Assembly (NCBI GenBank): GCA_034002745.1
Contig: JAVEZY010000001.1
Coordinates: forward strand, 15,428 to 79,427
Source: Gammaproteobacteria bacterium
Lineage (GTDB): Bacteria > Pseudomonadota > Gammaproteobacteria > SZUA-140
Direction: 5' to 3'
Length of the DNA stretch: 64,000 nt
Part shown: piece after piece, positions 1 to 64,000 of the stretch
Position numbering within the stretch: position 1 is the stretch's first letter
Layout of the letters: every line of letters starts with the position of its first letter
Made by a program: the position numbers and the translations under genes
The notes under the pieces: model-generated
What the model was told of the DNA's origin: nothing
What the model saw: only the letters and a program-made list of their open reading frames with translations
Databases searched by the model: none

Positions 1-2685
1 CTGGATGAGCAGCCTACGGTGGTGCTGCGTGAGGTCGCCTCCAGCGATCTGCAACTCGCCCAGGACAGCTATCGCGCCTATGCGGCCATCACGGCAGACC
101 AGGCCCGGCGTGAATACGCGCTGCGCCGGATCGCCGATCTGCAACTGGCGATCGGCGAGGAGGCGCTGGCCAGCGGACGGCCCCATCGCCAGGCATTCGC
201 GGACGCGGTGGTGGCCTTTCAGGAACTGCTGCGCCAGTACCCCGATCATGCCCGTGCGGACGAGGTGCATTATCAGATCGCGCGCGCCTGGGACAATGCC
301 GGCGATGAGGCGCGTTCGCTGGCGGCGCTGAAGCACGTGACCGACCGTTATCCGGACTCGCCTCTGTATGCCGAGAGCCAGTTTCGTCGTGGCGAAATAT
401 TGTTCGCTCGTCGCGACTACGCCGCGGCACAGACCGCCTATACCGCCGTGCTTGCGGCGAATGACGGTGGCGTGTTTCAGGATCAGGCTCGCTACAAGCG
501 GGGTTGGTCGTTCTATCTGCGAGGCGCGGTCCCCGAGGCGCTCGCCGACTTCATGGCGGTGCTTGCACGCAGTCTGGTGTCCGGCAGCGAGTTCCGCACG
601 CATCTCGCGCTGGAATCCTTGCCACGCACCCAGCGCGAGCTGGTGGACGACACCCTGAGGGTGATCAGCCTTGGCTTCGCGCGTCAGGGCGGTGCGAATG
701 CCGTGACCGCCTGGTTCGAGCGCCACGGCGGTGCGCCGTTCGAGCCGCTGGTCTATTCGCGGCTTGCCGAACATTACCTCGCCGAGCGGCAGTATGAACA
801 GGCCGCAGATACCCTGCATGCATTCGTCGCGCGCCATCCGCTCCATGAACAGGCGCCCCTGTTCCAGATCCGCGTTGCTGAAATCTACGATCGTGCCGGG
901 GAGGATGCGCGCGCCGATTCCGCTCGCAATGAGTTCATCGCCGGCTACGGACGGGAGAGCGCCTATTGGGAGCAGCGCGATCTGGCGCGCATGCCGCTGG
1001 TGTCGCAAAAGCTGCGCGACGAATTCCTGACCCAGGCCCAGCGCTCTCATGCCGAAGCGCAGCGCAGCGGTCTGCAGGCCGACTACCTCACGGCGGCACG
1101 CTGGTACCGTGATTATCTGGCCTTCTTCCCCGATGACGGGCGGGCGCCGGAGCTTTCATTCCTGCTGGGCGAACTGCTGTTCGAAAGCGGCCGCTACGCC
1201 GAAGCGGTGGAGCATTACGAGCAGAGCGCCTATCGCTATTCGCCCCATCCGAAAGCGGCCGACGCGGGATACGCCGCGCTGGTGTCCTACCAGCGTATGC
1301 TCGAGGAGACCGCCGAGGGCGAAGCCCGCCAGCTGCTGCTCGCGCGATCGATCGACGCGGCGGTGCGTTTCACCGGTCAGTTTCCGCGCCACCCCGAAGT
1401 GTCGACGGTGATGACGCGGGCCGCGCAGCACCTCTTTGCCGCCGGGCAGCATTCACGCGCTCTGACCATGGCGCTGCGCATCACCGGCGGCAGCTCCGCG
1501 GCGCCCGAACTGCGGCGGACGGCGTGGGTGGTCGCTGGCGACGTGCAGTTCGAGCGCGCCGAGTACGGTCTGGCGGAGACTTCGTATACTTCCGCGCTGG
1601 AGATCGCCGAGGATCCGCAGCTGCGTGAGCGACTGGCGGTCGCGATCTATCGACAGGGAGAGGCCGCCCGCGAGCTTGGCAGCCGGGGCGAGGCGCGACA
1701 GCATTTTCTGCGCGCCGCCGCGGCGGCGCCGCGGAGCGCCATCGCCGAAACCGCGGAGTACGATGCGTTGGCGATCACCCTCACGCTGCGTGACTGGCCG
1801 GCGGCCAGAGATCAGCTCGAGCGCTTCCGCATGGCCTGGCCCGAGAGCCGCTTGCAGAAGGATGTGACGCGCGAATTGGCGCTGGTTTATCTCGAACTCG
1901 GCGAGCATGCGCGTGCCGCGGAGGAGTTCGGTCGCATGGCTGCGAGCACCGATGACGAGGAAGAGGCGCGCGCCGCGCTGTGGCGGTCGGCGGAGCTGTA
2001 CGATCAGGTCGGAGACATGACCCGGGCGTCCCTGGCCTGGCAGCGCTATATCACGCTCTATCCCGAGCCGGTGGACCGCGCGATCGAAGCGCGCCTGCGC
2101 ATCGCCAAGGCTTTTCAGTCACGAGGGGATGTGGAGAGCCGTCGTCAGTGGCTGGGCGAGGTCGTGTCCGCATTCGAGAGCGATGGGGGGAGTGCGGGCA
2201 GCGACTTCAGCCGCCAGGCCGCCGCACAGGCGGCGCTCGAACTTGCCGCTCCGGCGCGCGAACGGTTCGAGCGCCTGCGATTGGTCGCGCCGCTCGACCG
2301 CAGCCTGCGCCAGAAGCGCGCGGCGATGGAAGCGGCGCTCGAGGCCTATGGGCGGGCGGCACGCTTCGGCATTCCCGAAGTGGCCACCGCCGCCACCTAT
2401 CACATCGGCGAGATCTATCATGGCTTCGGTCGCGCCCTGCTCGAATCGGAGCGTCCGGCGGACCTGTCCGAGGATGAACTGGAAGAGTACGACGTACTGC
2501 TCGAGGAGCAGGCCTATCCCTTCGAGGAGGAGGCCATCAAGCTGCACGAAGTCAATTTCCGCCGCATACCCCAGGGTTTCTACGATCGCTGGGTGCGCGC
2601 GAGCATGGAGCAGCTGGCGACCCTGATGCCGGTGCGTTACGGCAAGATGGAAAAGAAGGTGGAGATCGTTGAAACGCTGCATTGA
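1..2685 (+). CDS. Large tetratricopeptide-repeat (TPR) protein, 5' end outside window
   Basis: The reading frame is open from nt 1 with no stop, so the gene begins upstream. The roughly 890-aa product has repeated A/L/Y/R-rich helical TPR-like units. It leads the ExbB/ExbD/TonB cluster and overlaps the next gene by 17 nt. Confidence 0.6.
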   Translation: MDEQPTVVLREVASSDLQLAQDSYRAYAAITADQARREYALRRIADLQLAIGEEALASGRPHRQAFADAVVAFQELLRQYPDHARADEVHYQIARAWDNAGDEARSLAALKHVTDRYPDSPLYAESQFRRGEILFARRDYAAAQTAYTAVLAANDGGVFQDQARYKRGWSFYLRGAVPEALADFMAVLARSLVSGSEFRTHLALESLPRTQRELVDDTLRVISLGFARQGGANAVTAWFERHGGAPFEPLVYSRLAEHYLAERQYEQAADTLHAFVARHPLHEQAPLFQIRVAEIYDRAGEDARADSARNEFIAGYGRESAYWEQRDLARMPLVSQKLRDEFLTQAQRSHAEAQRSGLQADYLTAARWYRDYLAFFPDDGRAPELSFLLGELLFESGRYAEAVEHYEQSAYRYSPHPKAADAGYAALVSYQRMLEETAEGEARQLLLARSIDAAVRFTGQFPRHPEVSTVMTRAAQHLFAAGQHSRALTMALRITGGSSAAPELRRTAWVVAGDVQFERAEYGLAETSYTSALEIAEDPQLRERLAVAIYRQGEAARELGSRGEARQHFLRAAAAAPRSAIAETAEYDALAITLTLRDWPAARDQLERFRMAWPESRLQKDVTRELALVYLELGEHARAAEEFGRMAASTDDEEEARAALWRSAELYDQVGDMTRASLAWQRYITLYPEPVDRAIEARLRIAKAFQSRGDVESRRQWLGEVVSAFESDGGSAGSDFSRQAAAQAALELAAPARERFERLRLVAPLDRSLRQKRAAMEAALEAYGRAARFGIPEVATAATYHIGEIYHGFGRALLESERPADLSEDELEEYDVLLEEQAYPFEEEAIKLHEVNFRRIPQGFYDRWVRASMEQLATLMPVRYGKMEKKVEIVETLH

Positions 2686-3325
2686 AGCGCTGGCAGGGGC
2701 GATTGGAATCGCGCTGATTCTCGGCGGCTGCGCCGGCGTTCCGAGCGCGCCTCCCCCGTCCGACGCCGCGGCCGATCGGGTGCCGGAGGCGCAGTCACCC
2801 GCGCCCGCGACGCCGTCATCGGCAGCGCAGATGCACTTTGACGCCGCGCTCGATCTCATGCGCCGTGGCCTGGACGAAGAAGCGGCAACGGCATTCTTTG
2901 CCATGACGCGTGCCTATCCGGATTTCACCGCACCGCTCCTGAACCTGGCCATCATCCGCGCGCAGGCTGGCCGCACCGAAGAGGCGGAAAACGCGCTGCT
3001 TCAGGCGCTTGAGCGTGATCCGAACAATGTGCTGGCCGCCGATATGCTCGGCGTGCTGTACCGCGAGGCCGGGCGATTCGATGAGGCGCGAGAAGCCTAT
3101 GAGCAGGCGCTGGTGATCGACCCATCGCGCGCGGATACGCATTACAATCTTGGCATTCTGTACGATCTGTATCTGCAGGCGCCGCGCAAGGCGCTGGCGC
3201 ACTATGAGCTCAATCGTCATTATGGCGGCGAGGACAATGCCGTCGTCGAGCGTTGGCTCGCGGATCTCCGGCAGCGTCTGGCCGCGGAGCATGCGCCGTC
3301 CGCGCAAGAAGGGGAGACTCGATGA
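2669..3325 (+). CDS. TPR-repeat lipoprotein
   Basis: TTG start. The N-terminus MKRCIEALAGAIGIALILGGC has a lipobox (LGGC). TPR-like helical repeats follow (FFAMTRAYPDF..., LGVLYREAGRFDEAREAYEQAL). Confidence 0.5.
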   Translation: MKRCIEALAGAIGIALILGGCAGVPSAPPPSDAAADRVPEAQSPAPATPSSAAQMHFDAALDLMRRGLDEEAATAFFAMTRAYPDFTAPLLNLAIIRAQAGRTEEAENALLQALERDPNNVLAADMLGVLYREAGRFDEAREAYEQALVIDPSRADTHYNLGILYDLYLQAPRKALAHYELNRHYGGEDNAVVERWLADLRQRLAAEHAPSAQEGETR

Positions 3326-3618
3326 CCCGCTCGGCGAGTTTCGCGATGGTTGCATGGCTGGCTGTCTTTTCGGCCGGCGCTGCTGCGCAGACGCCGACGC
3401 TCACGGCCGTTCCCTCGCAGGATATGCCTGAAGTGCTGTACGTCGTGCCCTGGAAGGACAGCGAGCAGGGGCCGCCGCTCGAGCCACCACGCATGCGCGT
3501 CGATGACGCGGCGGCGCTGGAACCGCTGGATCGCGAAACCTTCCTGCGCGAATTGCGTTACCGTGGCGGAGCGGCAGCTGCGCGGAGTGCTTCGCCGCCC
3601 GGATCCCGAATGCCCTAG
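3322..3618 (+). CDS. Small secreted protein with signal peptide, unknown function
   Basis: Internal ATG at 3322 follows an AGGGGAG Shine-Dalgarno-like motif. MTRSASFAMVAWLAVFSAGAAAQ is a signal peptide. The gene sits directly upstream of exbB in the same orientation. Confidence 0.4.
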   Translation: MTRSASFAMVAWLAVFSAGAAAQTPTLTAVPSQDMPEVLYVVPWKDSEQGPPLEPPRMRVDDAAALEPLDRETFLRELRYRGGAAAARSASPPGSRMP

Positions 3619-3627
3619 GAGATTTGC

Positions 3628-4278
3628 ATGGATATCTACGCAACGACGATCCGCTTTTTCCAGGAAGGCGGCTTGTTCATGTATCCCATCGCCGTCGTGC
3701 TCGCGCTCGGTACGGCCATCGCCATCGAGCGCTTCGTCTATCTCGGCGGTGTGCGACGCGCCAATCGCAGGGTATGGCAGGATCTGTCCGGTCTGCTGAC
3801 GCGACGCGACTTCACGAAAGCACTGGCCTATACCCGTGATTCCGACGCCACCATGAGCCGGATTTTCGCGTATGGTCTCGAGCGCTCGCAGTCGAGCGGG
3901 CGCCGCGACGATATCGAGACGGCGATGGAGGAGGGGCTGATCGAAGTGCTGCCGCGGCTGGAGAAGCGCACGCACTATCTGGGGACGCTGGCCAACGTCT
4001 CGACCCTGCTCGGGCTGCTCGGCACCATCATCGGCCTCATCCAGGCCTTCACCGCGGTGGCTTCGGCGAATCCGGCGGAGAAGGCCGACATGCTTTCGGC
4101 GAGTATTTCCGTCGCCATGAACACCACGGCATTCGGACTCATGGTCGCCATTCCCATGCTGCTGCTCCATACCCTGTTGCAGACCAAGACCACCGAACTG
4201 ATCGACGGGCTGGAGATGGCGTCGGTCAAGTTCCTCAACCTGATCACCGCGCCCACGCGCGAAGCCGGCACCGCATGA
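3628..4278 (+). CDS. exbB: MotA/TolQ/ExbB family proton channel
   Basis: 216 aa with three transmembrane helices. The conserved C-terminal GLLGTIIGLIQAF....NTTAFGLMVAIP pattern is typical of ExbB/TolQ. Confidence 0.85.
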   Translation: MDIYATTIRFFQEGGLFMYPIAVVLALGTAIAIERFVYLGGVRRANRRVWQDLSGLLTRRDFTKALAYTRDSDATMSRIFAYGLERSQSSGRRDDIETAMEEGLIEVLPRLEKRTHYLGTLANVSTLLGLLGTIIGLIQAFTAVASANPAEKADMLSASISVAMNTTAFGLMVAIPMLLLHTLLQTKTTELIDGLEMASVKFLNLITAPTREAGTA

Positions 4279-4772
4279 AGCTGCGCCGCTGGCGTCGCCA
4301 CCGGCAGCAGCCGGGCGAGCTGGACATCACGGCATTCATGAACCTGATGGTCATCCTGGTGCCGTTCCTGCTGGTCACGGCGGTGTTCTCGCGTATCGCC
4401 GTGATCGAGCTGGGGCTGCCATCCTCGGCAGATGCCGCTGCGGGAGAGATGCCGCTGCGACTCGAGATCACTGTGCGTGAAGACCGCCTCGAGGTTGCCA
4501 ATCAGGGTGGCACGCCGCTGCTGCTTCCGCGCAGCGGTGGGGATCACGACTATGATGGGCTTGCCGACGTGCTCAAGGCGATCAAGGCCGAACATCCCCT
4601 GCTGAACGACGCTACCATCCTGCTCGAGCCGGATGTTCCCTATGAAGTGCTGGTCCGGGTGATGGACACGACGCGGATCGGTACGGTGGTTCAGCCTGGG
4701 ACGGTGACGCGGGTCGATCTGTTTCCCGGAATATCGATCGGTGACGCTGCGCCGCGTCCCGGAGACGCCTGA
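4275..4772 (+). CDS. exbD: Biopolymer transport protein ExbD/TolR
   Basis: N-terminal ELDITAFMNLMVILVPFLLV single transmembrane segment, typical of ExbD/TolR. 4-nt overlap with exbB. Confidence 0.8.
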   Translation: MKLRRWRRHRQQPGELDITAFMNLMVILVPFLLVTAVFSRIAVIELGLPSSADAAAGEMPLRLEITVREDRLEVANQGGTPLLLPRSGGDHDYDGLADVLKAIKAEHPLLNDATILLEPDVPYEVLVRVMDTTRIGTVVQPGTVTRVDLFPGISIGDAAPRPGDA

Positions 4773-4784
4773 GGCGGCCGCACG

Positions 4785-5291
4785 ATGAAGATGTCGCGTC
4801 GCGCATTGCGCATGGAGCGCCATCACCGCCGCCACCGGGCGGCCACCGGACTCAATCTGGTGTCCTTGATGGATATCTTCACCATCCTCGTGTTCTTTCT
4901 GCTGGTCAATTCGAGCGAAGTCGAGCTGCTGCCGAGCACGCGTTCGATCGAGTTGCCGGAGTCCATCGCCGAGGAGCGACCGCGCGAGACGGTGGTGGTG
5001 ATGGTGACCGACACCGACATTCTGGTACAGGGAGAGCGCGTCGCCGGCCTGCAGGAGGCGCTGGGCGATGGTGAGACCGATATCGCTCCGTTGACCCGGG
5101 CGCTGGCAGGCCTGGCGGCGCGTGGCCGGTCTGCAGATGATGCAGCGGACGCGGTCGGGCCGGAAGCCACGGTCATGGCGGCACGGCTGCTGCCCTACAG
5201 TGTCATCCGTCGCGTCATGCTGTCCTGTGCCGAAGCCGGGTATGGCCAGGTTTCATTCGCGGTTTTGCAGCGGGCGGGAGAAGAGGGATGA
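4785..5291 (+). CDS. exbD: Second biopolymer transport protein ExbD/TolR
   Basis: GLNLVSLMDIFTILVFFLLV transmembrane segment plus an ExbD-like periplasmic domain. This is a paralogous second copy. Confidence 0.8.
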   Translation: MKMSRRALRMERHHRRHRAATGLNLVSLMDIFTILVFFLLVNSSEVELLPSTRSIELPESIAEERPRETVVVMVTDTDILVQGERVAGLQEALGDGETDIAPLTRALAGLAARGRSADDAADAVGPEATVMAARLLPYSVIRRVMLSCAEAGYGQVSFAVLQRAGEEG

Positions 5292-6220
5292 GCACGGCCG
5301 CGGCATCCCAGGCGCTGTTCTGGGACGAAGGCCCCGATGAGCGCCGCTTTCGCCTCATCGCGTCGAGCGCGGTCATCATTACCCTGTCGTTGGCGCTCAT
5401 CGTGCCGCTCATCGACATGCCTGCGCCGGCGGTGCGCTTCATGGACGAGGTGTCGCCGCGGTTTGCCCAGCTGCTGCAGGACCGGCCGCAGCCGCCTCCT
5501 CCCCCGCCGCCCGCCCCGGAAGAAATGCCGAGGGAGGTCGTTCCGGAGCAGGCGCTGCCGCCTGAGCCTGTTTCGCCACCCGAACCCCTGCCCGCTGCGC
5601 CGACGCCACCCGAGCCGCCTGTTCCCGCCGCGCGTGAACGCGCCGCCCGCAGCGGTCTGCTCGCCCTCAGCCAGGAAATCGCCCAGTTGCGCAGTGACAG
5701 TCCGCTGCGGTCGCTGGAGAACCAGGAGCTGCGCGCTGCCCAGCCCGTTGCCGAACCACAGGATGTCCAGGCAGTCATTTCCTCGCGGGCGGGGGCCGCA
5801 AGCGGTGGCGTAAGCAGTGCGCCGGCGCAGGGAGAGGCTACCCGTCTCGCCGAACATGAAGTGACGCGGGTGGACGCACCGCTCGTGGTGCGAGATACGG
5901 ACCTTGCCGAAGGCGCCGCACCCGTGTTGCCGGCCCGCTTCAGCGAGGAGATCCAGCGGGTGTTCGACGAGAACCGCGCTGCGCTCAACACGCTCTACCG
6001 GCGCGCGCTGCGCAACGATCCGAGTCTGCGTGGTACGGTGGTGCTCAGGCTGACGATTCTTCCCTCGGGCCAGGTGGCTGACTGCGAGATCGTATCCAGT
6101 GAACTGGGTGATGCCGAACTCGAGCGCCGCCTGGTGGCGCGGGTGAGGCAGTTCGATTTCGGCGCACGGGAGGTGGCCGTCACCACCACTACCTATCCGA
6201 TCGATTTCTTCCCCGGTTGA
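5288..6220 (+). CDS. TonB-like energy transducer (Pro-rich linker, C-terminal TonB_C / AgmX-PglI-like domain)
   Basis: N-terminal transmembrane segment, then a PPPPPPAPEEMP...PPEP proline-rich spacer. The C-terminal NTLYRRALRNDPSLRGTVVLRLTILPSGQV...VRQFDFG resembles a TonB C-terminal domain. 4-nt overlap with the preceding exbD. Confidence 0.6.
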   Translation: MSTAAASQALFWDEGPDERRFRLIASSAVIITLSLALIVPLIDMPAPAVRFMDEVSPRFAQLLQDRPQPPPPPPPAPEEMPREVVPEQALPPEPVSPPEPLPAAPTPPEPPVPAARERAARSGLLALSQEIAQLRSDSPLRSLENQELRAAQPVAEPQDVQAVISSRAGAASGGVSSAPAQGEATRLAEHEVTRVDAPLVVRDTDLAEGAAPVLPARFSEEIQRVFDENRAALNTLYRRALRNDPSLRGTVVLRLTILPSGQVADCEIVSSELGDAELERRLVARVRQFDFGAREVAVTTTTYPIDFFPG

Positions 6221-6322
6221 ATGGACCGCCCGGCGCGAACGAATGCCGGATCGAAATGACGCTGCATCCTCATTTGCGGGATGGCAGGCGCTTCAAGACA
6301 CAGTGAGCGATCCCGAGAAGGG

Positions 6323-7177
6323 CTAGCCGGCGACGCGGGTGAGGGGCTCGTGCGCCATGGCGTCAATGGAGACGTCGGCTGGCAGCGAGATGTCGACGCC
6401 GATCGGCAGATGATCGGAAACCGGATGCGGAAGCACCTGAACATCGTTCAGGGTAATGCTGGATGAAACCAGCACATGATCGATGCTGCGGTTGGGGCGC
6501 CAGCTGGGAAAGGTCGGCAGATCATCCGCGGGACGACGCAGCCTGGTGCAGTCGGTGAGCACCGATATTTCCTCGCTGCGGGAGTGGCAGTTGAAATCTC
6601 CCATGACCACCACGTGGCGGTAGCGATTGACCAGGCGCGCGATGTAGAGAATCTGGCGCATGCGGGCGCGTTTGCTCAGGCCGAGGTGGACCATGAGCAG
6701 GACCAGAGGCTGCTCGCCGCTGCCGTAATGGACTTCCATCAGGCCGCGGCCGGGAATGAGACCCGGCAGCCGGTGCTCGACGATATCCATGGGCGCATGA
6801 CGGCTGAGCAACCCATTGCTGTGCTGGGCGATCTTTCCCAGGTTGCGATTGGTCTGGTAATACCAGTGGGGAAAGCCGCCACGGCGGGCCAGAAATTCGA
6901 CCTGATTGACGAACGAACTGCGGAAACTGCCCGCATCCGCTTCCTGCAGGGCCACCACGTCGAATTCATTGACCAGCCGGGCAATGCGATCGAGATTGCT
7001 GAGGCTTTCGGCATGGGGGAGCACATGCTTCCAGCTTTGCGTCAGGTAATGGTGATAGCGCCGGCAGGCGATGCCGACCTGAATGTTGTAGCTGATCAGG
7101 CGCAGCCGGCGGCCGCTATCGACCGGTATCCCGGTTGAGGGCGGCTGAAGGACGAGGTTTTGCAGCTGCGCATTCAT
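6323..7177 (-). CDS. Endonuclease/exonuclease/phosphatase (EEP) family protein
   Basis: 284 aa. The LISYNIQ...ALQEAD...GDFN...SDHLPI motif set is typical of the EEP fold. Its start overlaps the stop of the upstream ALS gene by 4 nt. Confidence 0.8.
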   Translation of the reverse strand: MNAQLQNLVLQPPSTGIPVDSGRRLRLISYNIQVGIACRRYHHYLTQSWKHVLPHAESLSNLDRIARLVNEFDVVALQEADAGSFRSSFVNQVEFLARRGGFPHWYYQTNRNLGKIAQHSNGLLSRHAPMDIVEHRLPGLIPGRGLMEVHYGSGEQPLVLLMVHLGLSKRARMRQILYIARLVNRYRHVVVMGDFNCHSRSEEISVLTDCTRLRRPADDLPTFPSWRPNRSIDHVLVSSSITLNDVQVLPHPVSDHLPIGVDISLPADVSIDAMAHEPLTRVAG

Positions 7178-8844
7178 ATCGGAGCGACCATTTCACCCAG
7201 TTTGGCGGTAAGTTTCAGATTCTCGCTGTAATCCACGGGGCAGTCGATGATGCTGACGGTATTATCGGCCAGGGCCCGGCGGAGCACAGGAAGCAGGTCT
7301 TCGGCGCGTTCGATGCGGTACCCCTTGGCGCCGAAGGCCTCGGCATACTTGATGAAATCCGGATTGGTGAAGCGCACGTTGCTGCTGCGTCCATACCCTT
7401 GCATCTGTTTCCATTCTATCAGACCGTAGCCGTTGTCATTCCAGACCAGAATCACAAAAGCGAGACCCAGCCGCATGGCGGTCTCGATTTCCTGGGAATT
7501 CATCAGGAAGCCGGCGTCCCCGGTGACAGCGACGACCGCTCGCTCCGGGCGCGCAAGCTTGGCTGCGATGGCTCCTGGCACTGCGATGCCCATGCTGGCG
7601 AAACCGTTGGAAATCAAGCATGTATTCGGGTGTTCGCAGCGGAACATCCGCGCCATCCACATCTTGTGGGCGCCCACGTCGCAGATCACGATGTCTTCCA
7701 GGCCCAGGGCGGTGCGCAGATCCCAAATGATCTTCTGGGGCTTGAGCGGGCAGCAGTCATCACGGCCGTGCCGGTTCATGTCCTCGATCAGGGCTTCCCG
7801 CAACGGACGGAGCAGGTGGCCCGGATGGGGTGTCGCCGCGGCTGCCACCCGGGTCAGCGCGTGCCTGATGTCGCCGACGACACCGGCCGCCACTTCATAG
7901 CTGGCATCGACCTCGGCAGCCGCCGAGGCGATGTGGATGATTTTCCGGTCGCGGGTCGGGTGCCAAAGATGAGGATGGTATTCCACCAGATCGTAGCCGA
8001 TGCAGATGATGACATCGGCATGATCGAAGCCGACGTTGACGTAATCGCGCGACTGCAGGCCGGCGGTGCCGAGCGCCAGCGGGTGGCCGAATGGAATTAT
8101 TCCCTTGGCCATGAAAGTGTTGGCCACCGGAATGTTGAGGCGATCGGCGAAATCCTGCAGCTGCGCGCAGGCCCCGGCGCGGATCACGCCGTTGCCGGCA
8201 AGGATCATCGGGCGCTGGGCGTTGCTGATGATCTCCGCGGCGCGCAGCACGCTTTCCGCTGCGGGTTCGGGCGCCAGCGGATGTGAAACCCGCAGCGGCT
8301 CATCGTCAACGTCCATGGCCGCGATATTCTCGGGAAACTCGATGAAGGCGGCGCCGGTGCGTTCCATCTGCGCCAGCTTGAAGGCCTTGCGCACCACTTC
8401 GGGAATGATCCTCGGTGTCAGAAGACGCGAGGAATATTTCGTGATGTGCTGGAAAATGCTTTCCAGGTCCAGTACCTGATGCGATTCCTTGTGCAGCCGG
8501 TTGGTGCCCGCCTGGCCGGCGATGGCGACCAGGGGGGCGTAGTCCATGTTGGCGTCCGCGACAGCCGTGATCAGATTGGTCGCGCCCGGGCCCAGGGTGG
8601 ACAGGCAGACGCCCGCGCGGCCGGTGAGGCGGCCATAGACGTCCGCCATGAAGCCCGCGCCCTGCTCGTGGCGGACAGTCACGAAGCGGATCGAGGAATC
8701 CTGGAGTGCATCCATCAGGGCGAGGTTTTCCTCGCCCGGGATGCCGAAGATGTATTCGACGCCCTCGTTCTCCAGGCACCGGACGAACAGCTCGGCTGCC
8801 TTCATCGAGGTTCGCGCGCCCACTCTTGCGGGAGGCGCGAACAA
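7174..8844 (-). CDS. alsS: Thiamine-diphosphate-dependent acetolactate synthase, catabolic AlsS/BudB type
   Basis: 556 aa. N-terminal AELFVRCLENEGVEYIFGIPGEENL...RHEQGAGFMADVYGRLTGRAGVCLSTLGPGATNL and C-terminal GDAGFLMNSQEIETA...WNDNGYG TPP-binding motifs match catabolic ALS. No alsD is present next to it. Confidence 0.75.
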   Translation of the reverse strand: MFAPPARVGARTSMKAAELFVRCLENEGVEYIFGIPGEENLALMDALQDSSIRFVTVRHEQGAGFMADVYGRLTGRAGVCLSTLGPGATNLITAVADANMDYAPLVAIAGQAGTNRLHKESHQVLDLESIFQHITKYSSRLLTPRIIPEVVRKAFKLAQMERTGAAFIEFPENIAAMDVDDEPLRVSHPLAPEPAAESVLRAAEIISNAQRPMILAGNGVIRAGACAQLQDFADRLNIPVANTFMAKGIIPFGHPLALGTAGLQSRDYVNVGFDHADVIICIGYDLVEYHPHLWHPTRDRKIIHIASAAAEVDASYEVAAGVVGDIRHALTRVAAAATPHPGHLLRPLREALIEDMNRHGRDDCCPLKPQKIIWDLRTALGLEDIVICDVGAHKMWMARMFRCEHPNTCLISNGFASMGIAVPGAIAAKLARPERAVVAVTGDAGFLMNSQEIETAMRLGLAFVILVWNDNGYGLIEWKQMQGYGRSSNVRFTNPDFIKYAEAFGAKGYRIERAEDLLPVLRRALADNTVSIIDCPVDYSENLKLTAKLGEMVAPI

Positions 8845-8865
8845 TCCGGCTCAGGAGTCATGCGA

Positions 8866-9516
8866 TCAGTTGAGCGTGGCCGCTTCGCGGGCAACCAGGT
8901 GATCCATGATGTCGATCAAGGATTCGAACGAGCCAGCCGAGGCCGGGCTGGTGCGATACTTGCCATTGATCACCACTGCCGGCGTTCCCTCGATGCCGTA
9001 GCGGCGCGTCAGCTCGCGTGCGCGCGACACCTTGCTGTTGACGGCGAATGAGTTGAAGGCCTCCAGGAACTCGGCCTTGTCCACACCCTGGCGGGCGAAG
9101 AAATCGGCGAGGCTCTGTTCCGTGTCCAGCCGCTCCTTGCCGACGTGCATCGCGTCGAAGAGCTTGCCATGGATGCGTTCGAGCACGCCCAGAGCCTCCG
9201 CAGCGTAGTAGGCGCGGGCATGAATCGCCCAGCGTTCACTCAGGATCGCGGGCAGGCGTATGAACTCGACATTGGCCGGCTCACCGAGCAGCCACCGTTC
9301 GACATAGGGCTGAAAACGGTGGCAGTGCGGGCAGCCGTACCAGAACACCTCGACGACTTCGACCTTCTCCGGGTTGGCGGTCGGCTGCGCCGGTACGATC
9401 TTATGATAGGCCTGGCCTTCCTGGTACTTGACCGGGCCGGCTGCGATCGCCAGCAGCGGCAGCAGCAGCAGACTGTACACGGCGAGATGGCGCAGAATTC
9501 TCATTTCTTTCCTCAT
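8866..9516 (-). CDS. dsbA: Thiol:disulfide interchange protein DsbA
   Basis: Signal peptide followed by WYGCPHCHRF, which contains the CPHC active site. 216 aa. Confidence 0.85.
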   Translation of the reverse strand: MRKEMRILRHLAVYSLLLLPLLAIAAGPVKYQEGQAYHKIVPAQPTANPEKVEVVEVFWYGCPHCHRFQPYVERWLLGEPANVEFIRLPAILSERWAIHARAYYAAEALGVLERIHGKLFDAMHVGKERLDTEQSLADFFARQGVDKAEFLEAFNSFAVNSKVSRARELTRRYGIEGTPAVVINGKYRTSPASAGSFESLIDIMDHLVAREAATLN

Positions 9517-9639
9517 CGTTTGTTACTCTTGGGACCGACGCTCGCCGCCAGAGTTCCGCCATCGCGGATGACGGCGCGCACGCATGGGCGAAATTATACG
9601 TTAAGATGCGCAGCACCGCGGCCGCGCCGGAGGCGCATT

Positions 9640-10272
9640 GTGAACGAAACCGTTGATACAGCTCGTCCCTATCGCAACGCCCGTTTCGTGCATGGCGCCG
9701 CGAGAGGCGTCCGCCTGCCCGCCGACAGTGGCCGCGAGGTTGCATTCGCGGGCCGCTCGAACTCGGGAAAGTCCAGTTCCATCAACACCATCACCGGCAG
9801 GCGCGCGCTTGCACGCACCAGTCGGACGCCGGGACGCACGCAGCAGATAAACTTTTTCGATCTCGACGACGACCGTCGCCTGGTCGATCTGCCGGGGTAT
9901 GGTTACGCCAAGGTCTCAGCTTCGCTGCGGCGGGACTGGCAGCCATTGATCGAGAATTATCTCAATGGCAGGCGCTCGCTCGTCGGCCTCGTCCTCACCG
10001 TCGATTGCCGTCGCGAACCGGGCGAACTCGATGCCATGCTCATCGAATGGTGCCGCCACACGGAGCTGCCTCTGCATGTGTTGCTGACCAAGGCAGACAA
10101 GCTGAGCCGCAATGCTGCCGCGCAGGCGCTCAGGCGCTGGCGCGAGTTTCTCGCTGCCGACGACCTGGTGTCCGTGCAGCTGTTCTCGGCGCTTTCCCGC
10201 CACGGAGTGGAGGACGCGCGCGCGAAACTGGCCGAATGGCTGGATTTCGAGCAAAAAAAAGCCCCAGTGTAG
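9640..10272 (+). CDS. engB: Ribosome biogenesis GTP-binding protein YihA/EngB
   Basis: A GTG start at 9640 gives about 210 aa. GRSNSGKSS G1 motif, DLPGYG and TKADK (G4) motifs are present. The gene is divergent from dsbA. Confidence 0.8.
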   Translation: MNETVDTARPYRNARFVHGAARGVRLPADSGREVAFAGRSNSGKSSSINTITGRRALARTSRTPGRTQQINFFDLDDDRRLVDLPGYGYAKVSASLRRDWQPLIENYLNGRRSLVGLVLTVDCRREPGELDAMLIEWCRHTELPLHVLLTKADKLSRNAAAQALRRWREFLAADDLVSVQLFSALSRHGVEDARAKLAEWLDFEQKKAPV

Positions 10273-10490
10273 AGAGAGGGAGGGAAGGCGACTGGGGCGA
10301 ACGTGCCCGGGCTTGGGGATTGCCGGGCTTCCACTCCCCTCGTCGGGGAACGGAAAACGGCGATTACCTGATAGACCGGGCATGTCGCGGAAAGTTCAGT
10401 CGGGGGGAAGAGCAAGGTCTTCAGGGAGAAAAGTGGTGGCCTGAACATGCCGTCCGATGACCGGGGCTGTTTTCCTCTGGCTGTCCGCGC

Positions 10491-13193
10491 CTAGTGCGCT
10501 TCGTCCCAGTTCAGTCCCGTGCCCACGTCGACTTCCAGCGGTACCGTGAGTTCGGCGGCCGCGGACATTTCCTGCGCGATTCGTTGCTTCGCTTCTTCCA
10601 GCCGGTCTTCCGGCACCTCGAAAACCAGTTCGTCGTGGACCTGCATGATCATGTGAATGCCGCTGGTTTCCTGCAGCCAGGCGTCGATGCGCAGCATTGC
10701 GCGCTTGATGATGTCGGCGGCGGTTCCCTGCATGGGCGCATTGATCGCGGCGCGCTCGGCGTATTCCCGCCGCTGGCGGTTGCGGGAAGCGATTTCTGGC
10801 AGGTACAGGCGGCGTCCGAACAGCGTTTCGACATGGCCACGTTCGGACGCCTCGGTGCGCGTGCGGTCCATGAATTCGCGAACACCGGGATAGCGGGCGA
10901 AGTAGCGATCCATGTAGCGCAGGGCCGCATCGCGGGGAATGCCGAGCTGGCGCGACAGGCCGAAAGCCGACATGCCATAGATCAGGCCAAAGTTGATGGC
11001 CTTCGCGCTGCGGCGCTGATCATCGTCCACTTGCTCGGGCGCCAGCCCGAAGATCTCGGCGGCGGTGGCGCGGTGAATGTCCATGCCGGCGCGGAATGCG
11101 GCGATGAGGCGTTCGTCACCCGAGAAATGCGCCAGGATCCGCAGCTCGATCTGTGAATAGTCCGCGGCGAGCAGGCGCTGTCCCGGAGGGGCGATGAATG
11201 CCTGGCGTATGCGGCGCCCGTATTCGCTGCGAATGGGAATGTTCTGCAGGTTCGGATTGCTGGAGGACAGGCGTCCGGTGGCCGCGACCGCCTGGTGGTA
11301 GCAGGTGTGGACGCGTCCGGTGCGGGGATGAATCTGTTCGGGCAGTCGATCGGTGTAAGTCGACTTGAGCTTGGACAGCGCGCGATGTTCCAGGATCAGG
11401 CGTGGCAGCGGATAGTCCAGCGCCAGCTCCTGCAGCACCGATTCGGCGGTGGAGGGCTGCCCGCCCGGTGTGCGGCGCGAGCAGGGCAGGTTCAGCTTGT
11501 CGAACAGAATGCGCTGGATCTGCTGCGGCGAGCCGAGATTGAACTCTTCGCCGGCGAGTGCATGGACCTCGGTTTCAAGTGCCTGCAGGCGAATGCCGAG
11601 TTCCCCGCTCTGCGCCTTCAGCAAGGGAGCATCGAGCAGAACGCCGTAGCATTCCATGCGCGCGAGCACTGGCATGAGCGGCATCTCGATCTCTTCGAAC
11701 ACCCGGCGCAGCCCGGGCTCGGCGTTCAGCGGCGGCGCCAGATGACGATGCAGTCGCAGGGTGACATCCGCATCCTCGGCGGCGTAGTGCGTGGCGGTAT
11801 CGACATCCACCGCGTCGAATGATTTCTGCTTCGCACCCTTGCCCGCCACTTCCTCGTAGCTCACCGTCTTGTGCCCGAGGTACTTCAGCGCCAGTGAATC
11901 CATGTCGTGGCGTGCCGCCGTGCTGTTGAGCACGTAGGATTCGAGCATCGTATCGGTGAGGTGACCCAGGCAGCGCATGCCATAGCGGTTCAGCACGCAA
12001 ATGTCGTACTTCAGGTTGTGACCGACCTTCTCCAGCGCAGGATCTTCAAGCAGCGGCTTGAGCTGTTCCAGCACCTCGTCGAGGGGAAGCTGCGCGGGTG
12101 CGTCCAGACCCGTATGTCCGAGCGGCACATAGGCCGCGACATTGGGTTCGGTCGAAAAGGAGACTCCGACCAGTTCGGCATCGATGATGTTCAGGCTGGT
12201 GGTTTCGGTGTCGAAGGCGAAGGTGCCGGCTTCGCGCAGGCGCTGCAGCCACGCCGCCAACGCTTCGCGGGTGAGCACCATTTCATAGTGCACCGGACCG
12301 GGTTCGGAGGCATTGGCGACGGGCGTTGCCTCGCGCTCCTCGGTCAGCACTTCCTCGAGCAGGCGATTGAATTCCAGCCGCTGGTAGAGCTCCCTGAGCG
12401 CCGGATAATCCGGGGCGCGCGGACGCAGATCGAGATCCTCATCGAGCGGAACGTCGCAGCGAATGGTGGCGAGTTGCTGGCCGAGCGGCAGCAGCTCGCG
12501 ATGCTCACGCAGCCTTTCCCCGAGCTTGCCCTTGATACCCTCGGCGGCCGCCAGAATGGCATCAATGGACCCGTATTCCCGCAGCAGCGAGGCCGCCGTC
12601 TTCGGGCCCACGCCGGGAACGCCGGGTATGTTGTCGGAGGTATCGCCGACGAGGGCGAGATAATCGATCATGCATGCAGGCGGCACGCCGAATTTCTGTT
12701 CGACGCCCGCGGGATCGAGGCGCTGCCGCGTCATCGTGTTGATGAGGGTGACTTGCGGCGACACCAGCTGGGCCATGTCCTTGTCGCCGGTGGAGATGAC
12801 GACCCGCATGCCGGCATCGTGCGCGCGCCTGGCGAGAGTGCCGATGACATCGTCGGCTTCCACGCCGTCGATCACTAGACAGGGCAGTCCCAGCGCCTTG
12901 ACAATGGCATGCAGCGGAGCGATCTGGCTGCGCAGATCATCGGGCATCGGGGGGCGATGGCTCTTGTACTGTTCATAGAGATCTTCCCGGAACGTTCTGC
13001 CAGGGGCATCGAAGACGACGGCGATGTGTTCTGGATCGAACTCGCGCAGCAGAGTGCGCAGCATATTGGTGACGCCGAGTATCGCGCCCGTGGCCTCGCC
13101 CCGCGAATTGGTGAGCGGCGGCAGGGCATGGTATGCGCGATAAAGGTAGGATGATCCGTCGACGAGGACGAGTGTCTGAGCGGGGGCGTTCAT
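10491..13193 (-). CDS. polA: DNA polymerase I
   Basis: 900 aa. 5'-3' exonuclease N-terminus (LVLVDGSSYLYRAYHA), 3'-5' exonuclease region and a C-terminal polymerase domain (RRSAKAINFGLIYGMSAFGL...QVHDELVFE). Confidence 0.95.
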   Translation of the reverse strand: MNAPAQTLVLVDGSSYLYRAYHALPPLTNSRGEATGAILGVTNMLRTLLREFDPEHIAVVFDAPGRTFREDLYEQYKSHRPPMPDDLRSQIAPLHAIVKALGLPCLVIDGVEADDVIGTLARRAHDAGMRVVISTGDKDMAQLVSPQVTLINTMTRQRLDPAGVEQKFGVPPACMIDYLALVGDTSDNIPGVPGVGPKTAASLLREYGSIDAILAAAEGIKGKLGERLREHRELLPLGQQLATIRCDVPLDEDLDLRPRAPDYPALRELYQRLEFNRLLEEVLTEEREATPVANASEPGPVHYEMVLTREALAAWLQRLREAGTFAFDTETTSLNIIDAELVGVSFSTEPNVAAYVPLGHTGLDAPAQLPLDEVLEQLKPLLEDPALEKVGHNLKYDICVLNRYGMRCLGHLTDTMLESYVLNSTAARHDMDSLALKYLGHKTVSYEEVAGKGAKQKSFDAVDVDTATHYAAEDADVTLRLHRHLAPPLNAEPGLRRVFEEIEMPLMPVLARMECYGVLLDAPLLKAQSGELGIRLQALETEVHALAGEEFNLGSPQQIQRILFDKLNLPCSRRTPGGQPSTAESVLQELALDYPLPRLILEHRALSKLKSTYTDRLPEQIHPRTGRVHTCYHQAVAATGRLSSSNPNLQNIPIRSEYGRRIRQAFIAPPGQRLLAADYSQIELRILAHFSGDERLIAAFRAGMDIHRATAAEIFGLAPEQVDDDQRRSAKAINFGLIYGMSAFGLSRQLGIPRDAALRYMDRYFARYPGVREFMDRTRTEASERGHVETLFGRRLYLPEIASRNRQRREYAERAAINAPMQGTAADIIKRAMLRIDAWLQETSGIHMIMQVHDELVFEVPEDRLEEAKQRIAQEMSAAAELTVPLEVDVGTGLNWDEAH

Positions 13194-13249
13194 CTGGTTG
13201 GATTATACTATGTGACCGTCAATAGCGGCGGGCAGGGGATCTGAATGGA

Positions 13250-13975
13250 ATGAGTGATATTCACGAGAGGGCGCAGCGCGGTCGCAGACCGGTCAGCGAC
13301 GAGATGCTGGTGCGAGAATCCTGGAAGATCTTCCAGATCATGGCCGAATTCGTGGAAGGCTTCGAGCGCCTGGCGCACATCAAGCCGTCGGTCAGCATTT
13401 TCGGCTCCGCGCGCGCCCCGGTGGACAGTCCCTGGTACCGCCTGACCGAAGACATCGGGCGACTGCTGTCGCAGTCGGGCTTCTGCGTCGTGACGGGCGG
13501 CGGGCCGGGGCTGATGGAGGCGGCGAACAAGGGGGCGTTCGCCGGCAAGGCGCCGACCGTCGGTCTGAACATTCAGCTTCCACGCGAGCAGATATCCAAT
13601 CCGTATCAGGACATCGCCCTTAGCTTTCGCCATTTCTTCGCGCGCAAGGTGATGTTCGTGAAATACGCTTCCGCTTATGTCATCCTGCCGGGCGGTTACG
13701 GCACGCTGGATGAGCTGGCCGAAATCCTGACGCTGGTGCAGACGGGGCGGACGAGACGCATCCCCATTATCCTGGTGGGCAGCGATTTCTGGCGCGGGCT
13801 GGTCGACTGGTTCAGGCACTCGCTGAAGCAGCAGGGCGCCATCGATGAGGCCGATCTGGATCTGTTCGAGGTGGTCGACGAGCCGCAGGAGGTGGTCGAT
13901 CGCATCTTCGCCTTCTATGAGCATCGAGGCTTCGAGCCGTCGGCCGAAGAACGTGAAATTCTGCTCGACCTTTGA
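13250..13975 (+). CDS. LOG family (TIGR00730) Rossmann-fold nucleotide-binding protein
   Basis: SIFGSARAP...VVTGGGPGLMEAANKGA...PGGYGTLDE match LOG/TIGR00730 signature motifs. Confidence 0.85.
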   Translation: MSDIHERAQRGRRPVSDEMLVRESWKIFQIMAEFVEGFERLAHIKPSVSIFGSARAPVDSPWYRLTEDIGRLLSQSGFCVVTGGGPGLMEAANKGAFAGKAPTVGLNIQLPREQISNPYQDIALSFRHFFARKVMFVKYASAYVILPGGYGTLDELAEILTLVQTGRTRRIPIILVGSDFWRGLVDWFRHSLKQQGAIDEADLDLFEVVDEPQEVVDRIFAFYEHRGFEPSAEEREILLDL

Positions 13976-13985
13976 GGAAGCCGCA

Positions 13986-14333
13986 ATGAAGACAAGCCGA
14001 GTCTGGAGCGCGCTGTCCGCCTTCGCTGCCCTGATCGTGTTCTTGGTTCAGGCCGCGTGGGCGGCCGCTCCGGCGCCCGTGATACCCGAGTCCCGCCCGG
14101 GAACGACTCCGCAAATGCTCGACGAGGAGCCGGAAGTCACCATCGTGCCTCGCGGCAGCGATGTCATCGAGGAGTACCGTATCCAGGGGCGCCTCTACAT
14201 GATCCGCGTCATTCCCAGCCGCGGCGTACCGTACTTCCTCGTCGATACGGACGGGGATGGCGACCTCGAGACCCGCCGCAACGAGCTCACCGAGGATCTG
14301 CTCATTCCGAGCTGGACGCTGTTCCGCTGGTAG
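13986..14333 (+). CDS. Small secreted protein (DUF2782-like)
   Basis: Signal peptide MKTSRVWSALSAFAALIVFLVQAAWAA. The C-terminal EEYRIQGRLYMIRVIPSRGVPYFLVDTDGDGDLE motif and the position next to polA match DUF2782 proteins of pseudomonads. Assignment is from memory. Confidence 0.45.
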   Translation: MKTSRVWSALSAFAALIVFLVQAAWAAAPAPVIPESRPGTTPQMLDEEPEVTIVPRGSDVIEEYRIQGRLYMIRVIPSRGVPYFLVDTDGDGDLETRRNELTEDLLIPSWTLFRW

Positions 14334-14411
14334 GGCCGGCAGGAGGGGCGCTGCTGGCGCTGATGCTATAATCGTCCGCATCAAAGATGCGTCCACGACG
14401 CCTCCGGATCC

Positions 14412-15281
14412 ATGAATCTCACCCTCGACTGGAAACGAACCGCGGATCTGCTGCTCGCCGAGCGGATGCAGGAGCGGCTGGCCTTCGCCACCCGGCTGCT
14501 GCTGCTCGCCCTGCTGGCGGTAACCCTGGCCGGACTCACCTGGCGCCTGCTCGATCCGGGTGATAGCGTTGCCCCGCCCGTTTCGCCACGCGCCGCGCCG
14601 CCAGCACAGGCCGGCGGCAACTGGAATCTGGCCCGCTGGCATCTGTTCGGGGAGGCGCCGGTCGCCGGATCGGTCGCTGCTCCGATCGAAACGCTCCCCG
14701 AGACCAGGCTGAATCTCGTCCTGAGGGGGGTGGTCGCTGGGGAGAACGGCGGCGCGATCATCGGCACTCCGAACGGCAATGAATCCTTCTATACGATCGA
14801 TGCCCGTCTGCCGGGCGGGGCTGTGCTCCGGGAAGTGTATGGCGACCGGGTGGTTCTGGAGCGGTCCGGGCAGCGGGAAACCCTGCGCCTGCCGCGCGAG
14901 AGTCTGGATGCCAGTCCGCCGCCGGCTGCCCGGCCGGTGATCGAAGAGCCGCAGGTGCTGGAGCCGGAGATGAGCCTGAATCAGTATCGCGACCTCGCCC
15001 TGCAGAATCCTGCACAGCTCGCCGAGGTGGTCCAGGTGGCGCCGCGCAACGAGGGCGGACGCTTCGTGGGCTATGAAGTGCAGCCGGGGCGCGATCCCGG
15101 GCTGCTCAACCGGGTGGGCCTGATGCCGGGGGATGTGGTCACTTCCGTCAACGGCATCTCGCTGGATACCCCCGCCCGGGCGCTGGGTGTGTTGCGCAGC
15201 CTGCGGGGGCGCAACGAGGTCACCATCCAGATTCAGCGCGGAGGCGTTCCCCGGACGCTTTCGGTGAACCTCCAGGACTGA
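14412..15281 (+). CDS. GspC-like protein (N-terminal TM, C-terminal PDZ domain), orphan
   Basis: 289 aa. A single transmembrane helix near the N-terminus and a C-terminal PDZ-like segment ([33 protein letters not shown]), as in type II secretion GspC. No other T2SS genes are in the window. Confidence 0.5.
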
Positions 15282-15294
15282 CACGCCCACCCGC

Positions 15295-15324
15295 TTGTGA
15301 GCGGCGCCGGTTCTGCTCTACAAT
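15295..15324 (+). promoter_or_regulatory. Putative sigma70 promoter of rpmE (TTGTGA-18 bp-TACAAT)
   Basis: A -35-like TTGTGA hexamer at 15295-15300 and a -10 TACAAT at 15319-15324, separated by 18 bp, lie about 50 nt upstream of the rpmE start. Confidence 0.4.
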
Positions 15325-15376
15325 AGCCGGTCTTTTCGGCCCGGCCGACCTGCCGGGGGTCATGAGGAATTTTCAG

Positions 15377-15583
<207 letters not shown>

Positions 15584-15608
15584 CCTTTCGCGCCGCAGCG
15601 GTTTGCGA

Positions 15609-16514
15609 ATGAAGGATCACAGAAAGGCGCGCCATTGGCGCGCCTTTTCATTTTTCGGACTCCTCGTCCTCGGCGCCGGGTCGGCTCTGGCCGACGGACA
15701 GGCCCTGGACTGCGGGCCGAATGGTATCGACGAGCGGGCGATCGTCGAGCGGGTACACGATGGCGATACGCTGCGCCTGCGTGACGGGCGGACCGTCCGG
15801 CTCATCGGCATCAACGCGCCGGAACTCGCACGCCGCGACGGCAGTACACCTGCCGAGGCGCACGCCGCACGTGCCCGCGAAGCCCTTGAAAGTCTGACGC
15901 CCCCCGGCAGCAAGGTCGATCTCGATTTCGACGCCGACCGCGAGGATCGCTACGGACGCCTGCTGGCCCACATCTATCTGGTGCAGGGCCAGGAGCGCGA
16001 CGTGCAACAGATGCTGCTGGAGCAGGGCCACGCCTTCGCCATCGTGGTGCCGCCCAACGCAGGCAAGGCCGCATGCTACCGTTACGCAGAGCGGCGCGCG
16101 CGTGAGCGCAGGGCCGGGCTGTGGGCGTTGCCTGATTACGAGCCGGTGCCCGCGGACGGGTTGGAGCCCGGCGCTTCAGGATTTCGCCTGATCAGGGGGC
16201 GCGTGGACCGGGTGGCGGAAACCCGCGGATCCTGGTGGCTGGATCTGGAGGGGGGCACTTCGCTGCGCATCCTCAAGGCGGACATGCTCAACTTTCGGGA
16301 TTATCCCCTCGCCGGCCTGGCGGGCCAGATGGTCGAGGCCAGAGGGTGGCTGGTCCCCCGTCGTGGCGGGCGTCCCGGCAGCATCATGAATCTGCGCCAT
16401 CCCGCGGTGCTGGAGATCGTCCCGGCGCCTTCGGAATTCACCACGACCGGCGCAGGGGATGCGGGGCCGGCGGGGGACCCATTTGCAGAGCACCGTGCTA
16501 TCCCGGATAATTGA
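15609..16514 (+). CDS. Secreted thermonuclease (SNase-like) family protein with C-terminal extension
   Basis: Signal peptide ([16 protein letters not shown]). HDGDTLRL...RLIGINAPE...[10 protein letters not shown] match SNase catalytic-core motifs. About 130 extra C-terminal residues of unknown function follow. Confidence 0.7.
15623..15657 (+). terminator. Rho-independent terminator after rpmE (GC hairpin plus T-tract)
   Basis: AAAGGCGCGCCA-TT-GGCGCGCCTTTTCATTTTT is a perfect GC stem followed by a T-run. It lies inside the first 50 nt of the downstream nuclease ORF. Confidence 0.6.
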
Positions 16515-16546
16515 CTGTCTTTTTTGGACCTTTTCGGCAAAGAGCG

Positions 16547-17842
16547 ATGACCACAGACATCAAGCAGGCCGCCCTGGATTACCATGCCCAGCCCACGCCG
16601 GGAAAGATCGGAATAGCGATCACCAAGCCCTGCGCCACGCAACGCGATCTCGGACTCGCCTACACTCCGGGCGTAGCCGAACCGGTGCGAGCCATCGCGC
16701 GCGATCCGGAAGAAGCCTATCGCTACACCGCCAAGGGCAATCTGGTCGCGGTCATCACCGATGGCACCGCGGTCCTCGGACTGGGCGCGGTCGGTGCGCT
16801 GGCCGGCAAGCCGGTGATGGAAGGCAAGGCGGTGCTCTTCAAGCGGTTCGCGGATATCGATGTGTTCGACATCGAAGTCGAAGCGCCGACGCCGGAAGCG
16901 TTCATCGAAACGGTGGTCCATATCGCACCGACCTTCGGCGGGATCAATCTCGAGGACATCACCGCGCCGCGCTGTTTCGAGATCGAAAAGGCGCTACGCC
17001 AGCGACTCGATATTCCGGTCTTCCACGACGACCAGCATGGGACCGCGGTGATCACGGGCGCCGGCCTGCTCAATGCGCTCGAATTGCAGGGCAAGACCAT
17101 CGATGAGGCGCGCATCGTTTGTGTGGGCGCCGGCGCTGCCGGCATTGCCTCGATGCGTCTGCTCGTCGCACTCGGCGCGCGTCGGGACAACATCCGTCTG
17201 GTCGATCGCTCCGGCGTCATCCATGACGGACGCACGGATCTGAACGAATACAAGCGCGAGTTCGCGGTGCACGCCACCGAGCGCACACTCGACGATGTCA
17301 TCACCGGCGCTGACGTATTCATTGGTCTCTCGGGTCCGAATATCCTGAGCGCGGAGCAGGTCAAGCGCATGGCCGCGCGGCCGATCGTGTTCGCGCTTTC
17401 CAATCCCGACCCTGAAATCGATCCCGCGGTCGCGCTTGCCGCTCGTGCCGATCTCATCATGGCGACCGGCCGTTCGGACTATCCGAACCAGGTGAACAAT
17501 GTGCTCGGCTTCCCCTTCATTTTCCGCGGCGCGCTGGATGTCCGCGCATCGACCATCAACGATGAGATGCTGGTTGCCGCCGTACATGCGCTGGCGGCGC
17601 TCGCGCGCGAGCCGGTGCCCCAGGAAGTGCTCTCGGCCTATCGCCTGGAGGAACTGGCGTTCGGTCCCACCTACATCATTCCCAAGCCGCTCGATCCCCG
17701 GCTGATCGATCGTGTGCCGCCGGCAGTGGCTGCGGCGGCGGTCGACTCCGGCATCGCCCGGCGTGCTTATCCTGCATCGTATCCGCGCGTCGGGCGCATC
17801 GAGGCCGCCGCCGCGGAGCGTGCAACGGCGCTGGAAGGATGA
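16547..17842 (+). CDS. NAD(P)-dependent malic enzyme (short form, no PTA domain)
   Basis: About 430 aa. [27 protein letters not shown] and the NAD-binding VGAGAAG motif match malic enzyme. Confidence 0.85.
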
Positions 17843-17946
17843 TTCAATAAACTTCTGGCCCTGCCCGACGAGCGCGCCGGCGGCGCCTGTCGATAGCGCG
17901 CCTGCCGGCCGCGGTTCAGTGATCTGAACGCAGGCAAGGAGCAGCC

Positions 17947-18867
17947 ATGAAGAAAATCACCATCGTCGGCGCCGGTCGCGTGGGCGAATCCACGGCGCAG
18001 ATCCTGGCCCGCCAGGAATGTTTCGCCGAGGTGACGCTCACCGATATCCGCCAGGGAGTCGCGCGGGGGACCGCGCTGGACATCCAGGAATCAGCGCAGC
18101 TGTTCGGCTTCGATACGCTGGTGACCGGTGATGATGATCCGGCAGCCATGAGCGGGTCCGACATCGTGGTAATAACCGCGGGGCTACCGCGCAAGCCGGG
18201 AATGTCGCGCAGCGATGTGTTGGACACCAACCTGCGGGTGGTCCGCGCGGTCGTCGACGATGTCATGCGTCATGCGCCGGACGCGATCCTGGTCATGGTG
18301 ACCAATCCGGTTGACGTGCTCACCTACGCGGCATGGAAACAGACCGGCTGGGAACGCAGGCGCGTATTCGGACTCTCCGGAGTGCTCGATGCGGCTCGCA
18401 TGGCGAGCTTCATCGCGCTGGAAACGGGCTTCTCGACTCGCGACATCACTGCCCTGGTACTGGGCGGGCATGGCGACGCGATGGTGCCGATGTCACGCTA
18501 TACGACGATCAACGGCATTCCGGTCGATCACTTCATCGACGCGGATCGTATCGCGGCGATCATCCAGCGCACGCGCGGCGGTGGAGCCGAGATCCTGGCG
18601 CTGAAGAAGACGAGCAGCGCCAACGATTCGCCGGCTGCGGCGGTGGCGGTGATGATCGATGCGGTGTGCAGCAATCGCCGGCGCATCCTGCCCTGCGTCG
18701 GCGTGCTCGACGGAGAGTATGGTGAGCGGGATATCGCCATCGGGGTGCCGCTGGTCATCGGCAGAGCGGGCGCCGAAAGGGTGATCGAACTGCCGCTGCT
18801 GGAGGGGGAGCGGCAAGCCTTCGCGGCTTCGGTCGCCCAACTGCGCGAGGATATGGCGACCCTATGA
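17947..18867 (+). CDS. mdh: Malate dehydrogenase (LDH-like type)
   Basis: [15 protein letters not shown] Rossmann N-terminus, [13 protein letters not shown] and MVTNPVD motifs. 306 aa. Confidence 0.9.
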
Positions 18868-18899
18868 ACGAACAGGGAGCAACAGGAGGCGGAACGTCC

Positions 18900-20207
18900 A
18901 TGAAGAACCAAACCGTGACGCTCACCGACAATGCCACTGGCAAGACGATCGAACTCCCGGTCCGCCAGGGATCGATCGGGCCCGCGGCAATCGATATCAC
19001 GAGACTGTACCGGGAATTCGGCTACCTGACCTACGATCCGGGCTTCCAGTCGACCGCCAGCTGCCGCAGCGGAATCACCTTCATCGATGGTGATGAGGGC
19101 GTTCTGCTCTACCGTGGCTATCCCATCGAACAACTGGCGGAACGGAGCACCTTCCTGGAGGTCGCTTATCTGCTGCTCTACGGTGAGCTGCCGGACCGTG
19201 ACAGTCTGATGACATTCGAGCGCGTCATCAGCCGTCATACCATGATCAAGGAGAGCCTGCGCAGTTTCTACCAGGGCTTCTATCACGACGCACATCCGAT
19301 GGCGAGCATGGTCGGTGTGGTCGGTTCGCTGTCGGCTTTCTATCACGATTCGACCGACATCTACGATCCGGTGCATCGGGAGCTCGCAGCGCATCGCATG
19401 ATCGGCAAGATGCCGACGATCGCGGCCAGCTGTCACAAATATTCGATCGGCGAACCTTTCATATATCCAAAGAACAGCCTGAGCTACTGCGGCAATCTGC
19501 TGCACATGATGTTTTCGTTGCCGAGCGAGGAGTATGAAGTCGATCCGATCGCCGAGCGCGCGCTCGACATGATCTTCATCCTGCACGCGGACCACGAGCA
19601 GAATGCAAGCACGGCTACCGTGCGCCTGTCCGGAAGCTCGGGTGCGAATCCGTTCGCCTGTATCTCCTCGGGCATCACCGCGCTGTGGGGGCCGGCTCAC
19701 GGTGGTGCCAACGAGGCGGTGCTTCACATGCTCGGCGAGATCGGTCACGTCGGCAACATCGCCCGCTACATCGACAAGGCGAAGGATCGCAACGATCCTT
19801 TCCGGCTGATGGGATTCGGCCATCGCGTCTACAAGAACTACGATCCGCGTGCCAAGATCATCCGCAAGATGTGTCACGAGGTGCTGAGCAAGTTCGGCGA
19901 TTCCAGCGACCCGTTTTTCGAACTCGCCCTGCGGCTGGAAGAGATCGCGCTGCAGGACGAATACTTCATCGAGCGGCAGCTTTATCCCAATGTGGACTTC
20001 TATTCCGGCATCATCTACCGCGCGCTCGGCATACCCGCCAATATGTTCACGGTGATGTTCGCCATTGCCCGCACCGTCGGCTGGGTGGCGCAATGGATGG
20101 AGATGATCGGAGAGCCGGACCAGCGTATCGGACGCCCGCGCCAGATCTATTCAGGCCATGCGCGGCGCGACTACGTGGCGATGGACGAGAGGAAAGGGAA
20201 AGGCTGA
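18900..20207 (+). CDS. gltA: Citrate synthase (type II)
   Basis: Collinear with E. coli GltA throughout. [14 protein letters not shown] and [14 protein letters not shown] catalytic motifs are present. An AGGAGG motif lies 10 nt upstream of the ATG at 18900. Confidence 0.9.
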
Positions 20208-20213
20208 ATAGCG

Positions 20214-20253
20214 AAAAGGGGGCGCTCCCTTCTTGAGGGGAGCGCCCCCTTTT
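20214..20253. terminator. Bidirectional rho-independent terminator between gltA and ponA
   Basis: AAAAGGGGGCGCTCCC-ttcttga-GGGGAGCGCCCCCTTTT is a perfect 16-bp stem flanked by an A-run and a T-run. It can terminate the convergent genes on both strands. Confidence 0.7.
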
Positions 20254-20269
20254 CCCTTTCCCCTTTCCC

Positions 20270-22711
20270 TCAAAACAGCGGCTCGGCGCTTGCGCCGCCG
20301 GTCTCGGTTCCCGTCCCGACGCTGCGTACTTCCGCGCGTCGCTGAGGTACCAGTTCCGCCTGGAAGGTCTCGAAGATGCCATCCTTCCGATCGCTGTCCG
20401 CAAGCAGGCCGGTTTCCGGGTCTATGCGCACGGTGACCAGGCCCGGCGGACGCACCAGGGGATGTTCCGGCGCGCCCCGCAGTGCTTCACGCGTGAAGTG
20501 TATCCACATGGGCAGGGCTGCGCGGCTGCCGGTTTCGCCGTTGCCGAGCGAGCGGGGCTGGTCGAAGCCCAGCCAGGTCACCGTCACCAGATCGGAGTTG
20601 TAGCCGGCGAACCAGGCGTCATGAAGATCGTTGGTCGTCCCCGTCTTTCCCGCCAGATCGCTGCGTCCGAGTTGCCGCGCGCGCACCCCGGTGCCGCGCG
20701 TGATGACGTCCTGCATCATGGAAGTCATCAGGTAGGCGTTCTGCGGACTGATGGCCCGCCGTGCCAGCCGCGGAAGCTGGGGCGGCTCGGCGCTCTGCGC
20801 GTCGGCATATGACTTGGCCGCATCCACGCTGGCATCGAACGCGACCGCGATCGACGGGTCGGCATCGCATTCGCGGCAGATGATATCCGGTGCGGCGCTG
20901 TAGACCACGGCATCGCTGCCGTCGCGGATTTCCTCGATGAAATAGGGTGCCACGAGGAAGCCGCCATTGGCGAACACCGCATAGCCTGTCGCGACCTGCA
21001 ATGGCGTCACCGCGCCGCTGCCGAGCGCGAGCGACAGGTCCCGCGGCAGGGAAGAGCTGTCGAAGCCGAAGCGCCCGGCATGGGTGATGGCATGACGGAT
21101 ACCGATGGCGCCGAGGAGCCGGATCGAGACCAGGTTGCGCGAATTCATCAGCGCGACGCGCAGCCGGGTCGGACCGAAGAATTCGCCGCTGTAGTTCCCG
21201 GGCCGCCAGGTGTCCTCGAGCGCGGGATCGTCGAACACCACCGGCGCATCGTTGATCATGGAGGCCGGCGTATAGCCCTTTTCCAGCGCCGCCGAATAGA
21301 TGAACGGCTTGAACACCGAGCCGGGTTGCCGCTGGGCCTGGGTGACGCGGTTGAAGTGGCTGCGATTGAAGTCGAATCCGCCGGCAAGCGCGACGATGGC
21401 GCCAGTCTCCGGATCGGCCGAGATCAGCGCGCCCTCGGCCTCGGGCCGCTGGGCCAGGCGCCAACCATCCGTGGCTGTGGATACGCGGATCAGATCGCCG
21501 ACCTGCAACACATCGGCCGCGCTGCGCGGCGGCGGACCGCGCCGGTCGCTGTCCAGCTGGCGACGTGCCCAGCTGAGGCCATCCCAGGCGATCCGGGCCC
21601 GCGAACCATCGACGAAGGCGATCTCCACCTCTCGTTCCTCGACGGTGGTCACCGCGGCCGGAATGAGAACCGGGTTCGCCGGAACCTTCGCCAGCGCCGC
21701 CCGGAGCGCCTCCGCATCCTCGAGAGTCGCCGGATCGAGGTGTGATTCCACGCCTCGATAGCCATGCCGGCGATCGTACTCCAGCAGCGTTTCGCGTAGC
21801 GCTCGCATGGCGGATTGCTGCAGGCGGGAATCGAGCGTGGTGTAGACCTTGAATCCCGAGGTGTAGGCGGCTTCCTCTCCGTAGCGTCCGACCACGTAGA
21901 GGCGCACCATCTCCGCCATATGATCGGCTTCCACCTCGGTCGACAGGCTGTGAAGCCGAGCGACATCAGAGGCTTGCATGGCTGCATCACGCTCCGCGGC
22001 GCTGATGAATCCTAGGTCATGCATGCGCCGCAGCACGTAATTGCGGCGGATCACCGCCCGTTCGGGATCGGCGATGGGGTTCGACCTTGACGGCGCCTTC
22101 GGCAGGCCGGCGATCATCGCCATCTGATCCAGCGTCAAGTCCTGCAGCGCCGCGCCGTAATAGGTCTGGGCGGCGGAGGCGACGCCGTAGGCCCGGTTGC
22201 CGAGATAGATCTTGTTCAGGTACAGCTCGAGAATCTCTTCCTTGTCGAGTTCGTGCTCGATGCGCAGCGCGAGGAAAATCTCACTCACCTTGCGCAGATA
22301 AGTCTTCTCGCTGCTCAGGAAGAAGTTGCGCGCGACCTGCATGGTGATGGTGCTTCCGCCCTGGCTCTTCTCGCCGGTGCGAATGAGATTGACGACCGCG
22401 CGCAGGATGCCCTGGTAGTCGACGCCGGGATGCTCGAAAAAGCGGTCGTCCTCGGCCGCCAGCACCGCCTGGATCATCCGTTCCGGCGTGTCTCCGTAGC
22501 GCACCGGCATGCGGCGCACTTCTCCGAACTCGGCCAGGACCATTCCGTCCCGACTGTAGACCCGCATCGGAACCTGGAGCCGGATGTCGCGCAACGCCTC
22601 GATTGAGGGCAGTCCTGGGGCGACCACGAGCCAGGCGGCGCCGACGGCGATTGCGCCGATGGCGGCCATGCCGGCGACTCCGAGGATACCGGCGAAAAGG
22701 AGTCTGCGCAT
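20270..22711 (-). CDS. mrcA: Penicillin-binding protein 1A (bifunctional transglycosylase/transpeptidase)
   Basis: 813 aa. N-terminal TM, glycosyltransferase motifs (EDDRFFEHPGVD, GGSTITMQ) and transpeptidase SxxK/KTG motifs (GSVFKPF..., KTGTTND). It is divergent from pilM, as in pseudomonads. Confidence 0.9.
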   Translation of the reverse strand: MRRLLFAGILGVAGMAAIGAIAVGAAWLVVAPGLPSIEALRDIRLQVPMRVYSRDGMVLAEFGEVRRMPVRYGDTPERMIQAVLAAEDDRFFEHPGVDYQGILRAVVNLIRTGEKSQGGSTITMQVARNFFLSSEKTYLRKVSEIFLALRIEHELDKEEILELYLNKIYLGNRAYGVASAAQTYYGAALQDLTLDQMAMIAGLPKAPSRSNPIADPERAVIRRNYVLRRMHDLGFISAAERDAAMQASDVARLHSLSTEVEADHMAEMVRLYVVGRYGEEAAYTSGFKVYTTLDSRLQQSAMRALRETLLEYDRRHGYRGVESHLDPATLEDAEALRAALAKVPANPVLIPAAVTTVEEREVEIAFVDGSRARIAWDGLSWARRQLDSDRRGPPPRSAADVLQVGDLIRVSTATDGWRLAQRPEAEGALISADPETGAIVALAGGFDFNRSHFNRVTQAQRQPGSVFKPFIYSAALEKGYTPASMINDAPVVFDDPALEDTWRPGNYSGEFFGPTRLRVALMNSRNLVSIRLLGAIGIRHAITHAGRFGFDSSSLPRDLSLALGSGAVTPLQVATGYAVFANGGFLVAPYFIEEIRDGSDAVVYSAAPDIICRECDADPSIAVAFDASVDAAKSYADAQSAEPPQLPRLARRAISPQNAYLMTSMMQDVITRGTGVRARQLGRSDLAGKTGTTNDLHDAWFAGYNSDLVTVTWLGFDQPRSLGNGETGSRAALPMWIHFTREALRGAPEHPLVRPPGLVTVRIDPETGLLADSDRKDGIFETFQAELVPQRRAEVRSVGTGTETGGASAEPLF

Positions 22712-22812
22712 GAAACTCGGACCTGTGGCGATGGCGGGAATGGCGACCAGTTAACAAATTTCCGCTACTGAGTATAAAACTTTTTCGGACCACGGACGAT
22801 AACGTCCGTTGA

Positions 22813-24538
<1,726 letters not shown>

Positions 24539-24542
<4 letters not shown>

Positions 24543-25189
24543 ACCTGAATTTCGACCTGTCGCAGTTGCGCGAAATCGACTTCAACGACGTCGCGCGCTG
24601 GCCGCGGCCGATCAAGGCTGCCGCGATCGTACTGCTGAGCGTGGCGGTCCTCGGTGCGGGCCTGTGGCTGGATACCAAGAAGCAGTTCGAATCGCTGGAA
24701 ACGACGCGTCAGCAGGAGAAGGTGCTCAAGGATGAGTTCCTCGTGAAACAGGCCAAGGCAGCCAACCTCGACGCGTACAAGGCCCAGATGGAAGAGATGC
24801 GACGCTCGTTCGGCGCCATGCTGCGGCAGCTTCCGAGTCGCACGGAGGTCGCCGAACTTCTGGTCGATGTGTCCCAGACCGGGCTTCAGAGCGGTCTGGA
24901 GTTCGAACTCTTCAAGCCCGAAGCGGAAAGGCCCGCTGATTTCTATGCGGAGTTGCCGATAAAGATGAAGGTCGCCGGCAGCTATCACGAGTTCGGCCGT
25001 TTCGTCAGCGATGTCGCGGCCTTGTCCAGAATCGTGACCCTGCAGGATTTCACCGTCGGCACGCGCCAGACCGCGGCGGCGCGGGATCCGAAGGCCACCA
25101 GAAGCATCGAAGACCCGCTGGTGATGGAAGTGACAGCGCGAACCTATCGCTACCTGGAAGATGAAGAACTTCTGCAGGAGGAAGAATGA
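24539..25189 (+). CDS. pilO: Type IV pilus assembly protein PilO
   Basis: Position and size (216 aa), a TM segment, and a coiled-coil followed by an alpha/beta domain. 4-nt overlap with pilN. Confidence 0.8.
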
Positions 25190-25761
25190 TCGGCGATGAC
25201 GGAAGGACGAGCCGGAGCGGTGCGCGATGGCCGGTCGCCCGAACCTTCGTAAAGGCGCTGGCACCGATGACGGCGCTCATTCTGGCCGCCTGCAGCGACA
25301 GCGGGACGTCCGATCTGCGCCAGTTCGTCGAGGAAGCGAAGCAGCGCCAGGGTCGGGTCGAGGCGCTGCCCGAATTCGCGCCGGTGCAGACCCACGTTTA
25401 CGTAGCCGACAGTCTGCGCGATCCATTCACGTCGGAGACCCGCGAGACGATCGCCGAGACGGCCGCGAGAAGCGGCGGCGGTCTGGCGCCCGACGTCCGG
25501 CGCCGCAAGGAGGTGCTGGAATCCTATCCGCTCGATTCTCTGAGCATGCTGGGAACGCTGGAATTCCAGAATTCGACCTGGGGATTGGTCAAGGCTCCGG
25601 ACGGCGTGGTTCATCGCGTACGAACGGGAAATCACCTGGGACAGAACTACGGCAAGGTAAAGGCGATACAGGCGCAGCGGGTGCTGCTGACCGAAATCGT
25701 ACCCGATGGCCTCGGTGGCTGGGAGGAGCGTGACGCGACTCTGGCCATGAACGAGCAATGA
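25186..25761 (+). CDS. pilP: Type IV pilus assembly lipoprotein PilP
   Basis: LILAACSDSG lipobox. Position between pilO and pilQ. The true start may be the internal Met at 25267. Confidence 0.7.
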   Translation: MIGDDGRTSRSGARWPVARTFVKALAPMTALILAACSDSGTSDLRQFVEEAKQRQGRVEALPEFAPVQTHVYVADSLRDPFTSETRETIAETAARSGGGLAPDVRRRKEVLESYPLDSLSMLGTLEFQNSTWGLVKAPDGVVHRVRTGNHLGQNYGKVKAIQAQRVLLTEIVPDGLGGWEERDATLAMNEQ

Positions 25762-25785
25762 GCACGCAACGGAGGACGTGAAGTT

Positions 25786-27927
25786 ATGGTAACCCGGGAT
25801 TTGAATCGTCTACGCGCATGCGGAAAAATGCGCGCGTTGCGCAGCGTGTGTGCGGGAATGACACTGCTCGCGGCGGCCGTTTGTGCTCATCCGTCCCTGG
25901 CGGCGCAGCGTCTCCAGAGCTGGGATGTCGTGACCCTGCCCGGAAACAAGATCCAGATCAAGCTCGATGTGGCCGCGGACGACGCGCCCAATATGCTGAG
26001 CTTCAGCACCGACAACCCGGCGCGGATTGCCCTCGACTTCCCCGAGGCGACCAGCGCGCTGCCGCGGCGCAAGGAGATCGGCGCCGGCGTCGTGCGCAGC
26101 CTCAATGCGGTCGAATCCCAGGGTCGCACGCGCGTGGTGATCAACCTGGATCGCATGGTGCCGTACGAGACCCGCGTCGAGGATGGCGCCATCTATATCG
26201 TGCTCGAGGGATCGGCTGCCGTTCAGGCGGCGCAGACTCAGTCCTCGCCGCTGTCGATGAGCACTGCGGATCGGCCGGCGCCGGGTGCTGGCGCTGTTAC
26301 CAACCGCATCACCGGCGTTGACTTCAGTCGCGGCAAGGCGGGCGAGGCGCGCATCACCATCGGCCTCTCCGACGCCGGCATCCCGGTCAACATCGACCGC
26401 AGCGGTGGCAAGATACTTATCGACTTCCTGAACGCCCGCCTGGCCGAAGAACTGCGCCGGCGCATGGATGTGGTCGACTTCGCCACGCCCGTGACCACGA
26501 TCGACACCTTCTCCCAGAACGGGGCCGTCCGCCTGGTGGTGGAAACCGAGGGCGAGTTCGAGCATATGGCCTATCAGGCGGATACCCAGTTTACGCTCGA
26601 GGTCAAGCCGGTTACCAAAGAGGTGCGCGAGGCCCGGGCCCGTCAGGAATACACCGGCGAGCGGCTGTCTCTGAACTTCCAGGATATCGAGGTGCGCGCG
26701 GTCCTGCAGATCATCGCCGACTTTACCGGGATGAACATGGTGACCTCGGACGCCGTGGGCGGAAACGTCACCCTGCGCCTGCAGAACGTGCCTTGGGATC
26801 AGGCTCTGGACATCGTGCTCAAGAGCAAGGGTCTGGCGATGCGTCAGGCGGGCAACGTCATCATGATCGCGCCGGCCGAGGAGATCGCCGCCCGCGAGAA
26901 ATCCGAGTTCGAATCGCAGAAGCAGATCGAGGAACTCGCGCCGCTGACCTCCGACCTGGTCCAGATCAACTACGCCAAGGCCGAGGATATCGCCTCCCTG
27001 CTCAAGGCGCGGGAAAACTCGATGCTGTCCGAGCGCGGTAACGTCACGGTGGATCAGCGCACCAACACCCTGCTGGTTCGCGACACGGCAGACAAGCTGC
27101 AGGACATCCGCAATCTGGTCAGCAAGCTGGACATTCCGGTGAAGCAGGTGCTGATCGAGTCGAGGGTCGTGGTGGCCAATGATGACTTCAGCCGCGACCT
27201 CGGCGTGCGGGTCGGCGGCGCAGGAGTGCGCAGCAATGGTTCGCGCGGAGCGATTGCGGTTGGCGGATCGCTTTCCGGTACCGACACCATGGTCGGCACG
27301 GCGCCGCTGCCGGTGGCCATGCCTTCCCTGGGCGATCGCCTGGCGGTCAATCTGCCGGCCGCCAACACCTCGGGCAGGCCGGCATCCTTCGCGCTGGCGG
27401 TGCTGGGCTCCGACTACCTGATCGATCTCGAACTGTCGGCGATGCAGGCCGAAGGCCGCGGCGAAGTGGTTTCCACGCCGCGCGTCATCACCTCGAACCA
27501 GAACGAGGCGACGATCAAGCAGGGCGTCGAGATCCCCTATCTGACCGCGGCGTCCAGCGGTGCCACCACGGTGCAGTTCAAGGAGGCCGTTCTCGGCCTG
27601 ACGGTCAAGCCGCAGATCACGCCGGACGACCGCATCATCCTCGATCTCACCGTGAGCAAGGACAGCGTGGGCCAGGTGTTCCAGGGTGTGCCCAGCGTGG
27701 ACAAGCGCGCGGTTACTACCCAGGTGCTGGTCAGCAACGGCGAAACCGTGGTGCTCGGCGGCATCTACGAGCAGGAGCGCTCCGAGGGTGTTTCCAAGGT
27801 GCCGTTGCTCGGCGATCTGCCGCTGCTCGGCGTGCTGTTCCGTCAGTCCGCCAAGATCGACAGCAAGAACGAACTGCTGATCTTCGTCACGCCGAAGATC
27901 CTCAAGGAGTCGCTCACCATGCGGTGA
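25786..27927 (+). CDS. pilQ: Type IV pilus secretin PilQ
   Basis: 713 aa. AMIN-like N-terminal repeats, N0/N1 domains and a C-terminal secretin domain (VLVSNGETVVLGGIY...VPLLGDLPLLGVLF). Confidence 0.9.
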   Translation: MVTRDLNRLRACGKMRALRSVCAGMTLLAAAVCAHPSLAAQRLQSWDVVTLPGNKIQIKLDVAADDAPNMLSFSTDNPARIALDFPEATSALPRRKEIGAGVVRSLNAVESQGRTRVVINLDRMVPYETRVEDGAIYIVLEGSAAVQAAQTQSSPLSMSTADRPAPGAGAVTNRITGVDFSRGKAGEARITIGLSDAGIPVNIDRSGGKILIDFLNARLAEELRRRMDVVDFATPVTTIDTFSQNGAVRLVVETEGEFEHMAYQADTQFTLEVKPVTKEVREARARQEYTGERLSLNFQDIEVRAVLQIIADFTGMNMVTSDAVGGNVTLRLQNVPWDQALDIVLKSKGLAMRQAGNVIMIAPAEEIAAREKSEFESQKQIEELAPLTSDLVQINYAKAEDIASLLKARENSMLSERGNVTVDQRTNTLLVRDTADKLQDIRNLVSKLDIPVKQVLIESRVVVANDDFSRDLGVRVGGAGVRSNGSRGAIAVGGSLSGTDTMVGTAPLPVAMPSLGDRLAVNLPAANTSGRPASFALAVLGSDYLIDLELSAMQAEGRGEVVSTPRVITSNQNEATIKQGVEIPYLTAASSGATTVQFKEAVLGLTVKPQITPDDRIILDLTVSKDSVGQVFQGVPSVDKRAVTTQVLVSNGETVVLGGIYEQERSEGVSKVPLLGDLPLLGVLFRQSAKIDSKNELLIFVTPKILKESLTMR

Positions 27928-28035
27928 GCGTGAGCCCGCCGCGCGGGCACGATGAAAGGGAACGATTCAGAAAGCGCGCGTGGCGTCCGCCCGATCAGGG
28001 CCGGCGCATCACGCAGAACCGGAGGACATGGGGAG

Positions 28036-29967
28036 ATGTGGGCATACTTGCGTAGAACGGTGGCTGTGATGGCCGTGCTGCTGGTCGCAGGCTGCGGCGG
28101 AGATGACGATGGCTTTGTCGGCGGCAACGGCGATCCGGCTACCGGTGTTGCGGTGTCGCCCGCTGCCCTCACGCTGCTGGCCAGTTCGCCTCAGCTTGGT
28201 TCGAGCGGCGCCAGCAATGTCGTGATCACCGCCATTGTCCGGGACGGCAGCAATAACTTGATCAGCGATGTGCCGGTCAGTTTCTCGTCCGACAGTGGGG
28301 CATTGGAAGTAACGCAGACCACGACCGGCGGGGCCGGTCAGGCGCTGGCGCTGCTCACTACCGGAGGAGATGAGACCAACCGCTCCATCACGGTTCGGGC
28401 ATTCTCGGGTGATCTCGAGGAAAGCGTCAGTGTGAATGTGACCGGGACGAGGCTGAGCATCAATGGCGAAGGTTCCGCTGCTCTCAACGACAGCACTGCG
28501 CTGACGATCTCCCTGCGTGATTCGGCAGACAATCCAATATCGGGGCGTACCGTCACAGTAAATTCGGCCCTCGGCAATACGATTGTCAGTCCGACGTTGA
28601 CCACCAATGCCAATGGCCAGGTTCATCTCGTCCTGAACGTGAACAACCCTGGTACGGATACCATAACGGCATCCGCGCAGGGTGCGAGTGCGGTTCATAC
28701 GATCGAGGTTTCCGGGGACGAATTCTTCATTACCGCGCCAGCGCCGGATGCGATTATTCCGATCAATACCTGCGTCGCCGTGACCGCCAATTGGCAGCAA
28801 TCCGGCACTCCGGTGAGTGGCGAGGCGGTGAGTTTCTCGACCACGCGTGGCACGCTGTACGCTGATGATGGCTGTGCTAGCGCGGTGACGCCCGTGTTGA
28901 CCAATGGCGCCGGTACGGCCGGCGTCTATATTCGTTCGAACAATGCCGGGCCGGCGACATTGCGGGCTTCCGCTTCCGGAGGAGTGACCACCAGCCGGGC
29001 GGTGAATTTCGTTGCCACCACGGCTTCCTCCGTCAACCTGCAGGCCAGTCCGTCGACGATTGGTCCTAACAACGGTTCGGAGACCGTGCCGCAGCAATCG
29101 ACGATCATTGCCACCGTGCGTGACGCCGACAACAACCTGGTAGCAAACAAGGTGGTCAATTTCTCCCTGGTTCAGGACAACAGCGGCGGTCAGCTGCTGT
29201 CTCCCACGGCGACCACCAATTTTCAGGGACAGGCCACGACTACCTACGTTTCTTCTTCGGCGACCACCGCTAGGGACGGTGTCCAGATTCGTGCCGATGT
29301 GGCCGAGGGTGCAAGCACAATCTCCGGTACGGTGAGTCTGACCGTCGCGCAGAGCGCGCTCTTCATCCGCTTGGGTACCGGCAATACCATCAACGATCTC
29401 AACGATACGCAATATGGCCAGCCTTATACGGCGATCGTCACCGACGCCAGTGGTAACGCTGCCGCCGGCGTGCGACTCAATCTTGCCGTGAACCCTGTTG
29501 ATTCAACCTTGCCGGGCAACCCCGCTGCCTATGCCAAGGGGCGCTATGAATGGGATGGTGCTGTTTGGTACATCCCCGGGTATCTCGGTGCGCCGCTAAG
29601 CACGATCAATGCTGAGCATGATCGATCCGAGTGCGCGAACGAAGACCGGAACATGAACGGCATACTGGACCTGATTCCGTCTACCGAGGACAACAACGGA
29701 GACGGTCAGTTGACCCCGGGTAACGTGGCTTCGGTGCCGTCCTCGGTGACCACGGGTGCGGACGGAACGTTCCAGTTCCTGATCACCTATCCCAAGCAGT
29801 TCGCACAGTGGGTTCAGGTCCGTCTCAGCGCCAGTACGACGGTGGATGGTACCGAGTCGATCGATGTCCAGGATTTCTGGCTGCCGGTTGCCGCCGCGGC
29901 GCTGGGCGACGAGAACGTCGCTCCTCCGGGCGCGACCAGCCCCTTCGGGATCGGCGTCTGTCCCTGA
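28036..29967 (+). CDS. Large lipoprotein with tandem bacterial Ig-like (Big_1/invasin-like) domains
   Basis: GGAGG motif about 9 nt upstream of the ATG. LLVAGCGG lipobox. Repeated blocks of about 90 aa, rich in T/S/V/N, follow, such as ...ITAIVRDGSNNLISDVPVSFSS..., ...ISLRDSADNPISGRTVTV... and ...TVRDADNNLVANKVVNF.... These resemble Big_1 repeats. The gene has its own downstream terminator. Confidence 0.6.
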   Translation: MWAYLRRTVAVMAVLLVAGCGGDDDGFVGGNGDPATGVAVSPAALTLLASSPQLGSSGASNVVITAIVRDGSNNLISDVPVSFSSDSGALEVTQTTTGGAGQALALLTTGGDETNRSITVRAFSGDLEESVSVNVTGTRLSINGEGSAALNDSTALTISLRDSADNPISGRTVTVNSALGNTIVSPTLTTNANGQVHLVLNVNNPGTDTITASAQGASAVHTIEVSGDEFFITAPAPDAIIPINTCVAVTANWQQSGTPVSGEAVSFSTTRGTLYADDGCASAVTPVLTNGAGTAGVYIRSNNAGPATLRASASGGVTTSRAVNFVATTASSVNLQASPSTIGPNNGSETVPQQSTIIATVRDADNNLVANKVVNFSLVQDNSGGQLLSPTATTNFQGQATTTYVSSSATTARDGVQIRADVAEGASTISGTVSLTVAQSALFIRLGTGNTINDLNDTQYGQPYTAIVTDASGNAAAGVRLNLAVNPVDSTLPGNPAAYAKGRYEWDGAVWYIPGYLGAPLSTINAEHDRSECANEDRNMNGILDLIPSTEDNNGDGQLTPGNVASVPSSVTTGADGTFQFLITYPKQFAQWVQVRLSASTTVDGTESIDVQDFWLPVAAAALGDENVAPPGATSPFGIGVCP

Positions 29968-30017
29968 GCGCCAGCTTGGAAAGCGCGCCCTGATTGGGGC
30001 ATGATCGATGGGCGTCA

Positions 30018-30052
30018 GGCCCGGACGGTTTGCCGTCCGGGCCTTTTCCTTT
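30018..30052 (+). terminator. Rho-independent terminator after the Ig-like lipoprotein gene
   Basis: GGCCCGGACG-gtttgc-CGTCCGGGCC followed by TTTTCCTTT. Confidence 0.7.
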
Positions 30053-30090
30053 ATACGAACATGACTTTCCTGTTGTGAACCCCCGCCGCT

Positions 30091-30681
30091 GTGCCTAACA
30101 TTAGCGACATGGAGGCACAACAGAATGTCTGGCTGATCGGTCCGATGGGGGTCGGAAAGACCACGGTGGGCCGTCAGTTGGCGCGGGCGCTGGACCGCGA
30201 ATTCATCGACAGTGACCACGAGATCGAGCAGCGCACCGGGGCGAACATCCCCTGGATCTTCGATATCGAGGGCGAGGAGGGTTTTCGTCGTCGCGAGCGG
30301 GCGGTGATCGAGGATTTGAGTTCGCGCCGCGCGCTGGTGATTGCCACCGGTGGCGGTGCGGTGATCGATCCGCGAAACCGGGCCGACATGGCGCGCAGCG
30401 GGGTGGTGGTCTATCTCAGCGCCTCGCCTGACCGTATCCATGCCCGTACCCGCCGTAGCCAGCACCGGCCGCTGCTCCGCACCGCGGATCCCCGTGCCCG
30501 TATCGCCGAGCTGATCGCCGAGCGCGACCCGCTCTATCGCGAAATCGCCGATGTCATCCTCGATACCGAGCGGCGCGGCGTGAAGAGCGCTACCGCATTC
30601 ATCGTCCGTTATCTCAGCGAGCAGCCGACCGGTGGAGCGGGAAGCGCCGGTCCGCTGGAGATGCGGAGCGTACAGTCATGA
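30091..30681 (+). CDS. aroK: Shikimate kinase
   Basis: [10 protein letters not shown]-loop and the typical shikimate-kinase layout. 4-nt overlap with aroB. Confidence 0.9.
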
Positions 30682-31769
30682 TGCGGACTCTGACCGTCGA
30701 TCTCGGCGATCGCAGCTATCCGATCCATATCGGTCCGGGGCTGCTGGCCCGGCCGGAGTTGCTCCGCGATGCCATCGCGGGCAGCGAGGTCATGATCGTG
30801 ACCAACGAGACGGTGGCGCCGCTGTATCTGGAGCCAGTGCGGGTCGCATGCGCAGGGATGCGCTGCGAGGCCGTCGTGCTGCCTGATGGCGAACGCTACA
30901 AGGATGACGCTACGCTGATGCGTATCTACGATGCGCTGCTCGGCGCGCGCTTCAGTCGCAAGACCACGGTGGTGGCCCTGGGCGGGGGCGTGGTGGGGGA
31001 CATGGCCGGTTTTGCCGCCGCCTGTTACCAGCGCGGTGTGCCCTTCGTGCAGATCCCGACCACCCTGCTCGCTCAGGTGGATTCCTCGGTCGGGGGCAAG
31101 ACCGGCATCAATCATCCGCTGGGCAAGAACATGATCGGCGCCTTCCATCAGCCGCGCGCCGTGATCGCCGACACCGGCGTGCTCGATACCCTGCCCGATC
31201 GGGAGTTGCGTGCCGGCGTGGCGGAAGTGATCAAGTACGGCCTGATCTGCGACGCCGAGTTCTTCGCCTGGCTCGAGGATCACCAGGAGGAAGTCCTGTC
31301 GCGGCAGCCCGAAGCGCTCATGCATGTCATCGAGCGCTCCTGCCGCAACAAGGCCGAGGTAGTGGCGGCGGACGAGCGCGAGAGCGGGCGTCGCGCGCTG
31401 CTCAATCTCGGTCATACCTTCGGTCATGCCATCGAGACTGGCATGGGCTATGGTGCCTGGCTGCACGGCGAGGCGGTGGCCGCGGGCATGCGCGCGGCGG
31501 CGGATCTGTCGGCACGCCTGGGCTGGATCTCGGCCGGGGACTGCGAGCGTGCGCGCGCCCTGATCGCGCGTGCCGGACTGCCTGTCGACCTGCCGGCCGA
31601 GCTCAGCACCGACAGGTTCATCGCGCTGATGGCCGTGGACAAGAAGGTGGAGGCCGGCCAGCTGCGCCTGGTGCTGCTCGACGGCATCGGTTCATCGCTG
31701 GTCACCGCGAACTTCGATCCGCAGGCACTGCGCGCAACCATCGCCGCCTGCCGGGTGGAGGGCGCTTGA
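30678..31769 (+). CDS. aroB: 3-dehydroquinate synthase
   Basis: [14 protein letters not shown], the [26 protein letters not shown]/metal-binding motif and HTFGHAIE. Confidence 0.9.
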
Positions 31770-32914
31770 ACGGCGGCGGTCTGGCGCCCTGGGCCGCGCG
31801 CGATGAAACCTCGCGCGGGCGGCGCCATCCCGAGCCGCCGCCCAGGCTGCGCAGCGAATACCAGCGCGATCGCGATCGCATCGTTCATTCCGGCGCTTTT
31901 CGCCGGCTCGAATACAAGACCCAGGTGTTCGTGAATCATGTCGGCGACATGTTTCGCACCCGACTGACGCATTCGATCGAAGTGGCCCAGATCGCCCGCT
32001 CGGCGGCGCGCGCACTGGGCCTCAACGAAGATCTCACCGAGGCCATCGCGCTGGCCCACGATCTCGGGCACACGCCGTTCGGGCACGCCGGACAGGATAC
32101 GCTCAATCGCTGCATGAAGGACTACGGGGGCTTCGAGCACAATCTGCAGTCGCTGCGGGTGGTGGACGAACTCGAGGAGCGCTATGCGGATTTCGACGGC
32201 CTCAACCTGACCTGGGAAACGCGGGAGGGCATCCTCAAGCACTGCTCGCCCGCCAACGCGCGCCGGCTCGGCGATCTGGGCGAGCGATTCCTGCAGGGAC
32301 GTCAGCCGGGCCCGGAAGCGCAGCTTGCCAATCTTGCCGACGAGATCGCCTACAACAATCACGACGTCGATGACGGCCTGCGCGCCGGACTGATCACGGT
32401 CGAGCAGCTCTGCGACATCGATCTGTTCGCCGTACAGTACCGGCGGGTGGCCGATGCCTGGCCCGGCATCTCGCGGCGGCGGCTGCTGCACGAAGTCGTG
32501 CGCCGCATGATCGATTCCCAGGTCAGCGATCTGGTGGAATCCAGCCGCGCCGCGATCGCCGCTGCCGCTCCGCACGGTGTCGAGGACGTGCGCACGGCGC
32601 CGGCGCCGCTGATCGGCTTCAGCGAGGCGATGGCGAAACGCAATCTGGAGCTGAAGCGCTTCCTGCGCGAGCACCTCTATCGTCACTACCGTGTGCGCCG
32701 CATGACAGCCAAGGCGGATCGTATCGTCAGCGCGCTGTTCGAGACGTTCATGGACGATGAGCTGCTGTTGCCGCCTGATTATCAGGACAAGATCCGCGGT
32801 GCCCGGGAGATTGCGGGTCGGGCGCGGGTGGTGGCAGACTACATCGCGGGCATGACCGATCGCTACGCCATCGGCGAATACGAAAGACTGTTCGATCCGG
32901 CCGGACTGACCTGA
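31766..32914 (+). CDS. dgt: dGTP triphosphohydrolase-like HD-domain protein
   Basis: [24 protein letters not shown]...[13 protein letters not shown]...[10 protein letters not shown] match the HD motif of the dGTPase family. 4-nt overlap with the aroB stop. Confidence 0.8.
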
Positions 32915-32938
32915 GCCGGTGGTGTCAGGCACAGTGCA

Positions 32939-33193
32939 ATGCACATCTATATGCAGACACCGCCCGGCGACGATCGACCGCCGCGCTTCTATCACCTGAT
33001 CCTGCAGCGGGACCTGCTCGGTGGCTGGTCGCTGGTAAGGGAATGGGGCACGCAGGGGAGCGGCGGCCGCATGCTCCGGGATCATCATCCGGATCGCGAT
33101 GAAGCAACGACGGCCATGATGCGCATCCGTGATGAACAACTCCGACGCGGTTATCGCGTGGTGTTCTTCGAGGGAGAGCAACTGAGCGAATGA
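32939..33193 (+). CDS. Small WGR-domain protein
   Basis: RFYHLILQRDLLGGWSLVREWGTQGSGGRM...RRGY matches the bacterial stand-alone WGR pattern (FYEL.LQ.DLFGGW.L.RRWGRIGT.G...KGY). Its stop overlaps the start of the next gene. Confidence 0.6.
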   Translation: MHIYMQTPPGDDRPPRFYHLILQRDLLGGWSLVREWGTQGSGGRMLRDHHPDRDEATTAMMRIRDEQLRRGYRVVFFEGEQLSE

Positions 33194-34875
33194 TTTCCGC
33201 TTCCGCCAGCGCGGATGATTCCGGTGCGGATGGCGGCAAAGCCGCGCCATCGCACCGCATGGCCGGCGATCCCTTCCAGTCCTGGTGCGATGAAAGCGCC
33301 TGGTATCCCGACCCGACCCGCGAAAACAGCCTGAAGCTATTGCTTCATCTCGCGCCCTATAGCGATCTGCTTCTCGTCACCGGCGAGAGCGGGAGCGGCA
33401 AATCTCTGTTTATAAAGAAGTTCATCGCCGGGGCGGGCGACACTTGGCGCGTCCTTTCATTGCCCGGCGGCCCGGCGCTGGATGATATATCCCTGCTGGA
33501 GTCGCTGGATCAGGAACTGTCGGTACGCCCCGATGGGGATGCGGACCGGGAAGAGCGCCTGCGTCGGCTGAGACGCGGCCTGTTCGTCCTCCGCCGCGGC
33601 GCCCTGCTGCCGGTCCTGGTCGTGGATGATGCGCATCTGTTGCCGTCGTCGGCCTTCCAGTTTCTGGTTGAACTCACCGAGCCGCGGGAGGATGGAGAAA
33701 AACCGATCGCGGTGGTCCTTGCCGGGGAAGCGTCGGCGCTCGGGTCCCGCATCGAGGGGGTCGGTGATCGCCTGCAGGCGCGCGTGGCCCATGTGTTCGA
33801 ACTGCAGGCGCTCACTGAAGCGGGCACAGGTGCATATATAAGGCATCGCCTTGCGCTCGCCGGTATGGAGACGAGCACCGCCTTCACTCCCGCAGTGGTT
33901 CGCTACATCCATACCGCCTCACGCGGATTACCCAGCCGCATCAATGAGTTCGCGCGGGTGGTGCTGGAAGAAGGGCAGCGCAGGCTGCGCAGGAAAGAGG
34001 ACGGTGCGGTTGGCGGTGCGGCCGGTCCCAGCGATGCCGGCATCCTGTTGCGTTATGGATTTGCGGCCCTGGTGGTGGCGTTGGCCGGAGTCGCACTCGT
34101 CTATCGGGAAGAGCTTTCTACGCTCATGCGCGACGATCGGGGAAGTTCTGTTGTCGGGTCCGCGGCCACCGTCCGGGAACCGACTGATTCTGTTGAGGTA
34201 TTATTTGGCGACTCGGCGCCGGATCCAGAGGTTCCAGGCAAGCTGCCTGATAATTCTGATGTTTTTCTCGATCTCGAAGGCGGCTCCGCGGAGGCGGTCA
34301 CCGAAATTTTCGAAGGAGACCGAGAACTATCTGATTCGGATGGTGTGTTATCTGTCGACGAGAGTCGTGTGGAAGAGGCCGAAAGCGGGGTGAGCGTTGC
34401 TTCCGCCGACCGGCAGGAGGAGAGGACGTCCGCGAAAGCTCCTGCGCCGCTACGCGTGCCCGAGGAACCTGGCGTTGTCGGGACTCTGGACGGACCGGAA
34501 GTGGTGGCCGGCAAGGGGCCGCAAGGCGCTTCTGCCGCGCAGTCGCCAGGGACCGAGGACCCATGGGCGCCCCGCCGCGAAGCCTGGCTGCTCGCACAGG
34601 CGCCGCACACATGGACGGTGCAGCTTTTCGCCAGCCGAGAGGAACGGCTGCTTGCGCTGATCGAAGAACATCGTCTGGAGTCCGGCGCAGCTGTATTCCG
34701 GGCGCGCAGCGGAGATCCGGCTCTGTATGCGCTGGTCTGGGGTCTATTCTCAAGCCGGGAGGAGGCGAACCAGGCGATCGAGGGGGATCTCGCCCACATT
34801 GCCGGGCTGAAGCCCTGGGTACGATCCATGGGCGATATTCAGGCCGCCATCGCCTCCCAGGAGAGCGGCGGGTGA
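33190..34875 (+). CDS. AAA+ ATPase with C-terminal SPOR domain (ExeA/DamX-like)
   Basis: N-terminal P-loop GESGSGKS, a long disordered acidic/Pro-rich linker, and a C-terminal SPOR-like segment (WTVQLFASREEERLLALIEEH...YALVWGLFSSREEANQA). It occupies the same position as PA5037 of P. aeruginosa. Confidence 0.7.
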   Translation: MISASASADDSGADGGKAAPSHRMAGDPFQSWCDESAWYPDPTRENSLKLLLHLAPYSDLLLVTGESGSGKSLFIKKFIAGAGDTWRVLSLPGGPALDDISLLESLDQELSVRPDGDADREERLRRLRRGLFVLRRGALLPVLVVDDAHLLPSSAFQFLVELTEPREDGEKPIAVVLAGEASALGSRIEGVGDRLQARVAHVFELQALTEAGTGAYIRHRLALAGMETSTAFTPAVVRYIHTASRGLPSRINEFARVVLEEGQRRLRRKEDGAVGGAAGPSDAGILLRYGFAALVVALAGVALVYREELSTLMRDDRGSSVVGSAATVREPTDSVEVLFGDSAPDPEVPGKLPDNSDVFLDLEGGSAEAVTEIFEGDRELSDSDGVLSVDESRVEEAESGVSVASADRQEERTSAKAPAPLRVPEEPGVVGTLDGPEVVAGKGPQGASAAQSPGTEDPWAPRREAWLLAQAPHTWTVQLFASREERLLALIEEHRLESGAAVFRARSGDPALYALVWGLFSSREEANQAIEGDLAHIAGLKPWVRSMGDIQAAIASQESGG

Positions 34876-35041
34876 TGATCGCTTCAGCCCGGTCGCCGCA
34901 TCCATCATCCGGTTTCCCGCGGTGCTCGCGAAAGGGAAGGCCGGGCATCGTGGTGGAACTTGCCCCATCCTTCTCACCGGCTCAAGCAGCCTGATCCAGG
35001 CCCGTCCCGCTCACAGCCTGTTGATTTGCCATTCATCGGAT

Positions 35042-35070
35042 TTGATAGCCTCCGAGTGGGCGAGTATACT
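35042..35070 (+). promoter_or_regulatory. Putative sigma70 promoter for gltBD (TTGATA-17 bp-TATACT) giving a 200 nt or longer leader
   Basis: Near-consensus -35 and -10 hexamers with a 17-bp spacer lie about 200 nt upstream of the gltB start. Confidence 0.4.
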
Positions 35071-35274
35071 TTTCTCCCCTTGCGTCTCTCGTACCCGTGC
35101 GGGAATTCTCCTGTGCGCAAGACGGGCAACCCGGCCCGCAGCGAAGTCGCCGGATCGGAGGGGGCCCAGTGCCCGACCGCATGGCTATTTTCCCACTGAC
35201 ACCTGATCGATATACACGAGCGCGTCCGCCCGATCGTACGGCTTGCCTGACCCCAGTTGTGCGGCAAGCGATTA

Positions 35275-39963
<4,689 letters not shown>

Positions 39964-39965
39964 TC

Positions 39966-41408
39966 ATGGGCAAGCCCACCGGTTTCCTCGAGTACGAGCG
40001 CAAGGACCGCGGCTACCAGCCGGTAGAGCAGCGGATTCGCCACTATTCGGAATTCGTTCTTCCGCTTTCGGATGCCGAGCTCGGCGTTCAGGGCGCGCGC
40101 TGCATGGACTGCGGCATCCCCTTCTGCCATCAGGGTTGCCCGGTCAACAACATCATTCCGGACTGGAACGACCTGGTCTATCGTCAGCAGTGGCGCGATG
40201 CGCTGGATGTGCTGCAATCGACCAACAACTTTCCGGAGTTCACCGGCCGCATCTGCCCTGCGCCCTGCGAGGAAGCATGCACGCTGAACATCGAAGACAC
40301 GCCGGTGACGATCAAGAGCATCGAAGGCGCGATTGCCGACAAGGGCTGGGAGCAGGGCTGGATCGTTCCGCAACCGCCGCGGCAGCGAACTGGCAAGCGT
40401 GCCGCGGTCATCGGCTCCGGGCCCGCCGGACTTGCCTGTGCGCAGCAACTGGCGCGCGCCGGGCATGATGTCACCGTATTCGAGAAGCAGGATCGCGTCG
40501 GCGGACTGCTGCGCTACGGCATCCCGGATTTCAAGATGGACAAGCATCTCATCGATCGCCGGGTGCGGCAGATGGAAGCCGAGGGCGTCGTCTTCCGCAC
40601 CGGCGTGCATGTCGGCCGTGACCTGCCGGTGCGCAGCCTGGTGGACGAGTTCGATGCCGTGGTGCTGGCCGGCGGCTCCGAGCGCCCGCGTGATCTCGAG
40701 GTTCCCGGACGCGAATTCGATGGCGTTCACTTCGCAATGGATTTTCTCGCCCAGCAGAATCGCCGCGTGGCCGGCGACGTGGTCGGGGCCGATGGCGCCA
40801 TCACTGCCGAGGGCAAGCACGTCGTGGTCATCGGCGGCGGTGATACCGGCTCGGACTGCATCGGTACCTCCATTCGCCAGGGCGCGCTATCGGTGACGCA
40901 GATCGAGATCATGCCGCGGCCGCCGGAGAAGGTGGACAAGGGGACGAGCTGGCCCTATTGGCCCAACCGGATGCGCACATCAAGCTCCCAGGCCGAAGGC
41001 GCGGCGCGCGAGTGGGGCGTTCTCACCAAGGAAATGGTCGGTGAAAACGGCAAAGTGAAGGCTTTGCGGGCGGTGCGAGTCGAGTGGACACAGGATGCGG
41101 CCGGCAAGTGGCAGATGAAGGAGCTTCCGGAACAGCCGCTCGAATTGAAGGCGGATCTGGTCTTGCTGGCCATGGGCTTCGTTCATCCGGTGCATCAGGG
41201 TATGATCGAGGAACTCGGCGTTGCGCTCGATGCGCGCGGCAACGTCGCTGCCGATACGGATCGTTACGCCACCTCGATTCCAAAGGTATTTTCGGCAGGA
41301 GACATGCGTCGCGGCCAGTCGCTGGTGGTTTGGGCCATCCGCGAGGGGCGTCAGGCGGCGCGGGCGGTGGATGAATTTCTGATGGGGCACTCGGAATTGC
41401 CTCGGTGA
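39966..41408 (+). CDS. gltD: Glutamate synthase small subunit
   Basis: [15 protein letters not shown], Fe-S cysteine clusters, and [21 protein letters not shown] (FAD/NAD). It begins 3 nt after the gltB stop. Confidence 0.9.
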
Positions 41409-41412
41409 GGAC

Positions 41413-42495
41413 ATGACGGAACTGAAGAACGACAGGCTGCTTCGCGCCCTGCTGCGGCAGCCGGTGGATGTGACTCCGGTATGGATGATGCGTCAGGCGG
41501 GCCGGTATCTGCCGGAATATCGCGCGACCCGGGAACGGGCCGGCAGTTTCATGGATCTGTGCCGGAATACGGAACTTGCCTGCGAAGTGACCCTGCAGCC
41601 GCTCGATCGCTACGCGCTCGATGCCGCCATCCTGTTTTCCGACATTCTGACCATTCCCGACGCCATGGGCTTGGGTCTGTACTTCGCCGAGAACGAGGGT
41701 CCGCGCTTCGAGCGGCCGGTGCGCTCGGCCGCGGACATCGAAGCGCTCGGCCGTCCCGATCCGGAAGAGGAACTGCGCTATGTGATGGATGCGGTGCGCC
41801 TCATTCGCCGGGAACTGCACGGGCGCGTTCCCCTGATCGGTTTCTCCGGTAGCCCATGGACGCTCGCGACATACATGGTCGAAGGCGGTTCGAGCAAGAA
41901 TTTCTCGCTGGTCAAGGGAATGATGTTCGACCAGCCCGAACTGATGCATCGTCTCCTCGGCCGGCTCGCCGATTCGGTGACCGATTACCTGAACGCGCAG
42001 ATCGCTGCGGGCGCCCAGGCCGCGATGATCTTCGACACGTGGGGGGGTGTGCTCACCACGCGTGATTATCATGCTTTCTCGCTCGAATACATGCGTCGTA
42101 TCGTCGCCGGCCTGCGACGGGAGGCCGAGGGACGCCGCGTGCCGGTGGTGCTGTTCACCAAGGGTGGCGCCGGCTGGCTGGAGGCGATGGCCGACACCGG
42201 CGCCGATGCGCTCGGCATCGACTGGACCATCGATATCGGGGAGGCGCGCCGCCGCGTCGGCGACCGGGTCGCACTGCAGGGAAACATGGATCCCTGCGTG
42301 CTGTACACCGCACCGGCGCGCATTCGCGAGGAAGTCGGTTTCGTGCTCGACAGTTTCGGTCACGGCAATGGCCACGTATTCAATCTCGGCCATGGCATCC
42401 ATCCCGGTATCGATCCGGAGAACGTGCGTGTATTCATCGACAGCGTGCACGAACTCTCCGCCCCGTATCACATGGACAAGCGCGAGAGCCGATGA
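41413..42495 (+). CDS. hemE: Uroporphyrinogen decarboxylase
   Basis: [15 protein letters not shown] and [15 protein letters not shown] are signature motifs of HemE. Confidence 0.9.
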
Positions 42496-43382
42496 TGGAG
42501 CCGCCATCCATGCGCGCGCCGATTCCGCCGCAGTTCGAGAAGCTGCGGGAAATGGAATCGTTCACGGACGAGATGTTCAACCGTATCGTCGAGTTCCAGG
42601 AGCGGATGCATCCCGCCTGGAACGAGAATGCGCCGTTCGCCGAACGCATCAGCCGCCTGCCCTTGCACGCACTCATCTTCAGCAACCCGGATCGAAACCC
42701 CGCCACGCACGCACAGACCGTGGCGCCCTTCTATCCGCTGCGCGCCGAGTTGCGCCAGATCGTCGCCTGCGCAAAACAGGTGGCCGATGATCCGCTGGTG
42801 TGCGATGTGCACGGACGCAATGGCTTTCTCGGCAGCCTGCTTGGCCGCGAGGGCGTGCGCGTCATCGGCGTGCGCGATCCTGCCGACAAGCCCAACCAGA
42901 TCGAACGCTTCTACGACTCCAGGGTCTACGAGCCGCTCGAGCTGACTCTCGACGAGTTGACTCGTCCCTTCGATGTCGCCTTTTCCGCATGGATGCCTTC
43001 CGGCATCGATCGCACGCCCCAGATCGTTGCGCACCGGCCGAAGCTCATCGTCTTCGTCCACACCGAACACAGCGACGAGACAGGCAGGCCGCAGACCGGC
43101 ACCTGGTCCGCCTATCACGAACTGCCGGACAACTACCTGCAGATCGCCGAGTGGACCGTCGAGCGTCCGCGGGACCTGCTGCATGAGGTCTGGCCCGACC
43201 TGACCCCCAGCATTGCCGAAACCCGCATCGTCCGCATCTATGCCGACGAGCCCTGGCAGCACATCCACGTCGACAGCGAAGTCGAATCCGTCGATCCTTA
43301 TGACTGGGAGCTCGATCTCGACATGGCGCTGACGGCGCTGGAGGCCAAGGAAGCTTTGCGCGCGAGAGGTTTTTCCGTCTGA
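42492..43382 (+). CDS. Hypothetical protein translationally coupled to hemE (possible degenerate methyltransferase-like fold)
   Basis: The ATG overlaps the hemE stop (ATGA). 296 aa with no recognisable family. [28 protein letters not shown] weakly resembles a class I methyltransferase motif I-II region, with glycines replaced. Confidence 0.4.
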
Positions 43383-43629
43383 TGCGAACGGGACATGCGG
43401 GAATATCCCTCATGTCCCACCCAGGTCTTCGCTCAGCGCGCGTTCCCACGGCTGCCCGCACGCCAGCCTGTTTCACGATCTCCGTCGGATGGCCAGACAG
43501 TCCTCGGTCCGGCTGCTTGCGTTGTCAGCCAGGCAGTACGATGGTCTGCGCATTCAACGGCGGGTCAGTGAACCTGTCCCCATGCCATCGACAAGACCGC
43601 TCGTCGTTTGCATTCCCCGTAGGGGGTCG

Positions 43630-44031
43630 ATGACGGGCATGATCGTCAACATCGACGTTCCGGATCTGGATGCCGCGGTCTCTTTCTATACGGCGGCGAT
43701 CGGCCTGAAGCTCGCCCGCCTGCTGGATGATGACGTCGCCGAACTCACCGGGGCTTCATGTCCGATCTTCCTGCTGATGCGCCCGGAGGGAGTATCGCCC
43801 GCGCTTGGGGTCACACGGACTCGCGAATATGTGCGCCACTGGAGTCCGATACACCTCGATTTCGTGGTGGATGCGCTCGAGCACGCCGTGAAGCGAGCCA
43901 TCGACGCTGGCGCCATGCAGGAAACCGGAATCGTGCTCTGGCGTGGCTCGAGGTGCGTCACATTCTCCGATCCCTTCGGTCACGGCTTCTGCCTGATCGA
44001 GTTCGCTCAGGATACATACAGTGGCGATTGA
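43630..44031 (+). CDS. VOC (glyoxalase/bleomycin-resistance/dioxygenase) family protein
   Basis: MIVNIDVPDLDAAVSFYTAAIGLKL matches the VOC N-terminal motif. About 133 aa from the internal ATG at 43630, which follows TAGGGGG. Confidence 0.65.
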   Translation: MTGMIVNIDVPDLDAAVSFYTAAIGLKLARLLDDDVAELTGASCPIFLLMRPEGVSPALGVTRTREYVRHWSPIHLDFVVDALEHAVKRAIDAGAMQETGIVLWRGSRCVTFSDPFGHGFCLIEFAQDTYSGD

Positions 44032-44144
44032 GCCCTGCCAGGGGCTGGCTACGCCGGGCGACGGCCGTATGGCCGCCGCCGCTTGCTGGCCATGGATGCC
44101 TGCATGTGACGTCATGGCTATTGCTCGCGTGATCCGGGGGGCTC

Positions 44145-45524
44145 ATGTTCATCAGCGTGCTTGATCTGTTCAAGATCGGGATCGGGCCATCGAGCTCGCA
44201 CACCATGGGACCGATGACGGCTGCCAAGGCGTTTGTCGGGCTGGCCCGCGACTGGCTTGTCGCCCACCCCGAGGTTGATGACGCCTCGCTGCGCTGCACG
44301 CTCAAGGGATCGCTCGCCTATACAGGCAAGGGACACGCCACCGACCGGGCGGTGACCATGGGCTTACATGGCTATACGCCCGGAGCGGCGGCAGTCTGCG
44401 ACGTCGATGCGCTGGTGGCGGAGCTGTGGGAGCGGGAGCGCATCCTGACGGAGGGCGGGCCCGCCATTCGCTTCGTGCCATCGCGTGATGTCGTCTTCGA
44501 TCGGGGCGAGCCGCTGCCGGAGCATCCCAATGGCATGATCTTCGAGTTGCTCGATCCCGCCGGAGAGGCGCTTGTCTCCGTGATCTATTTCTCCATCGGC
44601 GGCGGCTTCGTCAGCACGGGTGCCGAGATCCACCAGCTGGTGGCGCCCCTGCACATGGTTGCTGACGATGCTTATCCTTTCGGTTTCGACTCGGCCAGAA
44701 CCATGTTGCGCATGGCCGAGGAAAGCGGTCTGTCCATCGCCGCGATGAAGCGCGCCAATGAATGCAGCGTGATGGCCGAGGCGGTGTTGAACGAGGGGTT
44801 GGATGCCATATGGCAGGCGATGCGGAGTTGCCTCGAGCGCGGGCTCCAGGCGCGTGGCACGCTTCCCGGCGGACTCGATCTGCCGCGCCGCGCCCGCCAG
44901 CTCCATGAGCAGCTGCATGCCAGGCCGGAGGACGCAACAGTCAACGACTGGTTGTGTGCCTATGCGATGGCGGTCAACGAGGAGAACGCGGCAGGACATC
45001 TGGTGGTGACGGCGCCCACCAACGGTGCGGCCGGCGTCATCCCGGCGGTCCTCTACTATCGCGTTGTGCACGAACATGCCCGCACGGAGGAGATTCGTGA
45101 CTACCTGCTAACGGCAGCCGCCATTGGCGGGCTCATCAAGCATCGCAGTTCGATCTCCGGCGCCGAGGTGGGCTGCCAGGGCGAAGTGGGCTCCGCTGCC
45201 GCGATGGCGGCAGCCGGGTTGTGCGCGATCCGCGGCGGAACCCCGCGGCAGGTGGAAAATGCCGCAGAGATCGCGCTGGAGCATCACCTGGGCATGACCT
45301 GTGATCCGGTCAGGGGGCTGGTGCAGGTTCCCTGCATCGAGCGCAATGGCTTCGGCGCCATCAAGGCGCATACTGCCGCGTCTCTCGCCCTGCGCGGCAG
45401 CGGACAACACTTCATGCCGCTCGACAGCTGCATTGCGGCAATGAAGCAGACCGGCGAGGAGATGTCTTCGCGGTTCAAGGAGACTTCGCTGGGCGGGCTT
45501 GCGGTCAGCGTTACGGAATGCTGA
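44145..45524 (+). CDS. sdaA: L-serine ammonia-lyase (iron-sulfur dependent, single-chain)
   Basis: [24 protein letters not shown] is the characteristic SdaA N-terminus. The 459-aa alpha+beta fused form. Confidence 0.9.
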
Positions 45525-45641
45525 GGATGCCTGGAGGGGATCGCGTATTCGCGGCATGCTGCTCGACCTTCTTCCCGAGGATCCGCTCGATGGCCCATGA
45601 ATGTGCCGATTCGACGCACCGCAACCTTCAAGGAGCGCAAT

Positions 45642-46069
45642 GTGGAAACACAGGAACTGCATCGAGGTCGTCTCATCGATCATATTCAATTGGTGGTCCG
45701 GGACCTGCCGGCCAGCCGGCCTTTTATCAGGCCGTCTTCGATGTGCTCGGGATCCCCATCGGCGGCGCGGGCGACGGATTTTTCTGGGCGGACGAGCTGT
45801 TCGTTTCTGCGGCGAACAGCGGGGCGGCGCAGGGAGCCTTGACCGGCCGGCATCACCTCGCTTTCCAGGCGCGTGATCGGGTCATGGTCGATGAATTCTA
45901 CCGGGTCGCGCTGGCGCACGGCGCCCGGGACAATGGCGCCCCGGGCGAGCGCCCATATCATCCGGGCTACTATGCCGCGTTCGTGCTCGATCCCGACGGC
46001 AACAATATTGAAGCCGCCTATCATGGCCAGGGCGATCGCAGCGCGCCTTCGGTGCGGATCAGATTCTGA
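45642..46069 (+). pseudogene. VOC/glyoxalase-family gene disrupted by an apparent -1 frameshift
   Basis: The N-terminal VOC motif (RLIDHIQLVVRDLPASR) is in frame 0, beginning at a GTG at 45642 with AAGGAG 6 nt upstream. The rest of the domain (AFYQAVFDVLGIPIGG...GYYAAFVLDPDGNNIEAAY) continues in the -1 frame after about 45715-45722, in a CCGGCC run. Confidence 0.5.
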
Positions 46070-46414
46070 CAAGCAGCGGGGGCTGACGCAGAAGCCGCAG
46101 GCCTGTCACCCGGTTCGAGTGGATTGCCGGAGGATCGGCCTTGCGTGCGCATGACCTCATGTTTCCGTTCATGATGCAGATTTTTTCGTCAGGCGTGATA
46201 ATGGGCGATGGCCGGACCGAACTCGATCCGGCCGGATCTCGGACACCATTCTTGCGCAATGTCCGCTCCCCGGGGGGGTGCAGAGACCGGCACAGAGGCC
46301 GATAAGCAAGCGAGTGTTCGCGCGATAGGGACGCGAAATCAATGGCTTGGAATTTGGCGCGAGCGCCGGCTGCTGCGCCTTATACGGCCGTTTGTTATGG
46401 ACAATTCCGGCGCG

Positions 46415-46434
46415 GTTTGTTATGTCTAACAAAC
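46415..46434. promoter_or_regulatory. Perfect 20-bp palindrome GTTTGTTATGTCTAACAAAC (putative operator) upstream of the O-methyltransferase gene
   Basis: A perfect inverted repeat lies 49 nt upstream of the ATG at 46483. An additional direct copy of GTTTGTTATG sits at 46389-46398. The core TGT-N3-ACA resembles GntR/FadR-type operator half-sites. Confidence 0.35.
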
Positions 46435-46482
46435 GTTTTACAGCGCCCGTCGACCGATAGCAGAAATATTCAGGGGAAATCC

Positions 46483-47532
46483 ATGTCTGATTCCTGGGGT
46501 GACAAGAAGAGTGGCGATGGCGAGTGGGGATGGGATCTGCCGGAAGGCATGGATCCCATGCGGGTGATGCAGGTCGCTTCCGCGTACTGGGACTCCTGCG
46601 TGCTCCACGCTGCCAACCGCCTGAACGTTTTCAATCTCCTCTCCGATGGGAGCAAGGATCTCGATACCCTGACGCGCGAGACCGAATCGGACCGCCGCTG
46701 CCTCGGCGCGTTGCTGAGCGCGCTGGTTTCGCTGGGCTTTCTCGATCGCGACGGTGATGTGTTCAGCAATTCCCAGTTCAGCAAGACCTTCCTTGCCGAG
46801 TCGAGCAAGTTCTACCAGGGCGGCATCGTCTACATGTTCGAGAACTGGTACGAAGCCTGGGGCAAGCTCTACGATGTGGTCAAGACCGGCAAGCCCTCGG
46901 CGCTGATGCATCAGGCCTACACGGATGAAGAGACCCGCAATTACATGATGGGCATGCACAACCGCGCGCTGTCGCAGTCGGACGTGCTGACCTCGATGTT
47001 CGATCTCACCGGCAAGAAGCAGTTGATGGACGTCGGTTGCGGTCCGGCCACTTTCGCGGTGAAGTTCTGCGAGCGTTATTCCGGCCTCAATGCCGTCGCC
47101 ATGGACCGCGAGCAGAATCTGAAGATCGCGAAGGAAGTCGTCGACATGTACGACATGCACGATCGCGTGAAGCTGCTGCCGGGCGACTACAACACCGATA
47201 GTCTGGGCACGGGCAACGATGCCATGCTGCTGTCGTCGATGACCAACCAGGAGTCGCCGGAAAACATCCGCCAGCTGCTGAAGAAGTGCTATGATTCGAT
47301 GAACAGGGATGGCGTCATCATGATCCAGGAGCAGCTGTTGTTGGGCGACAAGAAGGGCCCGAAGCTCGCTGCCCTGATCGGCGTCAACCAGATCATCAAT
47401 ACCGTCTCCGGTTCCTCCTACTCGACCACCGAGATGGAGGACTTCCTGCGCGAGGTCGGCTTCACCGACATCAGTTCCAGGCAGATGGCGCCACCGAGTC
47501 CCTTCATCATGGTCAGCGGCTACAAGCGCTGA
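46483..47532 (+). CDS. Class I SAM-dependent O-methyltransferase (Methyltransf_2 / COMT-like, with N-terminal dimerisation domain)
   Basis: LMDVGCGPATFAVKF is the SAM motif I. Overall length of about 350 aa and a winged-helix dimerisation N-terminus are typical of bacterial family-2 O-methyltransferases. AGGGGA motif before the ATG. GC content is somewhat lower than the flanking genes. Confidence 0.75.
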   Translation: MSDSWGDKKSGDGEWGWDLPEGMDPMRVMQVASAYWDSCVLHAANRLNVFNLLSDGSKDLDTLTRETESDRRCLGALLSALVSLGFLDRDGDVFSNSQFSKTFLAESSKFYQGGIVYMFENWYEAWGKLYDVVKTGKPSALMHQAYTDEETRNYMMGMHNRALSQSDVLTSMFDLTGKKQLMDVGCGPATFAVKFCERYSGLNAVAMDREQNLKIAKEVVDMYDMHDRVKLLPGDYNTDSLGTGNDAMLLSSMTNQESPENIRQLLKKCYDSMNRDGVIMIQEQLLLGDKKGPKLAALIGVNQIINTVSGSSYSTTEMEDFLREVGFTDISSRQMAPPSPFIMVSGYKR

Positions 47533-47558
47533 CGACGGTTGCGCAATGGGAAAGCAGA

Positions 47559-47594
47559 GGCCGCCCTTCGAACGAAGCGCGGCCTTTGTGTTTT
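47559..47594 (+). terminator. Rho-independent terminator after the O-methyltransferase gene
   Basis: GGCCGC-C-CTTCG-AA-CGAAG-C-GCGGCC is a nested perfect stem followed by TTTGTGTTTT. Confidence 0.6.
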
Positions 47595-47658
47595 ATGCGA
47601 CATCAGCCGGCTGATGTCGGCAAAATCGGAGTCTGACTCCGTCTCGAACAGGGTGGCC

Positions 47659-48120
47659 ATGCAAATCTGGGTCGATGCCGATGCCTGTCCTGCGGTGGTC
47701 AAGGACATTCTCTTTCGCGCCGCTGAGCGCACACGTATCCCGGTGACGCTGGTCGCCAACCAAGCGCTGAACGTGCCGCGTTCACCATTGATCCGCGTCC
47801 TGCAGGTTGCCGCCGGATTCGATGTCGCCGATGAGGAAATCGTCAGGCGAGTGAATGCCGGTGACATCGTCGTCACCAGCGATATACCGCTCGCGGCCGA
47901 CGCGCTTGCCAAGGGCGCCGAGGTGATCAGCCCGCGCGGCGAACGGCATACCTCCGACAGTATTCGCGACCGGCTGGTGATGCGGGATTTTCTCGACACG
48001 CTGCGCGCGAGCGGCATCCGCACCGGCGGCCCGGCGGCTTTGAGCCAGGCCGATCGCAAGGCGTTTGCGGATCAGCTCGATCGCCTGCTGGCGCGAAGCT
48101 CCGGCGCAGAGCGTATCTGA
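47659..48120 (+). CDS. yaiI: YaiI/YqxD family protein (UPF0178, DUF188)
   Basis: [34 protein letters not shown] is the hallmark UPF0178 N-terminus. About 153 aa. Confidence 0.8.
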
Positions 48121-48183
48121 GGGGAAAATCATCTCTGCCCCTGAGCGGTGTCGATGTGACATTCGGCAGCGCAGGAGGCAATC

Positions 48184-48457
48184 ATGGGCATCTTCGATTA
48201 CTACACTATTGCCGACAGGGACCATGCCTGGCAGAACCCGACCAGTGCCGCGAAACTGGATCTGCTCATCGATTACTGCGGGTTCAGCAATGGCGATCGG
48301 GTGCTGGATGTGGGATGCGGCAAAGGGTGGCTGCTGCAACGCATCGCCGAGCGGCGCTGTCAGCGCGGACGGCATCGATTTGTCCACAGGCTGGGCTCGG
48401 CGATGTTCGTCGGCAAAGACCGCTCACGTTGAAGGATTCGATGGCGGCATGCGGTGA
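48184..48457 (+). pseudogene. Remnant of a class I SAM-dependent methyltransferase (frameshifted and C-terminally truncated)
   Basis: VLDVGCGKGWLLQRIAER is a motif I. The continuation (GAVSADGIDLSTGW...) is only found in the +1 frame. The ORF then terminates after about 95 aa, against the convergent oxygenase gene. Confidence 0.4.
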
Positions 48458-48480
48458 GGGGAGCCTTGTGCCGAATTTCC

Positions 48481-49251
48481 TCAGCGGAATGGTTGCCCAA
48501 GTGCCCACAGCACCATCGAATAGCGTGTGCCCGAGATTACCGGGGTGACCTCATGGTAGATGTAGGAAGGAAAGACCACGGCTGAGCCCTGGGGACGGAT
48601 TTCCTCGCATTCGTGGAAGCGTTCGCGCGCGTGCGGTCCGAAGTCGAACTTCAGATTGCCGCCCTGATAGCTGTCGGGCGGACTGAGATTGACGGTGATG
48701 CTGAGCTTGCGCACCTTGCCCACCATCCGTGGATTGTCGACCAGGAACTTCGGTGTCCGTCCCTCGGATAATACCGTGGCCGGTTCCCGGAGGCGAAATG
48801 CCGAGTGGTGGCAGGTATGACCGTCGATGTGCCAGCCGTAAAAGTTGCCGGGATGATAAACGGTGAACTGTACCGGCTCGGCATAATCGAATTCGTAGTG
48901 CCATCCGGCTCTGGCGTTGGCGTCGACGACCAGCGGATAGATCAGCTGGTAGATCCAGTCCTCATTGAGAAAACAGAGTTCGCAGTCCCTGATGTAGGTC
49001 TGAGCCTTGACCTTTTCCCGGGTCGCGGTATCGGATCCACCGCCCGTCAGATCATCCAGCGTACGGTCGGCGGCGGCCTGGGCTCCGGCCCGCGCCGCTC
49101 CGCGGTGGGATGCGCCGAAAGTCGTTCCGGTCGTCGCCATGCCTCGAGTTCGCTGAGCGGCAATCGTGTCCAATCCAAGGTCCAGGATTCTCCGGCAATT
49201 TCCTGCCGAGACCGCGCTCTTGTACCACCAGTAGGGAACCATCGGATGCAT
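48481..49251 (-). CDS. 2OG-Fe(II) oxygenase superfamily protein (prolyl-4-hydroxylase-like)
   Basis: WHIDGHTC (HxD), KLSITVNLS, FPSYIYHEVTPV (distal His) and RYSMVLW (Arg for 2-oxoglutarate) match the double-stranded beta-helix dioxygenase signature. The start codon is uncertain (49251, 49242 or 49299). Confidence 0.65.
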   Translation of the reverse strand: MHPMVPYWWYKSAVSAGNCRRILDLGLDTIAAQRTRGMATTGTTFGASHRGAARAGAQAAADRTLDDLTGGGSDTATREKVKAQTYIRDCELCFLNEDWIYQLIYPLVVDANARAGWHYEFDYAEPVQFTVYHPGNFYGWHIDGHTCHHSAFRLREPATVLSEGRTPKFLVDNPRMVGKVRKLSITVNLSPPDSYQGGNLKFDFGPHARERFHECEEIRPQGSAVVFPSYIYHEVTPVISGTRYSMVLWALGQPFR

Positions 49252-49408
49252 CACGGGCCTCCGCCGCGGACCGCGGCATGGGATCAGCGCGAAAAACACT
49301 ACCCCGTAAAGATGACTACGTAAGGAATACTACGCCCATTTTTTCCCGATACAAATAGGGGACAAGATGGCAAAGCCATTGCCGGCGGAGCCTGCTCATC
49401 CGGCTGCC

Positions 49409-50944
49409 TCAGGCCATGCGGTCGAGGGTGCGATAGCCGATCGCTTCGGCGATGTGGGCGGGAGAGATGTCATCCGCCTCGTCCAGATCGGCGATGGTGC
49501 GAGCGACCTTGATGACCCGGTGCACCGCGCGGGCGGATAAGCCGAAGTGTCGGGCGGTGCGCTCGAGCAGAGAAGCGGCGTCGGAGGGCATCGGGCAGCT
49601 TGCGTGGAGTTCGCCGGGGGTCAGCGCGTGGGCGGACTTGCCGTCGCGTTCGAGTTGGCGCGCCCGTGCCTCGGTGATGCGCTGGCGCATGACGGCGCTG
49701 GATTCACCGGGCGGCGCCGCCGTGCCGTGCAGCAGGGCATAGGGAACGGGCGGCACTTCGATGTGCAGGTCGATACGATCGAGCAACGGACCGGACAGTC
49801 GCGAGCGGTAGTGCTCGACGCGCTCGGCACTGCAGCGGCAGCGACCGTCCTTCTGTCCGAGATAGCCGCAGGGACACGGATTCATCGCCGCCAGCAGCTG
49901 GAAGCGGGCTGGATAGTCGACATGGAGCCGCGCCCGCGAAATGGTGATCATGCCGGACTCGAGCGGCTGACGCAGCACCTCGAGTGCGCGCCGATCGAAC
50001 TCCGGCAGTTCGTCGAGAAACAGGACGCCGTTGTGAGCCAGCGATATTTCGCCAGGACAGGGAATGCTGCCTCCGCCGGCGAGTGCCGCCGGAGTCGCCG
50101 AATGATGCGGAGAGCGGAAGGGGCGCCGCCGCCAGTCGCAGGACCGGAAGCCGCCCGGTCCGAGCGAGGCGAGCGCTGCGGCCTCGACCGCTTCCTGTTC
50201 GGTCATCGGCGGCAGAATGCCGGGAAACCGCGCGGCAAGACTGCTCTTGCCGGTGCCGGGTGGTCCGATCATCAGCACGCCATGGCCGCCGGCGGCAGCG
50301 ACTTCAAGCGCACGTCGCACATGATGCTGCCCGCGGATGTCGGCCATGTCGGGGGCTTCGGGGGCAGGTTCGACGGGAGTCTCCGGCCGGGCCTGCGGCA
50401 GCGCATCGGTGCCCGCCAGGTGCGCGCACACCTGGAGCAGATGTTCGGCGCCCCGCACCGGCGCATCGGCGATGACGGCCGCGGCCGCCGCGCCGGACGA
50501 CGAGGTGATGAGGCAGCGATCCGCGGCGCGGGTCTGCAAGACGGCGGGCAGTACGCCCGGCACCGGACGCAGCGCGCCGGTCAGCGCCAGTTCGCCGATG
50601 AATTCGTGCCCATCGAGGGTGCCTGGATCGAGCTGGCGCGAGGCGCCGAGGATGCCGAGCGCGATGGCGAGATCGTAGCGGCCGCCCTCCTTGGGAAGAT
50701 CCGCGGGAGCGAGGTTGACGGTGATGCGTCGGGCGGGAAAGTCGAAGCCGCTGTTGATCAGCGCGGCGCGCACACGTTCACGGCTTTCCTTGACTGCGGT
50801 TTCCGGCAGACCGACGATGGCCAGACCGGGCAGTCCGTTTGAGAGATGCACTTCCACCGTGACCAGCGGCGCATTCATGCCCGCCTGGGCGCGGCTATAT
50901 ACGATAGCGAGCGACACGGCATTCTTCCCTGAATGATCCGCCAC
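49409..50944 (-). CDS. comM: YifB/ComM family Mg-chelatase-like AAA+ ATPase
   Basis: SLAIVYSRAQAGMNAPLVTVEVHLSNGLPGLAIVGLPETAVKESRERVR is the characteristic ComM N-terminus. An AAA+ core (MIGPPGTGKS) and a C-terminal Mg-chelatase subunit ChlI-like domain follow. Confidence 0.9.
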   Translation of the reverse strand: MADHSGKNAVSLAIVYSRAQAGMNAPLVTVEVHLSNGLPGLAIVGLPETAVKESRERVRAALINSGFDFPARRITVNLAPADLPKEGGRYDLAIALGILGASRQLDPGTLDGHEFIGELALTGALRPVPGVLPAVLQTRAADRCLITSSSGAAAAAVIADAPVRGAEHLLQVCAHLAGTDALPQARPETPVEPAPEAPDMADIRGQHHVRRALEVAAAGGHGVLMIGPPGTGKSSLAARFPGILPPMTEQEAVEAAALASLGPGGFRSCDWRRRPFRSPHHSATPAALAGGGSIPCPGEISLAHNGVLFLDELPEFDRRALEVLRQPLESGMITISRARLHVDYPARFQLLAAMNPCPCGYLGQKDGRCRCSAERVEHYRSRLSGPLLDRIDLHIEVPPVPYALLHGTAAPPGESSAVMRQRITEARARQLERDGKSAHALTPGELHASCPMPSDAASLLERTARHFGLSARAVHRVIKVARTIADLDEADDISPAHIAEAIGYRTLDRMA

Positions 50945-50987
50945 CCTCGGACGGCGCTCGCCGTCCGCCCTGCCGTGCGCCGCTGGT

Positions 50988-51260
50988 TCAGGCGGTGCCG
51001 GTTTCGTCCTGCGCCGAGCGCACCACGGCTTCTAGTTCCGCAACGCGCAGCTCGAGTGCCGTCAGCTTTTCCCGCGTGCGCGCGAGCACGCTCTTCTGCA
51101 CTTCCAGCTCTTCGCGCGTGACGAGATCGAGCCGGGAGAAGGCGCCGGTCAGAACGGCGCGCACGTTCTTCTCCACGTCTTCGCCAAGTTCGCGGGCGCC
51201 TTCGGGGATGAGTCCCGCCAGCTTCCTGCTGAGATCCTCGATTACTTTTGCATCGACCAT
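50988..51260 (-). CDS. ubiK: Ubiquinone biosynthesis accessory factor UbiK (YqiC/BMFP family)
   Basis: About 90 aa from the Met at 51260. Coiled-coil MVDAKVIEDLSRKLAGLIP...LVTREELEVQKSVLARTREKLTALELRVAELE, typical of UbiK. Conserved position upstream of comM. Confidence 0.75.
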   Translation of the reverse strand: MVDAKVIEDLSRKLAGLIPEGARELGEDVEKNVRAVLTGAFSRLDLVTREELEVQKSVLARTREKLTALELRVAELEAVVRSAQDETGTA

Positions 51261-51291
51261 GGGCGAACTCCTCTCGCTGCGTGTGCGCTTC

Positions 51292-51308
51292 TGCACCGTG
51301 TTCGTGCA
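51292..51308 (+). promoter_or_regulatory. Putative NtrC-binding site (TGCACC-N5-GTGCA) upstream of glnK
   Basis: Dyad TGCACCgtgttcGTGCA lies about 120 nt upstream of the sigma54-type promoter. It matches the NtrC enhancer consensus (TGCACC-N5-GGTGCA). Confidence 0.4.
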
Positions 51309-51408
51309 AGAACGGTGCGTGTCGGTTCGGATGCAGTCTTCAATGGTGCGTGCAGCAGTGCAGGGATTCCGTTCTCGACAAAAAAATCAAATGGAATCCG
51401 TTGCTTGA

Positions 51409-51840
<432 letters not shown>

Positions 51841-51868
51841 TTAATTCAATACGGTCCGGGAGGCCAAC

Positions 51869-53137
51869 GTGGAAGCACTGAACGCAGCAAGAGAACTGGG
51901 CTACGCGCTCGATACATTCTATTTCCTGATTTCTGGCGCCTTCGTGATGTGGATGGCCGCGGGTTTCGCCATGCTGGAGACGGGGCTGGTCAGGTCGAAG
52001 AATACGGTCGACATCCTCACCAAGAACATCGGGCTGTTTGGCATCGCCTGCCTGATGTACATGTTCGTCGGCTACAACATCATGTATGGCGATGGACTCA
52101 GCTCGGTGGTGCCAGGACTCGGCTTCTTCCTCGGGACCGAAGACAATGCCGTGGAAGCGGTGACTGCAGGGGGCGAAGATGCGCCGTATTACTCGAATCT
52201 CGCCGACTTTTTCTTCCAGGTGGTATTCGTGGCGACAGCCATGTCGATCGTTTCCGGCGCCGTTGCCGAGCGCATGAAGCTTTGGGCGTTCTTTCTGTTC
52301 GCCATGGTGATGACTTCGCTCATCTATCCGATCCAGGGTTTCTGGAGTTGGGGCGGCGGCTTCCTGAGCGAACTCGGGTACTCCGATTATGCGGGATCCG
52401 GCATCGTGCATCTGGCTGGTGCGACGGCAGCGCTCGCCGGGGTGCTGTTGCTCGGTCCTCGCAAGGGAAAGTACGGACCCAACGGGCAGATCAACCCGAT
52501 CCCGGGAGCCAACCTGCCCCTGGCCACGCTCGGCACCTTCATCCTGTGGATGGGATGGTTCGGATTCAATGGCGGCTCCGAGCTGAAGGTCTCCGACGTT
52601 TCTTCCGCGAACAACGTCGCTCTGGTGTTCGTCAATACAAATCTGGCGGCCGCCGCGGGTGTCGTCGCAGCGATGATCGCGTCGCGTCTGCGCTTCGGCA
52701 AGTCTGATCTGACCATGGTGCTCAACGGTGCGCTGGCGGGCCTGGTGGCGATCACGGCCGATCCGCTGTCGCCGTCTCCGCTGCTCGCCGCCATGATCGG
52801 TGGAATCGGAGGAGTGCTGGTGGTTTTCTCCATCGTGTTTCTGGACAAGCTGCGCATCGACGATCCGGTCGGCGCGATCTCCGTCCACGGTACTGTGGGC
52901 ATCTGGGGCGTCCTCGCGGTGCTGCTCTCGAACGGGGAGGCCAGCCTGCTGGCTCAGGTTGCGGGCATCCTGATCATCTTTACCTGGGTGTTTCTCGCCA
53001 GCCTTCTGGTGTGGGGCATCATCCGGCTGATGTCCGGGCTGCGGGTTTCCGAGGAGCAGGAATACTCCGGTCTCGATCTCGCGGAATGCGGACTGGAAGC
53101 CTACCCGGAATTCATCGCCGCAAACGCGAAGAAGTGA
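51869..53137 (+). CDS. amtB: Ammonium transporter AmtB
   Basis: 422 aa with 11 TM helices and the conserved Amt motifs (DYAGSGIVHLAGATAAL, FGFNGG). Confidence 0.9.
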   Translation: MEALNAARELGYALDTFYFLISGAFVMWMAAGFAMLETGLVRSKNTVDILTKNIGLFGIACLMYMFVGYNIMYGDGLSSVVPGLGFFLGTEDNAVEAVTAGGEDAPYYSNLADFFFQVVFVATAMSIVSGAVAERMKLWAFFLFAMVMTSLIYPIQGFWSWGGGFLSELGYSDYAGSGIVHLAGATAALAGVLLLGPRKGKYGPNGQINPIPGANLPLATLGTFILWMGWFGFNGGSELKVSDVSSANNVALVFVNTNLAAAAGVVAAMIASRLRFGKSDLTMVLNGALAGLVAITADPLSPSPLLAAMIGGIGGVLVVFSIVFLDKLRIDDPVGAISVHGTVGIWGVLAVLLSNGEASLLAQVAGILIIFTWVFLASLLVWGIIRLMSGLRVSEEQEYSGLDLAECGLEAYPEFIAANAKK

Positions 53138-53153
53138 GGTCCAGGAAGGACCG

Positions 53154-53185
53154 GACCCTGCCGTTCAGGCAGGGTCTTTTTTTTT
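53154..53185 (+). terminator. Rho-independent terminator after amtB
   Basis: GACCCTGCC-gttcag-GCAGGGTC followed by T9. Confidence 0.8.
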
Positions 53186-53269
53186 GGGCAAAGATGAGGG
53201 ATGACAGATGACAGGAAAGCCTTGCGGACCCCATGGCCGCAGGCCCAACTTTTCACTTTTCTGTTTGCG

Positions 53270-53509
53270 CTACAGAGACGCGTGCGCGCCATCGCAGAAG
53301 GGCTTGTCCGAGGTGTGCTTGCAGCCGCACAGGATGACGGTCTGCGGCCGATCGAGCGTGAATTCGTGCGGTGTAATGTCGGTTCCCTTGTGGGAGCCGT
53401 CGCAGAATGGCTGGTTTGCCGAGCGGCCGCAGGCGCACCAGTAGTAGGTGCCGGGTGTGAGATTGACGATGTAGGGCAGTTTCTGTGCAACGAGCGGTGT
53501 GTCGGCCAT
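53270..53509 (-). CDS. CDGSH iron-sulfur domain protein (two CDGSH motifs)
   Basis: 79 aa with two C-x-C-x2-S/A-x3-P-x-CDGSHK motifs (CACGRSANQPFCDGSHK and CGCKHTSDKPFCDGAH). Confidence 0.8.
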   Translation of the reverse strand: MADTPLVAQKLPYIVNLTPGTYYWCACGRSANQPFCDGSHKGTDITPHEFTLDRPQTVILCGCKHTSDKPFCDGAHASL

Positions 53510-53635
53510 TCCCCCTCCGTAAGGGCTCTGATGTGTGACGATTGTAGCAAAGCGGGATATGGTTCGGGCTCGTCCCTAAGGGCTGCTGCCGGGGGGCCGA
53601 TATGGAGGTGATTTTCTCCGATCGGACCTTACGAT

Positions 53636-54061
53636 ATGAAAGTTCGCCTTGGCATGTTCGTGATGCTCGCATGGCTGGCCCTGCCGTTCGCGGTCGGCGC
53701 GGCTACCGTCTACAAGTGGATGGATCCGGACGGCAATGTGCATTTCAGCGACCGACCGGGCGACCTGCCCAAGGCCGAAAAGGTCGAAGTGCCGGTGGGC
53801 AAGCCCGGCACCACGCCGCCCCGGCCACCCGCCACGAGTGCGAGCGAGGAAGCGGCGCCGCAGCAGCCGGATGCCGCGGCGCAACAGGAGATCAGGAAAA
53901 AGAACTGCGAGATCGCGCGCAAGACGCTCGAGCACAATGAGAACATAGGTCGCATGTACCGGCTCGATGAAAGCGGTGAGCGCGTGTTCCTCACCGACGA
54001 GGAGCGAGCCGCGGTCCTGCAGCGCTCGCGCGATGATGTCGCCAAGTGGTGCGATGATTGA
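53636..54061 (+). CDS. DUF4124 domain protein (secreted)
   Basis: Signal peptide followed by TVYKWMDPDGNVHFSDRP, the DUF4124 hallmark. Pro-rich linker and a C-terminal helical region. Confidence 0.7.
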   Translation: MKVRLGMFVMLAWLALPFAVGAATVYKWMDPDGNVHFSDRPGDLPKAEKVEVPVGKPGTTPPRPPATSASEEAAPQQPDAAAQQEIRKKNCEIARKTLEHNENIGRMYRLDESGERVFLTDEERAAVLQRSRDDVAKWCDD

Positions 54062-54171
54062 GCGCGGGCGGGTAGTGCCGGTCTGAGGAATGGCCCCAGT
54101 GGGTATCAGGATACCCGCTGGGGCTTCGGCCGTGCCTCTTGCCTGGCTGCCAGAGCGTCATCCAAAGGCTG

Positions 54172-55035
54172 TTAACCCTTGTCGAGGATCTTCGTGCGGA
54201 AGAACTCGGGCTGGGCCATCGCGGCCTGATGGATCGCCAGGTTATAGAACGTGGTGGGAAAGCTCCTGTCCGCCACTTCCGTATCCCGGATGTTGGTGAG
54301 CGGATTTTCCTTGCCCGCCAGCGTCGCGCTCCACCAGCCCGAGGGGTAGACGCACTGAGGGAAATTCATCGTCAGCAGACTGCCGAATCCGGCGGCGCGC
54401 ATCTCCGCACGCATCGACCGGATCAACTCGGCGTGAAGGAGCGGTGATTCGCTCTGCTGGATCAGCAGGCCGCCGCTGCGCAGCGCACGCAGGCAGTTCT
54501 CATAGAAGGGCCGACGGAACAGGCCCTCGGCGGGACCCACCGGATCGGTGCTGTCGACGATGATCACATCGTAGGTGCCCGGTTCCGCATCTTCCACCCA
54601 CTTGATGCCATCCTTGAAATTCAGGCGCGCTCGCGGATCCGAATTCGAGGAACACAGCTCGGGAAAGAACTGTTCGGCGACGCGGGTCACCCGCTCGTCG
54701 ATTTCCACCTGTTCGGCGCGGACCACGGTGTCATGCTTCAGCACCTCGCGCAGGGTGCCGCAGTCACCGCCGCCGATGATCAGGACGTCGCGCGGGTCGG
54801 GGTGGGCGAACAGCGCCGGATGGGACATCATCTCGTGATACAGGAAGTTGTCGCGCTGGCTCAGCATGACGCAACCGTCGATGACCATCAGATTGCCGAA
54901 GGTCTCGGTCTCATAGACCTCGATGCGCTGGTAGGGGGTCTGCTCTTCGTGCAGCTTGCGCCGTATCGCCAGCGAAAAGGCGATGCCATCCCTGGTTACG
55001 ATTTCCGTCCACCACTTGTCGCTCGGCAGTGTCAT
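54172..55035 (-). CDS. speE: Spermidine synthase (polyamine aminopropyltransferase)
   Basis: WWTE..., YQRIEVYETETFGNLMVIDG, LYHEMMSHPAL and VLIIGGGDGG-like (IIGGGDCGTLREV) motifs. It is divergent from speA. Confidence 0.85.
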   Translation of the reverse strand: MTLPSDKWWTEIVTRDGIAFSLAIRRKLHEEQTPYQRIEVYETETFGNLMVIDGCVMLSQRDNFLYHEMMSHPALFAHPDPRDVLIIGGGDCGTLREVLKHDTVVRAEQVEIDERVTRVAEQFFPELCSSNSDPRARLNFKDGIKWVEDAEPGTYDVIIVDSTDPVGPAEGLFRRPFYENCLRALRSGGLLIQQSESPLLHAELIRSMRAEMRAAGFGSLLTMNFPQCVYPSGWWSATLAGKENPLTNIRDTEVADRSFPTTFYNLAIHQAAMAQPEFFRTKILDKG

Positions 55036-55138
55036 TGAACTTCCCGGTTTCAAATTGAACTGTGGGCCCATATTATAGGCGTGGTTCGGCGCCCTGAACA
55101 GGCGAGCGCCGGTGCTTGGGAGGTCAGGAGAGCGCTGC

Positions 55139-57031
55139 ATGGCAGGTGAGGAATGGGGTCCGGAGAATGCCCGGATCGCCTACAACATGGCGTACTGGAG
55201 CAATGGGTATTTCGACATAGATGACAAAGGTCATCTGATCGCCTGCCCCAAGGCCGATCCCTCGGGTGGCGCCATCGATCTGCGGGAGCTCACCAGTCGC
55301 ATCCGGGCCCATGGTCTGTCGACACCGGTGCTGGTGCGGTTCATCGATGTGCTCCATCACCGCATTGACGTGATGTGCGACTCCTTCGCCGCGGCGATGG
55401 AAAAGGTCTCCTACAGCGGCAGCTATACGCCGGTCTATCCGATCAAGGTAAACCAGCAGCGCAGCGTGGTCGGCGAGATCCTTGCCCACGGCGGGGACCG
55501 CGTCGGCCTGGAGGCCGGCAGCAAACCCGAGCTGATGGCCGTGCTCGGCGTGGCGGATACCAACAACCGCGTGATCGTCTGCAACGGTTACAAGGATCGC
55601 GAGTACATCCGCATCGCGCTCATCGGCCGCCTGCTCGGTAATCGCGTATTCATCGTGGTCGAAAAGCTTTCGGAGCTCGATCTGGTGATCGAGGAATCAC
55701 GTGCGCTCGGCATCTCGCCGCTGCTGGGCGTTCGGGTGCGTCTTGCCTCGATCGGCAAGGGCAAGTGGCAGAACACGGGCGGCGAGAAGGCCAAGTTCGG
55801 ACTTTCGGCTCCCGATATCCTGCGCACTATCGAAAAGCTGCGCGAAGCGGACATGCTCGACAGCCTGCGCATGCTCCATTTTCACCTGGGATCCCAGGTC
55901 GCCAATATCCTCGACATTCAGCGCGGCATGCGCGAAGCGGCACGCTACTATGCCGAGCTGCGCGCGGCCGGCGCTCCGGTCGACTGCATGGATGTCGGCG
56001 GCGGACTGGGTGTCGACTACGAAGGGACCCGCTCGCGCAGCGCCTGTTCCATGAACTACAGCGTTCAGGGATATGCGCAGAGCATCGTCGATACGCTGGC
56101 CGAGATCTGCGCCGAGCATGATCTGCCGCATCCGGATATCGTCACCGAGTCCGGTCGCGGCATGACCGCGCATCACGCCATCCTTATCACCAACGTCATC
56201 GACATCGAGCGCGCACCGCGCGATGTGGCGGCGCCTCCCGCGGACGACGAGCCTCAGGTCCTTCACCATCTGTACGGTTGCTGGCGCGACTGTTCCGAGC
56301 GTTCCGCAGTCGAGGTATATCACGACGCCATGCACTGGAATGCCGTGGCCCAGGACATGTATACCCATGGACTGCTGACGCTCACGCAGCGGGCAAAGGC
56401 CGAGGAGCTGTATTTCTCCACCTGTCATCGGGTGCGGCCGCTGCTGCAGGTCGCCGCGCGTTCGCATCGCGACATTCTGGACGAACTGAACGAGAAGCTG
56501 GCGGACAAGATTTTCTGCAACTTTTCGCTGTTCCAGTCCATGCCGGACGTATGGGCGATAGACCAGATCTTTCCGATCGTGCCGTTATCCGGGCTTGATC
56601 GCGAGCCGGACGCCCGCGCCGTGATCCTCGACATCACCTGTGATTCCGACGGTCGCATCGATCACTATGTGGACCGCGAAGGGGTGGAGGCGACTCTTCC
56701 GCTGCGCCTGCCGGCGCCGGGAGAGGATTACCTGATCGGCATCTTCATGATCGGTGCCTACCAGGAGATTCTCGGCGATATGCACAATCTGTTCGGCGAC
56801 ACCCATTCAGTGAATGTCGAACTGGACGGAAACGGCAGTTACCGGCTCACCCAATTGCACAGTGGTGACACCGTCGATTCGGTGCTGCGCTATGTGGGAT
56901 TCGAACCGCAACAGCTGCTCGAGCGGCTGCGCGCGGCGGTCGCCGCCGGAGACCTCGACGAGCGGCAGCGCGCGATGTGTCATGAGACGCTGACCGAGGG
57001 GATCGGCGGTTACACCTATCTGGAAGACTGA
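55139..57031 (+). CDS. speA: Biosynthetic arginine decarboxylase
   Basis: About 630 aa PLP-dependent fold III decarboxylase. YNMAYWSNGYF, YPIKVNQQ and the GGGLGVDY motif match SpeA. Confidence 0.9.
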   Translation: MAGEEWGPENARIAYNMAYWSNGYFDIDDKGHLIACPKADPSGGAIDLRELTSRIRAHGLSTPVLVRFIDVLHHRIDVMCDSFAAAMEKVSYSGSYTPVYPIKVNQQRSVVGEILAHGGDRVGLEAGSKPELMAVLGVADTNNRVIVCNGYKDREYIRIALIGRLLGNRVFIVVEKLSELDLVIEESRALGISPLLGVRVRLASIGKGKWQNTGGEKAKFGLSAPDILRTIEKLREADMLDSLRMLHFHLGSQVANILDIQRGMREAARYYAELRAAGAPVDCMDVGGGLGVDYEGTRSRSACSMNYSVQGYAQSIVDTLAEICAEHDLPHPDIVTESGRGMTAHHAILITNVIDIERAPRDVAAPPADDEPQVLHHLYGCWRDCSERSAVEVYHDAMHWNAVAQDMYTHGLLTLTQRAKAEELYFSTCHRVRPLLQVAARSHRDILDELNEKLADKIFCNFSLFQSMPDVWAIDQIFPIVPLSGLDREPDARAVILDITCDSDGRIDHYVDREGVEATLPLRLPAPGEDYLIGIFMIGAYQEILGDMHNLFGDTHSVNVELDGNGSYRLTQLHSGDTVDSVLRYVGFEPQQLLERLRAAVAAGDLDERQRAMCHETLTEGIGGYTYLED

Positions 57032-57060
57032 TCCGGACGCCGGATCGGCGGCCGGCGCGG

Positions 57061-57669
57061 TCAGGTGCCGAGCCGCAGCACCATGGCCTCGATGTCGTTG
57101 CGCTGCAGCCTCGTTCGCGCCTGAGCGAGATCGCGCACGCTGTCGTAGGGGCCAACCCGCACCCGATACCAGACGTCGCTGTCGCGGATGACCACTGTCT
57201 GGATCTGCGCCTCTATGCCCAGCAGTGCTATGCGCGCCTTGAGGTTGTCGGCTTCCTCGATGCGCCGGAAGGAGCCTACCTGCAGGATGTATGGGCCTGC
57301 GTCGGCTTTCCTCGCCGGCGTCTTGAGGGCTTCGCTGACATGGGCATCGCTGACCTCGATCTCCATTTCCGGCAGCAGCGTGTAGAACTCGAAGCGGCTC
57401 CGTTCGCTGGTAGAAGGCTGCGGGGCTTCAGGCTGCTTCTTCGCCGCAGCTGCGGGCTTCGCGGGCGGCGGCGCGGGCTGAGCCTGTGCCGCCGGCTCGA
57501 CAGGAGCGGGATCGCCGGACGACGACTGCAGCAGCCAGGCGAGATAGCCGCCAGCCGCTCCGATCAGCAGGCCGCCGGCAAGCCATATCCATCCTGGTAC
57601 CGGGCGTCGCCGCGCGGTTCGGGTGTTGCGGGTGTTCCGGCGGGCGCGCCGCCGTCTGGTTGCTGCCAT
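57061..57669 (-). CDS. SPOR-domain protein (FtsN/DedD-like)
   Basis: N-terminal Arg-rich cytoplasmic tail, a TM helix, a Pro/Ala-rich linker and a C-terminal SPOR domain (YILQVGSFRRIEEADNLKARIALLG...YRVRVGPYDSVRDLAQ). Its position after argS matches PA5052. Confidence 0.7.
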   Translation of the reverse strand: MAATRRRRARRNTRNTRTARRRPVPGWIWLAGGLLIGAAGGYLAWLLQSSSGDPAPVEPAAQAQPAPPPAKPAAAAKKQPEAPQPSTSERSRFEFYTLLPEMEIEVSDAHVSEALKTPARKADAGPYILQVGSFRRIEEADNLKARIALLGIEAQIQTVVIRDSDVWYRVRVGPYDSVRDLAQARTRLQRNDIEAMVLRLGT

Positions 57670-57670
57670 C

Positions 57671-59437
57671 CTACATCACGTCCGGCGCGGAAACCCCGAG
57701 CAGTCCCATGCCGTTGGCCAGCACCTGCCGGGTGGCAAGAATGAGGGCAAGGCGAGCGTCACGCAGAGCGGCATCATCGACCAGGAACTGGTGCGCGTTG
57801 TAGTAGGCATGGAAGTCGGTAGCCAGGTCGCGAAGGAAGTAGGCGAGCTGGTGCGGTTCGCAGGCGAGCGCCGCGGTCTCGAGCGCTTCCGGATACATGC
57901 CGAGCCTTGTGATCAGCTGCGCTTCGTGAGTCTCGGTCAGCAGGTTCAGGGCGCCGAGTCCGCGGCTGCGGTCCCAGACGAAACCCTTGTCCTGCAGCTG
58001 CCGCACCACGCTGCAGACCCGGGCATGCGCGTACTGCAGGTAGTAGACGGGGTTGTCGGTCGATTGCGACTTGGCGAGATCGAGATCGAAGTCCACGTGC
58101 TGCTCACACTTGCGCAGCACATAGAAGAACCGCGCCGCATCGTTGCCGACCTCGTTGCGCAGCTCGCGCAGCGTCACGAACTGGCCGCTGCGGGTCGACA
58201 TCTGAACCTTTTCGCCGCCGCGATAGAGGATGGCGAACTGCACCAGCAGTACATCGAGCTGCGCCGGTTCCTTGCCGAGTGCGGCGAGCGCCGCCTTCAC
58301 GCGCGGCACATAACCATGGTGATCGGCGCCCCAGATATCGATGACGCGGTCGAAGCCGCGTTCGAACTTGTTGGCGTGGTAGGCGATGTCGGAAGCGAAG
58401 TAGGTGAGCTGACCGTTTTCCCGCACCACCACCCGGTCCTTCTCGTCGCCGAAATCGGTACTGCGGAACCACCAGGCGCCCTCGGACTGATAGAGATGCC
58501 CGGCCGAGCGCAGGCGTTCGATCACCCCATTCACGGCGCCGGAGTCGAGCAGACTGCGCTCGGAAAACCATTCGTCATAATTGACGCCGAATTCGCTCAG
58601 GTCGTCGCGGATGTCGGCGAGAATGGCATGCAGGCCGGCATCGAAAACGATGCGATAGCGCTCTTCCCCGAGCAGTTGCCGGGCACGGGCGACGAGCGCA
58701 TCGATATGGGCTTCGCGGTCTCCGCCTTCACCCTGGGTCTCGTCGAGCGGCAGGTCGGCCATGACCTGTGCCGCGGATGCCCGCAGCCCATCGCCATGGC
58801 GCTCCTTGAGCTCGCGCGCGATGTCGGGTACGTAGTCACCGCGGTAACCATTGTCCGGAAAGCGAACCGACTCTCCCGCCAGCTCTAGATAGCGCAGCCA
58901 CACGCTGGCCGCAAGGATGTCCATCTGCCGGCCGGCATCGTTGATGTAGTACTCGCGATGCACGTCGAAGCCGGCGGCAGCCAGCAGGTCGGCGACCGTG
59001 GCGCCATAGGCGGCGCCGCGTCCATGGCCCACATGCAATGGACCGGTTGGATTGGCCGACACGAATTCGACCTGGATACGCTCGCCATTTCCGATATCGC
59101 TGCGTCCGAACCGATCGCCGGCATCCAGAATCATCGGAATCACGCGCTGGAGGGCGGATGGCGTCATCGAGAAGTTGATGAAGCCGGGGCCTGCGATGTC
59201 GACGCGGGCGACATCCTCGTGCGGGGGCAGGGCGGCGATGATGGCGTCGGCGAGCTGCCGTGGCGCGCTGCCGGTTCGCTTCGCCAGGGCGAGCGCCACG
59301 TTGCAGGCGAAGTCTCCATGGCGGCGATCCCGCGCGCGTTCGATATGAACGTCGAACGGGACGTCCCTGGCAAGGGTGCCTTCACCCTGCAGTTGCAGCA
59401 GGGCGCGGGTGACGAGCTCGCTGAGCAGCTTCTTCAT
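57671..59437 (-). CDS. argS: Arginine--tRNA ligase
   Basis: About 589 aa from the Met at 59437 (MKKLLSELV). The class I HIGH motif ([13 protein letters not shown]) and the anticodon-binding DALR domain are present. Confidence 0.9.
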
Positions 59438-59541
59438 GCGGTTGGATCCGGTCGGAAGGGTTCGGAGGCTGAACGGACGCCTATTATCACCGCTTGCGAC
59501 CTTCTTGCAAATCGGCGCTGACAATCACGCGGCGATGATCC

Positions 59542-61797
59542 TCAAGATTCATCGATCGGATCGACATCGAGTGACCAGCGAGCGCGATGAGCGGCGGCGA
59601 GGGCGTCCATCCGGGGCGTCAGCGCGGCGAGAAGCGCGTGCAGCCGGTCGCGACGGTCGGCCAGAAGGAGCATCTGTGCCCGGTAACGTCCGGCTCGTCG
59701 TTCCATCGGCGCGGGGGCCGGGCCGAGCAGCTCGACGTCCTCTCCCGCCACTGATGCGGCGAGTTCGCGCGCAGCATCCAGCAGGTTCGCCGGCGCGTCG
59801 CGGTTGACGGATTCGGCGCGCAGCATGGCCATGCTGCGAAACGGGGGCATGCCGCTCTGCGAACGCTCGTGCAGCAGGGTGCGGGCGAAAGCATGGTAGT
59901 CGCCCGCGATCAGCGCGCCGAGCAGGGGATTGTCCGGGCAGCGGGTCTGGATCAGTACTTCGCCCGGGCGCTCGGCGCGACCGGCGCGGCCGGCCACCTG
60001 TACGATGAGCTGCCCCATGCGTTCTCCGGCCCGATAGTCCACGCCAAACAGACCCTGGTCCGCATCGAGCACGCCCACCAATGTGACGTTCGGCAGATGA
60101 TGCCCTTTGGCCAGCATCTGGGTGCCGAGCAGGATCTGGCGCCGGCCCTCGCGGATCCTTTCCATCATGGCTTCCAGGCTGCCGCGCCGCCGCGTGCTGT
60201 CGCGATCGATGCGCAGGACCTCTGCTCCGGGGAAGCGTTCGCGCAGCGATTCCTCGATGCGCTCGGTGCCAAGGCCGATCGGCGCGGGACCTGCCGCGCC
60301 GCATTGCGGGCAGGTCGAAGGTAGCCGCTGCCGGGCATCGCAATGATGACAGCGCAGCAGTCCGCGCGCCCGATGGATGGTCAGATGAGCATCGCAGCGC
60401 TGGCATGCAGCCACCCAGCCGCAGGATTCGCAGAGCAGGGTCGGTGCGTAGCCGCGACGGTTCAGGAAGAGCAGGGCCTGGGCATCGCTCTCGATGTGTG
60501 CTTCGATCGCGGCCGCGAGCTGGCCCGACAAGCCGTCTTTCGGTCTGTCGGCGCGCAGATCGATCAGCCGCAGCGCGGGCGTCGCCGCAGCCCCGGCGCG
60601 ATGTGTAAGCACCAGTCGCCGATAGCGTTCACGAATGCAGTTGTGAAGGCTTTCCAGCGAGGGCGTGGCCGAGCCCAGTACGACGGGAATGCCCAGGCGT
60701 CGCGCCCGCATCACGGCGACGTCGCGCGCGTGATAGCGCAGCGACTCCTGCTGCTTGTAGGAGCCGTCGTGCTCTTCGTCGACGATGATCAGGCCGAGCC
60801 TCGGCATCGGCGTGAAGACGGCCGAGCGTGTTCCGACCACGATGGGCGCGATTCCGTTTGCCGCGCGTCGCCAGGCGGCGAACCTTTCGCCGTCCGAGAG
60901 GCCGGAATGCAGTATCGATAGCGGGCAGTTGAAGCGGGCTCCAAGGCGGGCGACGAGTTGCGGTGTGAGACCGATTTCCGGGACCAGCACCAGTACCTGG
61001 CGTTCGGCTCGCAGCGTTTCTTCCATCGCGGCGAAGTAGACCTCCGTCTTCCCGCTGCCGGTGATGCCATCGAGCAGGAGCGTCTGAAATCCGTTCGTCG
61101 ACAGGATCGCTTCGACGGCGGTGGCCTGCTGTTCGTGGAGCACCGGACCCTCGGCAAGGCGCAAGCCGCCGGAAGCCGTTTCGTGATTCGCGCGGTCCTC
61201 GCCGGCCAATCTCTCGAGCCACCCTCGCTCTTCCAGGGCGCGCGCTGCGCGTCGCCAGTCGTCCTCACCGAATGCCGCGTCGAGTTCGTTCGCATCCAGT
61301 CCGTTCGCGGCGCCGCGCAAGGCATTCATCAGCGCCGCCTGGCGCGGTGCGCGGGCTGGGGGAGTGGCCGTGCGGCCAGCCTCGGTGAGGCGCAAGCGCT
61401 GCGGCGTACCGCTGTGCGCAGGAGCGCCGCGACGCAGGAGGCCGGGAAGCGCGCCGCAGATCACTTCCCCGGGAGCGTGGTGATAGTAGCTGGCGCACCA
61501 CAGCAGCAAGGTCAGTGTTTCATCGGACAGCACCGGCGCGTCATCCAGCACTTCGGTGACTCGTCTGAGCCGGCGCGGATCGAAGGTGCTCGTCGCGGCC
61601 GTGTCGACGATCACGCCGATCCGGCTTCCGCGACCGAAGGGGATGCGCACGCGGCATCCCGGAGCGGCATTTCCGGCTGCGCTCGCGGGCAGGTAATCGA
61701 ACAGCTTCTCCAGCGGTGCCGGAACGGCAATGCGCCAGACTCGAGTGCCCGCCTCGGATATGGGCTGTGGATAACTTTGTGGACTATTGTCAGTCAA
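59542..61797 (-). CDS. priA: Primosomal protein N' (replication restart helicase PriA)
   Basis: 751 aa. DEAD/DEAH helicase motifs (LLDGITGSGKTEVY, DEEHD) and a Cys-rich zinc-binding region (CESCGW...CQRCDAHL...CHHCD...CPQCG). Confidence 0.9.
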   Translation of the reverse strand: MTDNSPQSYPQPISEAGTRVWRIAVPAPLEKLFDYLPASAAGNAAPGCRVRIPFGRGSRIGVIVDTAATSTFDPRRLRRVTEVLDDAPVLSDETLTLLLWCASYYHHAPGEVICGALPGLLRRGAPAHSGTPQRLRLTEAGRTATPPARAPRQAALMNALRGAANGLDANELDAAFGEDDWRRAARALEERGWLERLAGEDRANHETASGGLRLAEGPVLHEQQATAVEAILSTNGFQTLLLDGITGSGKTEVYFAAMEETLRAERQVLVLVPEIGLTPQLVARLGARFNCPLSILHSGLSDGERFAAWRRAANGIAPIVVGTRSAVFTPMPRLGLIIVDEEHDGSYKQQESLRYHARDVAVMRARRLGIPVVLGSATPSLESLHNCIRERYRRLVLTHRAGAAATPALRLIDLRADRPKDGLSGQLAAAIEAHIESDAQALLFLNRRGYAPTLLCESCGWVAACQRCDAHLTIHRARGLLRCHHCDARQRLPSTCPQCGAAGPAPIGLGTERIEESLRERFPGAEVLRIDRDSTRRRGSLEAMMERIREGRRQILLGTQMLAKGHHLPNVTLVGVLDADQGLFGVDYRAGERMGQLIVQVAGRAGRAERPGEVLIQTRCPDNPLLGALIAGDYHAFARTLLHERSQSGMPPFRSMAMLRAESVNRDAPANLLDAARELAASVAGEDVELLGPAPAPMERRAGRYRAQMLLLADRRDRLHALLAALTPRMDALAAAHRARWSLDVDPIDES

Positions 61798-62038
61798 GGA
61801 GATGGTCCGCCCGCCGCCGCCATGGCGAATTCAGGCCGACGAATTGCGGGTAAAAATTATTTTCAACGATAACATGGGGTTATCGGTGGCCTGCCGTCGG
61901 CATTTCCCAACATACGTAGTCTCGTACAGTCAAGCACCTATCCCGCCCGATCTGTGCATAAAAAAAACTGGCAACAGAAATTCCCGCTGGTAAAGGAGGA
62001 TAGCTCCACAACCTCCGAGTTCGTGCTCGGTCTTTGCC

Positions 62039-62497
62039 CTAAATCGGCTTGACAACCGCCAGCAGCACGATCGCTATCAGCAGCAGTACGGGCAGCTCAT
62101 TCAACCAGCGATAGAAGACATGCGAATGCCGGTTCGCGTCGCGCCGGAATGCGAGCAGCAGTTTGCCGCAATAGACATGGTAGACCACCAGCACCAGCAC
62201 CAGTGCCAGTTTGATGTGCAGCCACATCATCGAGCGGTACGCATCCCAGGCATAGGCGAACGTCATCCACAATCCCAGGATGATAGTGATCACCGCGCCT
62301 GGCGTCATGATGCCGTAGTACAGTTTGCGCTCCATGATCTTGAAGCGCTCGCGTCCGGCTTCGTCTTCGCACATGGCGTGATAGACAAACAGTCGCGGCA
62401 GATAGAACAGCCCGGCGAACCAGGTGACCATGAATATGACGTGAAATGCCTTGGCCCAGATCACGAGCGCATCCTCGGGTACGATGAATGCGGACAC
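62039..62497 (-). CDS. hemJ: Protoporphyrinogen IX oxidase HemJ (CopD-like membrane protein, TIGR00701)
   Basis: About 150 aa with 4 TM helices. KAFHVIFMVTWFAGLFYLPRLFVYHA is the HemJ signature. Confidence 0.75.
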   Translation of the reverse strand: MSAFIVPEDALVIWAKAFHVIFMVTWFAGLFYLPRLFVYHAMCEDEAGRERFKIMERKLYYGIMTPGAVITIILGLWMTFAYAWDAYRSMMWLHIKLALVLVLVVYHVYCGKLLLAFRRDANRHSHVFYRWLNELPVLLLIAIVLLAVVKPI

Positions 62498-62692
62498 TAT
62501 AAGGGTGAGGCAGGAAGTTGCAAACAGCGCGAGAGGCGGGTTGCGTATTGCTTGACTTGACGGGAATATGATTCTAGATTACAGAACAACGCCGAGCCGG
62601 GATGGGCGGCGGCAGAAAACAACAACCATAAATGCACTACCTTTCCTCGCGGCTGCCGGCCGCATTTTTTTTGCCTTCCTCTCCCGATCGTC

Positions 62693-63760
62693 TCAGTGTT
62701 GCAGCAGGTCAGCGGGTATCCGTTGCAGGCCTTCGCTCAGTACGCTCGCGCTCAGTCCATGCTGCTTCAGTACGAAAGCGGCTGCGGAACTGCGCTGTCC
62801 GGTCTGGCAATAACAGATGTAATGCAGCCCGCGGTCGAGCGTGCGGGCGGTGCGGTGCAGCGCCGATATGGGTATGTTCAACGCACCGGGCAGGTGCGAG
62901 TGTTCGTATTCGGAAGGCAGGCGCACATCGATCCAGGCACCCCCGTCCTCGATGCGACCGCGGGCGCCTTCGAGATCGACCCATTGCAGCGTGGGCTGAC
63001 TGAGCAGCTTCCTGAAGTCCTCTCGCGACAGTCTCAGCAGAATGCTGTCGGTCATCATCGACACGGTCGCATTGCGTGGATTGTCCGATAACAGCGCCGC
63101 CTCGCCGAAGGTGGTCCCTTCCCCCAGTTCGGCGATCTCGATGCAGTCCTCATCGTTGTCCGGATTGTGGGTCACCAGCGCCACGCCTTCGTCGATCATG
63201 TAGAAGTAGTCGCCCGGGTCACCCTGGCGGATGACGACCTGACCGGCCGGAACGAATATCGGCTCCATCCGGTGCAGCAGTTCTTCCAGGTTCGCCGCTG
63301 GCAGATTGCGGAAGGTCGATGAGCGCAGCATCGTGCGCAGGCACTTTGCCTTGTCGACGATGATGATGCGGCCCTCGGCCATGACCACTGCTTCGTCCGG
63401 AACCGATATCTGGGACCAGGTCAGCAGGCGATCGAGCAGATCGGGGTCGATGCAGATGACCGTGCTCGGGACGAGCGCGCGCGCGCCGGCATACGATTCG
63501 CCGGACAGGGGATGGCGGGCTTCGTCGGTTCCGGCTCGCAGCACGCGAGTCTGTCCATCGGTCGACGGGAGTCCAAGCTCCCCTTCGATCAGATAGACAG
63601 TCTGTTGCTTTGCTGCGGATGCCGCGGACAGATTCGAGCCGGTGGCAACGAACGCCACGCGGCTTTCGGCAAGCAGCTCGCCGAGCTGCTCGGGTGCAAG
63701 CGTGGAAATCGGCTCCAGCCCGGCGATCAGTTCCGCCTGATGTGCGTTCGGTTTATCCAA
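62693..63760 (-). CDS. Tandem cyclic-nucleotide-binding (CAP_ED) domain protein fused to a C-terminal rhodanese domain
   Basis: The second CAP domain is canonical (GDPGDYFYMIDEG...FGEAALL...RNATV). The first is degenerate. The C-terminal rhodanese domain carries a catalytic Cys loop (CYCQTGQRS). Confidence 0.7.
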   Translation of the reverse strand: MDKPNAHQAELIAGLEPISTLAPEQLGELLAESRVAFVATGSNLSAASAAKQQTVYLIEGELGLPSTDGQTRVLRAGTDEARHPLSGESYAGARALVPSTVICIDPDLLDRLLTWSQISVPDEAVVMAEGRIIIVDKAKCLRTMLRSSTFRNLPAANLEELLHRMEPIFVPAGQVVIRQGDPGDYFYMIDEGVALVTHNPDNDEDCIEIAELGEGTTFGEAALLSDNPRNATVSMMTDSILLRLSREDFRKLLSQPTLQWVDLEGARGRIEDGGAWIDVRLPSEYEHSHLPGALNIPISALHRTARTLDRGLHYICYCQTGQRSSAAAFVLKQHGLSASVLSEGLQRIPADLLQH

Positions 63761-63850
63761 TACCTGGCCCTGTGCTGATCATTTCACGGGCGCGCCCTCG
63801 CGGCCGTGATTCGTTCTAGAGATCGGCCGCGCGGGCAAATTCTTCAAGCT

Positions 63851-64000
63851 TCATTTGTTGCGGAACCACAGCCAGAGCGTGACGAGCCCGGTCAGGGCCA
63901 CGCTGATCAGGAGGGAGGTGACGATGGGAAAGTGAAAGCGGAAGCCTTCCCGCTCCACATTGATGTCTCCCGGGAGCCGGCCCAGGCCCAGCTTGGCGAG
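63851..64000 (-). CDS. DUF2905-like small membrane protein, 3' portion (gene begins beyond window end)
   Basis: The minus-strand frame reads ...LAKLGLGRLPGDINVEREGFRFHFPIVTSLLISVALTGLVTLWLWFRNK*. The GDI..E..GF.F.FPI.TSLL.S pattern matches DUF2905. The frame is open to the window edge. Confidence 0.4.
   Translation of the reverse strand, partial: LAKLGLGRLPGDINVEREGFRFHFPIVTSLLISVALTGLVTLWLWFRNK

Follow-up and report, generated by a model that had tools for sequence, protein, structure and literature searches.

The interval between pilQ and aroK in the DNA analysed here (the window, 64,000 nucleotides of a gammaproteobacterial contig) holds a real open reading frame, gene X, which by sequence criteria is the last gene of the pilMNOPQ operon and is conserved in over a hundred gammaproteobacterial species. 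Few envelope machines have been studied as thoroughly as that encoded by pilMNOPQ, an operon usually described as having five genes; to our knowledge, the canonical locus of Pseudomonas or E. coli has no counterpart to gene X. We propose that the product is a surface lipoprotein adhesin that would be co-transcribed with pilMNOPQ, and our confidence in this reading is about even. A literature search for Ig-like or Big_1 genes in pilMNOPQ operons found no description of the gene X family, and a further one on pili in Woeseia yielded nothing specific to the gene. The locus is organized as follows.

22903–25761, + strand: pilM, pilN, pilO and pilP, the upstream operon genes (ORFs; same order and Pfam PilM_2, PilN, PilO and PilP in homologous loci)
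25786–27927, + strand: pilQ, type IV pilus secretin, 713 aa (TIGR02515 IV_pilus_PilQ, 541.7 bits against a cut-off of 284)
28021–28025, + strand: GGAGG ribosome-binding site, 10 nt before the ATG at 28036 (read from the sequence)
28036–29967, + strand: gene X, Big_1 lipoprotein, 643 aa (ORF, Pfam, homologue alignment, AlphaFold2)
30017–30052, + strand: predicted intrinsic terminator (stem-loop at 30017–30044 with a 12-bp stem, 10 G-C pairs and a 4-nt loop; T-rich tail)
30091–31769, + strand: aroK and aroB, a separate downstream unit outside the feature (AroK NF003456, 207.8 bits; ORFs)

The placement given in the preliminary description of this stretch, made from the letters alone, holds, with a TIGR02515 PilQ upstream and an NF003456 AroK downstream of the gene. 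The longest reading frame covers 27952–29967; we preferred the ATG at 28036 as the start because the GGAGG lies just before it and because a start with MW... is common to the closest homologues. Gene X then extends over 28036–29967, stop included, and has its own ribosome-binding site, as described before. The strong terminator noted after the gene is also present: the hairpin at 30017–30044 is followed by TTTTCCTTT, and the whole element is predicted to close a pilMNOPQ-X transcription unit. In the 108-nt gap between pilQ and gene X, a terminator scan found no terminator-like site, and an Rfam scan of the whole window gave no matches.

Relatives of gene X occur in 123 GTDB species representatives, and the carriers include Woeseia, Lentisalinibacter, Steroidobacteraceae, Nevskiaceae, Competibacteraceae and Chromatiales MAGs. 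In many related families, full-length homologues with 36–93% identity lie between pilQ and aroK as well. Among the species representatives, which span several orders, pilQ lies directly upstream of X in 73 of the 74 loci with enough upstream DNA. The two genes are close (median gap 47 nt, n=71), and in one locus (L092) the start of X overlaps the pilQ stop. A terminator-like hairpin precedes X in 2 of 71 loci, and a hairpin with a T-rich tract follows it in 47 of 76, the latter count coming from a custom hairpin scan that is looser than the built-in terminator scan. For instance, the hairpin after X in L024 was confirmed by eye; the built-in scan had missed it, as its T count is 4/8 when the stem is fully extended. 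Furthermore, the pilQ–X pair is kept in seven loci without a downstream aroK (L040, L048, L058, L062, L076, L078 and L079). We thus conclude from the short spacing, the rarity of a terminator before X and the persistence of the pair without aroK that X is tied to pilQ and does not simply fill a gap. Gene X is co-directional with pilMNOPQ, close to it, not separated from it by a terminator and conserved in position, and on these sequence criteria it is a member of the operon.

Conserved synteny alone is no proof of shared function, as aroK is a conserved but unrelated neighbour. Gene X might accordingly encode an unrelated envelope protein, such as one with a binding or protective role in the periplasm, that hitch-hikes in a conserved neighbourhood. 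The parts of the ponA / pilMNOPQ-aroKB-damX block stay together although nothing links them functionally, and we saw this order in the homologous loci too. However, where the block is broken, the linkage of X follows pilQ and not aroK, as in the seven loci above, and the gaps are very short or overlapping with almost never a terminator before X. We therefore regard a hitch-hiker as quite improbable. Linkage to the pil operon is not a strict requirement for the gene family, since paralogues of about 1,000 aa sit away from pilQ in L011, L093 and L094; these paralogues count against the adhesin reading.

The preliminary description had also considered a horizontally inserted gene, and the proposed comparison of GC content gave a mild difference (about 0.60 in gene X against 0.63–0.67 in the flanks). 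A recent insertion specific to this genome would fit this slightly lower GC, and also a mosaic, fast-evolving sequence. Yet the same position is occupied across several orders in the informative loci counted above, and no mobile-element genes flank gene X among the ORFs. The synteny survey thus refutes the insertion, which we consider extremely unlikely. The comparison of pilQ–aroK spacing in relatives, proposed at the same time as a check of novelty, found homologues widespread at that position, an outcome that had been named in advance as reducing the novelty.

The sequence of gene X diverges much faster than that of its neighbours. When compared to locus L001, in which PilM is 97% and PilP 79% identical (tblastn), pilQ and aroK/aroB are about 87% identical at the DNA level, and identity falls to 57–70% across the mature part of X. 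The dN is 0.32 for X and 0.05 for pilQ, with dN/dS of 0.30 and 0.09, respectively, and the non-synonymous divergence of X is 4–20 times that of PilM, N, O and Q. The signal peptide of X is 100% identical to that of P0006, the homologue in L001, and the mature part is 80–96% identical to P0003, the homologue in L012. As the two parts match different lineages, gene X is mosaic. Such a mosaic indicates that alleles of a gene already in place were exchanged, not that the gene was gained, which also speaks against a recent insertion. Fast divergence together with mosaicism is typical of exposed surface proteins, and the position of X as a divergence hot spot thus points to a surface role.

At the protein level, gene X encodes the following parts.

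28036–28095, + strand: signal peptide with lipobox VAGC; Cys20 (28093–28095) is the predicted lipidated first mature residue
28096–28164, + strand: Gly/Asp-rich flexible tether, aa 21–43 (pLDDT below 50 for residues 15–38; low conservation)
28165–29355, + strand: four tandem Big_1 / Ig-like beta-sandwich domains, aa 44–440 (Pfam Big_1 and Invasin_D3, AlphaFold2 strands, Foldseek)
29356–29964, + strand: C-terminal domain, aa 441–643, about 200 aa, with an Ig/MG-like core, an insert of about 75 aa and a conserved tail PPG-x2-SPFG-x3-5-C
29632–29730, + strand: two putative DxNxNG-type Ca2+-binding loops, C533-x-NED-x-N-x-NGILD ... EDNNGDGQLTPGN (conserved motif)

The lipobox reading of the preliminary description was confirmed. 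The gene X lipobox is LLVAGC (sequence MWAYLRRTVAVMAVLLVAGC), which fits the pattern [LVI][ASTVI][GAS]C after n- and h-regions. Its cysteine is invariant in 28/28 aligned homologues, and a lipobox was detected in 107 of 120 database homologues and in 74 of 80 genome loci. On these sequence criteria gene X is a signal peptidase II lipoprotein, whose Cys20 would be lipidated. The residue at +2 is G, N, S or L among the homologues, with D found once only, and the lack of Asp at this position suggests that the protein would be sorted to the outer membrane. The mature protein has an excess of acidic residues and few Lys (D+E 54, K+R 22), which we count for a surface role.

The four or more invasin/intimin-like Ig repeats that had been read from the sequence are supported by profiles and by structure prediction, the two checks proposed for them. 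Big_1 (PF02369) matched gene X with E 5e-36 in five stretches (123.1 bits against a cut-off of 34.9) and Invasin_D3 with E 1.7e-17. A match to MG4 was sub-threshold (18.2 bits against 24.7), and at E <= 1 Pfam gave only these three, with no TPR, LysM or beta-barrel family. None of the NCBIfam profiles provided a family for gene X. The AlphaFold2 model (mean pLDDT 84) has four Ig-like sandwiches at residues 44–136, 139–226, 228–327 and 332–437, mostly with pLDDT 88–96, followed by a larger terminal domain at 443–643. With the full-length model, Foldseek retrieved tandem MG/Ig arrays including invasin 1cwv, at a TM of about 0.2 that is uninformative beyond the fold class. Profile match and predicted sandwich fold together place gene X in the Big_1 family. 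Since the Big_1 arrays of invasin and intimin, which are among the fold matches, are extracellular, gene X may be extracellular as well.

A distinct C-terminal region had been noted too; it is present, although it is about 200 aa long and not 170, and its core is itself Ig-like. The alignment of homologues has C533, E536, D537, G542, E551, D552 and C642 as invariant residues, and 100 of 120 homologues carry the loop motif. The stretches D537-R-N-M-N-G-I-L-D and D552-N-N-G-D-G-Q-L fit a DxDxDG-type loop pattern, in which acidic or Asn ligands at positions 1, 3 and 5 precede a Gly and a hydrophobic residue, and no Pfam Ca-binding family matched them. The motif suggests putative Ca2+ binding by these loops. 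The cysteines of gene X are at positions 20, 246, 280, 533 and 642, and the invariant pair Cys533–Cys642 (the latter at 29959–29961) presumably forms a disulfide. When the C-terminal profile was searched against PDB sequences, the only matches were marginal and of Ig type. Fold comparison detected no lectin-like tip of the invasin/intimin type in the terminal domain; the missing ligand-binding tip, found in invasin, intimin and InvL, counts against the adhesin reading. The C-terminal module is repeated two to seven times in Big_1/fn3 proteins of 2,000–7,500 aa, and relatives of 1,714 and 2,196 aa bear canonical lipoboxes. Module-bearing lipoproteins of this length cannot fit in the periplasm, and the recurrence of the module in them thus argues for a surface role of X. 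As to the surroundings of the long forms, the ORFs that follow them in L078 and L066 are mutually unrelated when compared; the one in L066 is HlyD-like, the one in L078 is not.

Proteobacterial outer-membrane lipoproteins face the periplasm by default, which counts against a surface location. Gene X might thus encode an inward-facing outer-membrane lipoprotein whose Ig rod contacts PilQ, PilP or peptidoglycan and stabilizes, spaces or gates the secretin. In fold comparison, the terminal domain is matched best by an MG domain of the periplasmic lipoprotein alpha-2-macroglobulin. As a rough estimate, five Ig-like domains of typical size span about 20 nm, comparable to the width of the periplasm, so that a periplasm-spanning strut would also fit. 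Models for such an accessory role are TsaP, the pilotins and the protein belt around the Deinococcus secretin. The tight operon linkage to pilQ across orders agrees with an accessory role, and secretin-encircling proteins are known: DR_1364 of D. radiodurans is one such accessory protein (PMC10828601). However, a structural partner of a conserved machine would not be expected to be mosaic or to diverge 4–20 times faster than the Pil proteins, homologous modules are also found in lipoproteins much longer than the periplasm could hold, and paralogues lie away from pil genes. Moreover, Pfam detected no TPR, LysM or other known secretin-partner domains. We consider the periplasmic role possible but doubtful.

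The closest functional analogue of gene X, by its architecture as described, appears to be InvL of A. baumannii, a barrel-less invasin-like lipoprotein that needs GspD, the T2SS (type II secretion system) secretin, to reach the surface and that mediates adhesion (PMC9245377). In both proteins a lipoprotein signal replaces the beta-barrel anchor, a tandem array of invasin-type Ig domains follows, and a specialized C-terminal domain packs tightly on the last Ig domain. Both are also linked to a secretin-containing type IV filament machine, experimentally for InvL, which depends on GspD, and genomically for X, which is encoded after PilQ. They differ in that InvL has 492 aa, three Ig domains and a lectin-like tip, whereas X has 643 aa, four Ig domains and an Ig-core tip with Ca-type loops.

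This likeness raises a further reading, in which X is cargo of PilQ and the type IVa pilus machinery would carry the lipoprotein adhesin to the surface, as type II secretion does for PulA, SslE and InvL. Such a route would explain why the gene lies immediately after the secretin gene, a position kept across lineages. The indications of an extracellular location (the long module-bearing lipoproteins and the fast divergence) agree with it, as does the precedent of InvL, which has the same class of architecture and secretin-dependent display. On the other hand, known T2SS lipoprotein cargo such as PulA carries a Lol-avoidance Asp at +2, whereas 91 of the 107 homologues in which a lipobox was detected have G, N or S there. 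Furthermore, paralogues without pil linkage exist, and we know of no precedent for lipoprotein export by a type IVa pilus system. Transport through PilQ thus seems improbable to us.

Other known systems resemble gene X in part. Invasin and intimin (type Ve) share the Big_1/Invasin_D3 rod with its functional end distal to the membrane anchor. However, X has no N-terminal 12-stranded beta-barrel, no LysM and no C-type lectin-like terminal domain, and is lipid-anchored instead; residues 1–43 are a signal peptide and a disordered linker, with no T5eSS barrel in the AlphaFold2 model or Pfam matches. The pilotins PilF/PilW/Tgl and TsaP are, like X, PilQ-associated envelope proteins, the pilotins being lipoproteins as well. 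Yet pilotins are built of TPRs and TsaP of LysM and FlgT-like domains, whereas X contains no TPR or LysM and has a far higher rate of evolution than PilQ. As far as we know, pilotins and TsaP are encoded outside pilMNOPQ in gammaproteobacterial model species. The Ca2+-stabilized Ig-repeat adhesins (MpAFP/MpIBP, LapA-type RTX) differ from X in that they exceed 1,500 aa, carry RTX repeats, are substrates of the T1SS and lack a lipid anchor. Bacterial alpha-2-macroglobulin (ECAM/YfhM) is a periplasmic lipoprotein of a family with about 10 MG domains; X is a third of its length, lacks the thioester domain and has five Cys, none in a CxEQ context. A protease trap of this type, brought to mind by the MG-like fold and the ponA neighbourhood, was rejected, as X has no thioester motif and is too short.

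We therefore return to the surface lipoprotein adhesin. The preliminary description had suggested a PilQ- or pilus-associated adhesin or aggregation factor; an adhesin-like role remains the best reading, and the tie to pilQ is what the loci support. Gene X would be the sixth and final gene on the pilMNOPQ transcript, and thus its product would be synthesized each time the pilus envelope machine is. The protein would be sorted to the outer membrane and then displayed on the cell surface as a rod, in which the lipid anchor is followed by the tether of about 23 residues, four Big_1 domains and a distal Ig-like domain with two calcium-type loops and, probably, a stapling disulfide. There, stabilized by Ca2+, it may mediate adhesion or aggregation at short range and so complement the retractile pilus, which acts at long range.

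A sixth gene is thus consistently attached to pilMNOPQ in at least 100 species of Gammaproteobacteria that are abundant in marine sediments and soils (Woeseiaceae, Steroidobacteraceae and relatives). The cultured species Lentisalinibacter sediminis and L. orientalis carry the family, whose role is therefore directly testable. If X is a partner or cargo of the secretin, type IV pilus systems would gain a new component or function; in the case of cargo, pilMNOPQ-X would be a combined operon for pilus and adhesin display, similar to type II secretion, in several gammaproteobacterial orders. If X is a surface adhesin made together with the pilus, long-range attachment by pili would be coupled to short-range adhesion in dominant colonizers of particles and sediments.

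Between pilQ and aroK, the window carries X, a gene for an Ig-domain lipoprotein (28036–29967, plus strand), in the following surroundings.

Features around X in the window
20270–22711, minus strand: ponA (ORF call)
5' of pilQ, plus strand: pilM, pilN, pilO and pilP (ORF calls)
25786–27927, plus strand: pilQ (NCBIfam TIGR02515, 542 bits)
28021–28025, plus strand: ribosome-binding site GGAGG, 10 nt before the ATG at 28036
30017–30044, directly 3' of X: terminator hairpin of 12 bp (10 GC), then a T-tract
30091–30681, plus strand: aroK (NCBIfam NF003456, 208 bits)
30678–31769, plus strand: aroB (ORF call)

The longest ORF of X starts at 27952; in the alignment, the ATG at 28036 reproduces the MW... 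N-terminus of the nearest homologues. With this start, the product has 643 aa, and its N-terminus, MWAYLRRTVAVMAVLLVAGC, reads as a signal peptide containing a canonical lipobox. Big_1 (five stretches, E 5e-36) and Invasin_D3 (E 1.7e-17) are the only Pfam families above threshold. The preliminary description was thus right in every checkable detail. No terminator-like site was found in the 108-nt gap between pilQ and X. Downstream of aroB (31766–34875), we observed an HD-domain dGTPase-like gene that overlaps the aroB stop, an 84-aa WGR-like ORF (32939–33193), which is an unusual conserved neighbour, and a DamX-like protein with AAA_22 and SPOR domains (33190–34875). This trio is shared by L001 and L003, two homologous loci from other genomes.

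A database search yielded 484 relatives. More than 100 of these are full-length (about 610–720 aa, 40–93% identity), and nearly all are unnamed or annotated as 'Ig-like domain-containing protein' or 'invasin'. The order pilMNOPQ-X-aroK-aroB was present for every 620–720-aa homologue whose contig was examined, including a Salinisphaera MAG and Woeseiaceae. When one genome per GTDB species was scanned, 123 species carried a relative; the best 80 of these comprise Chromatiales/Chromatiaceae MAGs, Woeseia, Woeseiaceae, Steroidobacteraceae, Acidibacter, Nevskiaceae, Competibacteraceae, a Thiotrichales MAG and the cultured Lentisalinibacter sediminis and L. orientalis.

To assign the neighbours in these loci, we used tblastn with the proteins of the window. 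Among loci with 1.5 kb or more of upstream DNA, pilQ lies immediately 5' of X in 73 of 74 (the exception is L066). Where the downstream DNA is long enough (68 loci), aroK lies 3' of X in 60. Of the eight loci that lack aroK, seven retain pilQ-X (L040, L048, L058, L062, L076, L078 and L079); in L062, a two-component system is found downstream instead. In L092, PilQ has 804 aa and its stop codon is where a 980-aa form begins; no aroK follows. X is linked to pilQ, not to aroK. With X starts set by lipobox-guided prediction, the pilQ stop and the X start are a median of 47 nt apart (n=71; from −1 to 161), and a hairpin with a T-rich tract occurs within this gap in 2/71 loci and 3' of X in 47/76. 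X thus closes a predicted pil operon of six genes in the surveyed lineages. That X is a functionally unrelated hitch-hiker is quite unlikely, as the linkage stays with pilQ where the block breaks. The GC content of X is slightly lower than that of its flanks (0.60 vs. 0.63–0.67). However, the earlier suggestion of a unique, horizontally inserted gene does not hold: homologues occupy the same place in many lineages, and a recent insertion is extremely improbable given the synteny survey, which refutes it.

The AlphaFold2 model of X, built from a 28-sequence alignment (mean pLDDT 84), contains a disordered tether (residues 21–43), four Ig-like sandwiches (44–136, 139–226, 228–327 and 332–437) and a larger terminal domain (443–643), in line with the Ig-like repeats and distinct C-terminal region described before. 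In the model, the terminal domain is again a sandwich of Ig/MG type, which has ~75 inserted residues and a conserved tail; a search of PDB sequences with its profile gave nothing meaningful. The insert carries the most striking motif of the family, C533-x-NED-x-N-x-NGILD ... ED-x-NG[ND]G-x-L-x-PGN, in which C533, E536, D537, G542, E551 and D552 are invariant in the alignment. Cys642 is also invariant, within the tail PPG-x2-SPFG-x3-5-C, and the motif of the insert was found in 100/120 homologues. From this pattern, we read these residues as two putative DxNxNG-type Ca2+ loops and a presumed stapling disulfide. A second cysteine pair in Ig3, Cys246 (28771–28773) and Cys280 (28873–28875), is restricted to a subset of homologues with a 4-residue insertion in Ig3 and is probably an extra, lineage-specific disulfide. 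Closer homologues also have a semi-conserved acidic D/N-[GAS]-F motif 4–10 residues past the predicted lipidated Cys (28096–28120; e.g. C-GGDDDGF, C-NSEDGF, C-NDDNAF), possibly a signal for sorting or recognition.

Searching 1.8 billion representative proteins with a profile of the C-terminal domain retrieved 2,641 proteins (985 below 1e-30). In most, the module is C-terminal in proteins of 600–1,400 aa; it also occurs in 2–7 internal copies in proteins of 2,000–7,500 aa (P0121–P0132 range). Four of the long proteins (1,714–2,196 aa, plus one of 954 aa) were scanned and are Big_1 arrays, two also with fn3. Several relatives of this kind have a canonical lipobox, e.g. P0123 (2,196 aa) and P0127 (1,714 aa). 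The latter appear to form a large, seemingly undescribed class of lipid-anchored fibrillar proteins. Long forms also occur in the surveyed loci. In L078, from a Thiotrichales MAG, a 1,495-aa form with 11 Big_1 stretches (3415–7902) directly follows pilQ and precedes a 606-aa ORF without Pfam match (7979–9799); aroK is not adjacent. In L066, the gene for an HlyD-type membrane-fusion protein (7944–9701) comes right after that of a 1,304-aa form (4027–7941), which suggests a different export context for this member. Paralogues of ~1,000 aa (P0092, P0109 and P0116) are not adjacent to pilQ, and two of them adjoin IS605/TnpB/resolvase genes. Their loci are L011 (2455–5709), L094 (7001–10162) and L093 (847–3822); L011 and L094 have common upstream ABM-thiolase-ChsH2 genes and lie beside IS605 OrfB, TnpB-like, resolvase or DDE transposase genes, which hints that this subfamily is mobile.

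The DNA identity between the window and L001 is 81–95% over most of pilQ and 83–88% over aroK and aroB, and 57–72% from ~28140 to ~30100, except for a gap-rich 150-nt window with 36%. The drop sets in sharply ~45 nt past the codon of the lipobox Cys and extends as far as aroK.

Nei–Gojobori estimates, window vs. L001
X: dN 0.32, dS 1.06, dN/dS 0.30
pilQ: dN 0.050, dS 0.54, dN/dS 0.09
pilM: dN 0.014, dS 0.52, dN/dS 0.03
aroB: dN 0.088, dS 0.55, dN/dS 0.16

We compared the X region (28036–30100) with L001 (8001–9875) and L012 (6001–7941). Relative to the L001 allele (P0006), the signal peptide is 100%, the linker 74% and the mature domains just 44–65% identical, whereas relative to the L012 allele (P0003) the mature domains are 77–96% and the signal peptide just 45% identical. 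Judged from these identities, X is a mosaic: signal peptide and linker follow the L001-like genomic background and the mature domains an L012-type allele, which suggests homologous allele replacement. The mosaic pattern and the divergence of mature X indicate allele exchange together with relaxed or diversifying constraint on the mature part. Such behaviour is common in exposed surface proteins and uncommon in internal parts of a conserved machine. The fast, mosaic evolution, the very long relatives and the paralogues outside the pil locus speak against X being a periplasmic, secretin-associated accessory protein, a reading that we consider possible but doubtful even though the operon link to pilMNOPQ, the default topology of lipoproteins and the MG-type fold would suit it.

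The nearest experimentally studied analogue of X is InvL of Acinetobacter baumannii, an invasin-like lipoprotein without beta-barrel that mediates adhesion and depends on the T2SS secretin GspD to reach the cell surface (PMC9245377); PulA, SslE, MtrC and OmcA are also named as T2SS-dependent surface lipoproteins (PMC9245377). By architecture, X fits the definition of InvL-like lipoproteins apart from the tip. X has the Big_1 stalk of inverse autotransporters (intimin/invasin) but is not a member of that family, because two defining features fail: it lacks their beta-barrel as well as the C-type lectin-like tip found in invasin, intimin and InvL. It also differs from pilotins and TsaP (no TPR or LysM domains) and from alpha-2-macroglobulins (no thioester). 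The InvL precedent and the position of the gene would agree with X being a cargo exported in a PilQ-dependent manner. We regard this as unlikely, as export of a lipoprotein cargo by T4aP is to our knowledge without precedent and X has no Lol-avoidance Asp at +2; among the homologues, the residue after the lipobox Cys is G, N, S or L, with D being very rare.

The most likely reading, which we hold at about even odds, is that X is a surface lipoprotein adhesin. Its lipobox is followed by a tether, by four domains of Ig-like type and by a specialised distal domain, and the protein would be sorted to the outer membrane by Lol because of its +2 residue. We favour an extracellular location, at the cell surface, because characterised Big_1 arrays are extracellular, lipobox-bearing relatives far exceed the length of the periplasm and X evolves as a hot spot. 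The distal domain with its putative Ca loops would do the work, and X, presumably co-transcribed with pilMNOPQ, would provide an aggregation factor or short-range adhesin each time the cell assembles the pilus machine.

X combines wide conservation with rapid sequence change. Our literature search found no description of this family or of a sixth gene in pilMNOPQ operons. The family is real, conserved and uncharacterised. Its domain type is ordinary; the unusual point is that many environmental Gammaproteobacteria have it in a fixed position, as the last gene of a textbook operon. X is best classed as a putative Ig adhesin of the invasin-like, lipoprotein-anchored type that is linked to the type IV pilus secretin operon, and this linkage is strong, unreported and open to test in cultured strains.
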